Shown here piece after piece: positions 1 to 64,000 of a stretch of DNA of 64,000 nucleotides. The notes under the pieces were generated by a model. That model worked only from the letters and a program-made list of their open reading frames with translations. It had not been told where the DNA came from and searched no databases. Within the stretch, counting starts at the first letter, position 1; the number at the start of each line of letters is the position of its first letter. The DNA is taken from NCBI GenBank assembly GCA_965247095.1, contig OZ251997.1, positions 2,595,689 through 2,659,688 of the forward strand. Direction: 5' to 3'. This DNA is from Candidatus Multivorans sp. (lineage in GTDB: Bacteria > Acidobacteriota > Thermoanaerobaculia > Multivoradales > Multivoraceae). A program made the translations under genes and the position numbers.

Positions 1-184
1 CGAACCCGCCCGAAAACAGGCCGGGCCGGCCGGTCAGTACGACGGCTCTGGCATCGTCTGCGGCACGGTCGAGCATGGCATTGACGGCAGCGATCATGGG
101 CGGTCCGAAGACGTTGGCCTTGCCGTCGTCCAGGGTGACCAGGGCCACGTCGCCAACCTGCTCGTAGGTGGTCGGTTCAATCAT
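1..184 (-). CDS. Enoyl-CoA hydratase/isomerase (crotonase) family protein, N-terminal part; continues off the left edge
   Basis: Minus-strand ATG at 184-182 reads MIEPTTYEQVGDVALVTLDDGKANVFGPPMIAAVNAMLDRAADDARAVVLTGRPGLFSGGF, a typical crotonase N-terminus. It is absent from the ORF track because there is no stop in the window. Confidence 0.75.
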   Translation of the reverse strand, partial: MIEPTTYEQVGDVALVTLDDGKANVFGPPMIAAVNAMLDRAADDARAVVLTGRPGLFSGGF

Positions 185-230
185 GAATCAGCTCCCTTGG
201 TGTCTGCCCCTCGGGTCAGGGGCGCTTCAT

Positions 231-1400
231 TCAGTTTGCCACCTTGATCTCGCGGATCTTCTTGAGCGGGACCGCGGTGATCTTCTCCGTCAGCCGGTAC
301 TCGAGGTCGCCCGGGTAGACCACCCACAGATGATCGAGACCGAGGTCCTTGCTGACCGTGTGCATCGACTTGGTCGTCCGGGGGGCATCCGCGCACTTGA
401 ACTCGAATCCCCAGCGCCTGCCGCCGCGGAGCAGCATGAGGTCCAGTTCCGCGCCCCGTTGGGTGCCCCAGAAGCATGCCTGGCGCGCACCGAACGCGAT
501 CAGGGTCTGTTCCAGGGCGAAGCCCTCCCAGCTTGGACCGTAGACGGGGTGGCGGACGAGGTCGTCCATCGATTCCAGCCCCAGCAGGTGGTGGAGAATG
601 CCGGAATCGCGGAGGTACACCTTGGGCGCCTTGACGACGCGTTTGCCGACGTTCTCGAACCATGGTTGGAGCACCCGGATCATGAACGTCCCGGCCAGCA
701 GGTCGCGGTAGTGGTTCACCGCGTTGACGCTGACACCCATCGAGCGGCTGAGCGCCGACGCGTTCCAGGTCTGCGAGTGGGCGTGCGCCAGCATGGTCCA
801 GAAGCGGCCTAGCGCCTCCGGCGACACCCTCGACCCGAGTCCCGGCACATCGCGCTCCAGGAACGTGCGCGCGAACGACTCCATCCACAACATGCAGGCG
901 GCATCCGACTCCGCCAGGTAGGCCAGTGGGAAGCCGCCGCGCATCCAGAGCCGGTCCTGGTTCTCCGCTCCCACCTCGTCGAGTGAGAAGCCGCTCACGT
1001 CGGCGAACGAGATGCGCCCAGCCAGGGTCTCGGAAACGCCGCGGATCAGGTCCCAGGAGGCGCTGCCCAGGAGCAGGAAGACGGCTTTCCGCGCAGGGTC
1101 GTCGCAGATCGGACGGAGAATCTCGAACAACTCGGGTACGCGCTGAACCTCGTCGATCACGATCAGCCCCTCGCCGCTTCGAAGGAGCCGCTCCGGAGTC
1201 GCGCGGAACGCCTCGCGAACCGCAGCCACCTCCAGGTCGTAGACCGTGGAGGGTCCCGTCCACGCCGCCACGATCTGTTGGGCGAGCGTCGTCTTGCCCA
1301 CCTGCCGAGCCCCCAGGAGAGCGGTGACCGGTGACTGGGAGAGTCTCCAGAGTGTGGCGTCGAGCAGGCGCTGTCGGGCGGTAGATTGTCGCATATTCAC
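231..1400 (-). CDS. AAA+ ATPase with C-terminal DUF4143 / PD-(D/E)xK-like nuclease module (COG1373-type)
   Basis: 389-aa ORF. Walker A is GARQVGKTT and Walker B is LIVIDEVQ. The C-terminus has AELDLML...GFEFK, a D...ExK pattern. Confidence 0.85.
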   Translation of the reverse strand: MNMRQSTARQRLLDATLWRLSQSPVTALLGARQVGKTTLAQQIVAAWTGPSTVYDLEVAAVREAFRATPERLLRSGEGLIVIDEVQRVPELFEILRPICDDPARKAVFLLLGSASWDLIRGVSETLAGRISFADVSGFSLDEVGAENQDRLWMRGGFPLAYLAESDAACMLWMESFARTFLERDVPGLGSRVSPEALGRFWTMLAHAHSQTWNASALSRSMGVSVNAVNHYRDLLAGTFMIRVLQPWFENVGKRVVKAPKVYLRDSGILHHLLGLESMDDLVRHPVYGPSWEGFALEQTLIAFGARQACFWGTQRGAELDLMLLRGGRRWGFEFKCADAPRTTKSMHTVSKDLGLDHLWVVYPGDLEYRLTEKITAVPLKKIREIKVAN

Positions 1401-1500
1401 CCTCAGAGGTGAGGTTTACGACAATAAACCGAGTTGGCGGGCTTGTCCAGCGGTGCTCAGGCGGGTGCTTCGGCCTCGTGGAACTCCTTCGCCTTGGGAC

Positions 1501-2952
1501 CTATGTGCGCTTGAGGACCTTCTCGATGATCTCTCTAGCGGCCCGGCGTGACTCGGCAGACTCCGCGATGGCTTGGAACACCTTCCGATACGTGGCAACG
1601 TCCTCGGTTCTGACGTTCGTCAGCCGCGGGCGGCCACGCTGTGCCCGGAAGTGGGTGAGCCTGCGCTCGATGCTCTCTGCTCGGTCGAGCAAGCCCGCAT
1701 CCCACCCGTCTGTTGTGCGAAGTACGTCTCGAATCCGACCTAGCCGAGTAAGGTCGTGTTCAATCAACCGGCGAGCTACTTCGGCAGTCAGGTACCCAGA
1801 TCGCGCAAGCTCGTACGTCTCCTCCGAGTCCGCAATTGCCGCTGCGAACCTGCGCTCGCGCGTTCTCGTTGCTGAGGTGTTTCTGCAGCGCTCCGCCAGT
1901 CGGCGGAAGATCGCTCCCAGGTGGTTCTCCAGATTTCTCGTGTGGGGTCCGGGCTCGAAGTAGTCTCGCCGGCCGTTCGGGACGATCCTGGGGTCCAGAA
2001 TGTGTATCTCCCCTACGGCCCACCTATTGAGGCGGTCCTCCTTGAACATATGGTCGAAGACGCCTTCGCCGCCGACTTGGATGTTCCCGCATCGCGCTCT
2101 GAGTCCTCTGATACCCGCGCTCTTGGGGATTGCTCCGAGGTAAGACGTGTGGGCAAGCCACCCCGCTGCCGCTCGCTCGCGGCTGTCGATCTTGGGCACG
2201 TCGAACACTTCGAGGGCGCTGAAGGCGTCGCTTCGGCCGGCAGAGAACTCAATGCCCTCGGCATGGGGCCTGGTAACGGCATCGTCGCCGTCGATGGAGA
2301 CGTTCATCGCGTACAGCGCATCTCCAACATACTCTTCGACCATCTCGCGGAAGGGAAAGGCGGTTGAGAGAGGCACTGGACAGACCTCCGCGACGTAGCT
2401 GTGAACCCTCTGCCGGTTCAGGACAGAGCCAGCCGCGTAGCGGGCGACGCCACGGACCTCTACTTCGAAGTACTGGTCGGGCTCTTCGTCGGCATCCAGT
2501 TGTTCCACAGTGACGAAGTCACCTATTCGCTGTTCCGTGTCGGCTAGGTCGTGGTTCCTCAGACGGAGGGCGTCCCAAGTGACGCGGACAGGAGGCTGGT
2601 CCGCGCTGGCCCTGGTGGTGAAAGCGACTGCCTCTGCGAAAGCCAGACCAGCCAGGCGACCGATTCCGCGAAATCCCCTATTGCTGGCGGCGCGCTTGGT
2701 GCTTTGGCCGACCGGAATCAACGAGTCGACGGCTTCCTGGAACGTCAGGCCGGGGCCGTAGTCCCGGATGCGGATCTGGGCCTGCCGAGGGTCGAGGTGA
2801 ATCTCGACTCGGCCGGATCCTGGACTTCCTGTAGTCGCGTCCGCTGCGTTCTGGAGATACTCGCGGTAGAGCGTCAGCGGATCGTCGTACATCCCCGACG
2901 TGACCAGCCGAAGAAGGCTGTGGCCGAGCGCTGGTTCGTTGGAGCTGCTCAT
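1501..2952 (-). CDS. GHKL-superfamily ATPase (HATPase_c_3 / Hsp90-MORC-like)
   Basis: 483-aa ORF. Bergerat-fold motifs are EYLQNAADA (N-box), DYGPGL (DxGxG) and GFRGIGRLAG (G-rich lid), encoded at about nt 2749-2862. GGGGAG Shine-Dalgarno lies just upstream of the ATG at 2952. Confidence 0.8.
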   Translation of the reverse strand: MSSSNEPALGHSLLRLVTSGMYDDPLTLYREYLQNAADATTGSPGSGRVEIHLDPRQAQIRIRDYGPGLTFQEAVDSLIPVGQSTKRAASNRGFRGIGRLAGLAFAEAVAFTTRASADQPPVRVTWDALRLRNHDLADTEQRIGDFVTVEQLDADEEPDQYFEVEVRGVARYAAGSVLNRQRVHSYVAEVCPVPLSTAFPFREMVEEYVGDALYAMNVSIDGDDAVTRPHAEGIEFSAGRSDAFSALEVFDVPKIDSRERAAAGWLAHTSYLGAIPKSAGIRGLRARCGNIQVGGEGVFDHMFKEDRLNRWAVGEIHILDPRIVPNGRRDYFEPGPHTRNLENHLGAIFRRLAERCRNTSATRTRERRFAAAIADSEETYELARSGYLTAEVARRLIEHDLTRLGRIRDVLRTTDGWDAGLLDRAESIERRLTHFRAQRGRPRLTNVRTEDVATYRKVFQAIAESAESRRAAREIIEKVLKRT

Positions 2953-3061
2953 GCTCTCCCCACTTGGAGACGGCCGTTCAGGTGATGGCTAGGCCGCCGT
3001 TGAAGGGCTAGCCGTTGTACCACAAGCAACGGGCCAGTAGCTGGCAGAGATCGCTTGGAGG

Positions 3062-4702
3062 CTAGCTCGCAGCCAGGACCTTCGTCGCCCGTGAGCGGGT
3101 GGCGGCGAGCGCCTCCTCGTGGCTGAACAGACCGGCGTCCTCCACGAACTCCTCTTCGCTGGGCATGGCCGGATCGGGATTGAGGGACGGGAACAACGGC
3201 AGTACCCGGTCCCGGACAGTCCCGGGAGCATCCTTCGTGTTGAGCGCATGGAAGCGGAGGAGCTGTCGAGTGGTGGCGTCGCGGGCTCGGTCGTTACTGG
3301 CGCGCTGACACAGGGCCCGTAGCTCGCCGTCCCCTCTAGCCTGAGCGAGGAAGGCGATGAACTCCCTTCTCTCCGACTCGGACAGTCGGGCTCGCAGCGT
3401 GTCGTACTCGTCCCGTGCTCCGGACTGCTCGTACTGCTCTCGGTGGAAGATGAGCGCGTGGGGCAACTCCAGTAGCTGCAAGAACTCCTCCTGGTCCCTT
3501 CCATAGGCGCGCTCGAAGAAGCTCGGGTTGCCGCTGACTACGCCACGGGTGGCCTGCAGCATGATCTGGAAGGACCGCAGGTAGTAGCGGTTCCAGCGCC
3601 TTCCCACGTGTGAGCGGTCCTTCAGCGTCACCGGTTGGTAGCGCATCGGGAACGACCAGATGCGAACGCCGAGCTCTTCGTTCAGGCCGATGTTCAGGCG
3701 CATCCGCTCGTACAGGTCCTCCGGGGAGTCCATGAAGTTGTACAGCATGTAGTTCGACAGCGACGTGATGCCGTTGTCAGCCGCCATCCTCACCGCGGTG
3801 GTGTAGATCTTTCGTAGTCCGATGTGGTCGAAGGCGATCCGGAGGGGGCTGATGCAGATAGTGGCCATCTCGCGCAGGTACATTGGGGACTTGACGAGAA
3901 TCCTTGCGTCCACACCCTGGTTGAAGTCGACGCGGCGCTTCACCGGCCGCTGATCGTTCCGCCTCAGCTTGGCTCCCTGCTCGAAACCGAGGTCGCGAAT
4001 CTCGGCGATGACCTCCTTGTACCGGGCGGACGCAGTGATGTTGTTGTCCATGAGCACGAGGTCCTTCTTGGGCCCGTGTCTCGCGTCTACCCCGTTGACG
4101 AGGGCGGCGAGGGGCGGCATTTCGCGCTGCGCACCCTCAAGTTTCGGGACGCCGCAGAAGGAGCACTTCCGTATGCAGCCCCTTGAGGCATAGCCGAAGT
4201 AGGCGTCCCGCACCGGATAGGTGTAGTCGAGCTGCTCCAGGATGGAGTAGTCCGGCACCATCTCCTCGATTGGAGGGCCGTCAAGGTCGTCCGCACCGAA
4301 CTCGAAGTCCTCCGCGCGAAGCTGAAGGGCTCTTGCCGGCGGGCCGTCCAGCAGTCCCGCGATGAAGCGGACCCCCGCCCACCGTGGCTCCTTGAGGAAC
4401 TCCTCGTGCATGAGCGAGGCAGCGATTCCGCCGACGAAGACCCGTTCGGGCTGGTTACCAGCCGATTGAATGGCGAAGTCGATGGTTTCGGCGGTGCGCT
4501 TCCACTCGAAGCTGAAGAGCGTCGTGACGTAGACGCGGTCCCACGGCTCCAGGAAGAGGCCCTTTTCCGACACACCTTTCGCGAGCGTCACCGCGTCGCC
4601 ACGCTGCCGGTGGTAAGCCGCGATCTTCATGAGCCCGAGAGGCGGGTACTTGTTGCGGTAGCCCGGCTCCAGGAGAAGCACGCGCTTCGTCGGCTCCGTC
4701 AT
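3062..4702 (-). CDS. Radical SAM enzyme with N-terminal B12-binding-like domain (COG1032-type); substrate unknown
   Basis: 546-aa ORF. The N-terminus reads LLLEPGYRNKYPPLGLMKIAAYHRQRGD. There is a single CxxxCxxC motif, CIRKCSFC (C176/C180/C183, nt 4154-4177). No C-terminal Cys-rich SPASM/twitch region is present. Confidence 0.85.
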   Translation of the reverse strand: MTEPTKRVLLLEPGYRNKYPPLGLMKIAAYHRQRGDAVTLAKGVSEKGLFLEPWDRVYVTTLFSFEWKRTAETIDFAIQSAGNQPERVFVGGIAASLMHEEFLKEPRWAGVRFIAGLLDGPPARALQLRAEDFEFGADDLDGPPIEEMVPDYSILEQLDYTYPVRDAYFGYASRGCIRKCSFCGVPKLEGAQREMPPLAALVNGVDARHGPKKDLVLMDNNITASARYKEVIAEIRDLGFEQGAKLRRNDQRPVKRRVDFNQGVDARILVKSPMYLREMATICISPLRIAFDHIGLRKIYTTAVRMAADNGITSLSNYMLYNFMDSPEDLYERMRLNIGLNEELGVRIWSFPMRYQPVTLKDRSHVGRRWNRYYLRSFQIMLQATRGVVSGNPSFFERAYGRDQEEFLQLLELPHALIFHREQYEQSGARDEYDTLRARLSESERREFIAFLAQARGDGELRALCQRASNDRARDATTRQLLRFHALNTKDAPGTVRDRVLPLFPSLNPDPAMPSEEEFVEDAGLFSHEEALAATRSRATKVLAAS

Positions 4703-4899
4703 TTGGCCAGCATCCGGGTCGCGACCTTGCGACTCTTCCCGAACTCGAAGTCCACCATCTTCCTCGTTACCGGGTCATTCTGCAGTCGTCGGACAGCGTG
4801 ACCCTGCTCCTGCCACGCGAGGCTGATGCCGAAACCGCTCGAGACGCGCGTTAGCATATCAATGGTGCGCCGCTGGCCTCTCTCGCTCAAGCGCGTCAT
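4699..4899 (-). CDS. Possible 66-aa hypothetical protein translationally coupled to the radical SAM gene
   Basis: Internal ATG at 4899 of track ORF 4699..5091 gives MTRLSERGQRRTIDMLTRVSSGFGISLAWQEQGHAVRRLQNDPVTRKMVDFEFGKSRKVATRMLAK. Its TGA overlaps the radical SAM ATG (ATGA). No convincing RBS and no recognisable family. Confidence 0.3.
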   Translation of the reverse strand: MTRLSERGQRRTIDMLTRVSSGFGISLAWQEQGHAVRRLQNDPVTRKMVDFEFGKSRKVATRMLAK

Positions 4900-5032
4900 G
4901 GGCCGGTCTGTCTCGCTCCTCGCCGCGCCAGCGAAGACCGGGCCGCGAGGCCAACTCCAAGATGGTCGAGCTTGTGAGTATTGTCGCATCCAGCTTCGAC
5001 CTCTGCCTCTCGCTTGTGGGACACCAGTCCTA

Positions 5033-7363
5033 CTAAACCGCCTGAGATTCAGCGATATCTTCCGGAAAGTACTTCTCGACCTTCTCAACATACTGGTTGA
5101 CGAAGGCGACCTGGTCCGGGGTCAGGACACCGCGCTCAGGGTGCGCCACGATGTTGCGAATATCGTTGAGTTTCTTGATCCATTGCGTGTTTGCCTTCAT
5201 GTTGTCCCTGTTACTCGCGTCCAGCGATATCACTTCTTTGAATAGCTGCCAATTGCGGTGACATATGTCGATATAGTTTATCAGAAAGAGTTGAGATTCT
5301 TCATTGCCCTCACGTCGCCGCTCTTCCCACCGGGCCATGCATTGCTGGCGGATCGTGAGCGGGATTCCTTCCGTCCACCACTCTGTGCCCTGCGCGCCAT
5401 AGTGTCCCTTCAACGCCACGATGACGTAGTCAAAGAGCCTACGCTGTATCTTTCGCACCTTGGCGCTCGCTTCTTCTGTACCCGCTTCATCGCGGGAATC
5501 CAAGTACTGCTGCAGCCCTGGCGGCCTGAAGCTGGGGATCGTCTGGCCAATATGCGCCTCCAAACCGTAGGCCTGCCGCCGCACGGCTGTCAGGGAAGAG
5601 CCAATGCGCCTAAAGGACTGGATCTCTTGCGGTGATGCGTTCTTCAAGTAGCCGACCAAGACCTGAAGATACGGCCGGATTTCCCCGAAGGTCTCTTCTG
5701 CATTGAAGAGACTGAGGTCCACGCCGTCCGTGCGACGGACATGGTCAGCAATATCTTCAATAACGTGAAACAGAGCCCGAATGCCGTTGTTGGTACACAG
5801 ATATCCACCGGCTCGGTCGCCGAGCTCCCAGTGGCTCGCGAGCCCCGCCGCGAACATGTTGAGGCACTCCGAGAGCACCCATAGGGCCTTCCTGAGGTTC
5901 GCGTTGTAGTCGTCGGTTCTGGCCGTAGACAGGGGGCCCGGCACAACCGCACCTCTAGCGAAGGCTCCCAACAGCTTGGCAACTCTGAGCCCGTCCCGCA
6001 CCGAAGTCTGTGTCAGGCAGCGATAGTGGCTCTTCCTCTTTCCGGTGACGACCAGGCGGTCATGGAGCGGCGAGGTGCTGTCGCGGTTGAGGCGGGAGGC
6101 GATACGCGAGAGTAGGGCCTGAAACGCTTCTTCACGGTCGGAAGAGCCCCAATGAAGGTCAGCGTAAAGCTCGACCAAGAGTCCTGTGCTCACCTTGACC
6201 TGCTTGCTGTTGATATCGATGAAGAGGTTCATCTCCTCCTCGGAAGGTAGGTTTTCATAGGCCAGCACGGACAGGACGGTTGAATCCTTGTTGAATCCCT
6301 CTTGTGCTCGCGCATAGGCGTAGCCATAGAGCCTATGCTGGCCGTCGATGATCCAGGCCGAGGCGTAGTTCGGTGGCAGATAGAGTGTGCCCCAGGCCTC
6401 GTCACCGTAGGTCTGCTTCGCATCGAAACGCATCCGAGTTTTCTTGCGGTTCTTCAAGTTGACAACGATATTTGTCGGAAACCTGCCGCCGCCATTGATG
6501 TATTGTGCGATCTTCTTCAGCCGGCGCGGCTGGAGCATGCGCTGGTATGTTTCCAAATTGTCGATGTCCCGGCTTGCCTTGTGGCCAACATAGGCGATCT
6601 TCAAGAGCTCGCCAGGGCTGATGAGGAAAGTGTAGAACGTCTCGCCGCCCATCCTGCCGCGGGTCGCTACGACTTGTCGGACTAGGCCGGGGATCTTCTG
6701 GCCGCCGAACATGTGCCCCAAGAACTGGTAGCGGGCCGCGCGTTTGAGGTGCTTCACGAGCTTCGCATAGTAGTCGAGTTCCCCGTCCGTGACGACCGCA
6801 ATCTCCGCCTTCTCGCACTTCGCAAGGTCCGCATCGCTCCATGAGACATTTCGTGTGGCGATGATAAATCTGACTTTGAGCCCCGACTGCCGGCCGTAGG
6901 CCTTGCGGACCGACTTGAGCAAGTTGCCCCGGATTGCCGTGATGTTCTCGATCAGCGGCGCCATGCGCTTCGTGCCCGGGGTGCCACGCTGCGTGCACTC
7001 GACGATGATGACGGTTTCGTCGTCCTTGGCGAACACATCGATCTGACGTCCTGGCGGGCCATCTTCGACGGCGATCGTGAACTTGCGGCCTTTGTTCATT
7101 TCATCGAAGCCCATCTGAGCTAGGATGCACCAAACTTCGTCCTCAAGCTGCTCGTCAGCAGGCTTCTCCTGGGCCATTCGCGTTGACTTGGCGTTCTTTC
7201 TGACCGTCCGCCAACCGTTAGCTGCTTCCAGCTTGACCTTTTGAGCGACAAGCTCCTTCGACGAACCCGAGACAGTCTTATAGATATCCGGCTTTTTCCG
7301 GCTCCTGAGCTCGGATGTGATCTCATCGCCGGATAAGAGGGGGTCTAGGTATTGGTCGGTCAT
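5033..7363 (-). CDS. DGQHR-domain (DndB/DpdB ParB-like) protein with C-terminal HEPN-like R-x4-H motif
   Basis: 776-aa ORF. It contains WIIDGQHRLYGY (nt 6332-6346), FPTNIVVNL, and LFIDINSKQVKV. The C-terminus reads KKLNDIRNIVAHPERG (RNIVAH at nt 5141-5158). AGGGAG RBS lies upstream of the ATG at 7363. GC is visibly lower than in flanking DNA. Confidence 0.85.
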   Translation of the reverse strand: MTDQYLDPLLSGDEITSELRSRKKPDIYKTVSGSSKELVAQKVKLEAANGWRTVRKNAKSTRMAQEKPADEQLEDEVWCILAQMGFDEMNKGRKFTIAVEDGPPGRQIDVFAKDDETVIIVECTQRGTPGTKRMAPLIENITAIRGNLLKSVRKAYGRQSGLKVRFIIATRNVSWSDADLAKCEKAEIAVVTDGELDYYAKLVKHLKRAARYQFLGHMFGGQKIPGLVRQVVATRGRMGGETFYTFLISPGELLKIAYVGHKASRDIDNLETYQRMLQPRRLKKIAQYINGGGRFPTNIVVNLKNRKKTRMRFDAKQTYGDEAWGTLYLPPNYASAWIIDGQHRLYGYAYARAQEGFNKDSTVLSVLAYENLPSEEEMNLFIDINSKQVKVSTGLLVELYADLHWGSSDREEAFQALLSRIASRLNRDSTSPLHDRLVVTGKRKSHYRCLTQTSVRDGLRVAKLLGAFARGAVVPGPLSTARTDDYNANLRKALWVLSECLNMFAAGLASHWELGDRAGGYLCTNNGIRALFHVIEDIADHVRRTDGVDLSLFNAEETFGEIRPYLQVLVGYLKNASPQEIQSFRRIGSSLTAVRRQAYGLEAHIGQTIPSFRPPGLQQYLDSRDEAGTEEASAKVRKIQRRLFDYVIVALKGHYGAQGTEWWTEGIPLTIRQQCMARWEERRREGNEESQLFLINYIDICHRNWQLFKEVISLDASNRDNMKANTQWIKKLNDIRNIVAHPERGVLTPDQVAFVNQYVEKVEKYFPEDIAESQAV

Positions 7364-7577
7364 GCCGCTGCTCCCTGGTGAGTCGACTATCTCGCATCAT
7401 GTCGCTGGAGGCGACATTCGTGGACCTGTGCCTCAGGGTGTTCCGCGGACGCAGTACCGGAAGGCGAAGGAAGGGCGTTGAAGCTGGACGTGAGTTTCGG
7501 GAGGCTAGCACTTCGGTTGCTGGGAGTCAGATCGGCCCGGAACCTGTCAACGACATTGACACAGCGGGGTTCTGGAT

Positions 7578-8576
7578 TTACTGAGTCGTCTCTGCAGTCT
7601 CGTTGTCGGGCTTGTTGATCCAGACGGCCTGGGGCAGTGGCGTATGCATCGGTTGGCCGCCGACGAATCGTTCGGGGGAGCTTTCCCAGGCGGCGCTCAG
7701 CGTGCGTTGGCGCTGCTCGATCACGGCTTGCGCCCGGCCGTAGTGGACGGTCTCGGGGGTCAGCATGGCGATGCCGGCATGGCGGTGTTCCGTGTTGTAC
7801 CAGGGGAAGAAGGACCTGCAGTAGTCGGTCGCGGCGTCCTGGTTGGGGAAGCGGCTGGGGAAGTCGGGGTGGTACTTGAGGGTCTTGAACTGTGCTTCGG
7901 AGTAGGGGTTGTCGTCGCTGACCCGCGGGCGGCCCAGGGACCGGTTCACGCCGAGGCGGGCGAGCAGTTGGGCGGTACCCTGGCTGGTCATGGGGGCGCC
8001 TCGATCGGAATGCAGGGTCAGGACATGGGGCTTGACGCCGTGCTTGAGGCAGGTCTCCTCGATGAGCCTTTGGGCGAGCGCGGAGTTCTCGCGGTCGGCG
8101 ACCATCCAGCCGACCGCGTAGCGGCTTAGGAGGTCAAGCAGGACGTAGAGGTAGTAGTAGGTCCAGGTCTGCGGTCCGAGCAGCCTGGTGATGTCCCACG
8201 ACCAGACCTGGTTGGGCGCGACAGCGACCAGCTCCGGCTTGGCGTACGACGGATGGACGCGCTGGTTGCGGCGGTCCCTCACGGGGTGGTTCGCTTCGAG
8301 GATGCGGTACATCGTGCGCTCCGAGCACAGGTAGCGGCCCTCGTCGAGCAGGGTGGCCACCACTTCTCCCGGCGAACGATCGACGAAACGCGGCGACGCA
8401 AGCGTGGCCTCGACCCGTTTCCGCTCGATCTGGCTCAGTGCCCGGGCAGGCGTGGGGCGGGGCTGCCGTCGCCCGGGAGCGGGCCTCGCACGACGATAGA
8501 AGGTCGATCGCGATACGCCCAGCGCCCGGCACGCCGGCGCGACGCCGACCTGCCGGGCCAGGGACCTTGCCGCCAT
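7578..8576 (-). CDS. IS3-family transposase OrfB (rve DDE integrase core)
   Basis: Contains NQVWSWDITRL, HSDRGAPMTS and DNPYSEAQFKTLKY. The ATG at 8576 overlaps the orfA stop (TGATG). The frame stays open upstream, consistent with an OrfAB fusion. Confidence 0.85.
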   Translation of the reverse strand: MAARSLARQVGVAPACRALGVSRSTFYRRARPAPGRRQPRPTPARALSQIERKRVEATLASPRFVDRSPGEVVATLLDEGRYLCSERTMYRILEANHPVRDRRNQRVHPSYAKPELVAVAPNQVWSWDITRLLGPQTWTYYYLYVLLDLLSRYAVGWMVADRENSALAQRLIEETCLKHGVKPHVLTLHSDRGAPMTSQGTAQLLARLGVNRSLGRPRVSDDNPYSEAQFKTLKYHPDFPSRFPNQDAATDYCRSFFPWYNTEHRHAGIAMLTPETVHYGRAQAVIEQRQRTLSAAWESSPERFVGGQPMHTPLPQAVWINKPDNETAETTQ

Positions 8577-9061
8577 CAGCAGTCCTTCCCGTCTTCGAGG
8601 CTGAATCCCAGCAGCCCTGCAACTTTTCCCTGGACGTCCAGGATCGTGTGCGCGGCGGCGACTTCCCTCTCGAGACGCTTGACCTTCGCTTCCAGCCGCT
8701 TCACCTTCGGCATCAGAGGGTTGGCCTCGTTCGGCTTGCGGCCCCGCTTCTTCGGCCTCAGACCGGAAAGCGCGCCCTCGCGCCGCGCCTTGCGCCAGTT
8801 GGCCAGATGGGAGCTGTACAGACCCTCTCGCCGCAGCAGCCGACCCACCTCGCCGCGGTGGGTGCATCGGTCCGCTTCCTCCAGAATCCGCAGCCGGTAC
8901 TCCGCCGTGAACTGCCGCCTGGTCGGTCTCGCCAGCACTTCCGGGTCGGGAACCGCCCCGGCGGGCGCCGCGCCGGCCGCGGGGGCCTCGTCGCTACGCT
9001 CCTCAACCCCCGCGGCCGGGAGCTCCGAGCCGCCGCCAAACCTCTGCTCTCGTCTTGACAT
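8576..9061 (-). CDS. IS3-family transposase OrfA (HTH)
   Basis: Sequence starts MSRREQRF and contains RRQFTAEYRLRILEEADRC and LLRREGLYSSHLANWRKAR plus a leucine-zipper-like tail. I preferred the internal ATG at 9061 of track ORF 8576..9091. Confidence 0.8.
   Translation of the reverse strand: MSRREQRFGGGSELPAAGVEERSDEAPAAGAAPAGAVPDPEVLARPTRRQFTAEYRLRILEEADRCTHRGEVGRLLRREGLYSSHLANWRKARREGALSGLRPKKRGRKPNEANPLMPKVKRLEAKVKRLEREVAAAHTILDVQGKVAGLLGFSLEDGKDC
8623..8630 (-). other. Candidate -1 programmed frameshift site (G GGA AAA G) for an OrfAB fusion
   Basis: Minus strand reads CAG GGA AAA GTT in the orfA frame. A -1 slip continues as GKSCRAAGIQ..., which is the orfB frame seen in track ORF 7578..8867. 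Confidence 0.35.
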
Positions 9062-9183
9062 TGATCCTCCTTGCCAACGTGTGCCCTCCACTATTCAACG
9101 GGATGGCCGCTGTGTCACGTACGTTGGCAGAGAGGGGCCGTAGGGGCGCTGACGCGTGGTTCGGAACGTGTTGGCTTCCGCCC

Positions 9184-10380
9184 TCAGAGCATTCGCGCGG
9201 CGATCCAGGGCAGGGCGACCGCGGTGCCCAGCACGCTGCCGAGGTTGCTCAGCACGACGACCAGGAGCACGCGTGTAAGGCGGTTGGACCAGAAGCCGCG
9301 CGCGGAACTGAGGCTGTCGGCGAGGTTCTCCATGTCCGCCACCAGGGGCCGGCGGAGCAGCGCCTGGACCAGTCCCGCGACCCAGCCGGCGGCGATCAGC
9401 GGGTTCAAGCTGGTCAGGGGCGCGGCGGCGAAGGCCGAGGCGATGGTCAGCGGATGCCCCAGGGCGATCGCGGCCCCTAGGGCGGACAAGCTGCCGTTGA
9501 TCAGGATCCAGAGGTAGATCGACTCGACCGACCGCTCGCGATCGCCGGTCAGGAAGCCGTAGGCCAGGAGCGCGATGATCGCGATCGGCAACGCCCACTT
9601 GACGATGCGCGGCCAGAGCGGCGGCTCGGGCAGTCGCTCGAGTTCCTCCAGATCGCAGGGCGAGCCCGCGAGGCTCGTGATGCCGGGCACGTGCCCGGCG
9701 CCGACCACGGCCACCGTGCGCGGACCTGCCGACTGGCGCAGCTTCTCGGCCATGTACGCGTCCCGTTCGTCGATCAGGGTGCCCTTGACGCTGGGCAATG
9801 CCTCGGCGAGGGCGGACACCAGGTCGCTCAGGTTGCCGCTGTCGCGGAGCTGCTCGATGTCCTCTTCCTTCAGGTCGTCGCCGACGAAGGCGCTGCCGGC
9901 CAACTGGGTCATCACCTTCGTCCGCTGCCAGAAGCCGAGTGAGGCCCAGGTGCGCTTCAGCGAGATCTGGATGTCGCGGTCGATCAGTTCGAGGCGTGCG
10001 CCGCGTTCCCGGGCCCGGGCGATCGCCTCTCTCATCTCGGCGCCGGGCTCGATGCCGAAGCGCTGGGCGATGCGCCGCTGGAAGGAGTGCATCAGGAACG
10101 AGCTGAGCAGCAGCGCCGCCTTGCCCTCGCGCAGGACCTGGAAGATGTCCAGCTTGCGCCACGACTCCTGGTCCTCCAGGTTGCGGTAGCGGGCCTCGCA
10201 GAGTTCGACGCAGACGGTGTCGGGCTCGAGCGCCTCGATCGCCTCCTTCGTGTCGCGCACGCTCTGCGGCGAGACGTGCGCGGTGCCGACCAGGAAGACC
10301 TCCCGCTCGTCGAGTTCGAGTCGCTGCACCGAGGCGGGCAGGTCGGGGGGCGCCGGTTGGCGCTCGGCTTCGGACATCAT
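9184..10380 (-). CDS. TraB/GumN family protein
   Basis: Contains VFLVGTAHVSPQSVRD, VCVELCEARY and ERDAYMAEKL, plus C-terminal transmembrane segments. The start was moved to the MMSEAERQ ATG at 10380. Confidence 0.85.
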   Translation of the reverse strand: MMSEAERQPAPPDLPASVQRLELDEREVFLVGTAHVSPQSVRDTKEAIEALEPDTVCVELCEARYRNLEDQESWRKLDIFQVLREGKAALLLSSFLMHSFQRRIAQRFGIEPGAEMREAIARARERGARLELIDRDIQISLKRTWASLGFWQRTKVMTQLAGSAFVGDDLKEEDIEQLRDSGNLSDLVSALAEALPSVKGTLIDERDAYMAEKLRQSAGPRTVAVVGAGHVPGITSLAGSPCDLEELERLPEPPLWPRIVKWALPIAIIALLAYGFLTGDRERSVESIYLWILINGSLSALGAAIALGHPLTIASAFAAAPLTSLNPLIAAGWVAGLVQALLRRPLVADMENLADSLSSARGFWSNRLTRVLLVVVLSNLGSVLGTAVALPWIAARML

Positions 10381-10486
10381 GGCAGCGCGGAGCGTAGCCG
10401 ACGGCCGGCTGGAGGCGAAACCGCGGCGGCGTCGAGTACGATGTTGTGTTCCAGGTCGTGATGGCAGGGCTGATGGGAGGATTGGA

Positions 10487-12016
10487 ATGGAAGTGATGAG
10501 AGACCATTGCCCCGTGGCGGCACGGGCGCTGGCGATGGGCGCCCTGGTGTTCCTTGCCTGCACCGCGCCCGACGCCGATGCCCCCGTCGCGGATGCCGGC
10601 GCCGGCCCGCGGCCGAACATCGTTCTCATCCTTGCCGACGATCTCGGCTACGCCGACATCGGCATCTACGGCAGCGAGGTGATCTCGACCCCGAACATCG
10701 ACGCGCTGGCCGCGAGCGGCGTTCGCTTCACGGCGGGCTACGTCAGCCATCCGGTGTGCAGTCCGTCGCGGGCCGGGCTGATGACCGGGCGCTACCAGCA
10801 GCGCCACGGCTGGGAGTTCAACCCGGCCGGCCGGGATGTCGGCGCCGGCATGAGTCTCGAGGAGACGACCCTGGCCGACCGGATGAGGGCTCTGGGGTAC
10901 CGGACCGGCATGATCGGCAAGTGGCACCTGGGCCGCCAGGCGCCCCATCATCCGGTGAGCCGCGGCTTCGACGAGTACTTCGGCGTGCTCGAAGGCGGCA
11001 GCATCTTCATCGACTCCAGCCTGCCGGGCGTGGAGTACGGCTCGATCCGCGGCGAAGACGGGCCGACGGTCCGCCGGAACAAGGTGCTGCGGGGGTTCGA
11101 GGAAGAGAAGGTCGACCGCTACCTGACCGACGTGTTCACGGAGGAAGCGACAAGCTTCATCGAGCGCAGCGCGAGCGGTGAAGAACCCTTCTTCCTCTAC
11201 CTCAGCCACACGACGCCGCACACGCCGCTCCAGGCCACGGCCGAGTACCTGGACGGCTACCGCCACATCGAAGATCAGCGCACCCGCGTCTACGCGGCCA
11301 TGGTCGCGTCGCTCGACGAGAGCGTGCGGCAGGTGGTCGAGACGCTCAAGGCACAGGGCGTGTACGAGAACACGATGATCGTCTTCGCCAGCGACAACGG
11401 CTGCGCCGGCTACATTCACGCCGCCTGCTCGAACGCGCCGCTCTTCGGTTTCAAGCGCTACCACCACGAAGGCGGCGTGCGGATTCCCTTCATCATCAGT
11501 TGGCCGGAAGGAATCGAGGGAGGGCGGACGTTCAATCAACCGGTGATCACCCTCGACTTCACGGCGACCTTCACGGCTGCGGCGGGCCAGGAAGCAAAGG
11601 CGGGCGACAGCGTGAACCTGCTGCCGTACATGACCGGCGAGGCGGACGGCGCGCCGCACGAGTACCTCTACTGGCGGGCCGGCGCCAGCGTCGCGATCCG
11701 CGACGCCCAGTACAAGCTGATCAAGCTGAACCGCACCGAGTTCCGGCCCGACGATCTGCGCGGGGACGGCCGTTTGCAGCCGCCCGAAGGCGGCTGGCCC
11801 ACGGATTCGCCCCACGGGCAGGCCACCCTGCTCTACGACCTGGAAGCCGACATCGGCGAGTTGAACAACCTGGCGGCGGAGCAGCCGGAGGTCGTCGCCC
11901 GTCTCGAAGCCGAGTTGGATGCGTGGCGCGCCACGTTGCTGAGCGAGCCGATCCTGCCGGGTGTGCGTTCCACGATCACCGAGATCGATGGTGAGTGGGT
12001 CCAATTGGTATTCTGA
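10487..12016 (+). CDS. Cys-type (formylglycine) sulfatase
   Basis: Contains PNIVLILADDLGYADIG and the CSPSRAGLMTGR (C-x-P-x-R) motif, with a signal-like N-terminus. GGGAGG RBS lies before the ATG at 10487. Confidence 0.9.
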   Translation: MEVMRDHCPVAARALAMGALVFLACTAPDADAPVADAGAGPRPNIVLILADDLGYADIGIYGSEVISTPNIDALAASGVRFTAGYVSHPVCSPSRAGLMTGRYQQRHGWEFNPAGRDVGAGMSLEETTLADRMRALGYRTGMIGKWHLGRQAPHHPVSRGFDEYFGVLEGGSIFIDSSLPGVEYGSIRGEDGPTVRRNKVLRGFEEEKVDRYLTDVFTEEATSFIERSASGEEPFFLYLSHTTPHTPLQATAEYLDGYRHIEDQRTRVYAAMVASLDESVRQVVETLKAQGVYENTMIVFASDNGCAGYIHAACSNAPLFGFKRYHHEGGVRIPFIISWPEGIEGGRTFNQPVITLDFTATFTAAAGQEAKAGDSVNLLPYMTGEADGAPHEYLYWRAGASVAIRDAQYKLIKLNRTEFRPDDLRGDGRLQPPEGGWPTDSPHGQATLLYDLEADIGELNNLAAEQPEVVARLEAELDAWRATLLSEPILPGVRSTITEIDGEWVQLVF

Positions 12017-12078
12017 GCCCGGCTGCTGACGTGCGCCGTGCCGCCCTCACCGCGGCGAACGATGCGGGCTGCTGAAGC

Positions 12079-13881
12079 ATGAGCGGTACACCCAAGGACG
12101 CTGAGCGCGGCCCTGCCGACGGTCCAGGTGCTGTGATGCGCCGCCGCCTCGAACAGGTACTGGCCGCCGGCCTGCAGTCGCCCATCTTCCGCTGGGAGAC
12201 CTGGCGGACGTTGTGGCCGCTGCGCCGCCGGGTTCAGGCGGCGCTGCTGGCCGTCCTCGCGGTGGCGGCGTTCTCGGCGTGGCGGGTTCAGCAGAAGGTC
12301 GGACAGGCGCGGCTCGAACTCGGTCTGGCGGAAGCGGCGACTGCCGGCGAGGGATTCGAGCGACTCGCCGAGCGGTCTCCAGGCCTGCTCAGCCTGGCCG
12401 CCCGGCACGCGGCCGGGGAGGGCCGCTGGCGCGAAGTGGCGGCGTTGTACGAGGACCATGCCGAACACCTGCCGCCGGCACTGCTGGCCGCGGCCGAGGT
12501 GGAACTCGGTGTGAATCGCGCCGAGGAAGCTGGAGCAGAATCGGCCGCGGACGAACCGCCGCCGGCGTCTGCGTTCGAGCGGCGTCTGCGGCGGGCACAG
12601 GCGGTCGACGCCTCGGGCGTGCAGCAACTGCTCTTCGACCGGCGGGGCCGGCCATTGGGATCGATCGGCGACGACCGTTCGTTGACGCTGGTAGAGGATC
12701 TGCCGGCCGGCCTGGTGCCGGTCGAGTTGGCGACCCATCTGCTGCCTTCCGCCCTCCAGCCGCCGGGTCTTGCCGCCGCCGGACCGGGGGCGATGAGCAG
12801 GTCCGCCGGCGCGCGAGCCCTGCGGCTGACGATCGACCGGGCCTGGAGCGAGGCGGCCGACACGGCGCTGGGCAGGGAAGAGGGCGCGATCGCGATCGTG
12901 GAGATCCCGTCGGGCGCGGTCCTGGCCGCGGTGAGCAACCGCGGTCGAAGCCGCCGGTGGCGGTCGAACGGCGACAGCGTCCTCGATCCGCGCGAGCCGG
13001 CGTCGATCGCCAAGCTGATCACCACGACGGCGGCGATGCGGGCCGGTCTCGACCCCGACCAGGAGATCGCCGACATGACCTGCCGCGGCTCGGTGCTGAT
13101 GGACGGTCAGCGGCTCTACTGCAGCGCGATCAACGGCCGGCTCCGGGGGCTCTCCGCAGCGATGGCCAGTAGCTGCAACGTCGCCTTCGCCAAGCTCGCG
13201 ATGGATGTCGGCGACCGGGCGCTGGTCGAAGAGTACGAACGCTACGGCTTCGTCATCGGCGGCAGGAGTAGCGAGGCGGTGCCGCGGAACGCCGTCGGTG
13301 TGGTGCATGAGTACCGTCACCCGGGCAAGCAGCTCGGCGATCTCTCGATCGGCCTGGAGGAGGCTTCGATCACACCGTTGGGGGCGGCCCTGTTCGCCGC
13401 CACCCTCTCGGACGGCCGCCGGCGCGAGCCGAGCTTCGTTCTGCAGGCGGACGGACTTCTGGGCATCTCGCCACGGACACCGGTCGGCGACGGTCCGCGC
13501 GAGGGCGTCGAGGTTCTCGACCCGTCCTGGCTGCCGGTGCTGCACGAGTCGATGCGCGCGGTCGTGTCTCCGGGCGGCTCGGCGAACCGGGTGGCGCCGA
13601 AGCGTCTCCGGGTGGCGATGAAGACGGGCACGGCGCGCGATCCGGACAAGCCGTTCCACGTGAACTACGCCGGCTTCTTCCCCTCCGACGAGAGCCAGCC
13701 GCCCCGATACGCCTTCGCGGTCAGGGTCACCGGCCAGCCGACGTCGGCACGGGTTCGCCGCGCCGGGTACGCCGTCACGTTCCGTCTGCTGCGGGCGCTC
13801 GACAGGTTGGTCGGCGAAGAGATCGAGACAGCGTCCCGGGTTCCGCAACGGCTGGCGGCAGCGACCGGAGCGAGCAAGTGA
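12079..13881 (+). CDS. Penicillin-binding protein, transpeptidase domain (PBP2-like)
   Basis: All three PBP motifs are present: SIAK (SxxK), SCN (SxN) and KTGT. There is an N-terminal membrane anchor. Confidence 0.8.
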   Translation: MSGTPKDAERGPADGPGAVMRRRLEQVLAAGLQSPIFRWETWRTLWPLRRRVQAALLAVLAVAAFSAWRVQQKVGQARLELGLAEAATAGEGFERLAERSPGLLSLAARHAAGEGRWREVAALYEDHAEHLPPALLAAAEVELGVNRAEEAGAESAADEPPPASAFERRLRRAQAVDASGVQQLLFDRRGRPLGSIGDDRSLTLVEDLPAGLVPVELATHLLPSALQPPGLAAAGPGAMSRSAGARALRLTIDRAWSEAADTALGREEGAIAIVEIPSGAVLAAVSNRGRSRRWRSNGDSVLDPREPASIAKLITTTAAMRAGLDPDQEIADMTCRGSVLMDGQRLYCSAINGRLRGLSAAMASSCNVAFAKLAMDVGDRALVEEYERYGFVIGGRSSEAVPRNAVGVVHEYRHPGKQLGDLSIGLEEASITPLGAALFAATLSDGRRREPSFVLQADGLLGISPRTPVGDGPREGVEVLDPSWLPVLHESMRAVVSPGGSANRVAPKRLRVAMKTGTARDPDKPFHVNYAGFFPSDESQPPRYAFAVRVTGQPTSARVRRAGYAVTFRLLRALDRLVGEEIETASRVPQRLAAATGASK

Positions 13882-16736
13882 CAGCGAGCGCGGGCGGCGC
13901 AAAACCGCCCGCACGCCGGCGCTACCGACCGGCGATCGGCCCCAGGCTGAAACCGCTCCTGTGGGTGGTCTTCGGACTGTTCGCTCTGCTGGCGGTGAAC
14001 TCGTTCTACCTCTCCGGCGTTCGCGTTGCCGAGGCGGCAACCGGCGCGACCTACCAGAACTGGTTCTACATCTCGATGTTTCTGCTTCACTTGGCGGTGG
14101 GGGGATTGTTCGTGGCGCCGGTGATCTGGTTCGGTCTGGCGCACATGCGGAACGCGCGCAATCGACCCAACCGGCGCGCGGTGAAGGTGGGGTATGCGCT
14201 GTTCGGGACGGCGCTCGTGCTCCTTCTGAGCGGCATCGTGCTGACGCGGATCGAGGGTGTGATCACGGTGAACGACCCGGCGGTCCGCGGCGTGGCCTAC
14301 TGGCTGCACGTCCTGGCGCCCCTGGTAGCGGCCTGGCTGTTCGTGCTGCACCGGCTCGCCGGCAAGCGAATCAACTGGCGGATCGGTGCGCGCGTCGCGG
14401 CCGCCGCCGTGGTTCTGGTCGGCGTGGCGCTGGTGCTGCAGTTCCAGGATCCGCGGGCGTGGAACGTGGAAGGTCCGGAGTCGGGAGAGCAGTACTTCTT
14501 CCCGGCCCTGGCGCGCACCGCGAGCGGCGGGTTCATCCCCGAGCGGGTGTTGATGAACGACGCCTACTGCGTGGACTGCCATGCCGACATCCACGCTCGC
14601 TGGACCTACAGCGCCCACCGCTTCAGCTCCTTCAACAACCCCGCCTACAGTTTCTCCGTCCAGGAGACCCGCGACAAGGCGTACGAGCGTTCGGGCGACG
14701 TGCAGGCGTCCCGCTTCTGCGCCGGCTGCCACGATCCGGTGGTGTTCTTCTCGGGCGCCTTCGACGACCCGGAGTTCGACGTCGAGCAGCCGGCCGCGCA
14801 CGCCGGCATCACCTGCACGTCCTGCCACGCGATTACGCACATCAACAGTCCCCGCGGCAACGCCGACTACACGATCGAGGAGCCCCAGCACTACCCGTTT
14901 GCCTTCAGCGACTCAGGGTTCCTCAAGTTCGTCAACCATCAACTGGTCAAGGCGAAACCGGAACTGCACAAACGGACCTTCCTCAAGCCCCTGCACACGA
15001 CGGCGGAGTTCTGCGGCGCCTGCCACAAGGTCCACCTGCCCGAGGAGTTGAATCACTACAAGTTCCTGCGCGGCCAGAACCACTACGACTCGCACCTTCT
15101 CTCCGGCGTCTCGGGCCACGGCGTGGCGAGCTTCTACTACCCGCCCGAGGCCGAGCCGAACTGCAACGGCTGCCACATGGACCTGCTGCCGTCGGACGAC
15201 TTCGGTTCTCGCCGCCACCCGGAGAGCGACCAGCCTGATGTCACCCAGGTTCACGATCACCTGTTCCCGTCCGCGAACACCGGCATCCCCCATCTGCTCG
15301 ACTTCCCGGACTGGGTGATCGAGGCCCACCGCGAGTTCAACGAGGGCGCCGTCGACGTGGACATCTTCGGCGTCAAGCCGGGCGGCGCGATCGAGGACGA
15401 GCTGATCGCGCCGGTGCGCCCCGAGATACCGGCCCTCGAGGCGGGCGAGGACTATCTGCTGGAGGTCGTTGTACGCACCGTTGCCTTGGGGCATCACCTG
15501 ACCCAGGGCACCGTTGACTCCAACCAGCTCTGGCTGGACATCGCGGTGCGCGACGACAGCGGCCGGCTGGTGGGGCGGAGCGGCGGTTTGGGCGAGGGCA
15601 ACCGGGTCGACCCCTGGTCGCACTTCATCAACGTCTACATGCTCGACCGCGAGGGCGCGCGGATCGATCGCCGCAACGCCGAGGACATCTTCGTGCCGCT
15701 GTACGACCATCAGATCCCGCCGGGGGCGGGCGACGTGGTCCACTACCGGATGGAAGTACCGCCAGGGGCGGCCACCGGCAGCCTGACGGTCGAGGCCGCG
15801 CTCCGCTACCGCAAGTTCGACACGACGTACCTGCGCTACATCTACGGCGAGGACACGGTGAACGAACTGCCGATTCTCGACCTGGCCCGGGACACGGTGA
15901 CCTTCCCGGTGGCGGGCGCCTCCGCCCCTGGGCACGCGGGCGTCTCGCCCGCATCCGGTCCGGAGGTCCGCCAACCCGCCAAGCCTCTCTGGCAGCGCTG
16001 GAACGACTACGGCATCGGCCTGCTGCGCAAGGGCGGCACCGGTCGCGGCGAACTGCGGCAGGCGATCGAAGCCTTCACCCGGGTCGAGGAGTTGGGCCGT
16101 CCCGACGGACCGCTCAACCTCGCCCGCGTCTACCTGGCGCAGGGCACCGTCACCGACGACGCGATCGCGGCGCTCGAGCGGGCCGCCACCTTCGACCCGG
16201 CGGCGCCGGCGTGGTCGGTGGCCTGGTTCACCGGGCTGGTCAACTTCCAGAACGGCGCCGTCGACGAGGCGATCGCCAACTTCCGCTCGATCCTCGACGC
16301 CGACAGCGAGGAGATGCGACGCCGCGGCTTCGACTTCAGCCGCGACGTGCGGCTGCAGAACCAGCTCGGTCTGGCTCTGTTCGAGCGCGCCAAGCGCGAG
16401 CGGGGCCCTGCCCGCGCCGAGGCGCGCGCGGCGCGGCTCAACGAGGCGCGGGAGTCGTTCGAGAGCGCTCTGGTCATCGACCCGGAGAACGTGACCGCCC
16501 ACTACAACCTGGGTCTGATCTACGGCCAGCTTGGCGATCGCGAGGGCGCCGCCCGGCACCAGGAACTTCATGCGAAGTACAAGCCTGACGACAACGCCCG
16601 GGACCGGGCGATCGCCACGGCCAGACGCGCCGACGCGGCGGCCGATCACGCGGCGGAGGCGATCGTGATCTACGACCTGCACCGGCCCGAGCGCTTCGAA
16701 GGCGACCGGGCCGGGGTCGCCGGAGCGGGCGGTTGA
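13878..16736 (+). CDS. Membrane-anchored multihaem c-type cytochrome with C-terminal TPR repeats
   Basis: Five CxxCH motifs (CVDCH, CAGCH, CTSCH, CGACH, CNGCH), N-terminal transmembrane helices and a TPR-like C-terminus. The GTG start overlaps the PBP stop (GTGA). Confidence 0.8.
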   Translation: MTASAGGAKPPARRRYRPAIGPRLKPLLWVVFGLFALLAVNSFYLSGVRVAEAATGATYQNWFYISMFLLHLAVGGLFVAPVIWFGLAHMRNARNRPNRRAVKVGYALFGTALVLLLSGIVLTRIEGVITVNDPAVRGVAYWLHVLAPLVAAWLFVLHRLAGKRINWRIGARVAAAAVVLVGVALVLQFQDPRAWNVEGPESGEQYFFPALARTASGGFIPERVLMNDAYCVDCHADIHARWTYSAHRFSSFNNPAYSFSVQETRDKAYERSGDVQASRFCAGCHDPVVFFSGAFDDPEFDVEQPAAHAGITCTSCHAITHINSPRGNADYTIEEPQHYPFAFSDSGFLKFVNHQLVKAKPELHKRTFLKPLHTTAEFCGACHKVHLPEELNHYKFLRGQNHYDSHLLSGVSGHGVASFYYPPEAEPNCNGCHMDLLPSDDFGSRRHPESDQPDVTQVHDHLFPSANTGIPHLLDFPDWVIEAHREFNEGAVDVDIFGVKPGGAIEDELIAPVRPEIPALEAGEDYLLEVVVRTVALGHHLTQGTVDSNQLWLDIAVRDDSGRLVGRSGGLGEGNRVDPWSHFINVYMLDREGARIDRRNAEDIFVPLYDHQIPPGAGDVVHYRMEVPPGAATGSLTVEAALRYRKFDTTYLRYIYGEDTVNELPILDLARDTVTFPVAGASAPGHAGVSPASGPEVRQPAKPLWQRWNDYGIGLLRKGGTGRGELRQAIEAFTRVEELGRPDGPLNLARVYLAQGTVTDDAIAALERAATFDPAAPAWSVAWFTGLVNFQNGAVDEAIANFRSILDADSEEMRRRGFDFSRDVRLQNQLGLALFERAKRERGPARAEARAARLNEARESFESALVIDPENVTAHYNLGLIYGQLGDREGAARHQELHAKYKPDDNARDRAIATARRADAAADHAAEAIVIYDLHRPERFEGDRAGVAGAGG

Positions 16737-18598
16737 CTCCCGACCGGCCGGACGAAGAACTCGTAGCCGAGGACGACGCGGTCATCGGCCGCGTATTCGC
16801 TCGTTCCCTCAAGGTACTGGCGGCGCTGGCCGTTGCCGCGCTTCTCGTGTTCGCGCTCCGTGTCGTCTTCCGGGCGGCGCCCGAGGAGGCGAGGGAGATC
16901 CCGGTCGAGGCGCCGCGGGCCGTGGCGGCGGCGCCGGAGGTTCCGGTCATCTCCTTCACGGACGTCACGGCGGAGGCCGGCATCGACTTCGTCCATGTCA
17001 ACGGCGCCGAGGGCGATGCCCTGTTGCCGGAGACGATGGGTTCGGGCGCGGCCTTCTTCGACTTCGACCGCGACAGCGACCAGGACCTGCTGCTGGTCAA
17101 CTCGACCGGGTGGAAGGCGGCGCCGGAGACCGGCCCGACGATGGCGCTGTACGAGAACGACGGCGCCGGGCGGTTTGCCGACCGGACCGCCGCACTCGGT
17201 CTGGCGACGAGCTTCTACGGCACCGGCGTTGCGGTCGGCGACGTGGACAGCGACGGCTGGGTCGATCTGTTCATCTCCGCGGTGGGGCCGAACCGCCTGT
17301 TCCGGAACGTGGAAGGAGCTCGCTTCGAGGACGTGACCGTGAGGGCGGGCGTGGCCGGCGCCGCCTCGGAGTGGAGCAGCAGCAGCGCCTTCTTCGACGC
17401 GGACGGAGACGGCGACCTCGACCTCCTGGTCGGCAACTACGTGCGCTGGTCGCGCGAGATCGACATCGAGGTCGGCTACCAGTTGACCGGAGTTGGGCGC
17501 GCCTACGGGCAGCCGGTCAACTACGGCGGCACGACCATGGACCTCTACCGGAACGACGGCTCGGGCGTCTTCGTCGATGTCTCGGAGGATGCCGGATTGC
17601 ACATCCTGAACCCGGCCTCGGATGCGCCGGTGGCGAAGACGCTGGGGCTGGCGCCGGTCGACATCGAGGGCGACGGCGATGTCGACGTGCTGGTCGCGAA
17701 CGACACGGTGCGGAACTTCCTGCTCGTGAACGACGGCAGCGGCGTCTTCACCGAGGAGGGAGGGAACTACGGCCTGGCCTACAGCCGCGACGGCGCGGCG
17801 ACCGGCGCGATGGGCGCCGATGCCGCCGATTTCCGCAACGACGGCGAACTCGGCTTCGCGATCGCGAACTTCGCCAACGAGATGACCTCGCTCTACGTCT
17901 CCCAGGGCGATCCGACGCTGTTCAGCGACGAGGCGATCACCGCCGGCATCGGCGCGCCGAGCCGCCGCGTGCTCAGCTTCGGCCTCTTCTTCTTCGACTA
18001 CGACCTGGACGGCCGGTTGGACCTGCTCCAGGTCAACGGCCATCTCGAGGACGACATTGAGGTCGTGGAACCCAGCCAGCGCTACCGGCAGCCGCCGCAG
18101 TTGTTCTGGAACGCCGGCTCAGGAGCGGCGTCGACCTTCGTGCCGGTCACGCCGGCGCCCGGCGACGGTCTGACCCGCGAGCTGGTCGGCCGGGGCTCGA
18201 CCTACGCCGACATCGACGGCGACGGCGACCTGGACATCCTGCTGCTCCAGACCGGCGACCGGCCGCTGCTGCTGCGCAACGACCAGAAGACCGGCCACCG
18301 CTGGCTGCGGTTCCGTTTGCGCGGCGACGGCGAGCGCGTCAACCGCGACGCGATCGGTTCCTGGGTTGAGGTCGAAGAGCGGACCACGGCTGGGCCTGTG
18401 GTGCAGCGGCGCCGCGTCATGCCGACCCGCAGCTACCAGAGCCAGGTCGAGCCGGTGGTGACGATCGGCCTGGGCGCCGCGTCGTCGGTCGACGACCTGG
18501 TGCGGATCGACGTGGTCTGGCCCGACGGTACCCGGCAGGCAGTCGAAGTCAACGGCCTCGACCGGGTCGTCGAGGTCGAGTACGGGTCTCCGAACTAG
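16733..18598 (+). CDS. CRTAC1-family protein (FG-GAP/VCBS repeats + ASPIC/UnbV domain)
   Basis: Repeated DxDxDGDLD FG-GAP motifs, and a C-terminal RWLRFRLRG...NRDAIGSWV...SYQSQ ASPIC/UnbV signature. The start overlaps the upstream stop. Confidence 0.85.
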   Translation: MTPDRPDEELVAEDDAVIGRVFARSLKVLAALAVAALLVFALRVVFRAAPEEAREIPVEAPRAVAAAPEVPVISFTDVTAEAGIDFVHVNGAEGDALLPETMGSGAAFFDFDRDSDQDLLLVNSTGWKAAPETGPTMALYENDGAGRFADRTAALGLATSFYGTGVAVGDVDSDGWVDLFISAVGPNRLFRNVEGARFEDVTVRAGVAGAASEWSSSSAFFDADGDGDLDLLVGNYVRWSREIDIEVGYQLTGVGRAYGQPVNYGGTTMDLYRNDGSGVFVDVSEDAGLHILNPASDAPVAKTLGLAPVDIEGDGDVDVLVANDTVRNFLLVNDGSGVFTEEGGNYGLAYSRDGAATGAMGADAADFRNDGELGFAIANFANEMTSLYVSQGDPTLFSDEAITAGIGAPSRRVLSFGLFFFDYDLDGRLDLLQVNGHLEDDIEVVEPSQRYRQPPQLFWNAGSGAASTFVPVTPAPGDGLTRELVGRGSTYADIDGDGDLDILLLQTGDRPLLLRNDQKTGHRWLRFRLRGDGERVNRDAIGSWVEVEERTTAGPVVQRRRVMPTRSYQSQVEPVVTIGLGAASSVDDLVRIDVVWPDGTRQAVEVNGLDRVVEVEYGSPN

Positions 18599-19069
18599 CT
18601 GCTAGCCATAGCCAGGGCACCGGGAACCCGGGTCATCGACCTTGCCGGCGCCTACGTGCTGCCGGGTCTGTGGAACAACCACTCCCATCTCGGCGACCTG
18701 CTGCCGGACCCGAAGGGCCTGCTGCCCAACGAACCGCTGCTTCGGGCCTCGATTCGCGCCGGCCGCAACGCGATGCACGCGCTCAAGGCCGGGATTCTCG
18801 AGATCGAGCAGCTCGCCTTCCACGGAATTCCGGCCATGGGCGCCATCCAGGCCGCGACCCGAAACAGCGCCGAGATGATGGGAATGCTGGACGATCTGGG
18901 CACGGTCGAGGTCGGCAAGCTGGCCGATCTGATCGTGCTCGAGAAGAACCCGCTCGAGCACATCTCGCACATGCGCAGCCTGTCCATGGTGATCAAGGAC
19001 GGCAAGATCGTGAATCGCTCGAGAGACGAGGGGCAGGCCAGCTTCTGGGAGCTCTACCTGCAGGAGTGA
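18599..19069 (+). pseudogene. Amidohydrolase-family remnant (N-terminally truncated, large internal deletion)
   Basis: Reads GTRVIDLAGAYVLPGLWNNHSHL...RAGRNAMHALKAGI, then jumps directly to GIPAMGAIQAATRNSAEMMGMLDDLGTVEVGKLADLIVLEKNPLE. The TIM-barrel core expected between these blocks is missing. Confidence 0.6.
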
Positions 19070-19264
19070 GGAGCGGCGCGGTGAACCTACCGCCCGGACG
19101 ACGTGCCCGAGGTGTTCCGGGAGCACTTCGTCAAGTACACGTACTTCGAAGGGCCGAACGGCAAGCGGATCCACATCCTGGCTTCGGACGGCTGGACCCG
19201 CGACCAGATCAAGCACGGCCGCAACGTGATGCGGTCCGCAGGAGGAGTCGGGTACCGTTGCGGC

Positions 19265-19864
19265 ATGCAGGAAGCCAGCGAACGCCTTGCGCAGCAGATT
19301 CGGTTTCTGGTCGAAGCCGACCGCCTCAAGCAGGTGCTGCGGCGCACCTCCATCGTTGGAAACGACCGCCGGGAGAACTCCGCGGAGCACTCGTGGCAGT
19401 TGGCCTTGATGGCCCTGGTGCTGGCGGAACACGCGGCCTTCAAGGGGCTCGATCAGCTCAAGGTGCTCAAGATGCTGGTCGTGCACGATCTGGTGGAGAT
19501 CGATGCCGGCGATACGTTCGTCTACGACGCGGTGGGTGTAGAGGACCAGGAGGAGCGCGAGGAGCGTGCTGCCGACCGCATCTTCGGGCTGTTGCCGGAC
19601 GAGACGGGGGCCGAGTTGCGCGCCCTCTGGGACGAGTTCGAGGCGCGGCAGAGTCCGGAAGCGAAGTTCGCCAAGGCGATGGACCGCCTGCAGCCGATGC
19701 TGCTCAACTACGTGAACGGCGGCGGTGTCTGGCGGAAGCACGGCGTGCGGGCGGACCAGGTACGGGAGATCAACTGCTGTATCGAAGATGGCGCGCCCGA
19801 GCTGTGGCGTTACGCCGAGGAACTGATCGAAGACGCGGTACGGCGCGAGTACCTGGCCCCTTGA
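19265..19864 (+). CDS. HD-domain phosphohydrolase (YfbR-like 5'-deoxynucleotidase family)
   Basis: Contains ENSAEHSWQLALMALVL and LVVHDLVEIDAGDT. I preferred the ATG at 19265. Track ORF 19103..19864 adds a 54-aa unrelated in-frame extension. Confidence 0.8.
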   Translation: MQEASERLAQQIRFLVEADRLKQVLRRTSIVGNDRRENSAEHSWQLALMALVLAEHAAFKGLDQLKVLKMLVVHDLVEIDAGDTFVYDAVGVEDQEEREERAADRIFGLLPDETGAELRALWDEFEARQSPEAKFAKAMDRLQPMLLNYVNGGGVWRKHGVRADQVREINCCIEDGAPELWRYAEELIEDAVRREYLAP

Positions 19865-19948
19865 GGCCGCCGCGAGCCGGCCGCCACGGCCTGACCGGGC
19901 GCGGATGACGCAACAAGAGCAGCTATGACGCCGCAAGGAGGACGAACC

Positions 19949-20566
19949 ATGAAGCCTCGAAACTGCCAACGTCTCGCCTCGGTGCTGTTGGTCTGCGTGA
20001 TCGTTGTTGCCTGCGGCGCGGCGCCGGACGAAGGCGCTGGCGCCGCCGATGCGACCGAGCCGGCGACAAGCGAACTCGCCTGGGTCAAGAAGGTGATGGT
20101 CCACGGCGTTCCGATCCTGGCGGAGACGATTCGGGCCGGCCTGACGCCGCGCGAGATCATTCGGGACTACACCCGCAAGTTCGAGGAGGCCGGGATCGTC
20201 GTCCGCGACAACCAGCTCCACATGGTGACCCCGAAGAACGACTTCCCGGCCTATGCGACCGGCTTCGACGCCGCGAAGACCCACATCTCGATCGACTCCC
20301 ACGGGCAGATGAAGGGCGCCCGCCCCGAGTCGGTCGAGACCTACTTCGGCCCCCGGATCGGCTCCCTGGGCCCGGATTGGTCGAAGGAGATCCCGCTCGC
20401 TCCGTACCACCACTTCGTCATCGAGTACTTCTTCTACATGCCTTCGCCGGCGCCCGAGGGGCAGGACCAGTACCTCCTGTGGTGGGACCACGAGGAAGCG
20501 TTGGCGACGGAGGACGGCATCGAGTACCTGTCGCCGCCGCAGAAGGAACTCATCCTGGTCCGCTGA
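19949..20566 (+). CDS. Hypothetical lipoprotein
   Basis: MKPRNCQRLASVLLVCVIVVACG has a lipobox-like VVAC. The rest has ordinary protein-like composition. No family recognised. Confidence 0.6.
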   Translation: MKPRNCQRLASVLLVCVIVVACGAAPDEGAGAADATEPATSELAWVKKVMVHGVPILAETIRAGLTPREIIRDYTRKFEEAGIVVRDNQLHMVTPKNDFPAYATGFDAAKTHISIDSHGQMKGARPESVETYFGPRIGSLGPDWSKEIPLAPYHHFVIEYFFYMPSPAPEGQDQYLLWWDHEEALATEDGIEYLSPPQKELILVR

Positions 20567-22045
20567 TCACACCAGCAACTTCTCCAGCCGCGCCACCACG
20601 TCCGGCTTGGCGGCGGCGATGTTCTCGTCCTCGAGCGGGTCCGCCTCCAGGTCGAACAGCTCCTTCTCCTCCTGGAAGCCGTCGACCAGCTTGTAGCGGT
20701 GGTCCTGGACCAGGCGGAAGCGCCCGCTCGCTGCGTTACCCGACTGGAGAGCGGAGCGGACGTACTCGCGGTGCTCGCCCGCACCGGCATCGAGCAGCGG
20801 GCGCAGTGACCGGCTCTGCATCTCCTCGGGAACCCCGGCCTCGCCATAGTCCAGGCTGGTCGCGGCCAGGTCCATCAGCGAGACGAGCGCGTCGCTGCGG
20901 ACGCCGCTGGCGATACCCGGCCCGGCCATGACCATGGGGACCTTCCATGAGGCCTCATGGGGCAGGCCCTTGCCCCAGTAGTCGTGGTCGCCGAGCATCT
21001 CGCCGTGGTCGCTGGTGTAGATCACGATCGTGTCCTCCAGTTCGCCACGCTCGGTCAACCGCTCCTGGTAGAGCCCGATCCAGCGGTCGATGTTCTCGAT
21101 CATCGCCGCGTAGTTCTGGCGGATGCGGATGTGATGTTCCGGCGTGAACGGAGACGGCGGCGCCAGCATTTGTCCAACGCGCGCAATGCCCTGGTAGTTG
21201 TGCGGCTGCGGGAAGTCCTCGATCACCCGATCCGGCCCTCGGTACTCCCGTTCCATGCGCTCGGTGATGTCCATGGGCGGATGCGGCCCGTTGAAGTTCA
21301 CGTGCAGGAACCAGGGGCTTCCGTCGGGGACGCCGTCGAGCAGCTCCATGCCGGTGCGCGCCGTGTAGTTGTCCTTGTAGGCGTGGTCGCCGATCGGTGT
21401 CGGGTCCGTCATCCCCCACCAGTTGACGTGCCGGGGAAGGCGCCGCTCGCTGATGTCCGCGTTGTGGATGTCCTTGAGCGGCGGGTCGAGCGAATCGAGC
21501 CAGAACCCGTAGGGCTCCGTGTCTCCGCCGTTCTTGCTGCCGGTGATCAGCATGTCGGAGAAGCCCCACTCCTCCATGTGCAGCTTCCCGTCCGGACGCC
21601 GGCCGTCGGGACCCTTGTGGAGATCGATCTTGCCGCAGCCCATCGTGTGGTAGCCGCTGTCGTGGAGGTGCTTGAAGAAGGTCGGCCGGAGCGCCGCGTT
21701 GTACTCGTCGCGGTTCCGTTCGACGGTGCAGTTCTCGTACTCCATGCCGGACGCCAGGCACGACCGCGAGGGTCCGCACACCGGCGCCGGCACGACCGCC
21801 TGGGTGAAGTCGACGCCCCGGGACGCTAAGGCGTCCAGGTGCGGCGTCGGCACCGGAATGTCCGGGTTCCGCCCCACCCAGTCGAACCGGTGCTGGTCCG
21901 AGATGAGAAGCAGGATGTTCGGGCGCTTGATGGCCCGTGGCCCCGGTGTCTGCGCGCCGCCGCAGCCGGTGAGAGCGGCCGCGGTTGCCGCGGCGCCGGC
22001 AGTCAGAACCTCGCGGCGGGAGAGAAGGTGGTTGCGACGGTTCAT
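20567..22045 (-). CDS. Cys-type sulfatase with Tat-like signal
   Basis: MNRRNHLLSRREVLTAGAAA is a twin-arginine-like signal. Also PNILLLISDQHRFD and CGPSRSCLASG. The start was set at 22045. Confidence 0.9.
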   Translation of the reverse strand: MNRRNHLLSRREVLTAGAAATAAALTGCGGAQTPGPRAIKRPNILLLISDQHRFDWVGRNPDIPVPTPHLDALASRGVDFTQAVVPAPVCGPSRSCLASGMEYENCTVERNRDEYNAALRPTFFKHLHDSGYHTMGCGKIDLHKGPDGRRPDGKLHMEEWGFSDMLITGSKNGGDTEPYGFWLDSLDPPLKDIHNADISERRLPRHVNWWGMTDPTPIGDHAYKDNYTARTGMELLDGVPDGSPWFLHVNFNGPHPPMDITERMEREYRGPDRVIEDFPQPHNYQGIARVGQMLAPPSPFTPEHHIRIRQNYAAMIENIDRWIGLYQERLTERGELEDTIVIYTSDHGEMLGDHDYWGKGLPHEASWKVPMVMAGPGIASGVRSDALVSLMDLAATSLDYGEAGVPEEMQSRSLRPLLDAGAGEHREYVRSALQSGNAASGRFRLVQDHRYKLVDGFQEEKELFDLEADPLEDENIAAAKPDVVARLEKLLV

Positions 22046-22161
22046 GTCGACTCCTTGCCTGGCAGCTACGGCCTGTCTATTCTTGTGGGAACTTCCTACA
22101 ATGTTAGCAGGCGGTGGTTGTGTCTCGTTGAGATCCGACGCCGGCGCTGGAGGTAAGCGGC

Positions 22162-23634
22162 ATGAGCGACAAGAGCACCCGGCGCAAGTTCCTGCGCCAG
22201 TCGTCGACCCTGGTCGCCGGCAGCGGTCTGGCGGGTCTCGCCGCCTGTGCCGATCCGAACTCCCAGATACCGGCCGACGCCGCGGGACGCCGGCCGAACT
22301 TCCTGTTCTTCTTTCCCGATCAGCACCGGTACGACTGGATCGGTCTCGACAACTACGCAGTACCGCTGTCGACGCCGCACATGGCACGGCTCGCGCGGAC
22401 CGGGGTCAACTTCACCTCCGCCGTGTGCGCGGCGCCGACCTGCGCTCCCTCGCGCGCCTGCCTCGCGTCCGGCATGGAGTACGACCGCTGCGGTGTGCCG
22501 GACAACAGCTACGACTATCTCGTCGACCGGCCCACCTACTACGGTCTGCTCCGCGATGCGGGCTACCACACGATGGCCTGCGGCAAGCTCGATCTATCCA
22601 AGGGGAGCAGCGACTGGGGGCTCGAGGGAACGAACCGCGCCGACGCCTGGGGCTTCTCGGCGATGATCAACAACGCCGGCAAGGGCGCGGGCATGTCCTA
22701 CCTGCGGGAACCGGTCGGTCCGAGTGACCCGTACTACGGCTTTCTGGACGCTCTCGAACCGCCGCAGGGGCGGCTCTGCGCCGAGGACATGGCCCGGCGC
22801 AACGCCACCAGGCCGGAGGGTTGGTGGGGAGACACAAGCCCCTCACCCCTCGACCCGGACGCCTACTGCGACAACTGGCTCGCCCGCAACGGCCTCGACC
22901 TCCTCGATCAGGCGCCGGCCGACAAGCCCTGGCACCTGGTGGTGAACTTCGTCGGTCCACACCCGCCGATGGACATCACGCGGGAGATGGAGCGCAAGGT
23001 GCGTGGCCAGGAACGCGTCCTCGACGGACTGGGCCTGCCGCACCACTACACCGGCTCGTTCACGGCCGAGCAGCACCTGGGCTCGCGCCAGAACTACGCC
23101 GCGATGATCGAGAACATCGACATGTGGCTTGGCCTGTACGTCGACATGCTGGAGGAGAAGGGGCAGCTCGACAACACCATCATCGTCTACTCCTCCGATC
23201 ACGGCGAGATGCTCGGCGAGCACGGGCGCTGGGGCAAGGGGGTGCCGTACCGGGCATCTGTCGGCGTGCCGCTGCTCCTGGCGGGACCCGGAGTCCGGCA
23301 AGGCTTCCAGACTGGCACGCCGGTCTCGATCATGGACCTCGCGGCGACCTTCCTCGACTACGGCGGCGTAGACGTCCCGGGCGAGATGGATAGCCGCTCG
23401 CTCCGGCCGTTGCTCGAAGGCTCGACCGACAGCCACCGCGAGGTCGTGCTCTCCGGCCTGCGGGACTTCAGGATGGCGTGGGACGGCCGCTACAAGCTGG
23501 TCCGTGACTACGGCGACGAAGAGTGGCGGCTGTGGGACCTTCTGGCCGACCCGGAGGAGTCGCGGAACCTGGCTTCCTGGCAGCCGGACCAGGTGCGACG
23601 GCTGAGGGAGTGGTTGCCGCAGCGGCGCGCCTGA
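22162..23634 (+). CDS. Cys-type sulfatase with Tat-like signal (paralog of 20567..22045)
   Basis: STRRKFLRQSSTLVAGSG is the signal. Also PNFLFFFPDQHRYD and CAPSRACLASG. It is collinear with the divergent neighbour along its whole length. Confidence 0.9.
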   Translation: MSDKSTRRKFLRQSSTLVAGSGLAGLAACADPNSQIPADAAGRRPNFLFFFPDQHRYDWIGLDNYAVPLSTPHMARLARTGVNFTSAVCAAPTCAPSRACLASGMEYDRCGVPDNSYDYLVDRPTYYGLLRDAGYHTMACGKLDLSKGSSDWGLEGTNRADAWGFSAMINNAGKGAGMSYLREPVGPSDPYYGFLDALEPPQGRLCAEDMARRNATRPEGWWGDTSPSPLDPDAYCDNWLARNGLDLLDQAPADKPWHLVVNFVGPHPPMDITREMERKVRGQERVLDGLGLPHHYTGSFTAEQHLGSRQNYAAMIENIDMWLGLYVDMLEEKGQLDNTIIVYSSDHGEMLGEHGRWGKGVPYRASVGVPLLLAGPGVRQGFQTGTPVSIMDLAATFLDYGGVDVPGEMDSRSLRPLLEGSTDSHREVVLSGLRDFRMAWDGRYKLVRDYGDEEWRLWDLLADPEESRNLASWQPDQVRRLREWLPQRRA

Positions 23635-23683
23635 GGGTCCGAGGGCTCGGTTCGATCCTGGGCCGACGTGTCCAGGTGGACCA

Positions 23684-23959
23684 TCACGGACCCGTTTCCC
23701 GGCGCCATCCGAATCTGCGGGAGGCGCGGATCTCCCGGAGTTCGGCGTTTGTTTCCTCTCTGGGCCGCGTGGGCGGTGCCTCGCGGAGGCGGGTGATCAC
23801 TTTCAACATGCGAAGATGCTCGACCTCGCTCAGCCGGTCGGCCCGGGCTGCGAAGTCGGCTACCGCCTCGCGGACGACCTGACTCTGCGGTTTGCCGAGT
23901 CGCTCTGCCGTGCGGCGGATGCGGCGGACCGTCGCATCATCGAGGGAATACGTGACCAT
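23684..23959 (-). CDS. Ribbon-helix-helix (CopG/VapB-like) antitoxin-like protein, apparently orphan
   Basis: The last 91 aa of track ORF 23684..24703 read MVTYSLDDATVRRIRRTAERLGKPQSQVVREAVADFAAR.... No toxin ORF is adjacent. Confidence 0.6.
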   Translation of the reverse strand: MVTYSLDDATVRRIRRTAERLGKPQSQVVREAVADFAARADRLSEVEHLRMLKVITRLREAPPTRPREETNAELREIRASRRFGWRRETGP

Positions 23960-24003
23960 GACCACAACGCGGCAAATCCTGCCATAGCTGCCGGTGGATT
24001 CAC

Positions 24004-25050
24004 CTACCAGGTGAGCTGACTCTTCATCCAACCCGACGTGTTGTGGAAGTCCGACACGGCGCTGCCCGGCGGCACCAAGGCGTCGCAGGCGGCGGCGATC
24101 TCGGGGTCGAGCGTCATCTCCTGGACCGCCACGAGTTCGTCGAAGTGTTCGCAGGTCCGGGGGCCGATCAGCGGCGCCGTGACGCCCGGCTGGTCCTTGC
24201 ACCACAGGATCGCCAGTTGGGCCGGCGTGATCCCGGCCTTGGCCGCGAGCTTGGCGAACTCGACGCCGACCCGGACGGCGCGCTCGGTGACCCGCCGCGC
24301 GTAGTACTTGCCGAGCAGGTCGGCACGGGAGCCTTCGGGGTACTGGTCTGCATCGGCGTAGCGGCCCGCCAGCACGCCCATCCCCAGCGGCGCCCAGGCG
24401 AGGATGCCGAGGCCGTGCTTCTGGCACAGGGGGATCAGCTCGTTCTCGATCCGGCGGTCGAGCAGGTTGTAGGGCGATTGCTCCGACGAGAAACGGGCGT
24501 AGCCCTTCATCTCGCTGACCATCAGCGCTTCCATCACGCTCCAGGCCGGATAGGTCGAACAGCCGATGTACCGGACCTTGCCGGCCCGGACCAGGTCGTC
24601 GAAGGCGCGCAACGTTTCGTCGATCGGGATGCTGAAGTCGGGGCGGTGGGTCTGGTACAGGTCGATGTGGTCCGTCTGCAGGCGCCGAAGCGCCGCGTCG
24701 CACGCGTTGAGAATCCCGGCCCGCGAGAGTCCCTGCTCGTTCGCGTTGTGCCCCGCCACGTGCTCCGACCGGGCGAGACCAGTCTGTTCGTCGAACTGGC
24801 CGGGATAGACCTTCGTCGAGATCACGACCTCGTGACGCCGGCCGGTCTCCTTGAGCACGCTGCCGACGATCCGTTCGGCTTTGCCATCGCCGTAGATGTG
24901 ACCGAGGTCGATCAGGTTGACGCCGGAGTCGAGCGTCCGCTCGATGATTCGCCGCGCTTCGTCTTCCGGCGTCACGTCGCCGAAGTTGCTCGTGCCGAGG
25001 CCGAGCGGCGAGACCTTCAGGCCGGTGCGGCCGAGGGTGCGGTAGTTCAT
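24004..25050 (-). CDS. Aldo/keto reductase
   Basis: Contains MNYRTLGRTGLKVSPLGLGTSNFG, LRRLQTDHIDLYQTHRP and GKVRYIGCSTYPAW. Confidence 0.9.
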   Translation of the reverse strand: MNYRTLGRTGLKVSPLGLGTSNFGDVTPEDEARRIIERTLDSGVNLIDLGHIYGDGKAERIVGSVLKETGRRHEVVISTKVYPGQFDEQTGLARSEHVAGHNANEQGLSRAGILNACDAALRRLQTDHIDLYQTHRPDFSIPIDETLRAFDDLVRAGKVRYIGCSTYPAWSVMEALMVSEMKGYARFSSEQSPYNLLDRRIENELIPLCQKHGLGILAWAPLGMGVLAGRYADADQYPEGSRADLLGKYYARRVTERAVRVGVEFAKLAAKAGITPAQLAILWCKDQPGVTAPLIGPRTCEHFDELVAVQEMTLDPEIAAACDALVPPGSAVSDFHNTSGWMKSQLTW

Positions 25051-25132
25051 TTCAGGGTGGCTCCTCTGTGTTCCGGGGCTGCTGCCAACGAGCTCGTTGG
25101 CAACAGGATTGTTGGCAAGACGAGCCGCCTTC

Positions 25133-25931
25133 CTACATGCGGTCCGCGAGCTGCAGCGCCGGATCGAACAGGCGATTCGGCGCCTCGTCCTCGCCCAGGA
25201 GGAACCGGATCTCGTCGTCGTAGCCGGTCATCTCCCAGCGGCTGAGCGAGATCGGGATGATGCTGCCGGCCAGGAACTCGTCGATGAAGTCTCTGAGCAC
25301 GAAGTCGTCGCCGAGTTGCATCGCGCGTTCGCGGAACAGTTTCATGAAGTGGGCCTTGCCGACCACGACGCCGGTGTGGAAGCCGGGGAAGCGCAGGTTG
25401 TTCGTAGATGCGCGCCTCCCGAGGGGCGGCCCAGATCGCGATCGTGGCGAGATCCGAAGCGCCTTCGGTCAGGTTGGACCTGGCCTGTTCGTAGATCTTC
25501 GGCACCGCTCGCAGGGTCGTCCGGTACTCCTCCAACTCTCCGTCGTCGAACGGCGGCTCGAGTTCGAAGAGGGTCCGGAAGCCCGCCATCGCCGGTCCGG
25601 CGCCGCCCTGAGACATCAGGTAGAACGCGGGATCCCGGGACCACGGCCGGGTCACCCGATGGTGGAAGTCGAGCCCGTTCATCTCGGCGCGGACCAGGTG
25701 ATGGTCGATCTGCTCGGAGACGGGCCAGTCGTCGATTTCGATGGCGGCCAGCCGCGCCTTGTAGTCCTCGAGCCCTTGGCGTTGCCGCTCCATCGCCTCG
25801 GCGGTGTAGTCGGACACGCCGCCCACGATCTCGGGCTCCTGGAAGACGCGGAAGTCCTCGAAGAGCTGCAGGAGACATGCGGGCTCCTTCTCAGCGAAGT
25901 GGCGGGTCTTCTTGGCGTCCGAGAGGGCTAC
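25133..25931 (-). pseudogene. DUF885-like gene remnant (no start, internal deletion plus frameshift)
   Basis: Frame A (open from 25931) reads SDAKKTRHFAEKE...QIDHHLVRAEMNGLDFHHRV...YEQARSNLTEG. Near 25400 it switches to frame B, FHTGVVVGKAHFMKLFRERAMQLGDDFVLRDFIDEFLAGSIIPISLSR (track ORF 25133..25366). The central catalytic part is absent. Confidence 0.55.
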
Positions 25932-26166
25932 TCACTGGCAAGCTCCGCGATTGACAGGAGTTATCCATGAGGCAATAGTCAGTGTGTGCTCGGCCAGGAG
26001 ACCGTGCCCGGGCGTCCCACGTTGGGCATCGCCGACCTCCACCGCCGATGGTACTCCTCGGGCGGAGAGAGGGTGATACCGTGCCCGGCCCCCGGAGGGG
26101 CACTGACCTGCCGGTCACACTCCAGAGGCGATGGACGTCCGGTGCCCCGGACCAGGGTTCGCGGCA

Positions 26167-26934
26167 ATGACTAACTCCTCCCGGCCAAATCGCATTCGCA
26201 CACTGGCCAACGCGCCGATTCGCGAGGCGCTGATAGACCTCCGCTGCGAGTTGCCGGAAGGTCAGGACGCCGAGCTGTTGGCCAGATTCGATGCCGCTCA
26301 TCGGGGGATCGAGAGCGAGTTCCCCGAGAAGGGGAAGAACTACGCGGCGAGTGTTTCTGCCGAGTTGAAAGAAGGTACGGATCCAGCAGTTGCCGCGACC
26401 GCGGCGTTGCGTGGATACCACTTCAGGAACTCTCAAGGAGACAAGATCGTCCAGTTTCGCCTTGATGGCTTCACTTTCAACAAGCTGCGCCCCTATACGA
26501 AATGGGCGCAACTCCGGGCGGAGGCTGAGACTCTGTGGACGAAGTACAGGTCGTTGTTGTCGGAAGTTCGGGTTACGAGGGTTGGCGTCCGTTACATCAA
26601 CGAGATCCAGGTTGCCCCCGGGGTCGGTTTCGAGACCATCTTCGTAGAGCCCCTGAGACAGCCGCTGGGCTTCGGTCAGGGTCGAATTCGGCAGTCTTTG
26701 GAGCGACTTCAAATCTCGAGTCACGACGCCTTCGAGAGGACGATAGTGACCCGCCTAGCTAGAGAAGAGAAAGCGGGGTTCACTGTGATCCTCGATATCG
26801 ACGCCTTTGCCGTGGCGCCAGATGGGGCCTTCGAGGACTGCGAGGTGTGGGCGCGTATTGACGAACTTCGTAGCCGGAAGAACGAGATCTTCTTCAGCAG
26901 TTTGACTGCCAACGGAATCGAGAGGTACGCATGA
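26167..26934 (+). CDS. Uncharacterised protein, resembles the TIGR04255 family
   Basis: Contains APIREALIDLR, RVTRVGVRYINEI and a TVILDIDAF pattern. The family assignment is from memory and not searched. GC is lower than in the surroundings. Confidence 0.65.
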   Translation: MTNSSRPNRIRTLANAPIREALIDLRCELPEGQDAELLARFDAAHRGIESEFPEKGKNYAASVSAELKEGTDPAVAATAALRGYHFRNSQGDKIVQFRLDGFTFNKLRPYTKWAQLRAEAETLWTKYRSLLSEVRVTRVGVRYINEIQVAPGVGFETIFVEPLRQPLGFGQGRIRQSLERLQISSHDAFERTIVTRLAREEKAGFTVILDIDAFAVAPDGAFEDCEVWARIDELRSRKNEIFFSSLTANGIERYA

Positions 26935-27431
26935 GTCTAGTTGCCGTAGAAGCTCAGGATTGGGTGGGACAACTCGGGAGGCGGCGCTCGACGGCTGTTG
27001 GGCCGGAGGCGTTTCGAATCGATAGGGAGGAAGAGACTTCGGAATCAGCAGTCTCCGCATGGCAGTTGTCGAGACAGGATGCCAGGAGGAACCTGTGGGA
27101 GATCTTCGAAGAGGCGTCCGTTCCCGGCTGGGACGGTGACGATGCCAGGCCGCTCTCGCGCCGCGCGAAGGACGCCGTAGTCGATGCTCTCTTCACCCTT
27201 GCGCCCCATGTACCGATTCCCGAGATAGTGCCTGAGCCCGACGGTGGCGTGGCCATGCAGTGGTCGAGTGGCAGTACGCACTCTCTGATTGTGAGCTTCG
27301 GGCCGGATGGCGACCTCTATTTCGCCGTTCAGATTCCGGGTCGGCGAGAATCGGGCCGACGCCCTTTCGACGCCCAACTTCCCTCGGATCTGCTGGGGCT
27401 CGCGAAGGAGGCCGCGGCTGACGATCCGTGA
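26931..27431 (+). CDS. Hypothetical protein
   Basis: 166-aa ORF. Its ATG overlaps the upstream stop (ATGA) and is preceded by GAGAGG. Composition is protein-like. Confidence 0.65.
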   Translation: MSLVAVEAQDWVGQLGRRRSTAVGPEAFRIDREEETSESAVSAWQLSRQDARRNLWEIFEEASVPGWDGDDARPLSRRAKDAVVDALFTLAPHVPIPEIVPEPDGGVAMQWSSGSTHSLIVSFGPDGDLYFAVQIPGRRESGRRPFDAQLPSDLLGLAKEAAADDP

Positions 27432-27810
27432 TGGGGAGTCCGTTGCCCGGTTCCTCTACACGAAGAGTTACTTCTCCGTCGCCAAGAGGACGGTGAAGCA
27501 CGCTGCCTTTATGCCCCCGAGTGATCTCCGAACGTCGGTCTACCGAATTGACGGGCTGGATGAGACAGGGGTGCGCCAGCTAGCTTCCGAAACATCTCGG
27601 AAGACTTCGTTCAAGGGACACGGGGTTTTCCTGGCGGCTGATGTGCGATCAGTGTCTCAACTGGATGTCGTTCCCGAAACGAGTCAACATCCGCTTCACG
27701 CCGACATTGTGGGTTGGCCGACAGAACGAGAGAAGCGGATTGAACTCGCCCGCCTGCTCGCGGTCAAGGCTGAATTTGTACCGTCAGCGCCGGGACCCAG
27801 TTCGGCTTGA
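27307..27810 (+). CDS. Hypothetical protein, start unresolved
   Basis: The protein-like part begins around 27418 (LTIRDGESVARFLYTKSYF...HADIVGWPTEREKRIELARLLA). GAAGGAGG lies at 27404-27411, but the only nearby in-frame starts are CTG 27418 or the overlapping ATG 27307. Confidence 0.5.
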   Translation: MATSISPFRFRVGENRADALSTPNFPRICWGSRRRPRLTIRDGESVARFLYTKSYFSVAKRTVKHAAFMPPSDLRTSVYRIDGLDETGVRQLASETSRKTSFKGHGVFLAADVRSVSQLDVVPETSQHPLHADIVGWPTEREKRIELARLLAVKAEFVPSAPGPSSA

Positions 27811-27869
27811 CGGTGAGGTCGTGTACACGGCCGAATTGACTACCCGGCCGCGGGAGCACTGCTGCCGAT

Positions 27870-29462
27870 CTATGGAATGTTGACCAGGGTGTAGTAGGCC
27901 TCCGGGTGGAGAAGCGGCTCACCGCCCTTGCTCCGGACTCCGTCGAGATGCAGCTCGTGGACGTAGCCGGCACGCAGCGGCTCGACGGTCAGGCGGACGC
28001 TCCTCGCGTCGGCGGCCACCCGAGCGGATCGGATGGCGACCCGCAGCTTGTCGTCCTCGGGCCCGCCGTAGCTCGAGCTGAGGCGATAGGTGTAGCTCTG
28101 CATGCGGTAGGTCGCGGGGTTTCCTGCACTCTCCGGATCCACCGGCCGGGTGAACGTGAGTTCGAAGCCGTCGGGACGGGCCCGCATCTCGTGGACCTCG
28201 AACGGCAGGGCGCCGGTCCAGACGATCCGCTGGAGACCGTGGGGCTCGGGGCCGACGCCGCCCCAGCCGCGGTCCGACATGCCGGCGAAGAGCGATCCGT
28301 CGTCAGCGAAGGCGAGGCGGATCACGCCGCTGTCGAGGCCGCGCCGGAAGTTGAACGCGGCGCCCTGCCAGTGGCCGCCGATCTTCTCCAGGAACACCCG
28401 CATGACCATCGCGTGATGCTGGTCGCCGACGAAGAGCTGGCCGGCGAAGGGCCCGAACTTGCCGCCGGTCGTGTCCCACTTGAGACCGGAGGGGGACTGC
28501 CCCATCTTCACGTAGGGGAACCACACCGACGGCATGCGGAAGTTCGGAATCAGCTCGTGCATGTCCTTCATGAAGGTTCCGCCCTGCGGCTGGCCTTCGG
28601 GCGGCGGCTCGACCTTGGACTCGGGTAGGTGGGTGGAAGCCATGCCGTGGGGATGACCATGAAAGTCGCCCACATCGATCAGCGAGAGCTTCGAGGCGTT
28701 GTTCCACTCGCCCTGGTTGTCCGTGTAGAAGACCTCGCCCCAGGGGCTGACCTCGACGCCGGCGGGAGAGCGCAGGCCGGCGGCGACGAACTCGGCGTCG
28801 CCGCTCGCGGGATCGACTCGGACCGCCCAGCCCCGCCAGTCCGCGAACCCGTAGGGCTGGGCGCCGAAGGGGATGTTCAGCGTCACCCAGAGCTTGCCGT
28901 CCGGCGTCAGGCGCGGTCCGAAGACGTACTCGTGGTAGTCGCCGCTGGTTTCCCACGCGTCCGTGACGGTCTCGAAGACATCGGCCCGATCGTCTCCGTC
29001 CGTGTCCTTGAGCCGGGTCAGCTCGCCCCGCTGTGCCGTGTAGATCCAGCCGTCGAGCTCGAGCAGGCCGAGCGGCTGCCCGAGGCCGAAGGCGTACTGC
29101 TTGAACGCCGGTTGCGGCGGGTCGCTGAACGCGTTCTCGACGATGAAGATCTCGCCCCGCCGGGTTCCCGCCATGATGCGGCCGTCCGAGAGCTGCAACA
29201 GCCCGCCGACCTCCATCGACATCCCCTCCTCGAGGGGCATCGTGAGCAGCCGGTAGGACAGCTCCTCCGCGGCGGCCTGCGCGCCGATGGCGTCCTGCTG
29301 GCGGGCGAGGATCTGCTTCTCGGTCTCCTCGCGCAGGCCATCGTCCAGGGGTTCCTGGGCGAGAAGCGGCAGGGGCAAGCAGATCAGCAGGGCGACCAGC
29401 GCTGTGGCGGCGGCGCGGCCGGGTTGCAAGGTGTTTGCGCTCACGAGGGCCATGGGGATCAC
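27870..29462 (-). CDS. Secreted beta-propeller protein (glucose/sorbosone-dehydrogenase-like, 'membrane-bound dehydrogenase domain' type)
   Basis: 530-aa ORF with a signal peptide. It contains DGDDRADVFE, SPWGEVFYTDNQGEW and FHGHPHG. It overlaps the upstream cytochrome gene stop. Confidence 0.7.
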   Translation of the reverse strand: MIPMALVSANTLQPGRAAATALVALLICLPLPLLAQEPLDDGLREETEKQILARQQDAIGAQAAAEELSYRLLTMPLEEGMSMEVGGLLQLSDGRIMAGTRRGEIFIVENAFSDPPQPAFKQYAFGLGQPLGLLELDGWIYTAQRGELTRLKDTDGDDRADVFETVTDAWETSGDYHEYVFGPRLTPDGKLWVTLNIPFGAQPYGFADWRGWAVRVDPASGDAEFVAAGLRSPAGVEVSPWGEVFYTDNQGEWNNASKLSLIDVGDFHGHPHGMASTHLPESKVEPPPEGQPQGGTFMKDMHELIPNFRMPSVWFPYVKMGQSPSGLKWDTTGGKFGPFAGQLFVGDQHHAMVMRVFLEKIGGHWQGAAFNFRRGLDSGVIRLAFADDGSLFAGMSDRGWGGVGPEPHGLQRIVWTGALPFEVHEMRARPDGFELTFTRPVDPESAGNPATYRMQSYTYRLSSSYGGPEDDKLRVAIRSARVAADARSVRLTVEPLRAGYVHELHLDGVRSKGGEPLLHPEAYYTLVNIP

Positions 29463-32410
29463 CAGGACAGGGTCACGTCGAGCTGGAGCGTTTCGCCTGG
29501 TGCGAGGTCGATCCGCTGCAGGAGTTGGCGGACTCCCTGGGACTCCCGGACGAACGTCGCGAGGTCCGCTTCGGAGGCATCGGAGGCAAGGGATACGTCG
29601 AGCCGGCCATCGACGCTCCAGGAGCGCTCCGACGCCGGCACGATCTCCTCACCCTCGGCCAGCAACAGATAGAGCGGACGGGGGTCCGAGCCGGCGGAGA
29701 GCTGGAAGCGGCGGATCAGATTCGTGCCGCCGCCGCTGTGCAGTGGCGTCGGCGCCTCCTCGATCAGGAGGTCGTGCAGGCGGTAGCGCAGCACCGGTCT
29801 GCCCTCGTCGTCGAGCCGGTAGCCGAGGAAACGGCCGCCCACGTTCCGGTCGGCCCGGCCCGCCGTGGGCCAGGGGCTGTCGATGTCGCCCAGGTCCGCA
29901 AAGGCCGGACCCGGCGGAAGATCCAGCACATCCGTGCCGTAGGGGCCGAAGAACCGGCCCGCGCGGCCCTGCCACGTGCCCTTGGCGTCGAAGAAACCGC
30001 CTCGCCAGATCTTCGCCAGGCGGACGTTGTTCGCGTCGAAGGCGACGTGGACGTTCTCCGGGTAGCCGATGGCGATCGACCGCGGTCCGACATCGATCAT
30101 GAAGGTGCGGAACACGATCGGGCGCTCGTCCGGGACGAGAACCAGCTCGGCGCCGATGTTCGTGCCCTCGGGCGCGGGCATGGAAGTGCCGAGCGAGAGG
30201 GCGTTCCAGATCGCATCGATCTGGCCGTCCATCGAACCGCCGCCGAGATGCTGGAAGTTGACGACGCCTTCGGGCCAGAACGAGGGCATGCGGGTTCCCG
30301 GGCGGATCGCGGCCGGATCCCGCAGGAACCGCGCGACCCATCCGGGCCGCAACCGGTCGTAGACGGTGGCGAGGTCGATGGTCGAGACGCCTTGGGCGGG
30401 ATGGACGTGAACGTTGTGGCACGTGATGCAGCTCATGGACTTCTCGCCCAGCAGTTCAATCCCGTCGCGGGCGGCTTCAGTCGAGAAAACCGGTTCGTCG
30501 AGGTCGCCTGCCGCTGCGTCGACTGCTTCGAGCGCGGCGGCCAATCGTTCGGCCGCGGCCGCGGGGAAGCTCGGCATCCTGACCTCCATGAAGTCGCGGC
30601 GGACGTGCAGGTCGTCGCCGGTCAGGATCGAGCGCAACGCGCCCGGCTTCAGCTTTCCGCCGGCGCCGTGGAGCGGAGGCGGCAGCCGCCCCTCGTCGCC
30701 GAGGTCCTGGCCGCCGACGACGGCGAAGTACGTCGCGCGCACCGGATCCGGGCCGCCGACTTCCGCGTCACCGGCGCGTCGCTGGTGGCAGGCGTAGCAG
30801 TTGTAGCTCGCCATCGTGTGGACGATCTGGTCGCCGGGCTGCCGCGACTCCGCGAGATGGGAAAGCACCCCGAGTGCGGCCCGGATCGCGCGCCTCTGAT
30901 GACTGGCGAGCGGATAGCGCGGCGAGGAGTCGCCCGTGTGCATGCCGGGTCCGTTGACCACGGCGGCCGGATCCAGCTCGGCGAGAGGCGGCGGAGCGGC
31001 GACGTCCCGCCGGTCGGGCTGGATTCCCGAGTAGCCGTGGCACGAGGCGCAGCCGTGGCGAACGAAGAGTCGCGCGCCCCAGCCCGCGTCCTCCGCGTCC
31101 CGCGAAACCAGGGTTCCCCCGTCCGGCCGCAGCCGCACGTTCTCGTAGCTGGTGTAGTCGTCGAGAACAGCGCCCCGGGGGAGGGAAGCGCCCTCGAGGT
31201 TGACGCGGAGAAAGGGCTCTCCCGTGTCGCCGCGAATGAAGTAGGTCACTTCCACCGGGTGATCTCCGGCCTCTAGCTGGAGTCGGATGTCCGCCTCCCG
31301 GGCGCTGCCGGCGGTCTTGGTGGCGACCACCTCGCCGTCAACGGCGAGCGAGGAACCCGAGCGGCGGTCCGAGGCCAGGGTGAACGTGTAAGGGCCTGTC
31401 GCCGGCGCCCGCATCACGCCGGCAAACCGGTACGCGTGGTTGCCGTAGTTCATCTCGACCGGGAGGCGTAGCGACAGGCCGCGGATCCGACCCTCGGCGG
31501 CAGGTTCCATCGCGTCGAGGTCGGCAGGCGGCCGGTCGAAGAAGCCTCTTACGTCCTCGTCCTGCATGGGATCGAGGAAGTACTCGAACTCGAAGCCTTG
31601 CCGCCGCTCGACCACCTGCGGTTCCTGTTCCCGCAGCAGGTAGATCGCCAGATCCTCCGCTTCCGCCGGGGTCAGGTACAGGGACGGCATGCGCCCGCCT
31701 GGCCTTGTCGACCGTGGGTCCAGGAGGAACTTCGAGAGCGCCGCGACCGAGGTCTTGCCGGCAAGATCCGGCAGAGGGACGGAGGGAATGGCCGGTTCGG
31801 CGCCGGCAGCCTCCGGCGCGTGGCAGGCGACGCAGCCGATCGAGTGGAACAGCCTGCGCCCCCGCTCCACCGCGGCCCGGAAGCGGAACACCGGGAACTC
31901 ATCCGCCACACCGCCGCTCGCATCGTCGGCCGGGTGTGGGGCCCCGTCCGGCTCGGGCGGCTCTTCCTCGTAGAACAGGTAGCGCGCGATGGAACGCGCG
32001 ACGCGGTTCCCATCCTCGGGGTCGAGAGAGTGCAGGACCTCAGGCATCGTCGAGCCCGGCTTGTGTTCGTCCGGGTCGGCCAGGTAGGCGGTGAGCCACT
32101 CGACGGTGACCCGCTCGTTGAGCTCCGCGAGGTCGGGGGCCGTACGTGTGGGTATCCGTTTCGACACGTCGGGCGTCGGTTCATGGCAGGACAGGCAGTT
32201 CAGTTCGCCGAGCAGCACTTCGCCGAGGGCCGCCTCGCTGGCCGCGCCGGCCAGCCGCAGGTGCTCGTAGCCCGGCACGACCGGCGTCGGCGCGGCCGGA
32301 ACCGCCGCCTGGGCCTGAATCGCCGCGCTCAGCGCCGCGGCCAGGACCGGGAAGACGAGCCGGCCGGACCGGCTCGGACGCGGTGCGCGGCGGCCGATCA
32401 CATCGGCCAC
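29459..32410 (-). CDS. Multidomain c-type cytochrome with PA14-like domain
   Basis: Five CxxCH motifs (CLSCH, CVACH, CASCH, CYACH, CITCH). A PA14-like block reads YRFAGVMRAPATGPYTFTLASD...LQLEAGDHPVEVTYF. Confidence 0.8.
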   Translation of the reverse strand: MADVIGRRAPRPSRSGRLVFPVLAAALSAAIQAQAAVPAAPTPVVPGYEHLRLAGAASEAALGEVLLGELNCLSCHEPTPDVSKRIPTRTAPDLAELNERVTVEWLTAYLADPDEHKPGSTMPEVLHSLDPEDGNRVARSIARYLFYEEEPPEPDGAPHPADDASGGVADEFPVFRFRAAVERGRRLFHSIGCVACHAPEAAGAEPAIPSVPLPDLAGKTSVAALSKFLLDPRSTRPGGRMPSLYLTPAEAEDLAIYLLREQEPQVVERRQGFEFEYFLDPMQDEDVRGFFDRPPADLDAMEPAAEGRIRGLSLRLPVEMNYGNHAYRFAGVMRAPATGPYTFTLASDRRSGSSLAVDGEVVATKTAGSAREADIRLQLEAGDHPVEVTYFIRGDTGEPFLRVNLEGASLPRGAVLDDYTSYENVRLRPDGGTLVSRDAEDAGWGARLFVRHGCASCHGYSGIQPDRRDVAAPPPLAELDPAAVVNGPGMHTGDSSPRYPLASHQRRAIRAALGVLSHLAESRQPGDQIVHTMASYNCYACHQRRAGDAEVGGPDPVRATYFAVVGGQDLGDEGRLPPPLHGAGGKLKPGALRSILTGDDLHVRRDFMEVRMPSFPAAAAERLAAALEAVDAAAGDLDEPVFSTEAARDGIELLGEKSMSCITCHNVHVHPAQGVSTIDLATVYDRLRPGWVARFLRDPAAIRPGTRMPSFWPEGVVNFQHLGGGSMDGQIDAIWNALSLGTSMPAPEGTNIGAELVLVPDERPIVFRTFMIDVGPRSIAIGYPENVHVAFDANNVRLAKIWRGGFFDAKGTWQGRAGRFFGPYGTDVLDLPPGPAFADLGDIDSPWPTAGRADRNVGGRFLGYRLDDEGRPVLRYRLHDLLIEEAPTPLHSGGGTNLIRRFQLSAGSDPRPLYLLLAEGEEIVPASERSWSVDGRLDVSLASDASEADLATFVRESQGVRQLLQRIDLAPGETLQLDVTLSW

Positions 32411-32901
32411 TCGAGGCGTTCGGGGGGGACAACGGACGGCTCGTCCGGTCCGGGGAAGGCAGCCGGCACGCCGATCGTCACCTCGCCGGTGGCCGCGTAC
32501 TCCGTGCCGCGGGCGAGCGCGGTCTGGAAACCTGTGCAGTCCAGGGAGGCGCCGGCCGGGCCGCGCAGTGAGGCGTAGAGCTCGTCAGCCGCGTGCATCC
32601 AGGTGGTCGGCAGGCCGGCCAGGATGGGGTGGTCGGGCCGATCGTGGATGACCTGGAACTCCCGGATACGGCCGTGCCGGCCGCTCAACCCCTCGTCGGG
32701 CGAGGTGCTGACGTCTACCGTGAAGCGCCTGGTCCGCTCGAGCGTCGCCCTGACGGCGGCGGTGGTGCGCGCCCAGTCGTGGTTGTTCACGCCGCCGATG
32801 ATCAGGACCGGAATCCTCGCGTCCGCTCCGGCTGATTCGACTCGCGGCGCCGTGCAGCCGCACACCAGAACCAGGATCGCGATGGAGCGAGAAACGAGCA
32901 T
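32398..32901 (-). CDS. ThuA-like protein, unusually short (possible in-frame internal deletions)
   Basis: Three ThuA-type blocks, IPVLIIGGVNNHDWARTT, FQVIHDRPDHPILAGLP...DELYASLRGPA and GFQTALARGTEYAATGEVT, are packed into 167 aa. Confidence 0.6.
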   Translation of the reverse strand: MLVSRSIAILVLVCGCTAPRVESAGADARIPVLIIGGVNNHDWARTTAAVRATLERTRRFTVDVSTSPDEGLSGRHGRIREFQVIHDRPDHPILAGLPTTWMHAADELYASLRGPAGASLDCTGFQTALARGTEYAATGEVTIGVPAAFPGPDEPSVVPPERLEWPM

Positions 32902-32941
32902 TCAATCGGCGGTTGAACACGATACACGAGGAGATCCGCCC

Positions 32942-32983
32942 CTGGGAACGCGGGCGTCTCGCCCGCATCCGGCGCGGAGCGCC
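32942..32983 (+). repeat. REP-like hairpin element, copy 1
   Basis: CTGGGAACGCGGGCGTCTCGCCCGCATCCGGCGCGGAGCGCC, with stem GCGGGCG/CGCCCGC at 32950-32966. It lies in a divergent intergenic region. Confidence 0.8.
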
Positions 32984-33016
32984 CGTCTGGTTGCCGCCGG
33001 CAACTAGGATCGGACG

Positions 33017-34389
33017 GTGAGCGTCGCGAAAGCAGGCTCGGTTGCTCTTGTCCTCGCGATGCTCCTCGCTTGCGCGTCCGACCTGGGCGAGACTTCCGCG
33101 CCGCCGGCCGGGATCCCCCACCCCGAACTCGCGGAACTCGAACCGCCCCTAGCCCGAGAACTCGAAGCCCGCCGGGCCGGACTCGACGCGCTGCTCGCCG
33201 ACGAAGCCGCGACCGCCAAGGAGCAGGCCCAGGCCTTCGGCGAGCTGGGCCGGCTCTACCAGGCCGAGGAGTCCCTGGCGCGCAGCGGGACGACCAGGGT
33301 CGCGATGGCCGACCCGCTGATGCACGAATTGACGACCCTGGCGATCGGCGCCTCGCCGCACCTGGCGCGGGGCAATGCCGCCGCGCGGGAGGGCCGGCTG
33401 GCGGAAGCGGAGTCCGCCTACCGGCAGGCTGTGGCAGCCGACGCCGCGAATCCGCGCGCCCATCAGAGCCTGGGTACCGTCCTGGTTCGCCGTGGCAATC
33501 CGCAGGCGGCCCTGGAGCACTTCGGCGCCGCCGTCGCGCTGGAGCCGGAGAATGCCCGCGCGCACTCGGACCTCGGCGTCCTGCTGGGAGAGCTCGGGCA
33601 GAACGACCGCGCCCTGGAACACCTGGGCCGCGCGGTCGAACTCGAGCCTGGGCTGGTGCAGGCACTGCTGAGTCTCGGCAACGTCCAGGCGCGTATCGGT
33701 CGCCTGGACGAATCGGAAGCGACCTACCGCCGGGTGCTCGAGAGCGACACCGGCAACGGAGATGCCCGGCTCGGACTGGGGGCCGTCCTGGCGCAGACCG
33801 GCGACTTCGAGCAGGCCGTCGTCGAGTTGCAGGAAGCGCTACGGCACGAGCCGGGCGACGAGCGGGCCTCCCGCATCCACTTCGGCCTCGCCGAAGCCCT
33901 GGTGCGCACCGGCCAGCTTGAGGAAGCCCTGGCGCACTACACCCGCGTCCGCGAAATCGATCCCGACCAGGGCCTCGCCTGGCTGCGCGAGGCGACGGTG
34001 CTGATGGGCCTCGAACGTTTCGCCGACGCCAAGGGCGTGCTCGAAGCGCGGCTGGCAGTTGCGCCCGCCGACGACCGCGCCGCTCACTCCCTGGCGAGAC
34101 TGCTCGCCGGCGCACCCGACCCGTCGCTCCGCGACGGTCCGCGGGCCCTGGCCATCGCGGGCGTCTGCTCGAAGCAGACAACGCCGCGCCCGAGGCCGAG
34201 ACCGCCGCGATGGCCCTGGCTGAAGCCGGCCGCTTCGAGGAGGCGATCGACATCCAGCGCACCCTGGTCCAGGACGCGCGGCGGCTGGAGCGAGCGGGCG
34301 AGGAGCGGCGTCTGGCCCGGAACCTGGACCGGTACGAGCGCGGCGAGGCGTGCTGTGCGCGGGTGGGGGATGTACTTCCGCCGTATTGA
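33017..34389 (+). CDS. TPR-repeat lipoprotein with apparent 1-nt frameshift near nt 34160
   Basis: Lipobox LLAC and multiple TPR units. After ...RALAIAG the homologous reading continues in another frame (RLLEADNAAPEAETAAMALAEAGRFEEAIDIQ...GDVLPPY, stop 34387-34389). The track ORF instead runs on to 34495. Confidence 0.7.
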
Positions 34390-34419
34390 GCGGACTGGCG
34401 GTCTACCATTGAGGAGATC

Positions 34420-34707
34420 ATGGCGATGCAGAACCCACCACATCCGGGCGGGATCGTCCGAAGGCAGTGCCTGGAGCCCCTGGGGCTGTCCGTGACGCGA
34501 GCCGCAGAAGGCCTGGGCGTCACCCGGCAGGCGCTCTCCGACCTGGTGAACGGTCATGCCGGAGTGTCGACGGAGATGGCGGTTCGCCTGTCGAAGGCGT
34601 TCGGCTCGAGTCCTGAGACTTGGCTCGGGAGGCAGATGGCCTACGATCTTTGGCAGGTCCGCGACCGTGCCGAGCAGATCACGGTCGAGCGCTTTGACGC
34701 GGCCTGA
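34420..34707 (+). CDS. higA: HigA-family antitoxin (XRE HTH), no HigB partner
   Basis: Sequence reads HPGGIVRRQCLEPLGLSVTRAAEGLGVTRQALSDLVNGHAGVSTEMAVRLSKAFGSSPETWL. GAGGAG RBS is present. Confidence 0.85.
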   Translation: MAMQNPPHPGGIVRRQCLEPLGLSVTRAAEGLGVTRQALSDLVNGHAGVSTEMAVRLSKAFGSSPETWLGRQMAYDLWQVRDRAEQITVERFDAA

Positions 34708-34770
34708 GTGCCGGCGATGCAAGTAAGTTCCAACTAGCAGCTAGGGGCTTGCGCGGCAGGACGATCTGAC

Positions 34771-34812
34771 CTGGGAACGCGGGCATCCTGCCCGCATCCG
34801 GCGCGAAGCGCC
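34771..34812 (+). repeat. REP-like hairpin element, copy 2 (compensatory stem change)
   Basis: CTGGGAACGCGGGCATCCTGCCCGCATCCGGCGCGAAGCGCC. The stem is GCGGGCA/TGCCCGC instead of GCGGGCG/CGCCCGC. Confidence 0.8.
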
Positions 34813-34835
34813 GGCCTCTGGGAGTTCTGCCGCGC

Positions 34836-35246
34836 CTAGGCCGATCTGAGGCCGGTATCGACGAACTCTCGTGGGGAGACGACGCGAACGTTCTGCCTGG
34901 CGCTGGCTGGGAAGTGTCTGGCGTTTCCGGTGACCAGATAGTCGGCCAGGGCGGCTGCCGCCACTTCCAGGAAGGGCTCGTCGTGGGGATCGGGAAGCCT
35001 GGCCGGCAAGGGCATTGGAGAGGTCAGTTCGCCACGGGCTTCGACTTGTAGCAGTAGCGCGCTGATGTCCTCTTCAGCGAGAGAGAATCTGGGTCGGCGC
35101 AGTACCTCGGCGTACTCGGCGAGGATTCGCGCGTCGTAGCAGAGGCTGAGGCTGCCTGCAGCGGTCAGCCCGACGATGGTGCCCGGTGGCCCGAAGGGCG
35201 ATAGCAAACCGGAGACGAGGACGTTCGTGTCGACGACGATTCTCAT
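34836..35246 (-). CDS. PIN-domain toxin
   Basis: Contains MRIVVDTNVLVSGLLSP, PDPHDEPFLEVAAAALADYLVTGNARHF. Confidence 0.85.
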   Translation of the reverse strand: MRIVVDTNVLVSGLLSPFGPPGTIVGLTAAGSLSLCYDARILAEYAEVLRRPRFSLAEEDISALLLQVEARGELTSPMPLPARLPDPHDEPFLEVAAAALADYLVTGNARHFPASARQNVRVVSPREFVDTGLRSA

Positions 35247-35530
35247 GCGCGGCGTCGGCGCCGCGCTTCATTGATCTCAGCGTTCACTTCGTCGAGGCTC
35301 CACTGATCAAGGCCCGCTTCACGTGCTCGGCGCTGCATATTGAGCACAGCCAACTGTGCTCGGGCTTGCCGAAGCGCCGTCAGCGTTGCTTCGAGGGTCG
35401 ACGCGGTCGCGGCAGAAAGGACGGCGACCGGCTTGCCGTTGGAAGTGACCACGAGGTCCTTCGCTTCCCCCAGTGATTCCCAGACTGCTGCGGAGCGAGT
35501 ACGTAAGTCACGGATGCTGACGAATTCCAT
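35243..35530 (-). CDS. Phd/YefM-type antitoxin
   Basis: MEFVSIRDLRTRSAAVWESLGEAKDLVVTSNGKPVAVL. GAGGG RBS is present. The stop overlaps the PIN gene start. Confidence 0.8.
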   Translation of the reverse strand: MEFVSIRDLRTRSAAVWESLGEAKDLVVTSNGKPVAVLSAATASTLEATLTALRQARAQLAVLNMQRRAREAGLDQWSLDEVNAEINEARRRRRA

Positions 35531-35549
35531 GGGTGCAACCCTCAAGGTT

Positions 35550-35582
35550 CACAATCGAGTACACGACGGTGGCACGATTGTG
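35550..35582. promoter_or_regulatory. Inverted repeat upstream of the phd/PIN operon (candidate operator)
   Basis: CACAATCG (35550-35557) and CGATTGTG (35575-35582) are separated by 17 nt and lie 20-50 nt upstream of the antitoxin start. Confidence 0.25.
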
Positions 35583-35590
35583 TCTTCTCG

Positions 35591-36643
35591 TCAAGACCGT
35601 GGACCCAGGGTTTCCCCCTCGCCCTGAACCAGCGTCTGATACTCGCCAGGGCGCACATCCGTCCAACGCTCCACCGCGCCGTCGGGCCAGCGGACTTCGA
35701 CGTGGCTGACGCCGGCGTTCTCGCCATCGCCGAGGCCGACGAGCACTCTGGGGTCGCGGGCTGACGCGTTGCTGCCGTCGGTGTGGACGTGGCGCCAGAT
35801 GGGCGGTGCGTCGGCGCGGTGGACCAGGACGTGAGCGCCCAAGGCGTCGCGGTTGTGGGCGACGAGCCGGAGGCCCAGCCACGGGCGGCCTTGGCCGACC
35901 TGGTTCAGCAACAGACGGGTCGGCGCGTTGCTGTTGACGACGACGACATCGAGGTCGCCGTCGTTGTCGACATCGCCGAACGCGGCGGCGCGGCTGACTT
36001 CGGCCGACTCGAAGACGACGCCAGCCTCGGCCGTGACCTCGCGGAAGGCGCCGTCGCCACCATTGCGGAGGAGCTGGTTCGCCTGCCGCAGCGGGTACGG
36101 ATCGCCGGCGCGGATCAGCGCGTCGATGCCGATCACGGCGCCGTTGACGGCGAGCACGTCGAGCCAACTGTCGTTGTCGTAGTCGATCCAGCCGATGCCG
36201 AAGGTGGTGAAGGGGAGGCTGGGGGGCCCGAGTTGCGACGCCGCCGACTCGTCGCGGAACAGGCCGGCGCCGTCGTTGTCGAAGTCGAGCAGGGCCGCGC
36301 CGTAGTAGAGGGTCAGGGCGCTGCCGACGAAGGCCGTCGAGTACGGGATCGCCATGGACATGCGCGTCGCCGGCGCCAGCATGTCGTGCACCTCGATGGT
36401 GAAGCGCAGCGCCTGGTAGGCGAAGACGGCAAGGAAGGCGGCCGAGCTGAGCGCGACCACGGCGCCGATCCAGCGCTGCACCTTGGGCGGAGTCCTGTCG
36501 ACCAGGAACCGGAGCGCGAAGTGGGTGCCGGTCTTCATCGCGTAGGCGGCCGAGAGAGCCGCCAGCCACATGAGGAGAAACCGGGCCAGCTCTTCCGACC
36601 AGGACAGCCTGGTCCGCCACCCGCTCGAGGTGGCGGTGTGCAC
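35591..36643 (-). pseudogene. Chimeric ORF: TRAP small-permease (DctQ) fragment fused in frame to the C-terminal half of a CRTAC1/ASPIC-UnbV protein
   Basis: The N-part WSEELARFLLMWLAALSAAYAMKTGTHFALRFLVDR is DctQ-like and lacks its own N-terminus. The C-part DFDNDG...DVDNDGDLDVVVVNSN...RPWLGLRLV...NRDALGAHV is paralogous to 16733..18598. Confidence 0.6.
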
Positions 36644-36666
36644 GTTGCTGGTCGCCCGTCAATGCA

Positions 36667-37731
36667 CTAGTGCCCGCCCCAGATGTCGCCCACCACGAAG
36701 CCGTTGGGGAACGGGTCCTCCGGGTCGAGGACGTACTGGGCGAAGCCGGTAATCCACGCGGTGCCCGCCAGGGTCGGCACCGCGGCGGCGTAGTCGCCGA
36801 CCTGCGTCTCCCGAATCATGCGGCCCGTGAACGTCGTGCCCAGAATCCCCTCGTGGACGAAGTCCTGGCCGAGCGGCAGCTCGCCCTTGGCCCACATCGC
36901 CGCCATCTTGGCGCAGGTGCCGGTGCCGCAAGGTGAGCGGTCAAGCGCCCCGGTCCAGGTCAGCGGCTTGTTCCAGTCGAGCGTGCCGGTCGACACGATG
37001 ACCGTGTTGCGCCGGTCGGCGCCTGATGTCAGCGGCGGCGCGGAGAGCTGGCCGATCGTGACGCCGCGGATCTGCGGGTTCAGCGGGTGGACGGGCGCGG
37101 GAAGCTGCTCCTGGCAGGCGGCCTTGATCATCTCGCCGACCCGGGCGGCGTCGGCGGCTTCCTCGGGCGCCAGGGTGAGGCCGACCTGATCCGCGTCGGC
37201 GATGACGTAGAACATGCCGCCGTAGGCGACGTCGACCGTGACCTTGCCGAGTTCCGGCACGTCGAGTTCGGCGTCGAGATGGACGGCGAAGGCCGGCACG
37301 TTCTTGAACTCGACCCGCTTCACCTTGCCCCGCTCGACCTCGGCGCGCACTTGGATCAGGCCGGCGGGCGACTCCAGGGTGAGTTCGGTGAGCGGCTCCG
37401 TCGACGCCACCATCCCGGTCTCGATCAGCACGGTAGCGACGGCGATCGTGTTCGTGCCCGACATGCCGGGGTACTCGACCTGCTCCATGATCACGTAGCC
37501 GGCGACCGCATCGGGATGGGTGGCCGGGAGGATCAGGTTGCAGTTCGCCGCCGGATAGCCGCGCGGCTCGCGCAGCATGCGCAGCCGGAGTTCGTCGGCC
37601 TCGGTTTCGAGGTAGCGCATCTTCTCGAACATCGTCGATCCGGGGACGTCGAGGACGCCGCCGACGATCACCCGTCCCGGCTCGCCGCAGACGTGGGTGT
37701 CGACGGCGTGGATGACGTTGGAGACGCGCAT
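36667..37731 (-). CDS. Proline racemase / 4-hydroxyproline epimerase family protein
   Basis: Contains MRVSNVIHAVDTHVCGEPGRVIVGG, MSGTNTIAVATVL and DRSPCGTGTCAKMA. Confidence 0.85.
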   Translation of the reverse strand: MRVSNVIHAVDTHVCGEPGRVIVGGVLDVPGSTMFEKMRYLETEADELRLRMLREPRGYPAANCNLILPATHPDAVAGYVIMEQVEYPGMSGTNTIAVATVLIETGMVASTEPLTELTLESPAGLIQVRAEVERGKVKRVEFKNVPAFAVHLDAELDVPELGKVTVDVAYGGMFYVIADADQVGLTLAPEEAADAARVGEMIKAACQEQLPAPVHPLNPQIRGVTIGQLSAPPLTSGADRRNTVIVSTGTLDWNKPLTWTGALDRSPCGTGTCAKMAAMWAKGELPLGQDFVHEGILGTTFTGRMIRETQVGDYAAAVPTLAGTAWITGFAQYVLDPEDPFPNGFVVGDIWGGH

Positions 37732-37736
37732 CGGAT

Positions 37737-38936
37737 CTAACTCCCGGCTGGTGGAAGAACCGTCATCTTCATCCAGTCCGCCGTGTTGTGAAAGTCCGCC
37801 CGGGAGTTCTCCGGATAGTCGGACTCGCTCAGGTAGCGGCCGGCGAGCACGCCCATCGCCATCGGCGCCCAGGTAATCACGCCCACGCCGAGGCGCTGGC
37901 ACATCGGGATCAGCTCGTTCTCGATCCGGCGGTCGAGCAGGTTGTAGGGCGGTTGCTCGCTGACGAAGCGGGCGTAGCCCTTCAGTTCGCTCGTCATCAC
38001 GGCTTCGGCGACCATCCAGGCCGGGTGGGTCGAGCAGCCGATGTAGCGGATCTTGCCGGTCCGCACCAGGTCGTCCAGAGCTCTCAGGATCTCGTCGAAC
38101 GGGATCTCGGGCGACGGGCGGTGCAGTTGATAGAGGTCGATGTAGTCGGTCTGCAACCTTCGGAGCGACGCCTCGCAGGCGCGGATCAGGTTGAGGCGCG
38201 AGTGGCCGTACTCGTTGGGACCGATGCTGGCGGTGTAGTCCGTAACGCTCTCGCCGACGACTCGCCGCCCGAACGTGGTGTTGAAGAACTCGAGGTCGTC
38301 CTGGATGAACTGGAAGCCCTGCAGTCCCGTTTCGAGAAAGGCCATGTGGTCCGTGCAGCAGGTGTTGCCGGGCACGATCCAGGACATCCCCACATCGTGG
38401 AAGGGCGCCATCCAGGCCTCGAAGATCGGTCGCGCCCTGTCGTTGCCCTGCAGGTAGATGCCTCGGAAGCGGCCGTACCAGTCGACGTTGAAGTACACGG
38501 ACAGGTTCGCGTGCGCGGCCGGCTTCTCGGGCGACTCGGGATCGCCGAAGTGCTCGCGCACGTAGACCCGGGAGCCGAGCAGCCCGCTCTCTTCCGCGCC
38601 CCAGAGCGCTGCTCGGATCGTGCGCCGGGGCTTGAGGTCGAGGGCCCGCAGGAGCCGCATCGCCTCCATCACGATCGCACTGCCCGCCGCGTTGTCGGTG
38701 GCAGCCGTCGTAGGAGGGGAGTTCGCGTACCGGGGACCGTAGACGTCGGTCAGGACGCGGGCGAACTCCATCACCTGGGAGCGCCGAAAGCCCTCGTCGC
38801 GCAGGTCGGCTACGACGGTCTCGGCGCCAGCGGTCGGCTTGCCGTCGCCGTGTTCCTCGGCGCGAGACTCGTTCCCGCCGAGCAGCGCAACGAGCGCGAG
38901 GAGTGCCGGCATCCGGGTGACACCGCGTGCGATCAT
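37737..38936 (-). pseudogene. Chimeric ORF: M28 peptidase fragments fused in frame to aldo/keto reductase fragments
   Basis: A signal peptide is followed by [20 protein letters not shown]...[13 protein letters not shown]...CCTDHMAF (M28). Then comes [31 protein letters not shown]...[13 protein letters not shown] (AKR). This lacks about 87 aa that the paralog 24004..25050 carries between SRAD and FHNT. Confidence 0.6.
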
Positions 38937-38974
38937 CAGCAGCCTGGCACTATACAGCCGTCCCGGGCACACGG

Positions 38975-39006
38975 ATGGCACGCGGGCGTCTCGCCCGCAT
39001 CCGGCG
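38975..39006 (+). repeat. REP-like hairpin element, copy 3
   Basis: GGCACGCGGGCGTCTCGCCCGCATCCGGCGG, with the stem at 38982-38998. Confidence 0.75.
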
Positions 39007-39017
39007 GCGACTACACT

Positions 39018-39500
39018 GCCGCAGTGTCGGCCATCGATTTCGTCCAGCGGATGATCTCGGCCGATTCGGGCCGCTCGGCCAAGCGCGGCTGCTATCTGGC
39101 CGCGGGGCTGACGCTGGTGGTCGGGCTCGCCGTCTCCCTGATCGGGCTGTCGGCGTTCTACTTCGGCCGGGACCCGGGTTCCTCGCTGCTGATCGACCTC
39201 GCCTTGAGCGATCTGCCGGGCCTGGTGGGCGGCGGGATCCTGCTCGGTCTGTTCTGGCGCAAGGCGAACACTCCGGGGGCACTGGCCGGTGTGATTGCCG
39301 GTAGCGTCGCCCGAATGACTCTCCACTTCGCGGTGGCCGATGCGTACCGCGGCCTCGACACCCTGCTGGCGCCGGTCTTCAGCCTGGCCGCCATGGTGAC
39401 CGTGTCGCTGCTGACCCAGGCCGCGTATCGACCGCGGCACGACGAGTTGAAGCGCGTGCCGTCCGAGCGCGATCTTGTGGCTGGCCTGGACGGCGCCTAG
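39018..39500 (+). pseudogene. Sodium:solute symporter (SSF) C-terminal fragment
   Basis: The tail of track ORF 37788..39500 reads [30 protein letters not shown]...[23 protein letters not shown]. There is no N-terminal half and no start. Confidence 0.55.
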
Positions 39501-39535
39501 GAGTCCGCGAGGCGGAGCGATGGGCCACTCTGGAC

Positions 39536-39569
39536 CTGGGAACGCGGGCGTCTCGCCCGCATCCGGCGC
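39536..39569 (+). repeat. REP-like hairpin element, copy 4
   Basis: CTGGGAACGCGGGCGTCTCGCCCGCATCCGGCGC, with the stem at 39544-39560. It abuts the IS630 insertion. Confidence 0.8.
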
Positions 39570-39571
39570 TA

Positions 39572-40708
39572 GTGTAGTGTCTCCGATATGGGTTGACAGT
39601 TTCGGGCAAGTTCGTCAGTATGCCGTTCATGTGGGAACCAGCGGAACGACTTCACATCGAAGAGAGGGATCGAGCGCTTCTCAAGAAATGGGTAGAGGCG
39701 CCGACGACGACGCAACGCACGGTCCGGCGTAGCCGGATCGTGCTCGCTGCGGCGGAGGGCACGGCCAATCGGGCGATTGCGGCGAAACTCGGCGTTTCGC
39801 GGCCCACGGTGCTGCTGTGGCGTCGTCGGTTCGCGGAGGACGGACCTTCGGGGCTGACCAGGGATCGTCCCCGCGGTTGCGGAAAGCCGCCGCTCTCGGA
39901 GTCGGTCGTGCGTAAAGTGATCGAAGCGACGCTGCACGAGAAGCCGCCCGGTCAGACCCACTGGAGCGTGCGTTCGATGGCTCGGGCCCAGGGCATCAGT
40001 CCGGCGGCGGTCCAGCGCATCTGGGTGGCGCACGGGCTGAAGCCCCATCTGGTCAAGACGTTCAAGCTGAGCAACGACCCCAGGTTCGTGGAAAAGCTGC
40101 GGGACGTTGTGGGCCTGTACCGGAATCCGCCCGAGAACGCGCTTGTGCTGTGCGTGGACGAGAAGAGCCAGATCCAGGCTCTGGACCGGACCCAGCCGGG
40201 CTTGCCGCTCAAGCGCGGCCGCGCGGGAACGATGACCCACGACTACAAGCGCAACGGGACGACGACGTTGTTCGCTGCGCTGAACGTGTTGGAGGGCACG
40301 GTGATCGCGGAGTGCATGGGCCGGCAGCGCCACCAGGAGTTTCTCCGTTTCCTCAAGCGTCTCGACCGTGAGATCCCGAAGCATCTCGACCTGCACCTGA
40401 TCCTGGACAACTACCAGACCCACAAACACGACGCCGTGCGCGCATGGCTGGAGCGAAAGCCTCGCTTCCACTTCCATTTCATTCCCACTTCGTCGCCCTG
40501 GCTCAACCTGGTCGAACGCTGGCTGGGCGGTCTGACCACGAAGGCGATCCGGCGCGGTGCATTCCAGAGCGTCAACGACCTCGTAAAGACCATCTACGAC
40601 TACGTGGAGCACAGCAACGAAAACTCCCGGCCGTTCGTCTGGACGGCCACCGCCGACAGCATCATCGCAAAGGTTACACGTGGTAAAGCCATGTTGGAGA
40701 CAGTACAC
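39572..40708 (+). mobile_element. IS630-family insertion sequence
   Basis: Terminal inverted repeats GTGTAGTGTCTCCGATATGG and CCATGTTGGAGACAGTACAC, flanked by TA on both sides (39570-71 and 40709-10). Confidence 0.85.
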
Positions 40709-40711
40709 TAG
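39620..40711 (+). CDS. IS630-family DDE transposase
   Basis: Contains VLCVDEKSQIQALDR, YKRNGTTTLFAAL, LILDNYQTHKH and PTSSPWLNLVERW. The stop TAG is completed by the flanking TA. An alternative TTG start lies at 39593. Confidence 0.85.
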   Translation: MPFMWEPAERLHIEERDRALLKKWVEAPTTTQRTVRRSRIVLAAAEGTANRAIAAKLGVSRPTVLLWRRRFAEDGPSGLTRDRPRGCGKPPLSESVVRKVIEATLHEKPPGQTHWSVRSMARAQGISPAAVQRIWVAHGLKPHLVKTFKLSNDPRFVEKLRDVVGLYRNPPENALVLCVDEKSQIQALDRTQPGLPLKRGRAGTMTHDYKRNGTTTLFAALNVLEGTVIAECMGRQRHQEFLRFLKRLDREIPKHLDLHLILDNYQTHKHDAVRAWLERKPRFHFHFIPTSSPWLNLVERWLGGLTTKAIRRGAFQSVNDLVKTIYDYVEHSNENSRPFVWTATADSIIAKVTRGKAMLETVH

Positions 40712-41080
40712 CAGCAGCCTCGACGAACAGGTTCGGCGCCTGGAGCGCCTGCTCCGACGCGAGCTCGAGGCGGAGGGCCTCAAGGTGGAGGAAGCTGTCG
40801 AGAAGGGCGAACGGGTGCTGGTCATCGGCGAAATGAGGATCTTCCCCCGGCGTCTTCTCGAAGGCCAACTCACGGCAGCCGATACAAGCGACTCGAGCAC
40901 CGTCGACCTCGATTGGCTCGCCGCCGCCCACCGCAGTTACTTCCGCAACCTGCGCCGGTTCCATCCGAGTCTGGTCGTTCGGTAGCAGCGTGCGCGGCAG
41001 GAAGAATCGGCGTACCCCATGTTCTGCGGCGCACGCTTGCATGGAACAAACCCCTCGTCCTGGCCGGCCCTTCGTGCCTA

Positions 41081-41108
41081 ATGCGGGCGAGACGCCCGCG
41101 TTCCCCAG
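41081..41108 (-). repeat. REP-like hairpin element, copy 5 (inside tandem unit 1)
   Basis: ATGCGGGCGAGACGCCCGCGTTCCCCAG is the reverse complement of the REP core. The stem lies at 41083-41099. Confidence 0.75.
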
Positions 41109-41224
41109 GGCGGACCGAAGTAGCGACCACGCTCTTACGGTGTTCCCTGCGCGACAGCGCAGCGATACCGCTGTGGGTACTTGCATGGAACAAACCCCTC
41201 GTCCTGGCCGGCCCTTCGTGCCTA

Positions 41225-41252
41225 ATGCGGGCGAGACGCCCGCGTTCCCCAG
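41225..41252 (-). repeat. REP-like hairpin element, copy 6 (inside tandem unit 2)
   Basis: Same sequence as copy 5, located 144 nt downstream. Confidence 0.75.
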
Positions 41253-41410
41253 GGCGGACCGAAGTAGCGACCACGCTCTTACGGTGTTCCCTGCGCGACA
41301 GCGCAGCGATACCGCTGTGGGTACTTGCATGGAACAAGCCCTGTTCCCTGTGCGTCAGCGCGGCGCGGACGCCGCGACTCGACTCCTAGCCGGCGTACAC
41401 TTGGCGGCCG

Positions 41411-42460
41411 ATGCGGAACGCCTTGGCTCTGGGCCGTCGATCGATCCTGCTAGCGCTCGCGGCGGCCGCGGCCGCGGTGGGCTGCGGCGGTGACGGCCGG
41501 ACGCCGGTGGTCGTCTACTCGCCGCACGGCCGGGATCTTCTGACCGTCGTCGAGCAGGCTTACGAGCAGGCCCGTCCCGATGTCGATGTCCGTTGGCTCG
41601 ACATGGGTTCGCAGGAGGTCTACGACCGCATCCGCTCGGAGCGTGCGAACCCGCAGGCGGACGTGTGGTTCGGCGGCCCGGCGACGATCCTGGCCCGCGG
41701 CGCGGCGGAGGGCCTGCTGGCGCCGTTCGAGCCCTCGTGGGCCGGCGCTCTCGATGCCGCCGACCGGCATCCTGAAGGTCTCTACTACACGCTCTACCAG
41801 ACGCCGACGATCATCGTCTACAACCGCGACGCGATCAGCGCCGAGGAGGCGCCGGCCGACTGGGACGATCTGCTGGACGAGCGCTGGCAGGACGAGATCG
41901 TGATCCGCGACCCGCTCGCCAGCGGCACGATGCGGACGATCTTCGGCAAGATCCTGGCCGACTCGGTGGTCGAGACCGGCAGCACGGAGGCCGGCTTCGA
42001 CTGGTTGCGACGGCTCGACGGACAGACCCGGGAGTACGTGCACAGTCCGGCGGTGCTGCACGAGAAGCTGACCCGCCAGGAGGGTCTGCTCACGCTCTGG
42101 GAAATGACGGACACGCTGTCCCTGATCGACCGGGGCGCGCCCGTGGCGTACCGGTTCCCGGAGAGCGGAACGGCCGTGATCCAGGACTCGGTGGGCGTCG
42201 TCGCGGGCGCCCGCCACCCGGACGCGGCGGCGGCCTTCGTCGAGTGGCTGGGCTCGCCCGAAGCCCTGGGTCTGGCGGTGCGCGAGGCGTTCCGCCTGCC
42301 GGCCCGGGGCGACCTGGACGCGGCGGAGCTCGCGCCCTGGGTGGCGGACGTGCAGTCGCGGCTGCGCCGGGCCGAGGTCGACTGGCAGATGATCGAGGAG
42401 AACGGCAGCGAGTGGATGGCGCAGTGGGACCGGGCCGTTCGCGGCCAGGGCGGAGGATGA
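41411..42460 (+). CDS. ABC transporter periplasmic substrate-binding protein (family 1, Fe3+/thiamine-like)
   Basis: Lipoprotein-like signal AAAAAAVGCGG, followed by VVVYSPHG and ADVWFGGPA. Confidence 0.85.
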   Translation: MRNALALGRRSILLALAAAAAAVGCGGDGRTPVVVYSPHGRDLLTVVEQAYEQARPDVDVRWLDMGSQEVYDRIRSERANPQADVWFGGPATILARGAAEGLLAPFEPSWAGALDAADRHPEGLYYTLYQTPTIIVYNRDAISAEEAPADWDDLLDERWQDEIVIRDPLASGTMRTIFGKILADSVVETGSTEAGFDWLRRLDGQTREYVHSPAVLHEKLTRQEGLLTLWEMTDTLSLIDRGAPVAYRFPESGTAVIQDSVGVVAGARHPDAAAAFVEWLGSPEALGLAVREAFRLPARGDLDAAELAPWVADVQSRLRRAEVDWQMIEENGSEWMAQWDRAVRGQGGG

Positions 42461-43599
42461 GTCTGACGGCGGGCGTCTCCGTCCGGTTCGACGACGTCTT
42501 CAAGTCGTTCGACGACACGGTCGTCCTCGCCGGCGTCTCGCTCACCGTTGAACCAGGTGAGATCTTCGCCCTGCTGGGGCCGAGCGGCAGCGGCAAGACG
42601 ACCATGCTGCGGCTGCTGGCGGGCTTCGAGCAGCTCGACCGCGGCCGCCTGCTGATCGCGGACGAGGCGGTCGAGCACCTGCCGCCCGCCCGCCGCGGCG
42701 TCGGCATGTTGTTCCAGAGCTACGCGCTCTTCCCGCATCTGAGCGTGGCGGAGAACGTGGCCTTCGGTCTCAAGGTCCGCGGCGGCGGGCAGGGCGAGGT
42801 GCAGGGGCGGGTGGCCGAGATGCTCGAGCTCGTGCGCCTCGGCGGTTTCGAGGCGCGCCGCATCGCCGAGCTCTCGGGCGGCCAGCAGCAGCGGGTCGCC
42901 CTGGCCCGGGCATTGGCGCCGCGGCCGCGGGTGCTGCTGCTGGACGAGCCGCTATCGAACCTCGATCCGGCGCTGCGTGAGGAGACCCGCGCAGATCTGC
43001 GCCGTGCGGTCAAGCAGACCGGCATCACGACGGTGCTGGTCACCCACGAACAGGAGGAGGCGTTCGAGCTCGGCGAACGGATCGGGGTTCTCAACGGCGG
43101 CCGCCTGGAGCAGGTCGCGGCGCCCGCCGAGCTGTACCAGGATCCGGCTTCGCGCTTTGTGGCGACGTTCGTCGGCCGCTGCTCCGTGCTGCCGGGGGTG
43201 GTCGAAGCCGGGGGCGACGGCGGCGCGCTCGACGTTCGGATCGAATCGCAGGGGGCGCCGCAGGTCTGGCGTTGCCGGGGCGGCGACGGGATCGGGGCCG
43301 GCGACCGGGTCGATGTCTGCGTTCGCCCGGAATCCCTGGAGCTGGCGACGGGCGCGGGCGCCGGGCTGGCGGGCGAGATCGCCGCGGAGCGCTACACCGG
43401 CAGCAACAGCTTCTACACGGTTCGGTTGACCACGCCGTCGGGCGGGTCGGGGGCCGCGTCGCGTTCGGTCACCGTCGAGGTGGCGATGCCCGGCACCGCG
43501 GCCGGTCTGACCGGCGCCTGCGTGGTGCGACCGCTTCCGGAGGAGCCGCCGTGCGTTTTCGCGGCCGGGGCAGCCGGGGCAACCGGGGCCGAACCTTGA
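42457..43599 (+). CDS. ABC transporter ATP-binding protein
   Basis: Contains GPSGSGKTT, LSGGQQQRVALARAL and LLLDEPLSNLD. The ATG overlaps the upstream stop (ATGA). Confidence 0.9.
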   Translation: MSLTAGVSVRFDDVFKSFDDTVVLAGVSLTVEPGEIFALLGPSGSGKTTMLRLLAGFEQLDRGRLLIADEAVEHLPPARRGVGMLFQSYALFPHLSVAENVAFGLKVRGGGQGEVQGRVAEMLELVRLGGFEARRIAELSGGQQQRVALARALAPRPRVLLLDEPLSNLDPALREETRADLRRAVKQTGITTVLVTHEQEEAFELGERIGVLNGGRLEQVAAPAELYQDPASRFVATFVGRCSVLPGVVEAGGDGGALDVRIESQGAPQVWRCRGGDGIGAGDRVDVCVRPESLELATGAGAGLAGEIAAERYTGSNSFYTVRLTTPSGGSGAASRSVTVEVAMPGTAAGLTGACVVRPLPEEPPCVFAAGAAGATGAEP

Positions 43600-45284
43600 A
43601 CTCGGCCAGTCGCGGCCGCGGCTCGTTGCAGCTCCGGTCGCTGATGCCGTGGCTGCTGCTGGCGTTCCTGGTCTGGCTGGTCGGCTATCCGCTGCTCGTG
43701 GTGGCGGCCGAGGCGTTCGGCATCGGCGGTCTGGAGGGGGACGGTCCGACGACGGAGGCGTTCCGCTCCTTCTTCAGCCGGGCGGACGAGTGGAACGCGA
43801 TGTGGCGGACGCTGTGGATCTCCGTGCTGTCCACGCTCGCCGCGGCCGCGGTCGGGGTGCCGCTCGGCTTCCTGTTCGAGCGCAACGAGATTCCGGGCCG
43901 GCGTCTTCTCGGCGCCCTGGTCGCGCTGCCGGTGGCGCTACCGCCGCTGGTGGGCGTCATCGCGTTTCTCTTCCTCTACGGCGAGAGCGGTCTCGCCGCG
44001 CGGGGGCTGCAGACCCTGGGTCTCGACGTGTCGTGGCGGCTGACCGGGCCGGCGGCCATCCTCCTGGTCCACGCGTACTCGATGTACGTGTACTTCTACC
44101 TGTTCACCCGGGCGGGACTCTCCGGGCAGGACGGCGCCGCCATCGAGGCCGCCCAGAGCCTGGGCGCGAAGCGGTCGCAGATCCTGTTCCGGGTCACCCT
44201 GCCGCGGCTGCGGCCGGCCCTGGCGGGCGCCACGCTGCTCACCTTCATGACCTCGCTCGGCTCGTTCTCGGCCCCCTACATCTTCGGCGGCGGCTTCCGC
44301 GTGATGACCACGCAGATCGTCGCCTCCAAGCTGAACGGGGAGCTGCGCATGGCCTACGTCGAGACGACCATGCTGGCGCTGATGGCGTTCGGCGCCCTGC
44401 TCCTGCTGCGCCGGATCGATCCGGGCCTGGACCTGGCGTCGGGCGCGCGTGGCACGCCGCCGGCGCGGCGGCGCCTGCACAGCCGGGGCGGCCGCGTTGC
44501 CGCCGCAGCCGGCGGCTGGATCCTCGCCGGGGTCTTGCTCCTGCCGCATGCGACGTTGATCCTGATGTCGCTTGTGCCGCCGAACACCTGGACCGTGGAG
44601 GCGTTCCCGCCGGTCCTGGGCCTCGTCAACTACGGCGATCTGCTGTCGTCGGCGGAACGGCTGCGGCCGGCCCTGAACTCGCTCTGGATGGCCGCCGCGG
44701 CGACGCTGGCGGCGGTGGTCGTGGGCGTCGTGACGGCGCGCCTGTCGCTCCGGCGCGGCGGTCTGCCCGGGCGCGCACTGGAGACGATGATGACCCTGCC
44801 CTGGGCGATTCCGGGGACGGTCTTCGCCCTCGCCCTGGCCGCGGCGATGAGCGTCAACGCTCCCTGGGTCGGTCGCTTCGTGCTGGTGGGCACGATCTGG
44901 ATCCTGCCGCTGGCCTACCTGGTGCGCTCCCTGCCGCTGACCGGCCGCTCGGTGTTCGCGGCCCTGCGGCAGCTCGACCCGCGCCTGGAGGAGGCCGCGG
45001 CGAGTCTCGGCGCCGGCGCGTTGAGAACGGTGCTGCAGATCGTGCTCCCCCTGCTGCGGCCGGCGGTGATCGCGGGCGCCGGCCTTGCCTTCATCACCAT
45101 GCTGGGCGACTTCGTGACCTCGATCGTGCTCTACACCTACGACACCCGCCCGATCTCGATCGAGATCCAGTCCAGCCTGCGGATCCAGGAGACCGGTATT
45201 GCCGCCGCCTACGGCGTGCTGCTCATGCTCTTGAGCGCGGCCGCATTCATCGCCTGGAACGACCGCGCCGGCGGGCGGCTCTGA
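43596..45284 (+). CDS. ABC transporter permease (two fused transmembrane domains, FbpB-like)
   Basis: Hydrophobic throughout, with two EAA-like loops (IEAAQSLGAKRSQ and LEEAAASLGAGAL). The TTG start overlaps the ATPase stop. An alternative ATG lies at 43644. Confidence 0.85.
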   Translation: MNSASRGRGSLQLRSLMPWLLLAFLVWLVGYPLLVVAAEAFGIGGLEGDGPTTEAFRSFFSRADEWNAMWRTLWISVLSTLAAAAVGVPLGFLFERNEIPGRRLLGALVALPVALPPLVGVIAFLFLYGESGLAARGLQTLGLDVSWRLTGPAAILLVHAYSMYVYFYLFTRAGLSGQDGAAIEAAQSLGAKRSQILFRVTLPRLRPALAGATLLTFMTSLGSFSAPYIFGGGFRVMTTQIVASKLNGELRMAYVETTMLALMAFGALLLLRRIDPGLDLASGARGTPPARRRLHSRGGRVAAAAGGWILAGVLLLPHATLILMSLVPPNTWTVEAFPPVLGLVNYGDLLSSAERLRPALNSLWMAAAATLAAVVVGVVTARLSLRRGGLPGRALETMMTLPWAIPGTVFALALAAAMSVNAPWVGRFVLVGTIWILPLAYLVRSLPLTGRSVFAALRQLDPRLEEAAASLGAGALRTVLQIVLPLLRPAVIAGAGLAFITMLGDFVTSIVLYTYDTRPISIEIQSSLRIQETGIAAAYGVLLMLLSAAAFIAWNDRAGGRL

Positions 45285-45303
45285 GCGCGGGCCGCCTCCT
45301 GCT

Positions 45304-46479
45304 GTGCCGCGACTGATCGACCATCGCCTGGGGGCGCTGATGGCGGTCGCGTTCGTGTGCACGCTGGGCGAGTTCCTAGTCGTAGCACTTCTCCCGTTCT
45401 ACGCGGAGCGATACGGCGCGAGTCCCTTCGAAGTCGGCGCTCTGGTGTCCGCCTTCGCCCTGGCGGCGATGGCGACCGCACCGCTCTGGGGCCGGCTCGC
45501 CGACCGCTCGGGGCGCAGGCCGGCGCTGCTGCTCGGCCTTCTGGTGTCGGCTGTGGGCTTCGCCCTTTTCGGCGTGGCGCAGTCGATCGAGTTGCTGCTG
45601 CTGAGCCGCCTGGTGCAGGGTGTGGGTGGCGGCACGGTGCCGGTGGTGTTCGCCTACATCGCCGACTCGGTGACCGGCGAGCGGCGCGCCGAGGGTGTCG
45701 GGTGGGTGACCGCCGTCACCAGCTCAGCGGCGATGATCGGCCCGGCCGTGGGCAGTTTCGCGGGCCAGGTCCATCCGGCCGGGCCCGGAGCGGTGGCCGC
45801 GGCGCTCAGCGTGGCGGCCGCGGTGTTCGCGCACTTCTGGCTGCCGGAGTCGCGGCCGCGAGGGACGCCGAGCGGCGAGGGGGAGGAGGCGCGGTACTCG
45901 ATCCTGGGGGCCGTCGGCCGGGTAGCCGCACAGCCGCTTCGCCCGCTCAATCTCCTGATCTGGATCTACGCCGCCGGGCAAATCGGCATGGCGGGGATGA
46001 CGGCGATCATCGGCCTCTACCTGGGGCGTCGTTTCGGAGTGGACGAGTCGAACATCGGGTTGTTCTTCTTCTATCTGGGCGGCCTGTCCATCGTCTTCCG
46101 CGTTCTCGTTCTGGGGCGGGCGGTCCGTCGCTGGGGCGAGGTCAACGTCTTGCGCACCGGCGCCTTGAGCTTCGGCGCCGGGCTGATTGCGATCCCGTTC
46201 GCCACCGGGCTATGGACGCTCGGGGCGGCGATCTTCCTCGTCCCGTTGGGCACTTCGCTGCTGTTCCCGTGCACGACCTCGCAGGTCTCGAAGCGCGCCC
46301 CCGGAAGCGGCGTCGTGGGGCAGGTGCTCGGCGTGCAACAGGCCTACGGCAACGCCAGCAAGATCGCCGCGCCGCTCCTTGCGGGCTATCTGTTCCAGGA
46401 GCTGTCGCCGGGCGCGCCGTTCGTGGTCATCGGCGCAGTGCTGCTCGTTGCTGCCGTGGCGTCGTTCCGGTTGCGGTGA
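45304..46479 (+). CDS. MFS transporter
   Basis: 12-TM-like profile with the GRLADRSGRRP motif. Confidence 0.85.
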   Translation: MPRLIDHRLGALMAVAFVCTLGEFLVVALLPFYAERYGASPFEVGALVSAFALAAMATAPLWGRLADRSGRRPALLLGLLVSAVGFALFGVAQSIELLLLSRLVQGVGGGTVPVVFAYIADSVTGERRAEGVGWVTAVTSSAAMIGPAVGSFAGQVHPAGPGAVAAALSVAAAVFAHFWLPESRPRGTPSGEGEEARYSILGAVGRVAAQPLRPLNLLIWIYAAGQIGMAGMTAIIGLYLGRRFGVDESNIGLFFFYLGGLSIVFRVLVLGRAVRRWGEVNVLRTGALSFGAGLIAIPFATGLWTLGAAIFLVPLGTSLLFPCTTSQVSKRAPGSGVVGQVLGVQQAYGNASKIAAPLLAGYLFQELSPGAPFVVIGAVLLVAAVASFRLR

Positions 46480-46720
46480 TCGCTGCGCTCTACCCGGACG
46501 TCGGGTCGCATTCAGTGCTGCCGTTTATCCATTGACCAGACCCACGCAGAGACAACCGGCGAAGCCCGCCGGAGAAAGTCGCCACAGTCCGGGAATGTCG
46601 AGGCCGATGGCCGCGGGCCGGGTCGGATCCGGCTGCCTCGTCAGGGCCACTGGAACCAGCGCGAGGGTGAGGAGGATCGCCGTGCTGAACAGCAGGGCGG
46701 CAGTTGCCTGAGCATCGCGG

Positions 46721-47203
46721 TCATCTCTTGTTGCGGCGGCCCGCTTCAAGAGCCTGGAGGACCTCCTCCGGGGTTCGTTCGGCAGAGGCGAACGGATCGA
46801 TCACCCGAACTTCGCCGAAAGTCTGGCCGTGCTGGAGATCCTCGGTGAGGAGGACCGGACATCCACACGATTGAGCGGCCGCCACGATCAACGCGTCCCA
46901 CCAGGACAGCGAAGTGGCCTGCTCGAGAATCCACGCTCGTTCCATGATGGCGAGGTTGACCGGGACCGGCTGCCACGCGGCCAGAGCCCGGACGATCTGG
47001 CGAGCTTTGGCGCCGCCCATGCCCGGCTTCAGCTTGCGGGTAAGGGTCGCGTACAGCTCCTGCAAGACCTGCACACTCAGGCGGCCGGAGTGGCTGCGCC
47101 ATAGATACGAGTACCAGTCTTCGGCACGCGACTGCTTCGCCGGGTCGGACGAGTCGTGCCGGTAGACGAGTACGTTCGTGTCAACGAAGACCGGGCCGGT
47201 CAT
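46721..47203 (-). CDS. PIN-domain toxin (VapC-like)
   Basis: Contains VFVDTNVLVYRHD, WWDALIVAAAQSCGCPVLLTEDLQHG. Confidence 0.85.
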   Translation of the reverse strand: MTGPVFVDTNVLVYRHDSSDPAKQSRAEDWYSYLWRSHSGRLSVQVLQELYATLTRKLKPGMGGAKARQIVRALAAWQPVPVNLAIMERAWILEQATSLSWWDALIVAAAQSCGCPVLLTEDLQHGQTFGEVRVIDPFASAERTPEEVLQALEAGRRNKR

Positions 47204-47423
47204 GGAGCGAGTCTCGCGAGGGGTAAGGCTGGCCCCTCTGCTTCAGCCTCTCGGGCTGAATCGCGAGGGCTCGTTCCATGGCGACGTCGTAACGATCCTC
47301 CTGGCGCCTCATCCGTTGAACCAGGTCTGCCAACCAGCGGGAAACGCTGCGCTCGTTCTCCGCAGCGCGGACCCGGACCCACCGGGCGTCCTCTTCGGGC
47401 AGGGTGATCGTGACGTTCTTCAC
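47181..47423 (-). CDS. Ribbon-helix-helix antitoxin (VapB-like)
   Basis: MKNVTITLPEEDARWVRVRAAENERSVSRWLADLV. GTG start. It overlaps the PIN gene by 23 nt. Confidence 0.75.
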   Translation of the reverse strand: MKNVTITLPEEDARWVRVRAAENERSVSRWLADLVQRMRRQEDRYDVAMERALAIQPERLKQRGQPYPSRDSLHDRPGLR

Positions 47424-47440
47424 GGCACGAGACTAGGGAA

Positions 47441-47455
47441 ACACGAAGTTCGTGT
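47441..47455. promoter_or_regulatory. Perfect 15-bp palindrome upstream of the RHH/PIN operon (candidate operator)
   Basis: ACACGAAGTTCGTGT lies 18-32 nt upstream of the antitoxin GTG. Confidence 0.3.
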
Positions 47456-47574
47456 CAATGAGTTCCGGAGTGTCTTCGGTGGTGGCCCCGCGACATGCGA
47501 AAAGGGCGTGGCCAGCGGCCGCGCCCTTGGAAGACTTGGTAGCGGGGGCAGGATTTGAACCTGCGAGCCTTGGG
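47456..47574 (-). repeat. tRNA-fMet-derived repeat: distal partial unit, hairpin, and the 3' part of the unit split by IS21
   Basis: Contains GTGTCTTCGGTGGTGGCCCCGCG (47470-47492, 5' acceptor-like), a hairpin at 47502-47528, and TGGTAGCGGGGGCAGGATTTGAACCTGCGAGCCTTGGG (47537-47574). Confidence 0.75.
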
Positions 47575-47687
47575 TGGAGGCATGGCTCGGAAACTGAGCC
47601 ACCCAACGCTCGGAAAGTGATCCACCCTCGGCCCTGACACCGGTAGCTTGGTCTTGTTCAGTAGACCAACGCGCTCGGAGGAAGGAC

Positions 47688-49129
47688 TTGCTGAGGATGG
47701 ATCAGGTTCATGTTATTCGGCACCAGGTGCTGGTGGAGGGTCGGAGCCAGCGCTCGGTGGCTCGGGAGCACGGTGTGAGCCGCAACACGGTGCGCAAGTA
47801 CCTGGATCAGAGCGAGCCGCGGCGGGTGGAGAGCAGGCCGCGGCGGCGGCTGGTGACGGAGCGTGTGGCGCCTCGTCTGGAGGAGTTGCTGAGGACGTGG
47901 TCTCGCCGGACGACGGCGAAGCAGCGTCTGACGGCGACGCGTCTGCATCGCCAGTTGCTGGAGGATGGCTACGAGGTCTGGATCACGACGATTCGCAGCT
48001 ACGTTCGGGAGTGGAAGCGTCAGCGCCAGGAGACGTTCATTCCGCTGGTGCACCGTGCCGGCGAGTGCGGCCAGGTGGACTTCTTCGAGGTGACGGTGGA
48101 GGAGGACGGTGTGGCGCACCGGGTGTGGAAGTTCCTGCTGCACCTGCCGTACTCAGGCCGTTCGTTCGTGTGGCTGTACGACCGCTGCGACCAGGTGGCG
48201 TTCCTCGACGGCCACGTGCGGGCGTTCGCGCACTTCGGCGGCGTGCCGCTGCGTCTGGTCTACGACAATCTGAGTGCGGCGGTGCGTCGGCGGGTGGGCG
48301 GCGAGCGTCAGTTGACGGCTCGATTCCAGGCGCTGGTGAGCCACTACCTGTTCGAGCCTTGCTTCGCCCGCCCCGGCGAGGGGCACGACAAGGGCAGCGT
48401 GGAGTCGCGCGGCAAGGGAATCCGTCTGGCGCACATGAGTCCGGTGCCTCAAGGCCGCACCCTGGAGGAGATCGCACGGGCGTGCTGGCTTCGGTCGACG
48501 CGGCACACAGTCAGCGCGCCCGGTGGCAGGAGGAGCAGGCAGCTCTGCGCGAGCTGCCGCCGACCGCGTTCGAGGCAAGGAAGCTCAGGATCGTGCGGGT
48601 GTCGCGCCAGGCGACGGTGCAGTTGGGCGGCGCGATCTACTCGGTTCCCTCGCGGTGGAAGAGCCTCCAGGTCCATGCCCGCGTCGGTACGGGCGACATC
48701 GTCTTCACCTGTCGCGACGCGGAGTACCGCTGCGCTCTGGTGCGGCCGGGACAGCGCCTGGTGCGCTACGCGCACTACTTCGAGGAGCTGTCCCGGAAGC
48801 CTCAGGCGGTGCGACAGGTGGCTCCGGAGCTGCTCGCGGAGCTTGGCCCGGCCTATCGCAAGCTATGGAGAATGCTGGAGTTGCGGCACGGCGCGCTGGA
48901 GACGGCGCGGCTCTTCGCCAAGCTGTTGAGCGTGGTCACAGACCACGGCAGCGAGGAGGTAGCCGCCGCACTCGAGGAGGCCCTGACCGCCGGTCGCTTC
49001 GACCTTCTGGGACTCGCCCTGCGGAGTCCCGCCTCCAAGATCGAGGTGCCGGAGCCGCTCCGCCGCCACGACATCGAGAGCGCTCGCGCCGCCGACTTCG
49101 ACGTGCTGCTTCAGGAGGCGGCATCGTGA
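47688..49129 (+). CDS. istA: IS21 IstA transposase, split by an apparent frameshift near 48470-48485
   Basis: Frame 1 (track 47688..48929) is good up to ...PVPQGRTLEEI. The homologous continuation LASVDAAHSQRARWQEEQAALRELPP...VLLQEAAS is in the frame of track ORF 47648..49129. Confidence 0.8.
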
Positions 49130-49878
49130 GCCGGGCGGCACGCAGAGCCGTCATCGCCGAGGGCCTCAAGATGCTCAAGATGCCTTCCGTGCTGCGCGAC
49201 TACGAGCAGCGGGCGCGTCAGGCCCAGGACGCACAGTGGGACTACGAGGACTACCTGTGGCAACTGCTCGAGACCGAGATTCGGGACCGTGAGGCCCGCA
49301 CCGTCGAGCGCCGGCTGCGCGCGGCCCGCTTCCCCGACCACAAGACCCTCGAGCAGATCGACTTCCAGGCGCTACAGGGAGTGTCCAAACCGAAGCTGCG
49401 CGAGCTGGCCTCCTGCGACTACATCGACCGCGGCGACGACGTCGTCCTCGTCGGACCCATCGGCACCGGCAAGACGCATCTCGCGATCGCACTCGGCATC
49501 GAGGCCGCGAAGCGCCGCCGCCGGGTCTGGTTCCGCAAGGCCTCCGACCTCGTCCGCGACCTGATCGAAGCCCGCGATCAGCGGGAGTTGGGGCGCCTGC
49601 AGCAGTGGCTACAGCGGGTGGATCTACTGATCTGCGACGAGCTCGGCTTCGTGCCATTCGACCGCGCCGGCGGCGAGTTGCTCTTCAACGTCTTCGCCGA
49701 CCGTTACGAGCGCCGCTCGACCATCGTCACCTCCAACCTCGCCTTCTCCGAATGGGTCCGCGTATTCGGCGACGAAAAGCTCACCACGGCTCTGCTCGAC
49801 CGCCTCTCCCACCACGCCCACATCCTCGCCACCAAGGGCTCCTCCTATCGGACTCGGCTGCGGAGAAGCCCTTCGTGA
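49126..49878 (+). CDS. istB: IS21 IstB helper ATPase
   Basis: Contains LVGPIGTGKTHLAIALG, LLICDELGFVP and STIVTSNLAFSEW. The GTG start overlaps the istA stop (GTGA). Confidence 0.9.
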   Translation: MSRAARRAVIAEGLKMLKMPSVLRDYEQRARQAQDAQWDYEDYLWQLLETEIRDREARTVERRLRAARFPDHKTLEQIDFQALQGVSKPKLRELASCDYIDRGDDVVLVGPIGTGKTHLAIALGIEAAKRRRRVWFRKASDLVRDLIEARDQRELGRLQQWLQRVDLLICDELGFVPFDRAGGELLFNVFADRYERRSTIVTSNLAFSEWVRVFGDEKLTTALLDRLSHHAHILATKGSSYRTRLRRSPS

Positions 49879-50154
49879 ATCCGGATCGCACGACGCGCAA
49901 CCGGACCGCCGCGGCGCCGCCGCTGAGAGCACCGCAACGGCCGCCGGCTGCGGAAGCTGCCGGCGCCGCGGAAAACGGCAGACCGTTTCCCGCACCGCCT
50001 TGGAAAACCGGCAGACCGGTTTTCCACAGCTACCGCAGCCGCTACGGCTACTGACTCAAGGGGACCGACGAGAGAAGACTCGCGTACACTCAACACGGCC
50101 GACGTGGCTCACTTTCCAAACGGTGGGTGGCTCACTTTCCGAGCGTTGCCAACA

Positions 50155-50397
50155 CCTTGGGCTATGGCAGGCCGATGAGCTAGGTGTTCCAGAGGTGTGT
50201 TCGGTGGTGCCCCCGCGACAAGCAAGAAGGGCGCGGCCAGCGGCCGCGCCCTTAGAAGACTTGGTAGCGGGGGCAGGATTTGAACCTGCGAGCCTTGGGC
50301 TATGGCAGGCCGATGAGCTAGGTGTTCCAGAGGTGTGTTCGGTGGTGCCCCCGCGGCAAGCAGAAAGGGCGCGGCCAGCGGCCGCGCCCTTGAAGCT
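50155..50397 (-). repeat. tRNA-fMet-derived tandem units (about 136-nt period), each a degenerate tRNA-like segment plus a GC-rich hairpin
   Basis: The 5' part of the IS21-split unit is 50155-50217. The full pseudo-tRNA unit is 50262-50355 (CGCGGGGG...TCGCAGGTTCAAATCCTGCCCCCGCTACCA on the minus strand). Hairpins lie at 50227-50253 and 50365-50391. Confidence 0.8.
50365..50391 (-). terminator. Hairpin immediately 3' of tRNA-fMet (candidate intrinsic terminator)
   Basis: AAGGGCGCGGCC-GCT-GGCCGCGCCCTT forms a 12-bp perfect stem, followed on the minus strand by TCTGCTTG, which is only weakly U-rich. Confidence 0.5.
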
Positions 50398-50474
<77 letters not shown>

Positions 50475-50527
50475 TCAGGACGGGGGATCGTGGCACAGGA
50501 GGGGTGCAGTGTCAACCTGGAGAGCTG

Positions 50528-52090
50528 TCCAGCGAGAAGTGAGCGTGAGCGGGGTGCGTGAATCCAGCGAGAAGTGAGCGTGAAGCGCCGGTATCGGGGA
50601 TCATCGGAGGATGATCGTGACGCTCCAGACACGCCGACTTCAGACTCTTTGTGAGGTCCGCAGTTTCGTGGCCGGCAACGAGGCGGTGGACTTCGTGGTG
50701 GTGGACCGCGGATCGACCTACGAGTTCATCCGTGAGACGCTGGTCAGGTTCCGCTACCGGGCGCTTGTGAGGCGCGACAAGGGCATGATTCGGCGCTACC
50801 TGATGAAGATGACCGGGAAGTCCGAGTCGCAGGTGACGCGGCTGATCCGGCAGCACCGGGAGACGGGCCGCATCGAGGACCGCCGCGGTGCGCCGCCTCA
50901 CGCATTCGGGCGGCGTTACACGAAGGCCGACATCGGCCTTCTCGCCGAGGTCGACGCGGCACTGGGCCAGATGTGCGGTCACAGCACGCGGGCGGTGATG
51001 CGGCGCCAGTTCGAGCTGTACGGCGACGAGCGCTTCGAGCGTCTGGCTGTGATCTCGAACGGCCAGTTCTACAACCTGCGCAAGTCGACCACCTACCAGC
51101 GGCGCCGGACGACGTTCAAGAAGACGCGGTCGACCGCGGTCGGGATCGGGGAACGACGCAAGCCCCAGCCGGAGGGGAAGCCGGGCTACCTGCGGGTGGA
51201 CACGGTGCATCAGGGGGACAAAGACGGCGAGAAGGGCGTGTACCACATCAACCTCGTGGACAAGGTGTTGCAGTGGGAGCACGTGGCGACGGTACGGGCC
51301 ATCTCCCAACGGTGTCTCGTGCCGGTGCTCAAGGAGCTCATCGAGTCCTGCCCCTTCAAGGTGCTGGGCTTCCACGCCGACAACGGCTCCGAGTACATCA
51401 ACCGCAAGGTCGCCGAGATGCTCAACCAACTGCACGTCCCCGAGTTCACCAAGTCCCGCAGCCGGCACACCAACGACAACGCCCTGGTCGAGAGCAAGAA
51501 CGGCAACGTGATCCGGCGCCAGTTCGGATACCGGCACATCCCCAAGCTCTTCGCCCGCGAGATCAACGTCTTCGCACGCGATGTGCTCACCCCCTTCCTC
51601 AACTTCCATCGCCCGTGCCTGTTTCCCACCGAGGTCACCGACAGGAAGGGCCGCACCAGGAAACGCTACCGCTACCAGGACACCATGACGCCGTTCGAGA
51701 AGCTCAAGTCCCTGCCGGACGCGGAGCGGTACCTCAGGCCCGGCGTCACCATCGCCGCCCTCGAAGACCAGGCCGGCGCCACGAGCGACCTCGACGCCGC
51801 GATCGCCCTCAAGCTGGCTCGTGCCAGACTCTTTGAACTCATCGACCGGGAGTCCGATCCCCACCGGCGCCGGAGCGCCTGAACCGCAGACCGCGCAGCC
51901 CGATGCCATACACCGCCCACCACCACCGGCCCAGGCCGGAACACAACGCCAGTAACCCGCCGCGGCCTCGCAGCGGGCGCTACCGCAGGCGGCAGACGGT
52001 GCAGAACCGTCTGCCGCTCCAGAACTACCCCGAGACCGACCCGACTCGACTCTCCATGACGGTCCCGTTCACGCTCATTTCAGGATTGGA
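50528..52090 (+). mobile_element. Putative rve-type transposable element, family unassigned
   Basis: The left end carries two 21-bp direct repeats, TCCAGCGAGAAGTGAGCGTGA (50528-48 and 50563-83). The right end 52069-52090 is an imperfect inverted copy (TCACGCTCATTTCAGGATTGGA). Termini are TCCA...TGGA. No target duplication was seen. Confidence 0.5.
50611..51882 (+). CDS. DDE transposase/integrase (rve core domain)
   Basis: 423-aa ORF with YLRVDTVHQGD, GFHADNGSEYIN and NDNALVESKNGNVIR, giving D, D, E spacing typical of retroviral-integrase-fold transposases. Confidence 0.8.
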   Translation: MIVTLQTRRLQTLCEVRSFVAGNEAVDFVVVDRGSTYEFIRETLVRFRYRALVRRDKGMIRRYLMKMTGKSESQVTRLIRQHRETGRIEDRRGAPPHAFGRRYTKADIGLLAEVDAALGQMCGHSTRAVMRRQFELYGDERFERLAVISNGQFYNLRKSTTYQRRRTTFKKTRSTAVGIGERRKPQPEGKPGYLRVDTVHQGDKDGEKGVYHINLVDKVLQWEHVATVRAISQRCLVPVLKELIESCPFKVLGFHADNGSEYINRKVAEMLNQLHVPEFTKSRSRHTNDNALVESKNGNVIRRQFGYRHIPKLFAREINVFARDVLTPFLNFHRPCLFPTEVTDRKGRTRKRYRYQDTMTPFEKLKSLPDAERYLRPGVTIAALEDQAGATSDLDAAIALKLARARLFELIDRESDPHRRRSA

Positions 52091-52175
52091 CTACGCTCCT
52101 GGAGCCGGGCCGGATCTTGCTTCTCCGGCTCCCGTCTTCGCGGCCTCGAGTCCGCCCCTCGTATAGGCTTCGTCC

Positions 52176-52526
52176 GTGTCAGCGACGCCTCCAGACCGGC
52201 GCGGGCGGCTGCGGGAGCGCATCGATCGTTGGCGCGAATGGACGCAGCGCTCGCTTCCGACGATGATCGGCGTCGGCCTGATCCTGGTGCTCCTTTTTCT
52301 CGCCAAGGCCGGCGCCGAGAACTACTCGGGCCTTGCCGAACTCGCGGACCGGGAGGCGGAGCTCGAGATCGAGCTGGAGGAGGCGAGGCTGCGGGTCGAG
52401 AGCCTGAGGCGCACGGTCGTGCTGATGCAGGACGATCCGGCAGTGCTGGAGCGTCTGGCGCGAGAGGAGCTGGGCCTGGTGAGACCAGGTGACACGGTCG
52501 TCGTCCTGCCCCGGACGGACGACTGA
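52176..52526 (+). CDS. ftsB: Septum formation initiator FtsB/DivIC family
   Basis: Single transmembrane segment, a coiled coil (REAELEIELEEARLRVESLRR), and the conserved tail DPAVLERLAREELGLVRPGDTVVV. Confidence 0.8.
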   Translation: MSATPPDRRGRLRERIDRWREWTQRSLPTMIGVGLILVLLFLAKAGAENYSGLAELADREAELEIELEEARLRVESLRRTVVLMQDDPAVLERLAREELGLVRPGDTVVVLPRTDD

Positions 52527-52542
52527 TCCGGCCGTTGATCCG

Positions 52543-55500
52543 GTGTCCGTGTGGCGTGAACTCCGCCGCCGCATTCGCCGCGGCCGGGACTACCGCGAAC
52601 TCGCTGCGGCTGAGCGTGCGGCGGTCGTCGGTCTGCCGGTGCGCGCGGCCTCGGTGGTGTTCGAGCTGCTGGCCGAGGATCGTGCCGCGGCCCAGCTCGT
52701 GGTCGTGCCGAGCGAAAGCGAGGTCCTGGCCTGGACCGAAGGGGCTCGGCTGCTTGGGCGCCGCGACGGGGCGCGGGTCGTTCCCTTTCCGTCACCGGCG
52801 CTGACGCCCTACCAGCAGGCCGAGGCCTCGCTGCAGGTGCGCGCCCAGGAAAGCGTCGCCTACGACACCCTGCTTGGCGCTTCACGGGTCACCGTGGTCT
52901 GCACGCCCCGGACGCTGTTTCAACGCCTCGCCGAACCGGAGGCGTTCCTGCAGTCGGTCATAGGCGTTCGGGTTGGGGAAGACGTGGTTCCCGAGGAACT
53001 CCTGACCCACCTGGTCGCCCGCGGCTACCGGCGCAGCGATCTGGTGGCGGCGGTGGGCGCGGTGGCGCAGCGGGGCGGAGTCTTCGACCTCTTTGCACCC
53101 GGCGAACCGCGGCCGGCGCGACTTGACCTGTTCGGCGACACGATCGAGAGCATCCATCGTTTCGATCTGTCGACGCAGCGTTCCGAGGAGGCAATCGATT
53201 CGTTGCGCATCCGGCCTCTGACGCCGTTCGCGGCCGCGCCGGAGCAGGCCGCCGAGCTGGCCCTGGTGCTGCTGGAAGAACGAAGCGACGATCTGGCTGA
53301 ATCGGCCCGCACCCAGTTGCAGGAAATGGTGGAGGGCGAGCCCTTTCCGGGCTGGGAGAAGTACCTCCCTCTGCTGCAGCCGAGCACGAGTCTCGGTGAG
53401 GTGATGGAGAACGCCACCGTCGTCGTGGTCGAAGTGGACCGGGTGCGACGGGAGATCGAGCAGCACACCGAGATGCTGTGGGACGAGTACGCCAGACGAT
53501 CCGACGACGGCGACATCGCCGCCGAACCGGAACGGTTGACGGCGCCCAGTGCTCAGGTGCTCGAGTTCGTGGAAGACGCGGTCTTCCGGATCGGGGGCGT
53601 GCTGGATGAGCGTGCGGGACGGCGAACCCGGGTCGACTTCGGCGCGGTCGAAACGGACGTCCTGGTCGATCAGCTTCCCCGCTTTCCGCGCGAGGTGGAG
53701 ACCGCCGCGGCGCGCGGCGACGACCTGTGGCTGGTGGCGCGCGCCGGGCGGCACGAGTCGCTGCGCCAGACACTCGGCAGCCGGGAGATCGACTGGGATG
53801 GAGGCGGCGTGCGGCTGGTCGACGGCGAACTGGGACGCGGTTTCCGGCTCCCGGCAGCCGGCCTCGTGCTCTTCGGCGAGGGGCAGCTCTTCCGGCGCCG
53901 GGCGGCGGCGCCCCGCCGCCGCCGGATGGGGCCCTTCGTGTCCGGCCTCGGCGATCTGCGGGTCGGCGAGTTCGTGGTCCACGAGGATCACGGCATCGGG
54001 CAATTCCTGGGGCTCAGGACACTTGAAGGTCCACCCGGCGACGGGCCCGACGTGGAGGGCTACGGACCCCGCAGGCCGTCGCGGGCGGTCGAGGTCATGG
54101 AGCTCCTCTACTCATCGGGCCGCACGCTGCTCCTGCCTCTGACTCGCCTGAACGAGATCGAGCGCTACAGCGGCATCGATGGGCTCGCGCCCCGTCTCGA
54201 CCAACTGGGCGGCAGCAGTTGGGCGAAGAAGAAGGGCCGGATCAGTCGCAGCCTGAAAGCGATCGCCACCGATCTGTTGAAGCTCTACGCGGAGCGGCGG
54301 CTGGCGCGGGCGGTGCCGATGAACGAGGACAGCGACCGCCAACTCCAGTTCGAGGGCGCCTTCACCTACGAGGAGACGCCGGATCAACTGGAGGCGGTGC
54401 GCACGATCAAGGAGGATCTGGGCCGCGAACAGCCGATGGACCGGCTTCTGTGCGGCGACGTCGGCTTCGGCAAGACCGAGGTGGCGATGCGGGCGGCGTT
54501 CAAGGCGGTGGACAACGGCCTGCAGGTCGCGGTCCTGGCGCCGACGACGATTCTCGCCGATCAGCACCTGCGCACGTTCCGGCGGCGCTTCCAGGGCTTC
54601 GACTTCGAGATCGAGATGGTCTCCCGCTTCCGTTCGGCGGCCCAGGTCAAGGCGATCCGCGAGCGTCTGGCGGCGGGCGAGATTCACATTCTCATCGGTA
54701 CCCACCGACTCCTGAGCCGTGACATCGACATGCCCTGCCTGGGCCTGGTGATCATCGACGAGGAGCAGCGTTTCGGAGTCGCCCAGAAGGAACGCCTGCG
54801 TGAGTTGAAGCGCAACGTCCACGTGCTGGCGATGTCGGCGACGCCGGTGCCGCGCACGCTGCAGTTGTCGCTGGCCGGGGTGCGTGACCTGTCCCTGATC
54901 GAGTCGCCGCCCCGGGACCGGATGGCGGTCGAAACCCGGGTGCTGCCGTTCTCGGGCGATCTCGTCCGCGAGGCGATCGAGTTCGAGGTCGAGCGCGGCG
55001 GCCAGGTGTTCTACGTCTACAACCGGGTCGAGGACATCGAAGGCATGCTCCGCTATCTGCGGGAGCTCGTGCCGGGGCTTCGGATCACCGTCGGTCACGG
55101 TCAGATGGATGAAGGGGAGCTGAGCCTTCGGATGCGTGGGTTTACTTCCGGCGAGTACGACCTGTTGCTGGCGACGACGATCATCGAGAACGGGATCGAC
55201 ATTCCCAACGTGAACACGATGCTCGTTCACCGCGCGGATCGCTTCGGTCTGGCCCAGCTCTACCAGTTGCGGGGCCGGGTCGGCCGCAGCGATCAACTGG
55301 GCTACTGCTACCTTCTGGCCCCCCCGGACACGGTGCTTTCGGAGGAGGCGCGCAAGCGACTCGTCGCCATCCGGGAGTTCACCGAGCTCGGGGCGGGTTT
55401 CCGGATTGCGGCGCGTGACCTGGAGATTCGGGGCGCCGGCAACCTGCTCGGAGCGGAACAGAGCGGCCACATCGCGGAAGTTGGGATCGAGACCTACATG

Positions 55501-56016
55501 AAGATGCTGGAGAAGACGATCGCCGAACTCCGGGGCGAGGCGCCGGCGGACAGGCCGTCGGCGTCGATCAGCCTGCCCGCGGCCATGTCGATTCCGGAGG
55601 ACTACATCGGCGAGATCTCTTTGCGACTGGAGATCTACCGGCGCCTTGCGGATGCCGACGAGGATCCGGAGACGCTGCTTGCCGAGCTGCGCGACCGTTT
55701 CGGACCACCGCCCGAGGCGGTGCATGCCCTGATTCGGGGCGCGGAACTGAAACGGATTGCGGAATCCCTGGGTGTCCAGTCGATCGCGCACCGGAGCGAT
55801 CGACTGACGGTCAAGCTTCGCCGCGACGCGAAGGTCGATCTGGAACGCTTGATCCGCTTCGTTTCCGAGCGGGAGGGCTCGGGCTTCACTCCGGACGGGG
55901 TGCTGACGCTGTCCGAGATACCGGGCCGTGAGTCGCTCGAGATCGCGCTTCAGCTCCTGCAGTTGCTGGCGGGTGAACCGCTGTCGCGGCTCGCCGGTTC
56001 GGAGACGGTCCATTGA
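52543..56016 (+). CDS. mfd: Transcription-repair coupling factor Mfd
   Basis: Contains a CarD-like FVVHEDHGIGQF, helicase motifs GDVGFGKTEVAMRAA, IIDEEQRFG and SATPVPRTL, and a TRG-like LRGRVGRS. The start is uncertain: GTG 52543 or 52549, and the track ORF opens at 52489. Confidence 0.9.
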   Translation: MSVWRELRRRIRRGRDYRELAAAERAAVVGLPVRAASVVFELLAEDRAAAQLVVVPSESEVLAWTEGARLLGRRDGARVVPFPSPALTPYQQAEASLQVRAQESVAYDTLLGASRVTVVCTPRTLFQRLAEPEAFLQSVIGVRVGEDVVPEELLTHLVARGYRRSDLVAAVGAVAQRGGVFDLFAPGEPRPARLDLFGDTIESIHRFDLSTQRSEEAIDSLRIRPLTPFAAAPEQAAELALVLLEERSDDLAESARTQLQEMVEGEPFPGWEKYLPLLQPSTSLGEVMENATVVVVEVDRVRREIEQHTEMLWDEYARRSDDGDIAAEPERLTAPSAQVLEFVEDAVFRIGGVLDERAGRRTRVDFGAVETDVLVDQLPRFPREVETAAARGDDLWLVARAGRHESLRQTLGSREIDWDGGGVRLVDGELGRGFRLPAAGLVLFGEGQLFRRRAAAPRRRRMGPFVSGLGDLRVGEFVVHEDHGIGQFLGLRTLEGPPGDGPDVEGYGPRRPSRAVEVMELLYSSGRTLLLPLTRLNEIERYSGIDGLAPRLDQLGGSSWAKKKGRISRSLKAIATDLLKLYAERRLARAVPMNEDSDRQLQFEGAFTYEETPDQLEAVRTIKEDLGREQPMDRLLCGDVGFGKTEVAMRAAFKAVDNGLQVAVLAPTTILADQHLRTFRRRFQGFDFEIEMVSRFRSAAQVKAIRERLAAGEIHILIGTHRLLSRDIDMPCLGLVIIDEEQRFGVAQKERLRELKRNVHVLAMSATPVPRTLQLSLAGVRDLSLIESPPRDRMAVETRVLPFSGDLVREAIEFEVERGGQVFYVYNRVEDIEGMLRYLRELVPGLRITVGHGQMDEGELSLRMRGFTSGEYDLLLATTIIENGIDIPNVNTMLVHRADRFGLAQLYQLRGRVGRSDQLGYCYLLAPPDTVLSEEARKRLVAIREFTELGAGFRIAARDLEIRGAGNLLGAEQSGHIAEVGIETYMKMLEKTIAELRGEAPADRPSASISLPAAMSIPEDYIGEISLRLEIYRRLADADEDPETLLAELRDRFGPPPEAVHALIRGAELKRIAESLGVQSIAHRSDRLTVKLRRDAKVDLERLIRFVSEREGSGFTPDGVLTLSEIPGRESLEIALQLLQLLAGEPLSRLAGSETVH

Positions 56017-56039
56017 GCGGCCGGTTGGACTCGCGTGCG

Positions 56040-56867
56040 ATGCGACGAGCCTGCGCCTGTCTCCTGGCCGGGGTATCCCTGGGCTGTGGCGGCGGCGGGC
56101 TGCCGGAGGGCGTGGTGGCGCGAATCGGCAACCAGGACTTTCGTTACGAGGACTTTCACGGCTACGCTGAGGAGTCCCTTGGCGGGGACGCTTCGCGCTT
56201 CGGCAGCGCGGTGCTTTCCCGGCTCTTCGAGCGCTTCGTCGACGACCAATTGCTCGTGCAGTTGGCGCGGGATCGGGGGCTCGTGGAGGGGGAAGCTACG
56301 GTCCACGAGGCCGCGATGCGGTTGCTCGAGGCGTCAACGCCGGTCGTGTCGTTGTCGGAGATGGAGAGCTACTACGCCGAACACCGGAGTGATTTCGCGC
56401 GGCCGCCACGGGTGCGCCTGCGTCAGATCCTGGTCCAGGATCGAGCCGCCGCCGAGCTGGCGCTGGCAGAGCTCGAAGTGGGCGTGGACTTCGGGGAGGT
56501 GGCGCGTCTGCGTTCCATCGGCCCCAGCGCGTCAGCCGGCGGTCTCCAGGGCGAACTGTCGAGCGAGGATCTTCCCCCGGCGCTCGCCGACGTCGTGTTC
56601 GAGCTTGGCGAAGGAGAATGGAGCGAGCTGCTCGAGGCCGACTACGGCTTTCGCATCTTCCAGGTCGAGCGCCTCTTGCCGGAAGAAACCTTGACGCTCT
56701 CGGAGGCGGCGCCAAGAGTAAGGACCCTGCTGGAGGAGGCGCAAAGCGAAGAGCTCGTCCGAGCCGCCGCCGCCCAAGCCCGGCAGGAGTACAATCTGCG
56801 CGTCGCGGTGGAGCGGTTGCCCTTCGAGTACCACGGCGCGTTCGTGGATCAGGCTGCCGCAGAATGA
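56040..56867 (+). CDS. Parvulin-type peptidyl-prolyl isomerase lipoprotein (PpiC/SurA-like)
   Basis: Lipobox GVSLGC and a rotamase block RVRLRQILV...GGLQGELSSEDLPPALADVVFELGEGEWSELLEADYGFRIFQV. The track ORF opens at TTG 56013. Confidence 0.75.
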   Translation: MRRACACLLAGVSLGCGGGGLPEGVVARIGNQDFRYEDFHGYAEESLGGDASRFGSAVLSRLFERFVDDQLLVQLARDRGLVEGEATVHEAAMRLLEASTPVVSLSEMESYYAEHRSDFARPPRVRLRQILVQDRAAAELALAELEVGVDFGEVARLRSIGPSASAGGLQGELSSEDLPPALADVVFELGEGEWSELLEADYGFRIFQVERLLPEETLTLSEAAPRVRTLLEEAQSEELVRAAAAQARQEYNLRVAVERLPFEYHGAFVDQAAAE

Positions 56868-56877
56868 GGTAGTAAAA

Positions 56878-58053
56878 TTGACTCAACGCAGCCTGGGCCC
56901 CGCGCCCGGCAGTTCCTGGTTTGCCGGCCGCCGTATCGCCGGCTCACTCGCCGGCTCGGTGGCGGCCTTGCTGGCCATGGCAGCCCTCCCCGTGGCCGGG
57001 CAGTCTTCGCCCGGCTCGGAGAACCGCGTCGTGCTGCGGGTCAACGACCGCATCGCGACCCTCTACGACTACCAAAGGGCGGTCAACGAGGAGGTCGGCT
57101 TGATCCGGAGCGCTCTCGGACTGACCGAGCCGGAGCGGCAGGAGCGGATCGCCGACGCCGGCCGCTTCGTGATGAAGAGGCTGTTCGAGGAACTGCTGCT
57201 CATGTCGCGGGCGGACCAATTGGCTGTCGTGGTGGACGAGAGCGAAGTCGAGGACCAAATCCGCGCCACCAGGGAGCGTTTCGGGCTCGAGAGCGAGGAG
57301 CAGTTCCGTCAGGCTCTGGCGCAGCAGGGCATGCGGGAGGAGGACTTCCGGGCGCAGACCCGCAAGCGGTTGCGGTCCAACGTCGTCCGGGGCCGGGAGG
57401 TGGCGCCCCGGGTGGTGGTCGAAGATGAAGACATGCGACGGTTCTACCGCGACAACGAGGAGCGTTTCCGCATTCCGGAGCGGGCTCGCTTCGAGGAGGT
57501 CGTGGTTCTGGAGGGTGTGGTTCCAGCCGACCGCATGGCGCTGCTGGCGGCGCTGGCCCGTACGCGGTTGAGGGCCGGCGGTACGGCCGCGGAGGTGGCG
57601 GAAGGCCTTGGCGAAGGTGTGACGGCCGTCGATGTTGGATGGGTGACGGCCGGCGACCTGGCGCCCGCTCTCGATTCCGTTGCCTGGGAGCTCGATGTCG
57701 ACGGCGTCGGCGACGCGATCGCCGCCCGCGGCGGTCTGCATGTTCTGAAGATGCTGGAGCGAACGCCGGCGACGGTTCAGCCGTTCGAGGAGGTCCGCGA
57801 CGCGATCCAGCAGGAAGAGCGGAATCGACTGTTCTCCGAGGAGTACGACCTCTACCTGAGCGAACTCGCGGACGCCGCCTACGTTGTCGAACGGCTGCCG
57901 GAGGGGGCCGAGGGATATCGGCCTGTCGAGTCCCCTTCGCTCGACGGCGACGCGCTGGGGCTGCTCGCTCCGTTCGGTCGCGGCGTCCAGGCGCCGGATG
58001 TCGACGAGCCGTCCGGCGATACGGCCGAGGAGACCGACGGGCAACAACGCTGA
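56878..58053 (+). CDS. SurA-like periplasmic chaperone / PPIase
   Basis: Signal peptide, a SurA N-domain-like region (RVNDRIATLYDY...LEELLLMSRADQL) and a degenerate rotamase region. Confidence 0.7.
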   Translation: MTQRSLGPAPGSSWFAGRRIAGSLAGSVAALLAMAALPVAGQSSPGSENRVVLRVNDRIATLYDYQRAVNEEVGLIRSALGLTEPERQERIADAGRFVMKRLFEELLLMSRADQLAVVVDESEVEDQIRATRERFGLESEEQFRQALAQQGMREEDFRAQTRKRLRSNVVRGREVAPRVVVEDEDMRRFYRDNEERFRIPERARFEEVVVLEGVVPADRMALLAALARTRLRAGGTAAEVAEGLGEGVTAVDVGWVTAGDLAPALDSVAWELDVDGVGDAIAARGGLHVLKMLERTPATVQPFEEVRDAIQQEERNRLFSEEYDLYLSELADAAYVVERLPEGAEGYRPVESPSLDGDALGLLAPFGRGVQAPDVDEPSGDTAEETDGQQR

Positions 58054-58235
58054 CGATCGGCCGGTCGGGGCCCCCGGAAGAGGGGCCTAGCCGTTCGTAG
58101 CAGGTCCTCGGGAGGTCTCTTCGTGGTTCCGGGGTTTGTTCCGGGGTTTTCCTCAATCCTCGCGTGGAGCAAAGTGGTCTGAAGTAGACAAGAATGGCCC
58201 AGAAGTGGTAACGTCGCGCGTCTGAGCGTCAGTTT

Positions 58236-58274
58236 GTGGGCACTACGCCCACTTCTTGTGGGTACCACACCCAC
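58236..58274 (+). promoter_or_regulatory. Two tandem GTGGG-N7-CCCAC units upstream of mraZ (candidate MraZ operator)
   Basis: GTGGGCACTACGCCCAC ttctt GTGGGTACCACACCCAC ends 22 nt before the mraZ ATG. Confidence 0.4.
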
Positions 58275-58296
58275 CTGACTCTTCAGGTCGTGAGCG

Positions 58297-58770
58297 ATGT
58301 TTCGAGGGCATGCAGAAGCAAAGATCGACGCGAAGGGCCGCCTGAAGGTCCCGAGCGTGTTCCTGCGCCCGCTGCAGGAGCGTTTCGGTCCCGACATCTT
58401 CACCACTTCGCTGCACGGCGATTGCGCGTGGATCTACCCCCTGCGGCTCTGGGAGCTGGAGGAGCAGCGCATGGCCCGCCTGCCGGCCACCCACAGGCTG
58501 CGCCGCAAGTGGGAGTCCCGGGTCAGCTACTTCGGTCTCCAGAGCCGTCTCGATTCGCAGGGGCGGCTGATGGTCCCGGCGAAGTTGCGAGGACGCGCGG
58601 GCATCGAGGGCGAGGTTGTCATTTTCGGTCGCCCGGACCGCCTTGAGGTCTGGAACCTCGAGCGGATGGAGAACGACCTGGACTCGGAACCGTTCACGGA
58701 TGGCGAGTTGGACGAACTGACCGACGATCTCGAGGCGCTGGATGCGTCCGGCAACAGGGATGTCGACTGA
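58297..58770 (+). CDS. mraZ: Transcriptional regulator MraZ
   Basis: Contains MFRGHAEAKIDAKGRLKVPSVF and a second DSQGRLMVPAKLR half (duplicated SpoVT/AbrB-like motif). Confidence 0.9.
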   Translation: MFRGHAEAKIDAKGRLKVPSVFLRPLQERFGPDIFTTSLHGDCAWIYPLRLWELEEQRMARLPATHRLRRKWESRVSYFGLQSRLDSQGRLMVPAKLRGRAGIEGEVVIFGRPDRLEVWNLERMENDLDSEPFTDGELDELTDDLEALDASGNRDVD

Positions 58771-59746
58771 TGTGGGCGGCGACGGTCAGAAGCCCCGGCA
58801 CCAGCCCGTCCTGGTCAGCGAGGCCCTGCGGTTCCTGGCGCCGGAACGCGGCGGTTGGTTCGTCGACTGCACGGTCGGTCTGGGCGGTCATGCCGCGGAA
58901 CTCCTTGGGCGCTTTCCCGGCGCGCGAGTGCTCGGCATCGACCGCGACGAGGAAGCCCTGGACCACGCCCGGCGCCGGCTGCGCGAGTTCGGTTCGCGGG
59001 TCCTCCTGGTGCACGGGAACTTCCATTCGATCGACGAAGTTCTCGCTGAGGTGGGGAGCGGGAAACCAGCGGGAATCCTCGCCGATCTCGGCGTTTCGTC
59101 GCTGCAACTCGACCAGCCGGAGCGGGGCTTCAGTTTCAGGCGCTCCGGCCCGCTCGACATGCGCATGGATCAATCGACTCGATCGGCAACCACGACTGCG
59201 AGGGACATCGTGAACCTGGAATCCCAGAGCGTGTTGGAGACCGTGCTCCGCGATTACGGCGAGGAGCGCCAAGCCCGCAAGATCGCGCGGGCGATCGTGG
59301 AGCGTCGTCGCCGCGGGCCGATCGAGACCACCGACGACCTGCGCGAACTGGTTCACGAGACGGTTGGGACGTCCAGGGTGAGGCGGGGCCGCGCGATGCC
59401 GGGAAGCCGGTCGATCGATGCCGCGACCAGGACGTTCCAGGCGCTTCGGATCGCCGTCAACGAGGAGTTGTCCGGGTTGGAGCCGGCCCTCGAACGAGCG
59501 GTGAATCTGCTCGAGCGGGACGGCCGGTTGGTCGTCATCTCGTACCACAGTCTGGAAGACCGGATCGTCAAGCACCGGCTCCGCGCCCACGCCGTGGGCG
59601 AGGTCGATCCGATCACCGGGCGCCCGCGCACCGAAACACGGCTGATCGAACTGATGACCAAGAAGCCGATCCGGCCGCAGCCGAGCGAGGTGGAGTACAA
59701 CCCCCGGTCGCGGTCCGCGCGGTTGCGCGCGGCCCGCAGGCTCTAG
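58742..59746 (+). CDS. rsmH: 16S rRNA (cytosine1402-N4)-methyltransferase RsmH
   Basis: Contains HQPVLVSEAL, FVDCTVGLGGHA, DLGVSSLQLD, FSFRRSGPLDMRM and ISYHSLEDRIVK. An alternative ATG lies at 58760. Confidence 0.9.
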   Translation: MRPATGMSTDVGGDGQKPRHQPVLVSEALRFLAPERGGWFVDCTVGLGGHAAELLGRFPGARVLGIDRDEEALDHARRRLREFGSRVLLVHGNFHSIDEVLAEVGSGKPAGILADLGVSSLQLDQPERGFSFRRSGPLDMRMDQSTRSATTTARDIVNLESQSVLETVLRDYGEERQARKIARAIVERRRRGPIETTDDLRELVHETVGTSRVRRGRAMPGSRSIDAATRTFQALRIAVNEELSGLEPALERAVNLLERDGRLVVISYHSLEDRIVKHRLRAHAVGEVDPITGRPRTETRLIELMTKKPIRPQPSEVEYNPRSRSARLRAARRL

Positions 59747-59773
59747 CAGCGGCAGAGACGGGATCCGTGAACT

Positions 59774-60160
59774 GTGAAAACCGGTTACAGCGTCAGCAAG
59801 GAGATCACGAATCCCTTCCTCGTGCGCCAGCGGGATCCGGGCCGGCTCCGCGGCCTGTGGCGGCTGGTGGCGATCGTCCTGCCCTTCGCCGGCGCGGTGT
59901 TCGCGTACACCTGGGTACACGAACAGGGTCTGGAGGCCGGCTACCGGATCGAGCAGTTCGAACGGCGCCTGGAGGACCTGCTGCAGGAAGAACGCCTGCT
60001 CGAACTGGAGGCCACGCGGCTCGCGCGGCCTGAGCGGCTGAGGGCGCTGGCGCTGGAACAGCTCGGCATGGCGCCCCCGACGCTGGACCAGATGATCTTC
60101 CTGAGTTCGGAGAGCGCGTCCCTCGTCCAGGCCGGCATCGCGACGGAGGCGGCGCAGTGA
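59774..60160 (+). CDS. ftsL: Cell division protein FtsL
   Basis: Small bitopic protein with a transmembrane segment and a coiled coil, in the conserved position between rsmH and ftsI. Confidence 0.75.
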   Translation: MKTGYSVSKEITNPFLVRQRDPGRLRGLWRLVAIVLPFAGAVFAYTWVHEQGLEAGYRIEQFERRLEDLLQEERLLELEATRLARPERLRALALEQLGMAPPTLDQMIFLSSESASLVQAGIATEAAQ

Positions 60161-61992
60161 ACGCCCTCGGACCCCGCGCCAGGGGCGCCCGGCGCCGCCA
60201 CCTCGGAAGGCTGTTGATCCTGACCACGGTCGCCGGCATCTGGATGGGCGCGATCGGTTGGCGGCTCTTCGATCTGCAGATTCTCGGCGCCGACTCGTAC
60301 CGGGAGAGCGCGGCGCGGCAGCAGCGCAGCGAGGTCGTCCTGAACCCCAAGCGCGGGACGATCTACGACTCGCGCGGCAGAACCATGGCGGTGTCGGTCG
60401 AGACCCGGACGCTCTATGCCGAAACCGCCAAGGTGGACGATCCGCCGACGCTGGCCGCCTACATTGCTCCGTTGGTGGGCCGCACCGAGGAACGGATCGA
60501 GGCGCTGCTGCAGAAGCCCGGGCACGTGCCGCTGGCGCGGAAGCTCGACCGCGCCCTGGCCGACGGCATCGACCTGTCCGCGTTCCCGGGCCTCTACTTC
60601 CTGGCCGAGAGCAAGCGCGAGTACCCGATGGGTTCGCTGATGGCTCATGTGCTTGGCTTCGTCGGTACGGACACCAGCCTCGCCGGTATCGAACTCAAGT
60701 ACGACGGCGAGGTCGCGGGTGAGTCGGTCAAAAGGCACGTACTCCGGGATGGCCAGCAGCGGTTGGTCGTCGTCGCCGGTTCGTTGGGCGAACCGAAGCC
60801 GGGGGCGGACCTCCACCTGACCATCGACGCGACGATCCAGCACCTGGCGGAGCGGGCCCTGCGGGAGACGATCGAGTGGTCGAAGGCCAAGGCCGGCAAC
60901 GTGGTGATTCTGGCGCCGGAGGATTCGGCGGTGCTGGCGATGGCCTCCTATCCGGCCTTCGACCCGAACCAGTTCGGCGACTTCGGTCCCGAGGAGCTCC
61001 GGAACAGGGCGATCCAGGATTCGTATGAGCCGGGCTCGACGTTCAAGACGATCACGGTGGCGGGAGCGTTCCAGCGGCAGGTTGTTCACGCCGACCAGAT
61101 CATGGATTGCGGCAATGGCCGGATTCGCGTCGGCAGGGCGCGGATCAAGGACCACAAGCCCTTTCCCGAACTCACCTTCCGCACGGCGATCGCCAAGTCG
61201 AGCAACGTCTGCGCGATCAAGGCAGGGCTCCTGGCCGGTGAGCAGACGATGCAGGACCTCGTGGCGGCCTTCGGGTTCGGCCAGACCACCGGCATCGACA
61301 TCGGTGGCGAGCATCCGGGCATCGTGCCGCTCCGGGTCTGGGATCGCGAAACGACAGCGTATGCCTCGTTCGGCTACGGCTTGGCGGTGACGCCCCTCCA
61401 GCTTGCGAACGCCTACGCGGCGGTTGCCAACGGCGGGGTGTGGAACCAGCCGTACATCGTGCGCTCCCTGGAGCGCGAAGGTGAGATCGTCGACCAGCGT
61501 CCCAAGGATCGCAGCCGGCGCGTGATCTCGAAGTCGACCGCGTACGAGGTCATCCGCCTGCTCGAGGAAGTGGTCGTGAGCGGCACCGGCCGCAAGGCCG
61601 CCATCGCCGGCTACCGCGTAGCCGGCAAGACGGGAACGGCCGAGAAGTCGGACTCGGAGGGCTACTCGGAGACCGGTCGCGTCGCTGGTTTCGTCGGTAT
61701 CGCTCCCGCCCGGGCGCCCCGACTGGTCTGTCTGGTGATGATCGACGAGCCGACCGTCGCCACCGGTGGCGGTGAAGTCGCGGCGCCGGCCTTCCAACGC
61801 ATCGTCAGCGAGGCGTTGTTCTACCTCGGTGCGACGCCTTCGCGGCAGCCGATGGGTTGGAGCCAGCCGGTGTGGCTGCGGCCGGCCGAGCCGGCGGACG
61901 TCAAGGTCGCCGACGCGGTCGCCGAAGAGGAGGTGAAGCAGGAGGACACGGGGACGGAAGGCGAGCTGTGGACGGCAAAGGCTTCGAGCTGA
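60157..61992 (+). CDS. ftsI: Peptidoglycan D,D-transpeptidase FtsI (PBP3)
   Basis: Contains STFK (SxxK), SSN (SxN) and KTGTA, in dcw-cluster context. Confidence 0.9.
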   Translation: MNALGPRARGARRRHLGRLLILTTVAGIWMGAIGWRLFDLQILGADSYRESAARQQRSEVVLNPKRGTIYDSRGRTMAVSVETRTLYAETAKVDDPPTLAAYIAPLVGRTEERIEALLQKPGHVPLARKLDRALADGIDLSAFPGLYFLAESKREYPMGSLMAHVLGFVGTDTSLAGIELKYDGEVAGESVKRHVLRDGQQRLVVVAGSLGEPKPGADLHLTIDATIQHLAERALRETIEWSKAKAGNVVILAPEDSAVLAMASYPAFDPNQFGDFGPEELRNRAIQDSYEPGSTFKTITVAGAFQRQVVHADQIMDCGNGRIRVGRARIKDHKPFPELTFRTAIAKSSNVCAIKAGLLAGEQTMQDLVAAFGFGQTTGIDIGGEHPGIVPLRVWDRETTAYASFGYGLAVTPLQLANAYAAVANGGVWNQPYIVRSLEREGEIVDQRPKDRSRRVISKSTAYEVIRLLEEVVVSGTGRKAAIAGYRVAGKTGTAEKSDSEGYSETGRVAGFVGIAPARAPRLVCLVMIDEPTVATGGGEVAAPAFQRIVSEALFYLGATPSRQPMGWSQPVWLRPAEPADVKVADAVAEEEVKQEDTGTEGELWTAKASS

Positions 61993-63539
61993 TGAGACTC
62001 GGCGACGCGATCGCCGACCTGCCGCTGCGGTCACCGCTGGGCCTTGCCGCCGCCGAGACGGAAGTCATGGGCGTTCAGCACGACTCCCGCCGGGTTGTGA
62101 GCGGCGATCTGTTCGTCGCCTGGCGAGGCGACCTCCACGACGGTCGTGTCTTCGCTCCGGACGCGGTGGCGCGCGGCGCCGCGGCGGTACTGGCCTTCGG
62201 CCCGCCGCCGGCCCCGCCGACCGTACCGTGGCTGGAGGTCGATGATCCCCGTGCCCGCATGGGGCGGGTGGCCGCGAGGCTCTACGGCCACCCGGAACGG
62301 GAACTTGTGACCGTCGGCGTCACCGGCACCAACGGCAAGAGCACGACGTCCCAGTTGATCGGCGCCTGTCTGACCCGGTCGGGTCGTTCCGCCGCAGTGG
62401 TCGGAACCCTCGGCCGCACGGTCCATCGGCCGGGTTCCGCGCCGGCGGCCTTCGAGCCCCTGAGCCGGGCGGCGGAGGACCGCACCACGCCGGAGAGCAG
62501 TGACCTGTTCCGGATGTTGCGCCGGGCCGTGGACCTGGGCGCGCGGTCGGCGGCGATCGAGGTCTCGTCCCACGCCCTCGACCAGGGTCGCATGAACGGC
62601 ATGAGGTTCGACGCCGCGGTGTTCACGAACCTGACCAGAGACCATCTCGATTACCACCCGTCGTTCGAGGCCTACTTTGCGGCCAAGCGCCGCCTGTTCT
62701 CCCTGCTCCGGCTCGAGGGCGCGGCGGTGCTCAACGTCGACGACGAGTACGGCCGTCGTCTGGCGTCGGAGCTCCAGGACAGCGGCAGGGTCGTGCGGTT
62801 CAGCGCCTCCGGACGCCGGGACGCCGAGGTGCGAGTGGTCCGCGCCGACCTCGATCTTGCCGGGATTCGCGCCGAGATCGAGACGCCCGCGGGCCTCATC
62901 GCCCTGAACAGCCCACTTCTCGGCCGGTTCAACCTCGAGAACCTGGCCGCGGCCGTGGCCGCGGCCGGGGCCCTCGGCGTCTCCGCCGAAGCCATTCGCG
63001 ACGCGGTAGCCGACCAGCCGCCGCTCTCCGGCCGGCTGGAGCCGGTGGAGCGTGGTCAGGAGTTTCCCGTTCTCGTCGACTACGCCCACACGGACGGGGG
63101 TCTGCGCGCGGCCCTGGCGGCGGTGCGCGAACTGAGCGACCGGCGCATTGCCGTCGTGTTCGGCTGCGGCGGCGACCGCGACCGCGGCAAGCGGGAGCTG
63201 ATGGGACGCGCGGCGGGAGAACTCGCGGATCTCGCGATCGTCACCGACGACAACCCGCGGAGCGAGGAACCGGCGCTTATTCATGCCGCGATCGTGGCTG
63301 GTCTCGAGGCGGCTCGGGGTTGTGCCTGGGAAGTCGTCGCGGGCCGGCGCGAGGCGATTCGGCGGGCCGTCTCGGTGGCGGCGGCGGCGCCGGGGTGGAC
63401 GGTCCTGGTTGCCGGCAAGGGCCACGAGGCGACGCAAACGATCGGTGCCCTCAAGGTGCCCTTTCGTGACCGCGATGAGTTGGAGTCGGCCCTGAACGCA
63501 CTGAACGGGGAGCTCGAGGGTGAGACGACCCCTTGCTGA
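61992..63539 (+). CDS. murE: UDP-N-acetylmuramoyl-L-alanyl-D-glutamate--2,6-diaminopimelate ligase MurE
   Basis: Contains GVTGTNGKSTT and VTDDNPRSEEP. The ATG overlaps the ftsI stop (TGATG). Confidence 0.9.
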   Translation: MRLGDAIADLPLRSPLGLAAAETEVMGVQHDSRRVVSGDLFVAWRGDLHDGRVFAPDAVARGAAAVLAFGPPPAPPTVPWLEVDDPRARMGRVAARLYGHPERELVTVGVTGTNGKSTTSQLIGACLTRSGRSAAVVGTLGRTVHRPGSAPAAFEPLSRAAEDRTTPESSDLFRMLRRAVDLGARSAAIEVSSHALDQGRMNGMRFDAAVFTNLTRDHLDYHPSFEAYFAAKRRLFSLLRLEGAAVLNVDDEYGRRLASELQDSGRVVRFSASGRRDAEVRVVRADLDLAGIRAEIETPAGLIALNSPLLGRFNLENLAAAVAAAGALGVSAEAIRDAVADQPPLSGRLEPVERGQEFPVLVDYAHTDGGLRAALAAVRELSDRRIAVVFGCGGDRDRGKRELMGRAAGELADLAIVTDDNPRSEEPALIHAAIVAGLEAARGCAWEVVAGRREAIRRAVSVAAAAPGWTVLVAGKGHEATQTIGALKVPFRDRDELESALNALNGELEGETTPC

Positions 63540-64000
63540 TGCGGCCAGGATCATGAACGGCTGCCTGATCGGAGAGGTTGACCCCGGCGCCTGTTACCAG
63601 GGCGGGGCGATCGACTCGCGCCGGATCGAGGGCGGCGAACTGTTCTTCGCGCTGCCCGGTGAGCGGACCGACGGCCATCGCTTCGTGGCCGACGCCCTGG
63701 CCGCGGGCGCAGCGGCCTCGGTGGTGGCGGTGCCGGTCGACCGGGCGGGGGGCCCCCAGATCCGGGTCGACGACGTGACGACTGCGCTCCACGATCTGAC
63801 CCGAGACCATCGCCGGCAGCTCAAGGCCCGGGTCGCGTCGGTCACCGGCTCGGCCGGCAAGACGACGACCAAGGATCTGCTGGCCCTGCTGCTCGGCGAA
63901 TGCTGGCGGGTTCACAAGAGTCCGGGCAATCTGAACAACCTTCTCGGCTTCCCGCTCACGCTGCTTGCCGTAGACGAGGACTGCGAGTGGTTGGTGGCTG
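63520..64000 (+). CDS. murF: UDP-N-acetylmuramoyl-tripeptide--D-alanyl-D-alanine ligase MurF, N-terminal part (runs off the right edge)
   Basis: The GTG at 63520 reads RRPLADAARIMNGCLIG...IDSRRIEGGELFFALPGERTDGHRF...VTGSAGKTTTKDLL. It is absent from the ORF track because there is no stop in the window. Confidence 0.8.
   Translation, partial: MRRPLADAARIMNGCLIGEVDPGACYQGGAIDSRRIEGGELFFALPGERTDGHRFVADALAAGAAASVVAVPVDRAGGPQIRVDDVTTALHDLTRDHRRQLKARVASVTGSAGKTTTKDLLALLLGECWRVHKSPGNLNNLLGFPLTLLAVDEDCEWLVA

Follow-up and report, generated by a model that had tools for sequence, protein, structure and literature searches.

The window, a 64,000-nt stretch of DNA, carries three intact minus-strand genes which, by ORF translation, encode a 776-aa DGQHR-HEPN protein, a 546-aa radical SAM enzyme (rSAM) and a 483-aa GHKL ATPase. 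The features of the locus are as follows.

5033..7363, minus strand: DGQHR-HEPN protein, 776 aa, a three-domain putative sensor/effector (ORF, translation, profiles)
6764..7186, minus strand: N-terminal PD-(D/E)xK (restriction-endonuclease-fold) domain, approximately aa 60-200; D109, K113 and E122 invariant
5714..6667, minus strand: DGQHR/ParB-superfamily NTPase-like domain, aa 233-550; D340-G-Q-H-R344 invariant (TIGR03187, PADLOC DpdB, alignments)
5054..5446, minus strand: C-terminal HEPN domain, approximately aa 640-770, with R736-x4-H741
4703..5032, minus strand: non-conserved 330-nt spacer containing the probably orphan 66-aa ORF; marks where the effector allele and the rSAM-GHKL core were joined by recombination
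4699-4899, minus strand: 66-aa ORF, overlapping the start of rSAM in the sequence ATGA
3062..4702, minus strand: rSAM, 546 aa, with an N-terminal Rossmann-like (B12-binding-type) domain, an rSAM barrel and a helical C-terminus
1501..2952, minus strand: GHKL ATPase, 483 aa, Hsp90/MORC-like, obligate rSAM partner (ORF, motifs, family profile)

The genes, motifs, overlap and low GC listed in a preliminary description of this DNA were all present on the minus strand at these positions. The gaps, given there as about 110-130 nt, were 133 nt between the 776-aa gene and the 66-aa ORF and 109 nt between the rSAM and GHKL genes. The GC content was 0.57-0.59 in the 776-aa gene and 0.62-0.64 in the rSAM and GHKL genes, compared to 0.66-0.70 in the flanks.

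The 776-aa protein, whose family is approximately 70% identical over its full length, contains WIIDGQHRLYGY, FPTNIVVNL and LFIDINSKQVKV in addition to the R736-x4-H741 motif. The DGQHR domain model TIGR03187 matched residues 233-538 (E 3e-55), Pfam DndB scored 47.8 bits against a cut-off of 29.1, and PADLOC DpdB gave a domain-level match to the DGQHR domain (E 6e-18). The N-terminal restriction-endonuclease-fold domain had been missed in the preliminary description. At the third position of its motif the window protein has T124, whereas K is found in a methyltransferase-linked clade of relatives. The aligned motif is thus E-C-T in the rSAM-linked clade instead of E-C-K, indicating that the DNase of the rSAM-linked clade may be altered or inactive, a prediction from the alignment alone. 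Phages carry short, standalone homologues (phrog_9298, E 1e-40) in their replication/modification modules; in LoVEphage, a homologue of this type adjoins Dam and PAPS reductase.

The cluster motif of rSAM, CIRKCSFC, corresponds to C176-x3-C180-x2-C183. No auxiliary cysteine cluster was found in the enzyme, which has this one CxxxCxxC and one isolated invariant cysteine. Pfam Radical_SAM and B12-binding matched rSAM weakly by sequence, the latter not significantly (E 0.09), and both AF2 models were of moderate quality only (pLDDT approximately 70; 72.8 for the 776-aa protein). The closest fold neighbours were those B12-type radical SAM methylases whose substrates are macromolecules or otherwise complex, and not viperin or QueE, both of which had already been judged dissimilar; structural neighbours include MiaB, RimO and MgmA. 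The class B (cobalamin-dependent) radical SAM methylases TsrM, TokK, CysS and MgmA have small molecules or peptides as substrates and differ from rSAM in sequence (9-18% identity), and we know of no class B radical SAM methylase that acts on DNA or needs a GHKL partner. rSAM is unusually conserved, at approximately 70% identity across phyla, and is without an obvious variable target-recognition domain, a combination not typical of enzymes that modify specific sequences.

The GHKL protein carries the motifs EYLQNAADA, DYGPGL and GFRGIGRLAG, and its N-domain matched HtpG/Hsp90 with the family profile (E 1e-12). Invariant in the family are E31/N35/D38, D64xGxG68 and R92GFRGIGRLxG102, together with E315xH317...N326xRRD330 in the C-terminal region; no specific Pfam or NCBIfam model was found for it. 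Prokaryotic MORC/paraMORC and the MutL-like GHKL proteins of R-M loci (PMC2292703) share with it the Bergerat fold, all ATP-binding motifs, a conserved, basic-residue-rich C-terminal region, and a location in R-M/defence neighbourhoods that also contain SF2 helicases and nucleases. Radical SAM partners of GHKL proteins are not mentioned by Iyer et al. 2008 (PMC2292703).

The spacer upstream of rSAM is 330 nt here compared to approximately 120-140 nt in relatives with 91-94% identical rSAM-GHKL DNA, in which it is not conserved. It had no sequence match among the fetched loci and no match in Rfam. The gene annotation of the source genome includes the 66-aa ORF, yet the ORF forms a singleton cluster, with zero homologues in any of approximately 170 fetched loci. 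Of the "three or four genes" proposed earlier, three were confirmed, and the 66-aa ORF, a singleton in a non-conserved spacer, is probably an orphan and not a fourth component. Homology to the relatives ends at window positions 4669-4691, and the rSAM start is where close relatives have exchanged upstream modules. The effector gene of this locus is an allele replaced horizontally by recombination; its junction with the rSAM-GHKL core, which was inherited vertically, lies at the start codon of rSAM.

In 123/126 loci the next gene downstream of rSAM, on the same strand, encodes the GHKL protein, and on plasmid pNL1 the two genes overlap by 4 nt. When species-level genomes carrying a DGQHR-HEPN relative of at least 39% identity were considered, 49 of 60 had rSAM and GHKL within 10 kb, and the exact gene order of the window was present in 19 of the 60. 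The three genes are therefore linked beyond chance, and the co-occurrence in unrelated genomes that the preliminary description had proposed to look for was borne out, the gene set recurring across many phyla and on conjugative plasmids. A ParB-superfamily gene lies directly upstream of rSAM in 85/120 loci (short DGQHR, 46; DGQHR-HEPN, 23; ParB-like, 16), and in one protein, P0339, a DGQHR domain is fused to rSAM. The constant core of this modular family is rSAM-GHKL rather than the DGQHR protein. The core can alternatively be partnered by a short DGQHR protein, by a pair of ParB-like proteins plus an SNF2 helicase, or by a PIN protein and a second GHKL. The preliminary description had not recognised this core with its several alternative modules. 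The commonest module consists of an SNF2 helicase, two ParB-like proteins and a small protein, with no recognisable nuclease; the best PADLOC matches of the SNF2 helicase of these sister architectures were ZorD and DpdE.

Occurrence is asymmetric, as in R-M systems. rSAM-GHKL is common without DGQHR-HEPN, which was present in only approximately 7/80 rSAM-centred metagenome loci, and DGQHR-HEPN proteins of the window clade almost never occur without rSAM-GHKL. In locus L010 a transposase disrupts the effector and rSAM-GHKL is intact; in L043 an intact DGQHR-HEPN gene has no rSAM-GHKL within 10 kb. The asymmetry and the L010 disruption were counted for an R-M-like reading.

The three-gene cluster spans at least 10 bacterial phyla, and the hosts of the loci include Acidobacteriota, Thermodesulfobacteriota, Latescibacterota, Binatia, Spirochaetia, Gemmatimonadota, Cloacimonadota, Pseudomonadota and one Methanoperedens archaeon. 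The GC of the system genes was below that of their surroundings in 48/52 loci. The system is carried on conjugative plasmids, with plasmid-type neighbours (DUF736, DUF1173, SRAP peptidase). Many loci are chromosomal and lie among defence-type genes, with cassette swapping, which is typical of immune loci; neighbours include toxin-antitoxin genes, Dam methylase, a ubiquitin-like conjugation system, AAA_15/21 and PDC-S01.

The displacement of partners provides the main clue to function. A distant clade of DGQHR-HEPN proteins, with the same three domains, 31-35% identity and all motifs kept, adjoins N6-adenine DNA methyltransferases of three unrelated families: D12-class (12 loci, plus a divergent D12 enzyme in L088), HsdM-type (L086) and MT-A70 (L073). 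These methyltransferase-nuclease R-M pairs share the three-domain protein with the window clade, which has rSAM and GHKL instead of the methyltransferase and ECT instead of ECK. In a neighbour-joining tree, the rSAM clade contains L060, which has a D12 methyltransferase, and the methyltransferase clade contains L074, which has rSAM; the partner has therefore switched more than once. The methyltransferase pairing had been missed in the preliminary description. A ParB-HEPN fusion, Saro_3948, is listed in Table 1 of PMC3710099.

No specific name or description of the three-gene cluster was found in Pfam, NCBIfam, PADLOC or the literature searched, and, as the preliminary description had suggested checking, rSAM and GHKL have no PADLOC model. 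Its proposal of an undescribed conflict/modification operon, neither Dnd nor Dpd and without their obligatory partners, is supported by these results; the neighbourhoods show no recurrent Dnd or Dpd partner. Dnd phosphorothioation (DndABCDE, DndFGH) is modification-based, as is proposed here, and the 776-aa protein has a DndB-like DGQHR domain (Pfam DndB above cut-off). However, the DndB equivalog scored 12.7 bits against a cut-off of 328, and none of DndA, C, D, E, F, G and H recurs in 168 neighbourhoods. Dnd systems are often decoupled into modules (PMC10853773). In Dpd (DpdA/B/C modification, DpdD-K restriction; 7-deazaguanine in DNA), a DGQHR/ParB-type NTPase likewise adjoins a DNA-modifying enzyme that needs it, DpdB being a DGQHR-type ATPase that DpdA requires for the insertion of preQ0 into DNA (PMC10164549); the SNF2 helicase of the sister architectures and the large, modular, island-borne organisation are also shared. 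In contrast to Dpd, the present system has no TGT-like DpdA or preQ0 pathway gene, the DpdA position is held by a radical SAM protein with its GHKL partner, and the DpdB equivalog model scored 61.7 bits against a cut-off of 300. SspABCD-SspE and GmrSD/BrxU (DUF262/DGQHR NTPase and nuclease fusion) also combine a DGQHR-type ParB NTPase sensor and a nuclease effector in one polypeptide, and in Ssp the sensor/nuclease is coupled to a module for DNA modification, and it is this modification that it senses. The effector domains here are of the PD-(D/E)xK fold and HEPN, not DUF1524/HNH, no SspABCD genes are present, and PADLOC gave no Ssp or GmrSD match; SspE is discussed in PMC10164549.

The cluster looks like an R-M-type system in which the DNA methylase is replaced by a radical SAM enzyme and an ATPase. 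The best explanation, held tentatively and inferred without biochemistry, is that DNA receives a self-mark from rSAM-GHKL, with DGQHR-HEPN as the sensor/effector. The modification module would consist of rSAM and its obligate GHKL partner, with GHKL acting as an ATP-driven DNA clamp or loader and rSAM marking the cell's own DNA covalently by 5'-deoxyadenosyl radical chemistry, possibly cobalamin-dependent methyl transfer. The DGQHR NTPase domain, supplied here by the 776-aa protein, would help the enzyme to engage DNA, as DpdB does for DpdA. It would also read DNA or its modification state and license the restriction-fold nuclease domain (DNA) and the HEPN domain (RNA), so that unmarked invading DNA is destroyed or abortive shutdown follows. 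HEPN domains are RNases, and abortive infection therefore fits better than classical restriction. That DNA is the substrate is inferred from context only, with no experiment or modified nucleoside known; the nature of the mark and the direction of sensing (unmarked or marked DNA) are likewise inferred. The domain identities, the intactness of the catalytic motifs, the near-obligate pairing of rSAM and GHKL, their strong linkage to DGQHR-HEPN, the P0339 fusion, the low-GC setting in islands and plasmids, and the exchange with DNA methyltransferases rest on observation. Counted for the self-mark were the core pairing, the upstream ParB-superfamily gene, the P0339 fusion, the linkage, the partner displacement, the fold of rSAM nearest to B12-type methylases, and the mobility and defence context. 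Counted against it were the absence of any known experiment or modified nucleoside, the conservation of rSAM, the E-C-T motif, the RNase nature of HEPN domains, the nuclease-less commonest module, L043, the non-significant B12-binding match and the moderate AF2 models.

The conservation of rSAM would fit a fixed small-molecule substrate. On infection, a GHKL-regulated rSAM could convert a nucleotide to a chain-terminating antiviral analogue or a signal, in an abortive response without DNA self-marking. Viperin makes ddhCTP, and B12-dependent OxsB makes oxetanocin from dATP-type substrates. Prokaryotic viperins and Ophion (bioRxiv 10.1101/2025.09.30.679545), which are radical SAM defence enzymes acting on nucleotides and so lend support to this explanation, resemble the present system in that a radical SAM enzyme lies within a defence-type locus. 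ParB/DGQHR domains bind and hydrolyse NTPs (PMC10164549), which also favours this explanation; in its signal version, the signal would bind the NTP-binding DGQHR domain and switch on the nuclease and HEPN effectors. It was nevertheless considered unlikely, the signal version included, as it leaves unexplained why DNA methyltransferases of three families hold the partner position in related loci, why a GHKL clamp-type ATPase is near-obligate and why SNF2/ParB DNA-handling modules occur, and no pVip or other PADLOC model matched.

Modification of tRNA, rRNA or protein by rSAM, as by MiaB, RimO and MgmA, with the HEPN RNase discriminating modified from unmodified RNA in a translational-shutdown or addiction module, appears highly improbable. 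rSAM is without methylthiotransferase-type auxiliary-cluster cysteines, every recurrent partner is DNA-associated (ParB/DGQHR, SNF2, restriction-fold nuclease, GHKL), and the partners that were displaced are N6-adenine methyltransferases acting on DNA. Partition and remodelling are further functions of ParB-like proteins and SNF2 helicases, and these roles, the conjugative plasmids with their DUF736, DUF1173 and SRAP peptidase neighbours, and the phage modules harbouring phrog_9298 homologues would agree with a module serving mobile element or chromosome biology, with DGQHR-HEPN as an addiction toxin. Its candidate roles (plasmid/ICE establishment, anti-restriction by self-modification, partition/chromatin organisation, and radical-based, spore-photoproduct-lyase-like DNA repair) were together judged very doubtful, given the many chromosomal loci with defence-type neighbours and immune-like cassette swapping, and a dual-nuclease effector, methyltransferase-paired in relatives, that matches the R-M pattern.

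With self-marking of DNA as the preferred reading, the cluster, for which any anti-phage phenotype is inferred, may be, at a confidence just short of even, a minimal three-gene form of a widespread, modular and horizontally mobile immune system of the R-M or Dnd/Dpd/Ssp kind.

The three large ORFs (776, 546 and 483 aa) were found to be arranged head to tail on the minus strand, encoding a DGQHR-HEPN protein, a radical SAM enzyme (rSAM) and a GHKL ATPase, respectively. The motifs quoted in the preliminary description were all found in the sequence, and the low GC content it had noted was borne out, with values of 0.57-0.59 in the 776-aa gene and 0.62-0.64 in the rSAM and GHKL genes compared to 0.66-0.70 in the flanks. 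Across the homologous loci, the GC of the system genes was lower than that of the surroundings in 48 of 52. The features of the locus are as follows.

231-1400, minus strand: AAA_14/DUF4143 ATPase gene, directly downstream of the GHKL gene, with a match to the PADLOC candidate PDC-S01
1501-2952, minus strand: GHKL ATPase gene (ORF, 483 aa)
3062-4702, minus strand: rSAM gene (ORF, 546 aa)
5033-7363, minus strand: DGQHR-HEPN gene (ORF, 776 aa)
7544-9130: insertion sequence of approximately 1.6 kb, with an rve-family transposase and flanking inverted repeats
7544-7567 and 9107-9130: imperfect inverted repeats of 24 nt
7578-8867, minus strand: rve-family transposase gene

The insertion sequence separates a TraB/GumN-like gene from the DGQHR-HEPN gene and lies at one end of the stretch in which the window diverges from the syntenic TARA metagenome contig L005; a sulfatase and a penicillin-binding protein are encoded, with the TraB/GumN-like gene, farther upstream. 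The AAA_14/DUF4143 gene (PDC-S01 match of E 1e-79 for its L005 orthologue) is found at the same position in the related loci L005, L007, L020 and L059, whereas in unrelated genomes this position is not conserved; for that reason it is probably a distinct defence candidate neighbouring the system. No signal above background came from promoter, terminator and Rfam scans of the locus. The sole tRNA gene in the window, a tRNA-Met (CAT) at 50398-50474 on the minus strand, is far off and has no evident relation to the locus.

As previously described, an ATGA overlap joins the 66-aa ORF to the rSAM start, and this ORF is annotated as a gene in the source genome. It formed a singleton cluster, had no match in any fetched locus or in PHROGs, and lies inside a 330-nt spacer that close relatives do not have, their own spacers being approximately 120-140 nt; on these grounds it is not regarded as part of the system. 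Loci with a ParB-SNF2-ParB-rSAM-GHKL arrangement had prompted the idea that the window holds a truncated or degraded system with the 66-aa ORF as the relic of a ParB-like gene. This was rejected because the contiguous order of DGQHR-HEPN, rSAM and GHKL genes occurs in 19 genomes and because the spacer is unlike any fetched gene.

No specific Pfam, NCBIfam or PADLOC model exists for any of the three proteins. The 776-aa protein matched TIGR03187 (DGQHR) with an E value of 3e-55 and the Pfam DndB model above cut-off, and its C-terminus met the criterion for the HEPN superfamily, an all-alpha fold with an Rx4-6H motif; matches of this domain included AbiF (7.7), 2hsb (7.1) and Swt1 (6.4). Residues D109, K113, E122, D340-G-Q-H-R344, R736 and H741 were invariant in close homologues, and the family shares approximately 70% identity over the full length. 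In the window's clade the putative PD-(D/E)xK motif reads ECT and not ECK, which is a weak point of the restriction-modification-like reading given below. The 546-aa protein met the criterion for the radical SAM superfamily, a CxxxCxxC cluster motif in a partial TIM barrel. Fold searches were needed because a sequence search of PDB chains gave no match with the DGQHR-HEPN profile and cluster-motif matches only with rSAM. The best fold-level matches of rSAM were TsrM, MgmA, TokK and CysS, obtained with a model of pLDDT only 69.8, and the Pfam B12-binding domain reached E 0.09 in the window protein and 1e-4 in distant family members, still below cut-off. The cobalamin (B12) assignment is a weak point, resting on the fold similarity of a moderate-quality model only; cofactor binding and methyl transfer are inferred.

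The rSAM family comprises more than 6800 homologues, many of them approximately 70% identical, and 372 clusters at E 1e-30 or better in a representative library at 50% identity. Long variants of approximately 800 aa carry C-terminal extensions of approximately 370 aa without match to GHKL or Pfam, and in one library protein of 791 aa (P0339) a short-type DGQHR domain (residues 48-277) is naturally fused to rSAM (residues 289-718). Standalone phage radical SAM proteins of approximately 300 aa (phrog_9298, matching the window rSAM with E 1e-40) were also observed in early or replication regions; in LoVEphage, Dam methyltransferase fragments and a PAPS-reductase-like gene are found close by.

L172 (Bacteroides phage LoVEphage), 4974-5891: phage rSAM gene
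L173 (Clostridium phage phiCT453B), 4971-5846: phage rSAM gene

The Bergerat-fold motifs of GHKL ATPases (N-box ExxxNxxD, G1 DxGxG and G2 GxxGxG) are all present in the 483-aa protein, and E31/N35/D38, D64-G66-G68 and G93..G96-I-G98 were invariant among 16 family members. The family profile matched the HtpG N-domain with E 1e-12. Moreover, the C-terminus holds an invariant signature E-x-H...N-x-R-R-D (E315, H317, N326, R328, R329 and D330), and GEIHILDPRIV fits the MORC pattern GhXhhpXXRhl of the basic finger in the S5-fold transducer, with the reservations that R322 is not invariant and that there is no structure model.

Whether the three genes travel together had been left as a check on the original proposal. 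When one genome per species was scanned for DGQHR-HEPN, 80 loci were kept, 60 of them at an identity of at least 39%, and in 49 of these 60 both rSAM and GHKL were found within 10 kb, which upheld the association. Only one of the two genes was found in six loci, mostly on short or truncated contigs, and neither in four, three of them on such contigs; L043 was the only clear orphan. The exact contiguous same-strand order of the window was found in 19 of the 60. From 143 rSAM-containing loci, GHKL was immediately downstream of rSAM in 123 of 126, and a ParB-superfamily gene was immediately upstream in 85 of 120 (short DGQHR in 46, DGQHR-HEPN in 23 and ParB-like in 16).

The partners of the rSAM-GHKL core were found to vary. 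In the first unrelated rSAM genomes, the order was a ParB-like gene, a protein of approximately 150 aa, an SNF2 helicase and a second ParB-like gene, followed by rSAM and GHKL. Among 80 rSAM-centred metagenome loci this SNF2/ParB module was the commonest partner, in approximately half, and DGQHR-HEPN was present in approximately seven. When the ORFs of 88 loci were clustered, the only recurrent families were DGQHR-HEPN, rSAM, GHKL, short DGQHR, D12 methyltransferase, PIN, ParB-like, a small protein and SNF2. The system is also present on alphaproteobacterial conjugative plasmids such as pNL1 of Novosphingobium aromaticivorans, which carries PIN-like, GHKL, DGQHR, rSAM and GHKL genes and, on the opposite strand, a 769-aa DGQHR-HEPN gene. 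A PIN_8-like gene paired with a HATPase_c_3 gene (a second GHKL) was often observed with the core in sphingomonads and rhizobia and may be an independent effector pair.

L008 (pNL1), 4081-7634: PIN_8-like and HATPase_c_3 module
L009, 12303-15786: PIN_8-like and HATPase_c_3 module
L013, L030 and L046-L066: PIN_8-like and HATPase_c_3 module

In L007, genes for a 359-aa protein of unknown nature, a 565-aa protein that weakly matches HerA/mad8 and an additional GHKL precede rSAM (930-5416), and in Marinitoga camini virus 1 (MCV1; L091, 5998-9824) a 360-aa rSAM homologue lies beside annotated HerA and NurA-like exonuclease genes; this HerA/NurA-like set may be another alternative module. Directly downstream of rSAM-GHKL in a Holophagales MAG (L003, 13456-17917; L004, 7870-12331), a 792-aa AAA_15/AAA_21 protein is encoded with ThiF, DUF6791 and Multi_ubiq, a defence-type set for ubiquitin-like conjugation that indicates a defence island. 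On a 2.7-kb contig of a Candidatus Methanoperedens MAG (L067), a DGQHR-HEPN relative (52% identity) adjoins an rSAM relative (40%); since this contig is archaeal, the system has crossed the domain boundary.

A distant clade of three-domain proteins (approximately 30-35% identity; approximately 30-37% over the loci listed below), with all catalytic motifs kept and a canonical D...ECK, adjoins an N6-adenine DNA methyltransferase and not rSAM-GHKL. The methyltransferase was of the D12/Dam class in 12 loci of this clade and in L060 of the other clade, and the further partners were a divergent D12 (L088), an HsdM-type (L086) and an MT-A70 enzyme (L073), all verified with Pfam. These paired units look like an uncharacterised restriction-modification type in their own right.

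L060, L071, L073, L075-L079, L081, L082 and L085-L090: methyltransferase two-gene units (D12, HsdM-type or MT-A70)

In a neighbour-joining tree the rSAM-linked and methyltransferase-linked clades were separate, with two exceptions: L060, which has a methyltransferase, was placed among the rSAM-linked loci, and L074, which has rSAM-GHKL, among the methyltransferase-linked ones; these nested exceptions indicate that the partner has been exchanged repeatedly. As the neighbour is any of three unrelated methyltransferases or rSAM-GHKL, the nuclease-bearing DGQHR-HEPN is read most simply as the restriction or effector half of a system based on modification, and on that reading rSAM-GHKL is most simply a non-orthologous replacement for the methylase. 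The linkage is asymmetric, with rSAM-GHKL often found without DGQHR-HEPN and DGQHR-HEPN almost never without rSAM-GHKL; in contig L010 the effector gene is interrupted by a transposase and rSAM-GHKL is intact. This asymmetry fits a modification module with an effector.

The history of the window locus was reconstructed from its close relatives. Synteny with L005 extends on both sides, and between the shared flanks L005 holds an HTH/ParB/SNF2/ParB module compared to the insertion sequence and DGQHR-HEPN in the window; homology resumes at 4669, eleven codons inside the rSAM gene. A third relative, L007, has yet another upstream module. The 'Candidatus Multivorans' MAGs L020 and L059 (Acidobacteriota) and contig L010 were 91-94% identical to the window in nucleotide sequence over rSAM and GHKL (for L020 and L059 also over the AAA_14 gene) but only 70-72% identical over DGQHR-HEPN, with a sharp boundary at 4687-4691. 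From these identities and the boundary in the alignments it is inferred that the source is very probably a relative of Ca. Multivorans whose effector allele was exchanged through recombination at the rSAM start. The nearest relative of the present allele is in a Thermodesulfobacteriota MAG.

The absence of DndA/C/D/E, DndFGH and a TGT-like DpdA, asserted in the preliminary description for the window locus, held there and extended to the related loci, in which none was recurrent (for the Dnd proteins, among the families of the 88 loci). Only the generic DGQHR/DndB domain is in common with Dnd, and the 776-aa protein met neither the DndB equivalog criterion (TIGR03233, 12.7 bits against a cut-off of 328) nor that of DpdB (NF041060, 61.7 bits against 300); its PADLOC DpdB match (E 6e-18) is due to the shared DGQHR domain. 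No PADLOC or Pfam match to the DUF262 NTPase-DUF1524/HNH models of SspABCD-SspE/GmrSD was found, and the nuclease domains fused in the 776-aa protein are a putative PD-(D/E)xK fold and HEPN, in contrast to DUF1524/HNH in SspE/GmrSD. Unlike classical restriction-modification (R-M), the window locus has no methyltransferase, one being found only beside the distant clade. The rSAM did not meet the pVip criterion for viperin-like enzymes, in agreement with the earlier judgement that it does not look like viperin, and the Ophion gene set of rSAM, PHP and PRTase was not met. Membership in Dnd, Dpd, Ssp, viperin and Ophion systems was ruled out by these failed defining features. In its logic the system is similar to Dpd, Ssp and classical R-M. 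There is experimental precedent for DpdB, a DGQHR NTPase, being required by the DNA-modifying DpdA (PMC10164549), and SspE, a fusion of a DGQHR NTPase and a nuclease, is discussed in the same work. As far as found, the only earlier mention of any part of the system is the 'ParB (Saro_3948)'-HEPN fusion listed by Anantharaman et al. 2013 (PMC3710099), to which the 769-aa pNL1 family corresponds. No description of rSAM with GHKL, with or without DGQHR, was found in full-text searches of the literature, in which a single paper, on an unrelated matter, named both radical SAM and GHKL, and a prior mention is not excluded.

We tentatively read the system, with somewhat less than even confidence and in the absence of any biochemistry, as a modification-linked defence akin to R-M, Dpd and Ssp. 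In such a system rSAM-GHKL, aided by the DGQHR NTPase domain, would mark self DNA; DGQHR-HEPN would sense the mark or its absence and would then deploy its putative DNase-fold and RNase domains. Further points weaken the R-M-like reading: rSAM shows unusually high conservation without an evident specificity domain, the HEPN domain suggests an abortive component, and no nuclease is obvious in the frequent SNF2/ParB module. It is possible, but should be taken with clear reserve, that rSAM-GHKL is a machine that places a radical-chemistry self-mark on double-stranded DNA, to be read by DGQHR-HEPN, SNF2/ParB or PIN/GHKL effector modules. The mark might be a C-methylation that depends on cobalamin, for instance, or a different C-H functionalisation beyond the reach of S_N2 methyltransferases, and the odds that the chemistry is categorically new, though below even, are considerable.

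Among the other explanations, production of a nucleotide-derived antiviral compound or signal is unlikely, and RNA or protein as the rSAM target is quite improbable. A role in mobile-element maintenance, repair or anti-restriction is compatible with the short standalone phage homologues in replication or modification modules; these are also compatible with DNA modification generally, and little weight is given to such a role. Returning to the modification-linked reading, the repeated swap between methyltransferase and rSAM-GHKL provides a ready-made comparative control, and with three genes and clear point mutants it is directly testable.

If the self-mark proposal were true, cellular DNA would have its first epigenetic or immune mark made by a radical SAM enzyme, and a new modification-restriction class would be defined. 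The family is large, spanning many phyla and plasmids, and since it is unnamed in the databases many genomes carry the system unannotated. Should the inference hold, a radical SAM enzyme would stand in the place of the methyltransferase in R-M-like immunity, pointing to a new kind of DNA modification, GHKL/MORC-type ATPases would be newly recognised as loaders of a DNA-modifying enzyme, and ParB/DGQHR NTPases would provide a further case of cofactors and sensors of modification.

Follow-up and report, generated by a model that had tools for sequence, protein, structure and literature searches.

A hotspot between traB and crotonase genes in 'Candidatus Multivorans', probably filled in layers around a replaceable DGQHR-HEPN gene

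Introduction

How did an operon encoding a DGQHR protein, a divergent radical SAM protein and a GHKL ATPase come to lie between two core genes of an uncultured member of the Acidobacteriota? The question arises from a 64-kb stretch of 'Candidatus Multivorans' DNA (the whole of which is called the window here), in which a first-pass annotation had proposed a horizontally acquired operon bounded by an IS3-family element. We consider it likely that the locus is a hotspot between core traB and crotonase genes that was filled in at least four layers, and that its DGQHR-HEPN, radical SAM and GHKL genes are a mobile cassette with a putative role as a conflict system. The features concerned are:

1 to 184, minus strand: 5' end of an enoyl-CoA hydratase (crotonase) gene, core left flank (translation MIEPTTYEQVGDVALVTLDDGKANVF...)
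231 to 1400, minus strand: AAA ATPase gene (Pfam AAA_14 and DUF4143)
1386 to 1424, no strand: 39-nt palindrome TTGTCG-N27-CGACAA that overlaps the start codon of AAA and marks the hotspot
1486 to 9183, no strand: accessory block, missing from relatives with traB-AAA-crotonase; left junction between 1451 and 1486
1501 to 2952, minus strand: GHKL (HSP90/MORC-like) ATPase gene, apparently an old resident of the site
3062 to 4702, minus strand: divergent radical SAM gene, its product with a Rossmann/cobalamin-domain-like module at the N terminus, apparently an old resident of the site
4692 to 5032, no strand: breakpoint zone in the intergenic stretch between DGQHR and radical SAM, for which no fetched locus has a homologue
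5033 to 7363, minus strand: DGQHR (DndB/ParB-like) gene, its product nuclease-like in the N-terminal region and HEPN at the C terminus; low GC, apparently replaced repeatedly
7538 to 9136, minus strand: IS3-family insertion sequence (orfA 8576-9091, orfB 7578-8867, -1 frameshift)
9184 to 10380, minus strand: traB-family gene, core right flank

Results

The site in related genomes

The site was compared with 38 syntenic loci of the host lineage ('Ca. Multivorans', Thermoanaerobaculia, Acidobacteriota), all from metagenome-assembled genomes and designated by L numbers. Both genes that the first-pass annotation had taken as flanks hold up as such: traB, which matches TIGR00261 at 3.3e-100, is 78-97% identical in the 38 related genomes, and crotonase, whose L002 orthologue matches ECH_1 at 1.4e-27, lies beside the hotspot in most related loci. 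The gap between the two is 25-175 nt in L007, L009, L019, L032 and L038, which are empty sites; L017, L027, L028 and L036 carry only the AAA gene there, and L017 aligns by blastn to positions 1-1450 and 9194-12019 of the window, with about 15 nt between. Because traB and crotonase in these island-free relatives are adjacent, the arrangement that the first-pass annotation had thought worth looking for, or have the AAA_14/DUF4143 gene alone between them, the block from 1451-1486 to 9183 is truly accessory. The limits first proposed for the island, 1501-9129, agree with these comparative boundaries to within about 50 nt.

The AAA ATPase gene, which lies between crotonase and GHKL and was omitted from the first-pass annotation, is itself accessory. 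It has no counterpart at the empty sites, its synonymous divergence (dS) is like that of the flanks and its composition is host-like, and it is an older, separate layer of the hotspot; it matches the PADLOC candidate PDC-S01 at 5.9e-80.

The palindrome at the start of this gene occurs once in the window (0.02 expected) and, among related loci, is confined to the hotspot, where two copies sometimes bracket an inserted block. The accessory block sits in a variable hotspot where further genes of mobile and defence types are found, the cargo in relatives including HTH_3 plus Peptidase_M78 regulators, IS21, an Eco57I-like methyltransferase, an SNF2 helicase, a second GHKL gene and a weak match to a DDE_Tnp_1 (IS4-type) transposase (0.0023, below cutoff). 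No tRNA was found at the island, the sole tRNA of the window (50398-50474) being about 40 kb off, and positions 1-12000 gave no Rfam match. Pfam and NCBIfam profiles matched no integrase among the window's ORFs, and no unambiguous att repeats that would explain the entry of the block into the hotspot were found.

Composition of the island

Overall GC of the window is 0.675. When 2-kb windows were scored against the sequence beyond 10 kb (GC mean 0.682, sd 0.023), positions 5001-7000 had a GC of 0.579 (z -4.6) and a tetranucleotide L1 distance of z +6.1, both the most extreme values of the whole 64 kb, as well as a composition-normalised tetranucleotide correlation of z -5.7. Per gene, GC and GC3 are 0.574 and 0.734 for DGQHR, 0.628 and 0.722 for GHKL, 0.637 and 0.827 for radical SAM, and 0.662 and 0.861 for the AAA gene, against mostly 0.67-0.72 and 0.82-0.91 in background genes; codon-usage distances (z) are 4.2 for GHKL, 2.6 for DGQHR, 0.0 for radical SAM and -0.3 for AAA. 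Across the 64-kb window, DGQHR is the strongest outlier in composition. Judging by eye, the first-pass annotation had called DGQHR much more AT-rich than its background (here 0.574 against about 0.68, z -4.6) and the other two operon genes intermediate, and the sliding-window GC, GC3 and tetranucleotide statistics that it left to be computed do reveal a deviation, strongest at DGQHR and marginal over the GHKL/radical SAM stretch (GC 0.63-0.64, z about -2; tetranucleotide z 1.3-1.8).

Could the block nonetheless be ancestral, deleted in relatives and low in GC for intrinsic reasons of amino-acid composition, with no horizontal transfer at all? Codon usage (z 0.0) and GC3 (0.83) of the radical SAM gene are host-like, its low GC being due mostly to a GC2 of 0.43; the resident radical SAM and GHKL genes co-diverge with the flanks; and DGQHR GC lies 2-8 points below local context in every host sampled. 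Deletions do occur at the site, as L004, which aligns by blastn to window positions 9186 onward, 1344-1462 and 1-194, retains no more of AAA than a remnant of its 5' end. We consider this explanation unlikely, however, as the GC3 of DGQHR (0.73, where about 0.85 is usual) and its normalised tetranucleotide usage (z -5.7) deviate beyond amino-acid usage, and as alleles on unrelated contigs of 57-59% GC are closer to it (dS 0.45) than the sister allele is (dS 1.5). The same cassette is carried by a conjugative plasmid and by an ICE in Proteobacteria, and compact traB-crotonase junctions of 25-35 nt are found in L009, L019 and L038, which belong to two distinct clades on the traB tree. Operon distribution on that tree is patchy, and L013 nests among empty-site genomes, so that vertical descent requires several clean losses. 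An amelioration test was equivocal, AT->GC changes being in excess overall (141:92) but not at third positions (56:58).

The radical SAM and GHKL pair

The radical SAM product carries a CxxxCxxC motif (CIRKCSFC; C176-x3-C180-x2-C183) that is invariant in 48 homologues, and its Pfam Radical_SAM match (1.4e-3) scores 19.3, under the cutoff of 29.5. The best fold matches of its AlphaFold model (pLDDT 75) are TsrM, OxsB and MtaB (E 6e-7 to 8e-6, TM about 0.4); cluster motif and modelled barrel fold together place the 3062-4702 product in the radical SAM superfamily as a predicted member. The GHKL gene matches an NCBIfam HSP90-family model at 1.5e-11 and, below the Pfam cutoff, HATPase_c at 1.2e-4; its translation shows an N-box (EYLQNAADA) and a G1 box (DYGPGL), and its homologues carry HATPase_c_3. 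PADLOC returned no match for radical SAM and at best TmtA, at an E of about 0.008, for GHKL.

Relative to L005, dS is 0.21 for traB, 0.31 for a flanking sulfatase, 0.22 for AAA, 0.22 for GHKL and 0.31 for radical SAM; relative to L006 it is 0.16 for traB, 0.10 for the sulfatase and 0.11 for radical SAM. Radical SAM and GHKL thus track the flanking traB and sulfatase genes, and have therefore apparently been resident since before those species split. Relative to L013 and L022, the pair stands at 0.70-0.84 (radical SAM 0.70 and 0.83, respectively), above the flanks at about 0.50, so descent at the site need not have been strictly vertical; exchange among relatives through homologous flanks would leave a dS pattern similar to that of vertical descent.

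The IS3 element

The element reported in the first-pass annotation is indeed an IS3-family member, with a transposase scoring 176 bits against NCBIfam transpos_IS3 (NF033516, cutoff 160), orfA and orfB in -1 frames, and inverted repeats at 7544-7567 and 9107-9130. Its extent, given as 7545-9129, needs revision. Five other metagenome copies and an L023 remnant share its sequence to 9136, which is therefore the right end; the left end, at about 7538, is placed by symmetry, and a candidate 3-bp duplication, GCC at 7535-7537 and 9137-9139, depends on that placement. With the revised ends, its distance upstream of the DGQHR start codon, put at about 180 nt, is 174-181 nt.

A recent gain of the entire DGQHR-radical SAM-GHKL operon in one horizontal event, marked or mediated by this element, would fit the near-exact boundaries of a block missing in many relatives, the below-background GC of all three genes, the IS abutting one end and the mobility of the cassette elsewhere. 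It is nevertheless quite improbable. The dS of radical SAM and GHKL equals that of the flanks (L005, L006), DGQHR and its partners have incongruent histories, and L005, L006, L013 and L022 carry the operon at the same site with no IS3. The element is one-sided and host-like in GC (0.675), with an apparent duplication of its own; blastn against the window found no second copy, nor does the left border (1451-1500) contain any IS sequence. A composite transposon or IS-mobilised unit was rejected, as no two IS copies or ends bracket the cargo. The IS3 is a late, independent insertion that did not carry in the remaining island, and the earlier view of it as the island's boundary falls.

Replacement of the DGQHR-HEPN gene

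The DGQHR protein matches TIGR03187 at 3.2e-55 and Pfam DndB at 1.3e-12 (48 bits), and IDGQHR and R-NIVA-H motifs are conserved across its homologues. Its HEPN_Swt1 match (1.3e-4) has a Pfam score of 22.6, below the 27.5 cutoff; R736-NIVA-H741 is invariant in 47 homologues and the region is helical in the structure model. With an Rx4-6H motif and a modelled all-helical C-terminal domain, the protein is a predicted HEPN RNase. Fold matches of the N-terminal region to VC1899/Card1/Cdn1 are weak.

The history of this gene differs from that of its neighbours. Its dS is 1.52 to the L005 allele, as against 0.45 to L082 and 0.56 to L081; the closest relatives lie on unrelated contigs, and the L082 and L081 partner genes are identical to those of the window by just 56-58% (radical SAM) and 34-36% (GHKL). 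The alleles of the window, L005, L006 and L037 share 68-72% nucleotide identity with one another, unlike traB, which is 94% identical between L005 and L006. All 119 of the 119 non-self cluster representatives listed, among them Mesorhizobium, a gammaproteobacterium and Algicella, have 67-76% protein identity to it, and sister-species alleles, at 65-67%, fall below that range. Homology with L005 (91%) spans positions 1-4691 and ends 11 nt short of the start codon of radical SAM; the intergenic part beyond has no blastn or tblastx match in the fetched loci, and the spacer, 330 nt long here, measures roughly 20-120 nt in the five cassettes in which DGQHR directly precedes radical SAM. None of the alleles of the window, L005, L006 and L037 stands out as ancestral, all four being different.

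That the gene was never replaced but evolved in situ, at extreme speed and under diversifying selection, is very improbable: its dN/dS of 0.16-0.36 is somewhat above the neighbours' 0.11-0.21 and divergence is even along the protein, but dN/dS stays well under 1, sister-allele dS is saturated against 0.2-0.3 in adjacent genes, and alleles from other phyla are closer than those of sister species. The DGQHR gene is clearly foreign in origin, and within the operon the discordant history appears limited to it. The proposal of horizontal acquisition is supported for this gene; arrival of the operon as a single unit is contradicted by the dS of its two partners.

Discussion

Evolutionary layering is apparent from these comparisons, and we favour the following order for it. 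The AAA_14/DUF4143 ATPase gene, host-like in composition and common to many relatives, would form the first layer. The radical SAM and GHKL pair would be the second, at the site since before the split from L013 and L022, diverging in step with the flanks and still mildly low in GC. The third would be DGQHR-HEPN, the first gene of the operon and probably a replaceable slot that takes a different allele (about 70% nucleotide identity) in each related species; the allele in the window was probably drawn from a lower-GC pool common to several phyla, which would make it the sharp compositional outlier that it is. Transposition of IS3 into the 220-nt traB-DGQHR spacer would have come later, as the fourth.

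The DGQHR-HEPN, radical SAM and GHKL triad is a conserved mobile cassette, found in five unrelated contexts, on the conjugative plasmid pNL1 and, in Algicella marina, in a type IV secretion/ICE setting. We infer from its domains and genomic context that it is an anti-phage or anti-plasmid conflict system. Perhaps the ParB-like/HEPN protein acts as a DNA-sensing nuclease/RNase effector, with the radical SAM protein and GHKL ATPase supplying a modification or licensing activity. No system in PADLOC-DB v2 has all its components matched by the triad; domain-level matches are DpdB and PDC-M34B for DGQHR-HEPN, alongside PDC-S01 for the neighbouring AAA gene. A literature description of the triad was not found.

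The Dnd (phosphorothioation) and Dpd (7-deazaguanine) systems invite comparison, as the window protein shares the DGQHR/ParB-like domain of DndB and DpdB, which in those systems accompanies a DNA-modifying enzyme; by analogy, this suggests such a role for radical SAM. The window protein adds N-terminal nuclease-like and C-terminal HEPN domains, and scores 61.7 bits against the DpdB model and 86.5 against DGQHR_dnd_1, far short of the respective equivalog cutoffs of 300 and 450. No DndACDE or DpdA/C partners adjoin its gene, whose neighbours are radical SAM and GHKL and, beyond these, the AAA ATPase and an IS3. On these scores, and with these partners missing, the protein is classed as neither DndB nor DpdB.

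Another counterpart is Saro_3948 of Novosphingobium aromaticivorans pNL1, a ParB-HEPN fusion listed among Swt1-like HEPN fusions (PMC3710099). It has the same DGQHR plus HEPN architecture, adjoins radical SAM and GHKL genes, and is 62% identical to the window protein over 99% of the latter's length. The term 'radical SAM' is never used in that paper (PMC3710099), and the triad operon is therefore not described there. The gene for the long protein of pNL1 converges on an operon of short DGQHR, radical SAM and GHKL genes, whereas in the window the long DGQHR protein is the product of the operon's own first gene.

The insertion sequence resembles other IS3-family members: its two reading frames overlap and are offset by -1, it encodes an rve DDE domain, the inverted repeats at its ends are ~30 nt long, and multiple copies (91-96% identical) occur in metagenomes. 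A 3-bp target duplication is probable as well. Its ends reach 7 nt past the TG...CA motif used earlier, and nothing else about it is unusual.

As an island, the locus is of an ordinary kind. Hotspots of defence and accessory genes between conserved core genes are known in Pseudomonas, Vibrio and E. coli. Like them, this site combines a fixed core-gene slot with varied cargo and empty sites, has no need of a dedicated integrase for each variant, and holds the same types of genes: a restriction-modification methyltransferase, an SNF2 helicase, ImmA/IrrE-type regulators, IS elements and candidate defence genes. It differs in belonging to uncultured Acidobacteriota, in carrying cargo outside the catalogued systems and in its variable unit, which appears to be one gene inside a conserved operon, not a whole cassette.

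A variable slot between traB and crotonase

The window is a high-GC chromosome segment (GC 0.675), and a traB-based search assigns its host to the 'Candidatus Multivorans' / Thermoanaerobaculia lineage (Acidobacteriota). The traB-sulfatase neighbourhood is common to 38 related genomes (L001-L038), all of them metagenome-assembled, with TraB identities of 78-97%; chromosome-level records and contig names suggest long-read assemblies. Look-ups of identical proteins for the window's DGQHR, traB and P0001 gave no match. The first-pass annotation described the region accurately, except that it left out the AAA gene between crotonase and GHKL.

Features from crotonase to traB
184 to 1, minus strand: 5' end of crotonase
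231-1400, minus strand: AAA_14/DUF4143 ATPase
1501-2952, minus strand: GHKL ATPase
3062-4702, minus strand: divergent radical SAM protein
5033-7363, minus strand: DGQHR (DndB/ParB-like) protein, 776 aa, with a C-terminal HEPN domain
about 7538 (inferred) to 9136, minus strand: IS3-family element, between DGQHR and traB
from 9184, minus strand: traB

Related loci, compared with the window by tblastn and blastn, show empty, AAA-only and otherwise filled sites, which makes the block between about 1451-1486 and 9183 accessory. Where the island is absent, traB and crotonase are adjacent, with 25-175 nt from traB stop to crotonase start (L007, L009, L019, L032, L038); the AAA gene alone separates them in L017, L027, L028 and L036, and in L017 window 1-1450 is joined directly to 9194 onward. 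The island limits first proposed, 1501-9129, thus fall within about 50 nt of the comparative boundaries. Many other genomes hold different genes in the slot, for example an Eco57I-like methyltransferase (L016), a SNF2 helicase (L013) or a second GHKL gene (L022). About 150-300 nt after traB, L002, L003, L006, L010, L013, L014, L016, L022 and L023 have ORFs of about 376-417 aa; those scanned in full (L006, L022) are HTH_3 + Peptidase_M78 (ImmA/IrrE-type) regulators, L005 has a truncated version with HTH_3 only, and a conserved 168-aa ORF without Pfam match comes next in L006, L013, L014 and L022. The window lacks this module; in its position stand the traB-DGQHR spacer and the IS3 element.

Upstream of DGQHR, L006 carries an IS21 element (IstA/IstB), and a further ORF there matches DDE_Tnp_1 (IS4-type) weakly, below cutoff (13620-17598 and 17784-18025). 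The DGQHR frame of L006 is apparently split near its start, with tblastn segments in two different frames; the gene could be a pseudogene there, or the long-read assembly could be in error. In L001, the closest relative found (TraB 97%), synteny breaks immediately after traB, at the hotspot's own ...CTGGAC junction, and unrelated housekeeping genes, for a PGI-like protein, a trypsin-PDZ protease and a PQQ dehydrogenase (11190-21191), follow in place of crotonase. L004 keeps no more of the AAA gene than its first codons, so deletions occur here too.

A 39-nt palindrome, TTGTCG-N27-CGACAA, overlaps the AAA_14/DUF4143 start codon at 1386-1424 and is single-copy within the window. It recurs in L002, L004, L005, L013-L017, L021-L023, L025, L027, L028, L030 and L036, in related genomes only within the hotspot, at the AAA start and, some 75 nt after traB, ahead of the HTH_3-Peptidase_M78 genes; in L002, L005, L015 and L016 two copies flank the inserted block. 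It could be a recombination (att) site or an operator for XRE/ImmA-type regulators, and both fit equally. Linkage to a tRNA is not apparent, the sole tRNA found in the window lying about 40 kb away, and an Rfam scan of window 1-12000 gave no match. As a variable slot between core genes, on which composition and synteny agree, the island is an ordinary kind of feature. What goes beyond a routine island is the recurrent replacement of one gene in a conserved operon, together with a widely distributed, uncharacterised cargo.

A replaced gene beside a long-resident pair

L005 and L006 have the operon of DGQHR, radical SAM and GHKL genes at the corresponding position (the fetched L006 stretch ends within radical SAM), L013 and L022 have its radical SAM-GHKL part there, and L037 carries a DGQHR fragment.

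Synonymous divergence (dS) of window genes from each relative (Nei-Gojobori/Jukes-Cantor; simple estimates that saturate above about 1)
Relative: traB; sulfatase; AAA; GHKL; radical SAM
L005: 0.21; 0.31; 0.22; 0.22; 0.31
L006: 0.16; 0.10; n/a; n/a; 0.11
L013: 0.50; 0.50; n/a; 0.81; 0.70
L022: 0.50; 0.51; n/a; 0.84; 0.83

By these values the radical SAM-GHKL pair has diverged along with the chromosome and did not enter the window's lineage recently. The operon is patchily distributed on the traB tree, and the pair has either been inherited vertically with repeated loss or been exchanged only among close relatives via homologous flanks.

The DGQHR gene has a different history. Against the L005 allele its dS is 1.52, within the saturating range, and protein identity is 65%; against the alleles of L081 and L082, two unrelated metagenomic contigs of 57-59% GC, dS is 0.45-0.56, with 75-76% protein and 81-83% nucleotide identity. 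The partner genes of these contigs are only 56-58% (radical SAM) and 34-36% (GHKL) identical to the window's. Among the matches listed, each of the 119 non-self cluster representatives is closer to the window's DGQHR protein (67-76% identity) than are the alleles of sister species (65-67%); Algicella marina, Mesorhizobium and a gammaproteobacterium are among their sources. Compared with one another, the DGQHR alleles from the window, L005, L006 and L037 reach only 68-72% nucleotide identity; for traB, the identity between L005 and L006 is 94%. Divergence that is even along the protein, with dN/dS of 0.16-0.36, marks this as replacement of the whole gene under purifying selection, not as local hypermutation.

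Homology with L005, at 91%, runs only as far as window 4691, which is 11 nt short of the radical SAM start codon. The 330-nt DGQHR-radical SAM spacer, the 175 nt upstream of DGQHR and the traB-IS spacer had no homologue in any fetched locus by blastn or tblastx, and a metagenome scan with the last gave 0 matches. In viral contigs the DGQHR relatives are all distant (29-34% identity), and most lack the partner genes.

Composition and history

Composition was scanned in 2-kb windows, with z-scores taken against the part of the window beyond 10 kb. The low-GC island proposed by eye is strongly borne out for DGQHR, the most deviant 2-kb stretch in the 64 kb (GC 0.579, z -4.6; tetranucleotide distance z +6.1; composition-normalised tetranucleotide correlation z -5.7). 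Its two partners had been called intermediate; a deviation is supported for GHKL by codon usage and barely for radical SAM, whose low GC stems mainly from second codon positions.

Composition of the block's genes (background genes of the window: mostly GC 0.67-0.72, GC3 0.82-0.91)
Gene: GC; GC3; codon-usage z
DGQHR: 0.574; 0.734; 2.6
GHKL: 0.628; 0.722; 4.2
radical SAM: 0.637; 0.827; 0.0
AAA: 0.662; 0.861; -0.3

Across all hosts sampled, DGQHR lies 2-8 GC points under its surroundings. It circulates in a gene pool of about 51-59% GC, hence the sharp GC step in this 68% GC genome; an amelioration test on the window branch was ambiguous. The step thus marks one recurrently replaced gene within an otherwise long-resident operon, and composition here misreads history: an island bounded by an IS should not be inferred from composition alone. 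A second low-GC patch of the window, at 25200-27800 (GC 0.59-0.62, z about -3; tetranucleotide z about 3), holds four ORFs without Pfam match (25257-25970, 26131-26934, 26931-27431, 27307-27810) and may be another small accessory insertion.

The IS3 element as a bystander

The element is a genuine IS3, with a transposase above the NCBIfam IS3 cutoff and orfA and orfB in -1 frames, and it is at host composition (GC 0.675). A 19-nt probe from its end found five further copies, 91-96% identical, on contigs of one metagenome (LXNI01; L097, L102, L103, L104, L106), and a 108-nt remnant of the end lies in the same hotspot in L023 (16599-16706); given these copies and the remnant, the element seems native to this lineage. 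All six match the window up to 9136 and then diverge. With the left end placed at 7538 by symmetry with this right end, the element measures 1,599 bp and GCC stands on both sides, which is consistent with simple IS3-type transposition into the roughly 220-nt traB-DGQHR spacer. Adjacent deletion mediated by the IS, suggested by the lack of a duplication at ends of 7545 and 9129, was dropped once the other copies put the end at 9136 and the GCC repeat appeared; a composite transposon is rejected, as the window holds a single IS copy.

The IS3 element was found in no other operon-bearing relative. It does sit at the block edge, as the first-pass annotation had it, but as a bystander: its position is a coincidence, and it did not deliver the block. 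Horizontal acquisition is the right reading for the slot and for DGQHR, given the empty sites and the discordant dS, but it was not a single event, as radical SAM-GHKL dS tracks the flanks, and it did not involve the IS3.

The triad in other contexts

Genes for DGQHR-HEPN, radical SAM (about 542 aa) and HATPase_c_3 (about 515 aa) proteins lie side by side in each of the five unrelated contexts examined, and the cassette occurs in several phyla, on plasmids and ICEs. At least 2,125 DGQHR and at least 6,882 radical SAM homologues were detected.

Settings of the triad
L081, L082: beside toxin-antitoxin, patatin and DUF4238 genes
L083, Mesorhizobium: between chemotaxis genes
L084, Algicella marina: inside a type IV secretion/ICE region
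L085/L086: in a gammaproteobacterial MAG

The conjugative plasmid pNL1 of Novosphingobium aromaticivorans (L087, NC_009426, 6001-12499) encodes a long DGQHR protein, 62% identical to the window's, convergent with an operon of short DGQHR, radical SAM and GHKL genes; by organism and architecture the long protein appears to be Saro_3948, listed as a ParB-HEPN fusion (PMC3710099). Besides the long DGQHR-HEPN, a short DndB-like protein (335-342 aa) is encoded directly upstream of radical SAM in pNL1 and in L082 (13100-14128). Beside the triad, two unrelated genomes, L082 (17395-20854) and L083 (4328-7775), encode a PIN_8 protein and a second HATPase_c_3 protein, and in L022 (6337-9684) an unannotated 558-aa protein and a second GHKL precede radical SAM, in DGQHR's place. 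This arrangement could be another kind of first module joined to the same radical SAM-GHKL core.

The DGQHR, HEPN R-x4-H, radical SAM CxxxCxxC and GHKL N and G1 box motifs are intact. The radical SAM model (pLDDT 75) is most like the cobalamin-type enzymes TsrM and OxsB, and MtaB. Residues ~1-230 of the DGQHR protein carry a conserved D...E-C-T motif (QIDVFAKDDETVIIVECT), and their model gives weak Foldseek matches to the CARF-nuclease proteins Card1, VC1899 and Cdn1 (E 2e-3 to 1e-1); on this modelling, a third domain, of nuclease type, may be present. No PADLOC model matched radical SAM or GHKL, a search of the PDB by sequence yielded no useful relatives for the DGQHR, radical SAM or GHKL proteins, and a literature search found no description of the triad or of the 'Candidatus Multivorans' lineage.

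A possible mobile conflict system

From domains and context, we infer that the triad would be a mobile conflict system. The cassette is uncharacterised, spread over several phyla and absent from PADLOC. It is tempting, if somewhat doubtful, to go further and see in it a widespread, undescribed mobile system for immunity or nucleic-acid modification, in which the cobalamin-type radical SAM enzyme places a mark on DNA, on RNA or on a nucleotide, and the ParB-like/HEPN protein, as an exchangeable sensor-effector, is horizontally replaced far faster than its enzymatic partners. If so, this faster turnover would explain why only DGQHR stands out compositionally. The turnover pattern, with conserved enzymes and a swappable ParB-HEPN protein, points to the component that faces the invader and offers a concrete start for experiments. 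In the conflict system, the ParB-like/HEPN protein would act as an exchangeable sensor-effector, and the radical SAM-GHKL pair would contribute modification or licensing; the analogy is with DndB and DpdB, which accompany DNA-modifying enzymes.

Follow-up and report, generated by a model that had tools for sequence, protein, structure and literature searches.

What role does a DGQHR-domain protein play when it is about twice the size of a typical DndB and shares a small island with a radical SAM enzyme and an ATPase? The window that we analyzed, a stretch of 64,000 nucleotides from a Candidatus Multivorans genome (contig OZ251997.1), encodes such a protein. A first-pass annotation described a 776-residue open reading frame on the minus strand with three parts: a nuclease-like N-terminus, a central ParB-like DGQHR domain, and a helical C-terminus that ends in a HEPN-type R-x4-H motif. 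Each of these domain assignments survived independent tests, and the nucleotides given for the RNIVAH stretch are exact. The evidence supports the conclusion that the protein is a fusion of restriction-endonuclease-fold, DGQHR (ParB-like), and HEPN RNase-type domains. Its features, in coordinates of the window, are the following.

5033..7363, minus strand: gene of the long DGQHR protein, the whole open reading frame of 776 codons plus stop, encoding the fusion of the three domains
6674..7231, minus strand: N-terminal PD-(D/E)xK (restriction-endonuclease-fold) domain, residues ~45-230
6989..7048, minus strand: active-site hairpin RQIDVFAKDDETVIIVECTQ, residues 106-125, with conserved D109, D114, E122, and C123, T124 in place of the family's catalytic Lys, and R106
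5750..6667, minus strand: central DGQHR domain (ParB/Srx superfamily, DndB/DpdB-like), residues 233-538, with TIGR03187 and Pfam DndB matches
6332-6346, minus strand: DGQHR motif, residues 340-344
5447..5749, minus strand: linker region, residues 539-639, modeled by AF2 as helices throughout
5036..5446, minus strand: C-terminal Swt1/Abi2-type HEPN domain, residues 640-776
5141..5158, minus strand: HEPN R-x4-H motif, R736-N-I-V-A-H741, with conserved R and H at a helix end and loop start in the model

The long DGQHR family comprises 2588 cluster representatives in bacteria and archaea, and almost all of these relatives are 750-790 amino acids long and match end to end. A phmmer search of the PDB with the whole protein gave zero matches. 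The AF2 model of residues 545-776 has a pLDDT of 93.0, and a second structure model has a pLDDT of 92.6. Conservation is lowest in the linker, residues 539-639, for which no family match was found. A scan of positions 4500-7700 returned no promoters or terminators, a result that is uninformative for an organism of such high G+C content.

The central region belongs to the DGQHR family, as had been proposed. It matches TIGR03187 over model positions 1-275 of 276 with an E-value of 3.2e-55 and 187.8 bits, against a curated cutoff of 58.85, and it carries the motif itself. D340-R344, Y273-Q274-R275, and R281 are invariant across 41 diverse sequences. The region also matches Pfam DndB (E 1.3e-12).

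The N-terminal domain has the alpha-beta-beta-beta-alpha-beta core of the PD-(D/E)xK fold and gave no match to a non-nuclease fold. Among 127 diverse full-length representatives, D109 is conserved in 95%, D114 in 90%, E122 in 87%, and C123 in 96%. Position 124 is K in 71% of these, T in 13%, and R in 8%; the earlier remark that the query has T where K is expected is correct. The query keeps D109 and E122 of the D...(D/E)-x-K catalytic triad but has T at 124, and this D-E-T combination recurs in ~113 of the 119 close homologs that form the query's clade. We therefore class the domain as a restriction-endonuclease-fold member, assigned by fold, that lacks the catalytic Lys. The T124 domain may still cut DNA, with R106 standing in for the lost Lys, or it may instead have turned into a DNA-binding module. 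By sequence register, R106 faces position 124 across the hairpin, and T124 co-occurs with R106 among the 119 close homologs and across 85 loci. However, R106 and T124 do not form a clean compensatory pair, because forms with an intact E-x-K often have K at position 106 as well. K113 was also considered as a stand-in for K124 and was ruled out on hairpin geometry: in the sequence register it sits at the end of the turn, far from D109 and E122.

At the C-terminus, the query scores 22.6 bits against HEPN_Swt1 (PF18731) as a full protein and 25.6 bits (E 1.6e-5) as an isolated segment, where the cutoff is 27.5. The same model matches 18 of 38 diverse family members with an E-value <0.01 (best 1.8e-6), and a precomputed PF18731 assignment is present on 4 of 120 listed homologs. 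The first-pass annotation had made the HEPN call depend on conservation of the R and H among homologs, and both are kept: R736 in 83% and H741 in 80% of the 127 representatives. Of 119 close homologs, 117 have both. The pair is also retained across the 85 loci. N737 is found in 50% of the representatives and is otherwise K or R. The HEPN literature locates the motif where core helix 3 ends and the loop toward helix 4 begins, and a polar residue follows the R (PMC3710099). The model places R736 at the end of a helix (727-740) and H741 as the first loop residue, followed by a helix at 749-765; the conserved motif thus occupies the canonical HEPN position. By composition, ~3.5 matches to R-x4-6-H would be expected in the protein; it has three, of which only 736-741 is conserved at both residues. 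The HEPN site is therefore credible because of conservation, profile matches, and predicted structure, and not because of the R-x4-H motif itself.

Which genes accompany this protein? The long DGQHR gene is the first in a three-gene island and is followed by two partner genes.

3062..4702, minus strand: divergent radical SAM partner, 546 aa, with C176-x3-C180-x2-C183 and a Pfam Radical_SAM match (E 1.4e-3) below threshold
1501..2952, minus strand: GHKL ATPase partner (HATPase_c_3, MutL/MORC/Hsp90-like), 483 aa, with a HATPase_c match (E 1.2e-4)

The island has a G+C content of ~60%, compared with ~68% in its surroundings. All 43 homologs compared, at 27-95% identity, keep the CX3CX2C motif of the radical SAM partner and share no further conserved Cys, and RefSeq labels homologs of this partner "radical SAM protein". 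The GHKL partner matches the NCBIfam HSP90 family (E 1.5e-11) as well as sacsin and MutL N-terminal models, all far under their cutoffs; its homologs carry PF13589 and come after the radical SAM gene. Besides the genes of these two partners, an AAA ATPase gene neighbors the long DGQHR gene. No PADLOC model exists for the radical SAM partner, and the GHKL partner draws only faint TmtA matches (E ~0.008); therefore, this is not a recognized defense system.

We surveyed the neighborhoods of the long DGQHR gene at 85 loci. The E-x-T form, which includes the query gene, occurs with a radical SAM gene, and mostly also with the GHKL gene, at 38 of the loci. The E-x-K form lies beside a Dam-type (D12) or MT-A70 DNA methyltransferase at 33 and with a radical SAM gene at 3. 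The methyltransferase genes of this sister clade overlap or adjoin the long gene. The one family thus splits into two forms, one with a canonical site and adenine methyltransferases and the other with a changed site and radical SAM/GHKL partners. In a neighbor-joining tree, pairing with radical SAM has at least three origins within the family, an argument that one partner type can functionally take the place of the other. The link between K or T at position 124 and partner type, by comparison, traces to essentially one deep split in the tree and so is not independent support.

We think it likely, if by a modest measure, that the protein is a restriction-type effector, the attacking subunit of a defense island that has a radical SAM enzyme and an ATPase where relatives have a methyltransferase. 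What we observe directly are the three domains, the gene neighborhoods, and key residues that are conserved in each domain; from these we infer the roles in marking and restriction. The sister clade pairs its own version of the three-domain protein, with E-x-K, with a Dam-type or MT-A70 enzyme, which is how a two-gene restriction-modification system is arranged, and this pairing points to the long DGQHR protein as the restriction component. The radical SAM and GHKL pair would then take the methyltransferase's place as the DNA-marking module. Binding of DNA, probably dependent on a nucleotide, would be the task of the DGQHR domain, which would also read the modification state of that DNA; where the DNA is unmarked, the protein would attack via its nuclease domains. 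The HEPN domain would be an RNase, an activity for which characterized HEPN enzymes need to dimerize. Only gene position suggests that DNA is what the radical SAM enzyme modifies, and this enzyme might make a small molecule instead. Observations that weigh against this explanation include the sub-cutoff HEPN_Swt1 score of the query and the absence of the catalytic Lys from the query and its clade.

How else might these genes work? The protein could be a modification-dependent sensor of the SspE/GmrSD type, in which reading the mark that the radical SAM module makes on host DNA and hydrolyzing NTP licenses nicking or RNA cleavage, so that the mark does not block attack. DGQHR/DUF262-nuclease fusions such as SspE and GmrSD operate in this way, and the query shares their architecture of ParB-like NTPase plus nuclease. 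We consider this unlikely here, since the sister clade, with its Dam-type and MT-A70 methyltransferases, has the gene arrangement classically seen where methylation guards against a restriction enzyme.

We regard as similarly improbable an abortive-infection RNase toxin whose sole active effector is HEPN, with the T124 domain a dead DNA-binding or oligomerization module and the radical SAM and GHKL proteins as regulators or activators. The canonical Lys has indeed been lost clade-wide while R736 and H741 are kept, and a role as suicide effectors has been proposed for HEPN domains that lie within restriction-modification loci (PMC3710099; PMC10853773). However, D109, D114, E122, and C123 are still conserved in the T clade, which is unexpected for a decaying active site, and the radical SAM and GHKL pair is found elsewhere with SNF2 helicases and weakly ParB-like proteins, without HEPN.

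It is more improbable still that the protein is a DndB-like regulator that represses or limits DNA modification through nuclease-like domains that bind nucleic acid only. DndB has been described as an ATP-modulated regulator (PMC10853773), the central domain matches Pfam DndB, and some homologs are annotated as DndB. The central domain is indeed what the query shares with DndB, of the Dnd phosphorothioation system, and DpdB, of the Dpd 7-deazaguanine system (TIGR03187, Pfam DndB, and partial DpdB matches). However, both of those proteins lack nuclease and HEPN domains and are roughly half as long, as first noted for typical DndB (DndB models span 338-355 positions). The query falls widely short of the equivalog thresholds for DndB (TIGR03233, 12.7 vs 328 bits) and DpdB (NF041060, 61.7 vs 300 bits), and no DndACDE or DpdA/C genes lie beside the long DGQHR gene. 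Residues of catalytic type are conserved in both flanking domains, and at some loci a short DGQHR protein is encoded separately and would take a DndB-like role. Least probable is that the C-terminus is a generic helical domain with R-x4-H by accident, as the chance-level motif count, the query's sub-threshold Pfam score, and a Foldseek search with zero significant matches could suggest.

The preferred reading, a restriction-type effector, can be compared with several known systems. GmrSD, BrxU, and SspE likewise fuse a ParB-like NTPase-type domain to a nuclease whose action is set by the modification state of DNA. Their nuclease is a C-terminal DUF1524 (HNH-type) domain, whereas the long DGQHR protein has an N-terminal PD-(D/E)xK and a C-terminal HEPN domain, and the PADLOC models for SspE and GmrSD found no match in it. 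Type II restriction-modification pairs with a Dam-type methyltransferase resemble the sister clade, which adjoins D12-class or MT-A70 adenine methyltransferases in its 33 loci. In the query's clade, radical SAM and GHKL genes, at times joined by a short DGQHR gene, occupy the place of the methyltransferase, and Thr that of the Lys in the nuclease fold.

There is also a likeness to the fusions of Swt1-like HEPN and ParB-superfamily domains described by Anantharaman et al., in which a ParB-like domain is joined to an Abi2/Swt1-group HEPN with a mostly intact R-x4-H in a restriction-modification or defense setting. Cataloguing of ParB-nuclease-HEPN fusions dates from 2013, but the papers concerned give the fusion a table entry or one sentence and leave out the three-domain anatomy, the E-x-K/E-x-T split, and the partner genes. 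A literature search on DGQHR, DndB, DUF262, or ParB with radical SAM, HEPN, GHKL, or MORC turned up no account of the system or of the pairing with radical SAM. What is new here is the context, in which two forms of one family have different partners; the kind of protein has already been catalogued by comparative genomics.

A broader proposal is more tentative, and we hold it as possible rather than likely. The radical SAM and GHKL proteins, with a ParB-like partner, may be an undescribed DNA-marking module, based on radical SAM chemistry, that took over from Dam-type methylation on at least three occasions within one family of restriction-type proteins. The long protein would read the mark and attack the DNA and RNA of unmarked invaders, and the same core, combined with SNF2 helicases, would be the hub of a widespread family of defense systems. 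If the radical SAM module marks DNA, it would bring new chemistry to the distinction of self from non-self in prokaryotic immunity, and the family would be a natural matched pair of systems for the study of marking. The family is also a test case for the cooperation of a DNase-fold and an RNase domain in one restriction protein.

The set of three genes also occurs in unrelated genomic settings, including the interior of a conjugative element and plasmids. A homolog at 62% identity is encoded on plasmid pNL1 of Novosphingobium aromaticivorans. The 2013 HEPN paper names Saro_3948, and a link between this tag and the pNL1 homolog was not found in that paper's supplement or in a paper with Saro tags. 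When the HEPN segment was searched against Novosphingobium plasmids by tblastn, the only matches were on pNL1.

The interest of the long DGQHR protein lies less in its HEPN motif than in its neighbourhoods, which hint at a possible radical-SAM-based marking system. The first-pass annotation divided this protein into a restriction-endonuclease-like N-terminus, a DGQHR centre and a C-terminus with a HEPN-type R-x4-H motif, and all three domain calls are correct. The three stretches that it quoted are all present in the ORF, and its coordinates for R-N-I-V-A-H (nt 5141-5158) match exactly.

Features of the long DGQHR gene and its surroundings in the window
5033..7363, minus strand: long DGQHR protein, 776 residues
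Residues 106-125: RQIDVFAKDDETVIIVECTQ, N-terminal stretch
Residues 233-538: DGQHR domain (TIGR03187, whole model, E 3e-55, far over the curated cutoff)
Residues 340-344: DGQHR motif
C-terminal stretch: WIKKLNDIRNIVAHPERG, including R736-N-I-V-A-H741 (nt 5158-5141)
Downstream, same strand: radical SAM partner, 546 aa, with an invariant CX3CX2C (C176, C180, C183) and weak radical SAM profile matches
Downstream, same strand: GHKL-type ATPase, 483 aa
231-1400, minus strand: AAA_14/DUF4143 ATPase (PADLOC candidate defence family PDC-S01, E 6e-80)
7578-9091, minus strand: IS3-family element, transposase pair (rve; HTH_Tnp_1 in orfA)

The protein belongs to a large family. A word-indexed search returned >2100 relatives, the best 120 of which share 67-76% identity across the full length, a few of these with a precomputed Pfam HEPN_Swt1 assignment. 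An exhaustive HMMER search over cluster representatives (50% identity) gave 2588 hits at E <= 1e-3 and 486 at E <= 1e-30. Because these relatives are nearly all 750-790 aa long and match in a single stretch from ~residue 45 to ~760, the three-part architecture is a stable, ancient arrangement rather than a one-off fusion. A genome scan placed 80 loci across many bacterial phyla and in archaea, including Methanoperedens, Methanoregula and Thermoplasmata. The architecture is already known in kind, since a 2013 HEPN survey lists in its Swt1-like group a fusion to "ParB (Saro_3948), mostly active" (PMC3710099), and a 2013 review of defence systems describes HNH, PD-(D/E)xK and HEPN domains as often fused to a ParB-like DUF262/DGQHR domain (PMC3632139). 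A 2024 reappraisal of Dnd systems discusses whether DndB is an NTPase or nuclease and whether HEPN serves as a back-up effector (PMC10853773).

Residues 233-538, in the centre, also match Pfam DndB and PADLOC DpdB. The DndB and DpdB equivalog models are different: the protein scores well short of their thresholds, and there are no dnd or dpd genes near the long DGQHR gene. On these grounds, the protein holds a DndB-type domain yet is neither DndB nor DpdB. DGQHR, YQR (273-275) and R281 are invariant among diverse members.

We consider the nuclease-fold assignment of the N-terminal domain secure. When 39 family segments were scanned singly, Pfam Hjc was matched by 19, Card1_endonuc by 17 and NERD by 8; the query's own segment gave no match in the same scan. 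The family profile weakly found Can2 and Hjc in the PDB, with QIDVF...VECK aligned to their catalytic strands. Among 127 diverse full-length representatives, D109 (95%), D114 (90%), E122 (87%) and C123 (96%) are kept; at position 124, K is the commonest residue (71%), followed by T (13%) and R (8%). The family consensus is therefore a canonical D...E-x-K site. The earlier observation of T in place of K is thus exact for the query (T124), and its catalytic triad is incomplete. D109, D114, E122 and C123 remain conserved within the T clade, which argues against simple decay of the site.

The bare R-x4-6-H pattern is unremarkable: the protein has three matches, where its Arg and His composition predicts ~3.5. 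Only at 736-741 are both residues conserved. Among distant representatives, 83% keep R736 and 80% keep H741, part of the remainder being alignment shifts; of 119 close homologs, 117 have both. Half of the family has N directly after R, and most other members have K or R there. Segment 545-776 matches Pfam HEPN_Swt1 at E 1.6e-5 (25.6 bits, under the 27.5 cutoff), as do 18 of 38 diverse family segments at E < 0.01 (best 1.8e-6). PADLOC reports PDC-M34B (E 3.9e-5) on this stretch, with DzbB and CARF-HEPN faint. In the PDB, the family profile matches best to HepS, a HEPN protein (E 0.037), with the alignment on L-N-x-I-R-N-K-x-A-H. The AlphaFold2 model of the C-terminus is all-helical and confident (pLDDT 93), placing R736 at the end of helix 727-740, while the loop to helix 749-765 opens with H741; a Foldseek search gave no significant match. 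Altogether, sequence and motif geometry support the HEPN assignment well, and the fold search supports it moderately.

With which genes does this protein travel? The order long DGQHR, radical SAM, GHKL is repeated in unrelated settings: a metagenomic chromosome, an Algicella marina conjugative element, Mesorhizobium, and Novosphingobium and Agrobacterium plasmids. For each of 85 loci, we scored position 124 and noted the neighbouring genes.

Position 124 and partner genes
E-x-T form (with R106): radical SAM neighbour, in most with GHKL too; 38 loci
E-x-K form: D12-class (Dam-like) or MT-A70 adenine DNA methyltransferase within 1.5 kb; 33 loci
E-x-K form: radical SAM neighbour; 3 loci

The methyltransferase gene in E-x-K loci often overlaps the stop or start codon, and R736/H741 are retained in both partner groups alike. 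In a neighbour-joining tree, T124 marks one deep clade and one further deep branch, so the link between K or T and partner is essentially a single evolutionary event. Radical SAM pairing, in contrast, arises in at least 3 separate places in this tree. In three loci from other genomes (L051, L054, L056), an E-x-K protein inside the methyltransferase-paired clade adjoins a radical SAM gene rather than a methyltransferase gene, and this radical SAM protein shares only 27-40% identity with the window's. The partner may have switched independently in these loci, or their radical SAM proteins may belong to a different subfamily.

Restriction-modification pairs are normally laid out with a nuclease-fold protein immediately next to its methyltransferase, and E-x-K relatives stand beside one of the Dam type in this way. 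We therefore read the three-domain protein as the probable restriction-type subunit. Judged by gene position only, the way in which radical SAM plus GHKL repeatedly takes the methyltransferase's place suggests that this pair supplies an equivalent self-marking function. By analogy with DndB, DpdB, SspE and GmrSD, the DGQHR domain would bind DNA in a nucleotide-dependent manner and read the mark. RNase activity is the predicted role of the HEPN domain. In the literature, of which our coverage was incomplete, we found no description of the radical SAM and GHKL pairing and no paper on the K-to-T switch or on how methyltransferase and radical SAM partners alternate, which is absence of evidence only.

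The pair (72% and ~50% identical to the window's) is also found without any long DGQHR protein. In three further loci (L086, L087 and L088, ~3000-10200 in each), the genes ahead of it encode two weakly ParB-like proteins (~335-348 aa), an SNF2 helicase and a 147-aa protein. These loci look like a second type of system, apparently a common one, and fit a conserved radical SAM and GHKL core with exchangeable effector modules. In some loci with the long DGQHR gene, a short DGQHR protein (~335 aa) precedes the radical SAM gene. A PIN-like (PIN_8) protein and a second HATPase_c_3 ATPase repeatedly adjoin the DGQHR, radical SAM and GHKL cluster (pNL1 12492-16301; L005 3329-6651; L003 4328-7775), sometimes with a separate short DGQHR protein.

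The flanks of the window's long DGQHR gene (1-4691 and 9186-14000) share 89-94% DNA identity with two Candidatus Multivorans (Acidobacteriota) genomes (L011 and L035), whereas the gene (5099-7364) shares just 70-72%, with divergence even across all domains. Evidently the whole gene was swapped for another allele, with the radical SAM and GHKL genes staying. The IS3-family element lies directly upstream of the gene, at the junction, where the Multivorans loci differ in sequence, and G+C is ~60% at 2-8 kb versus ~68% for the rest of the window. The DGQHR and radical SAM genes lie 330 nt apart (4703-5032), versus ~105 nt in L001-L003, and this interval holds only one 130-aa ORF, without a family match. 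The AAA_14/DUF4143 ATPase adjoins the triad only in the window and the two Multivorans loci.
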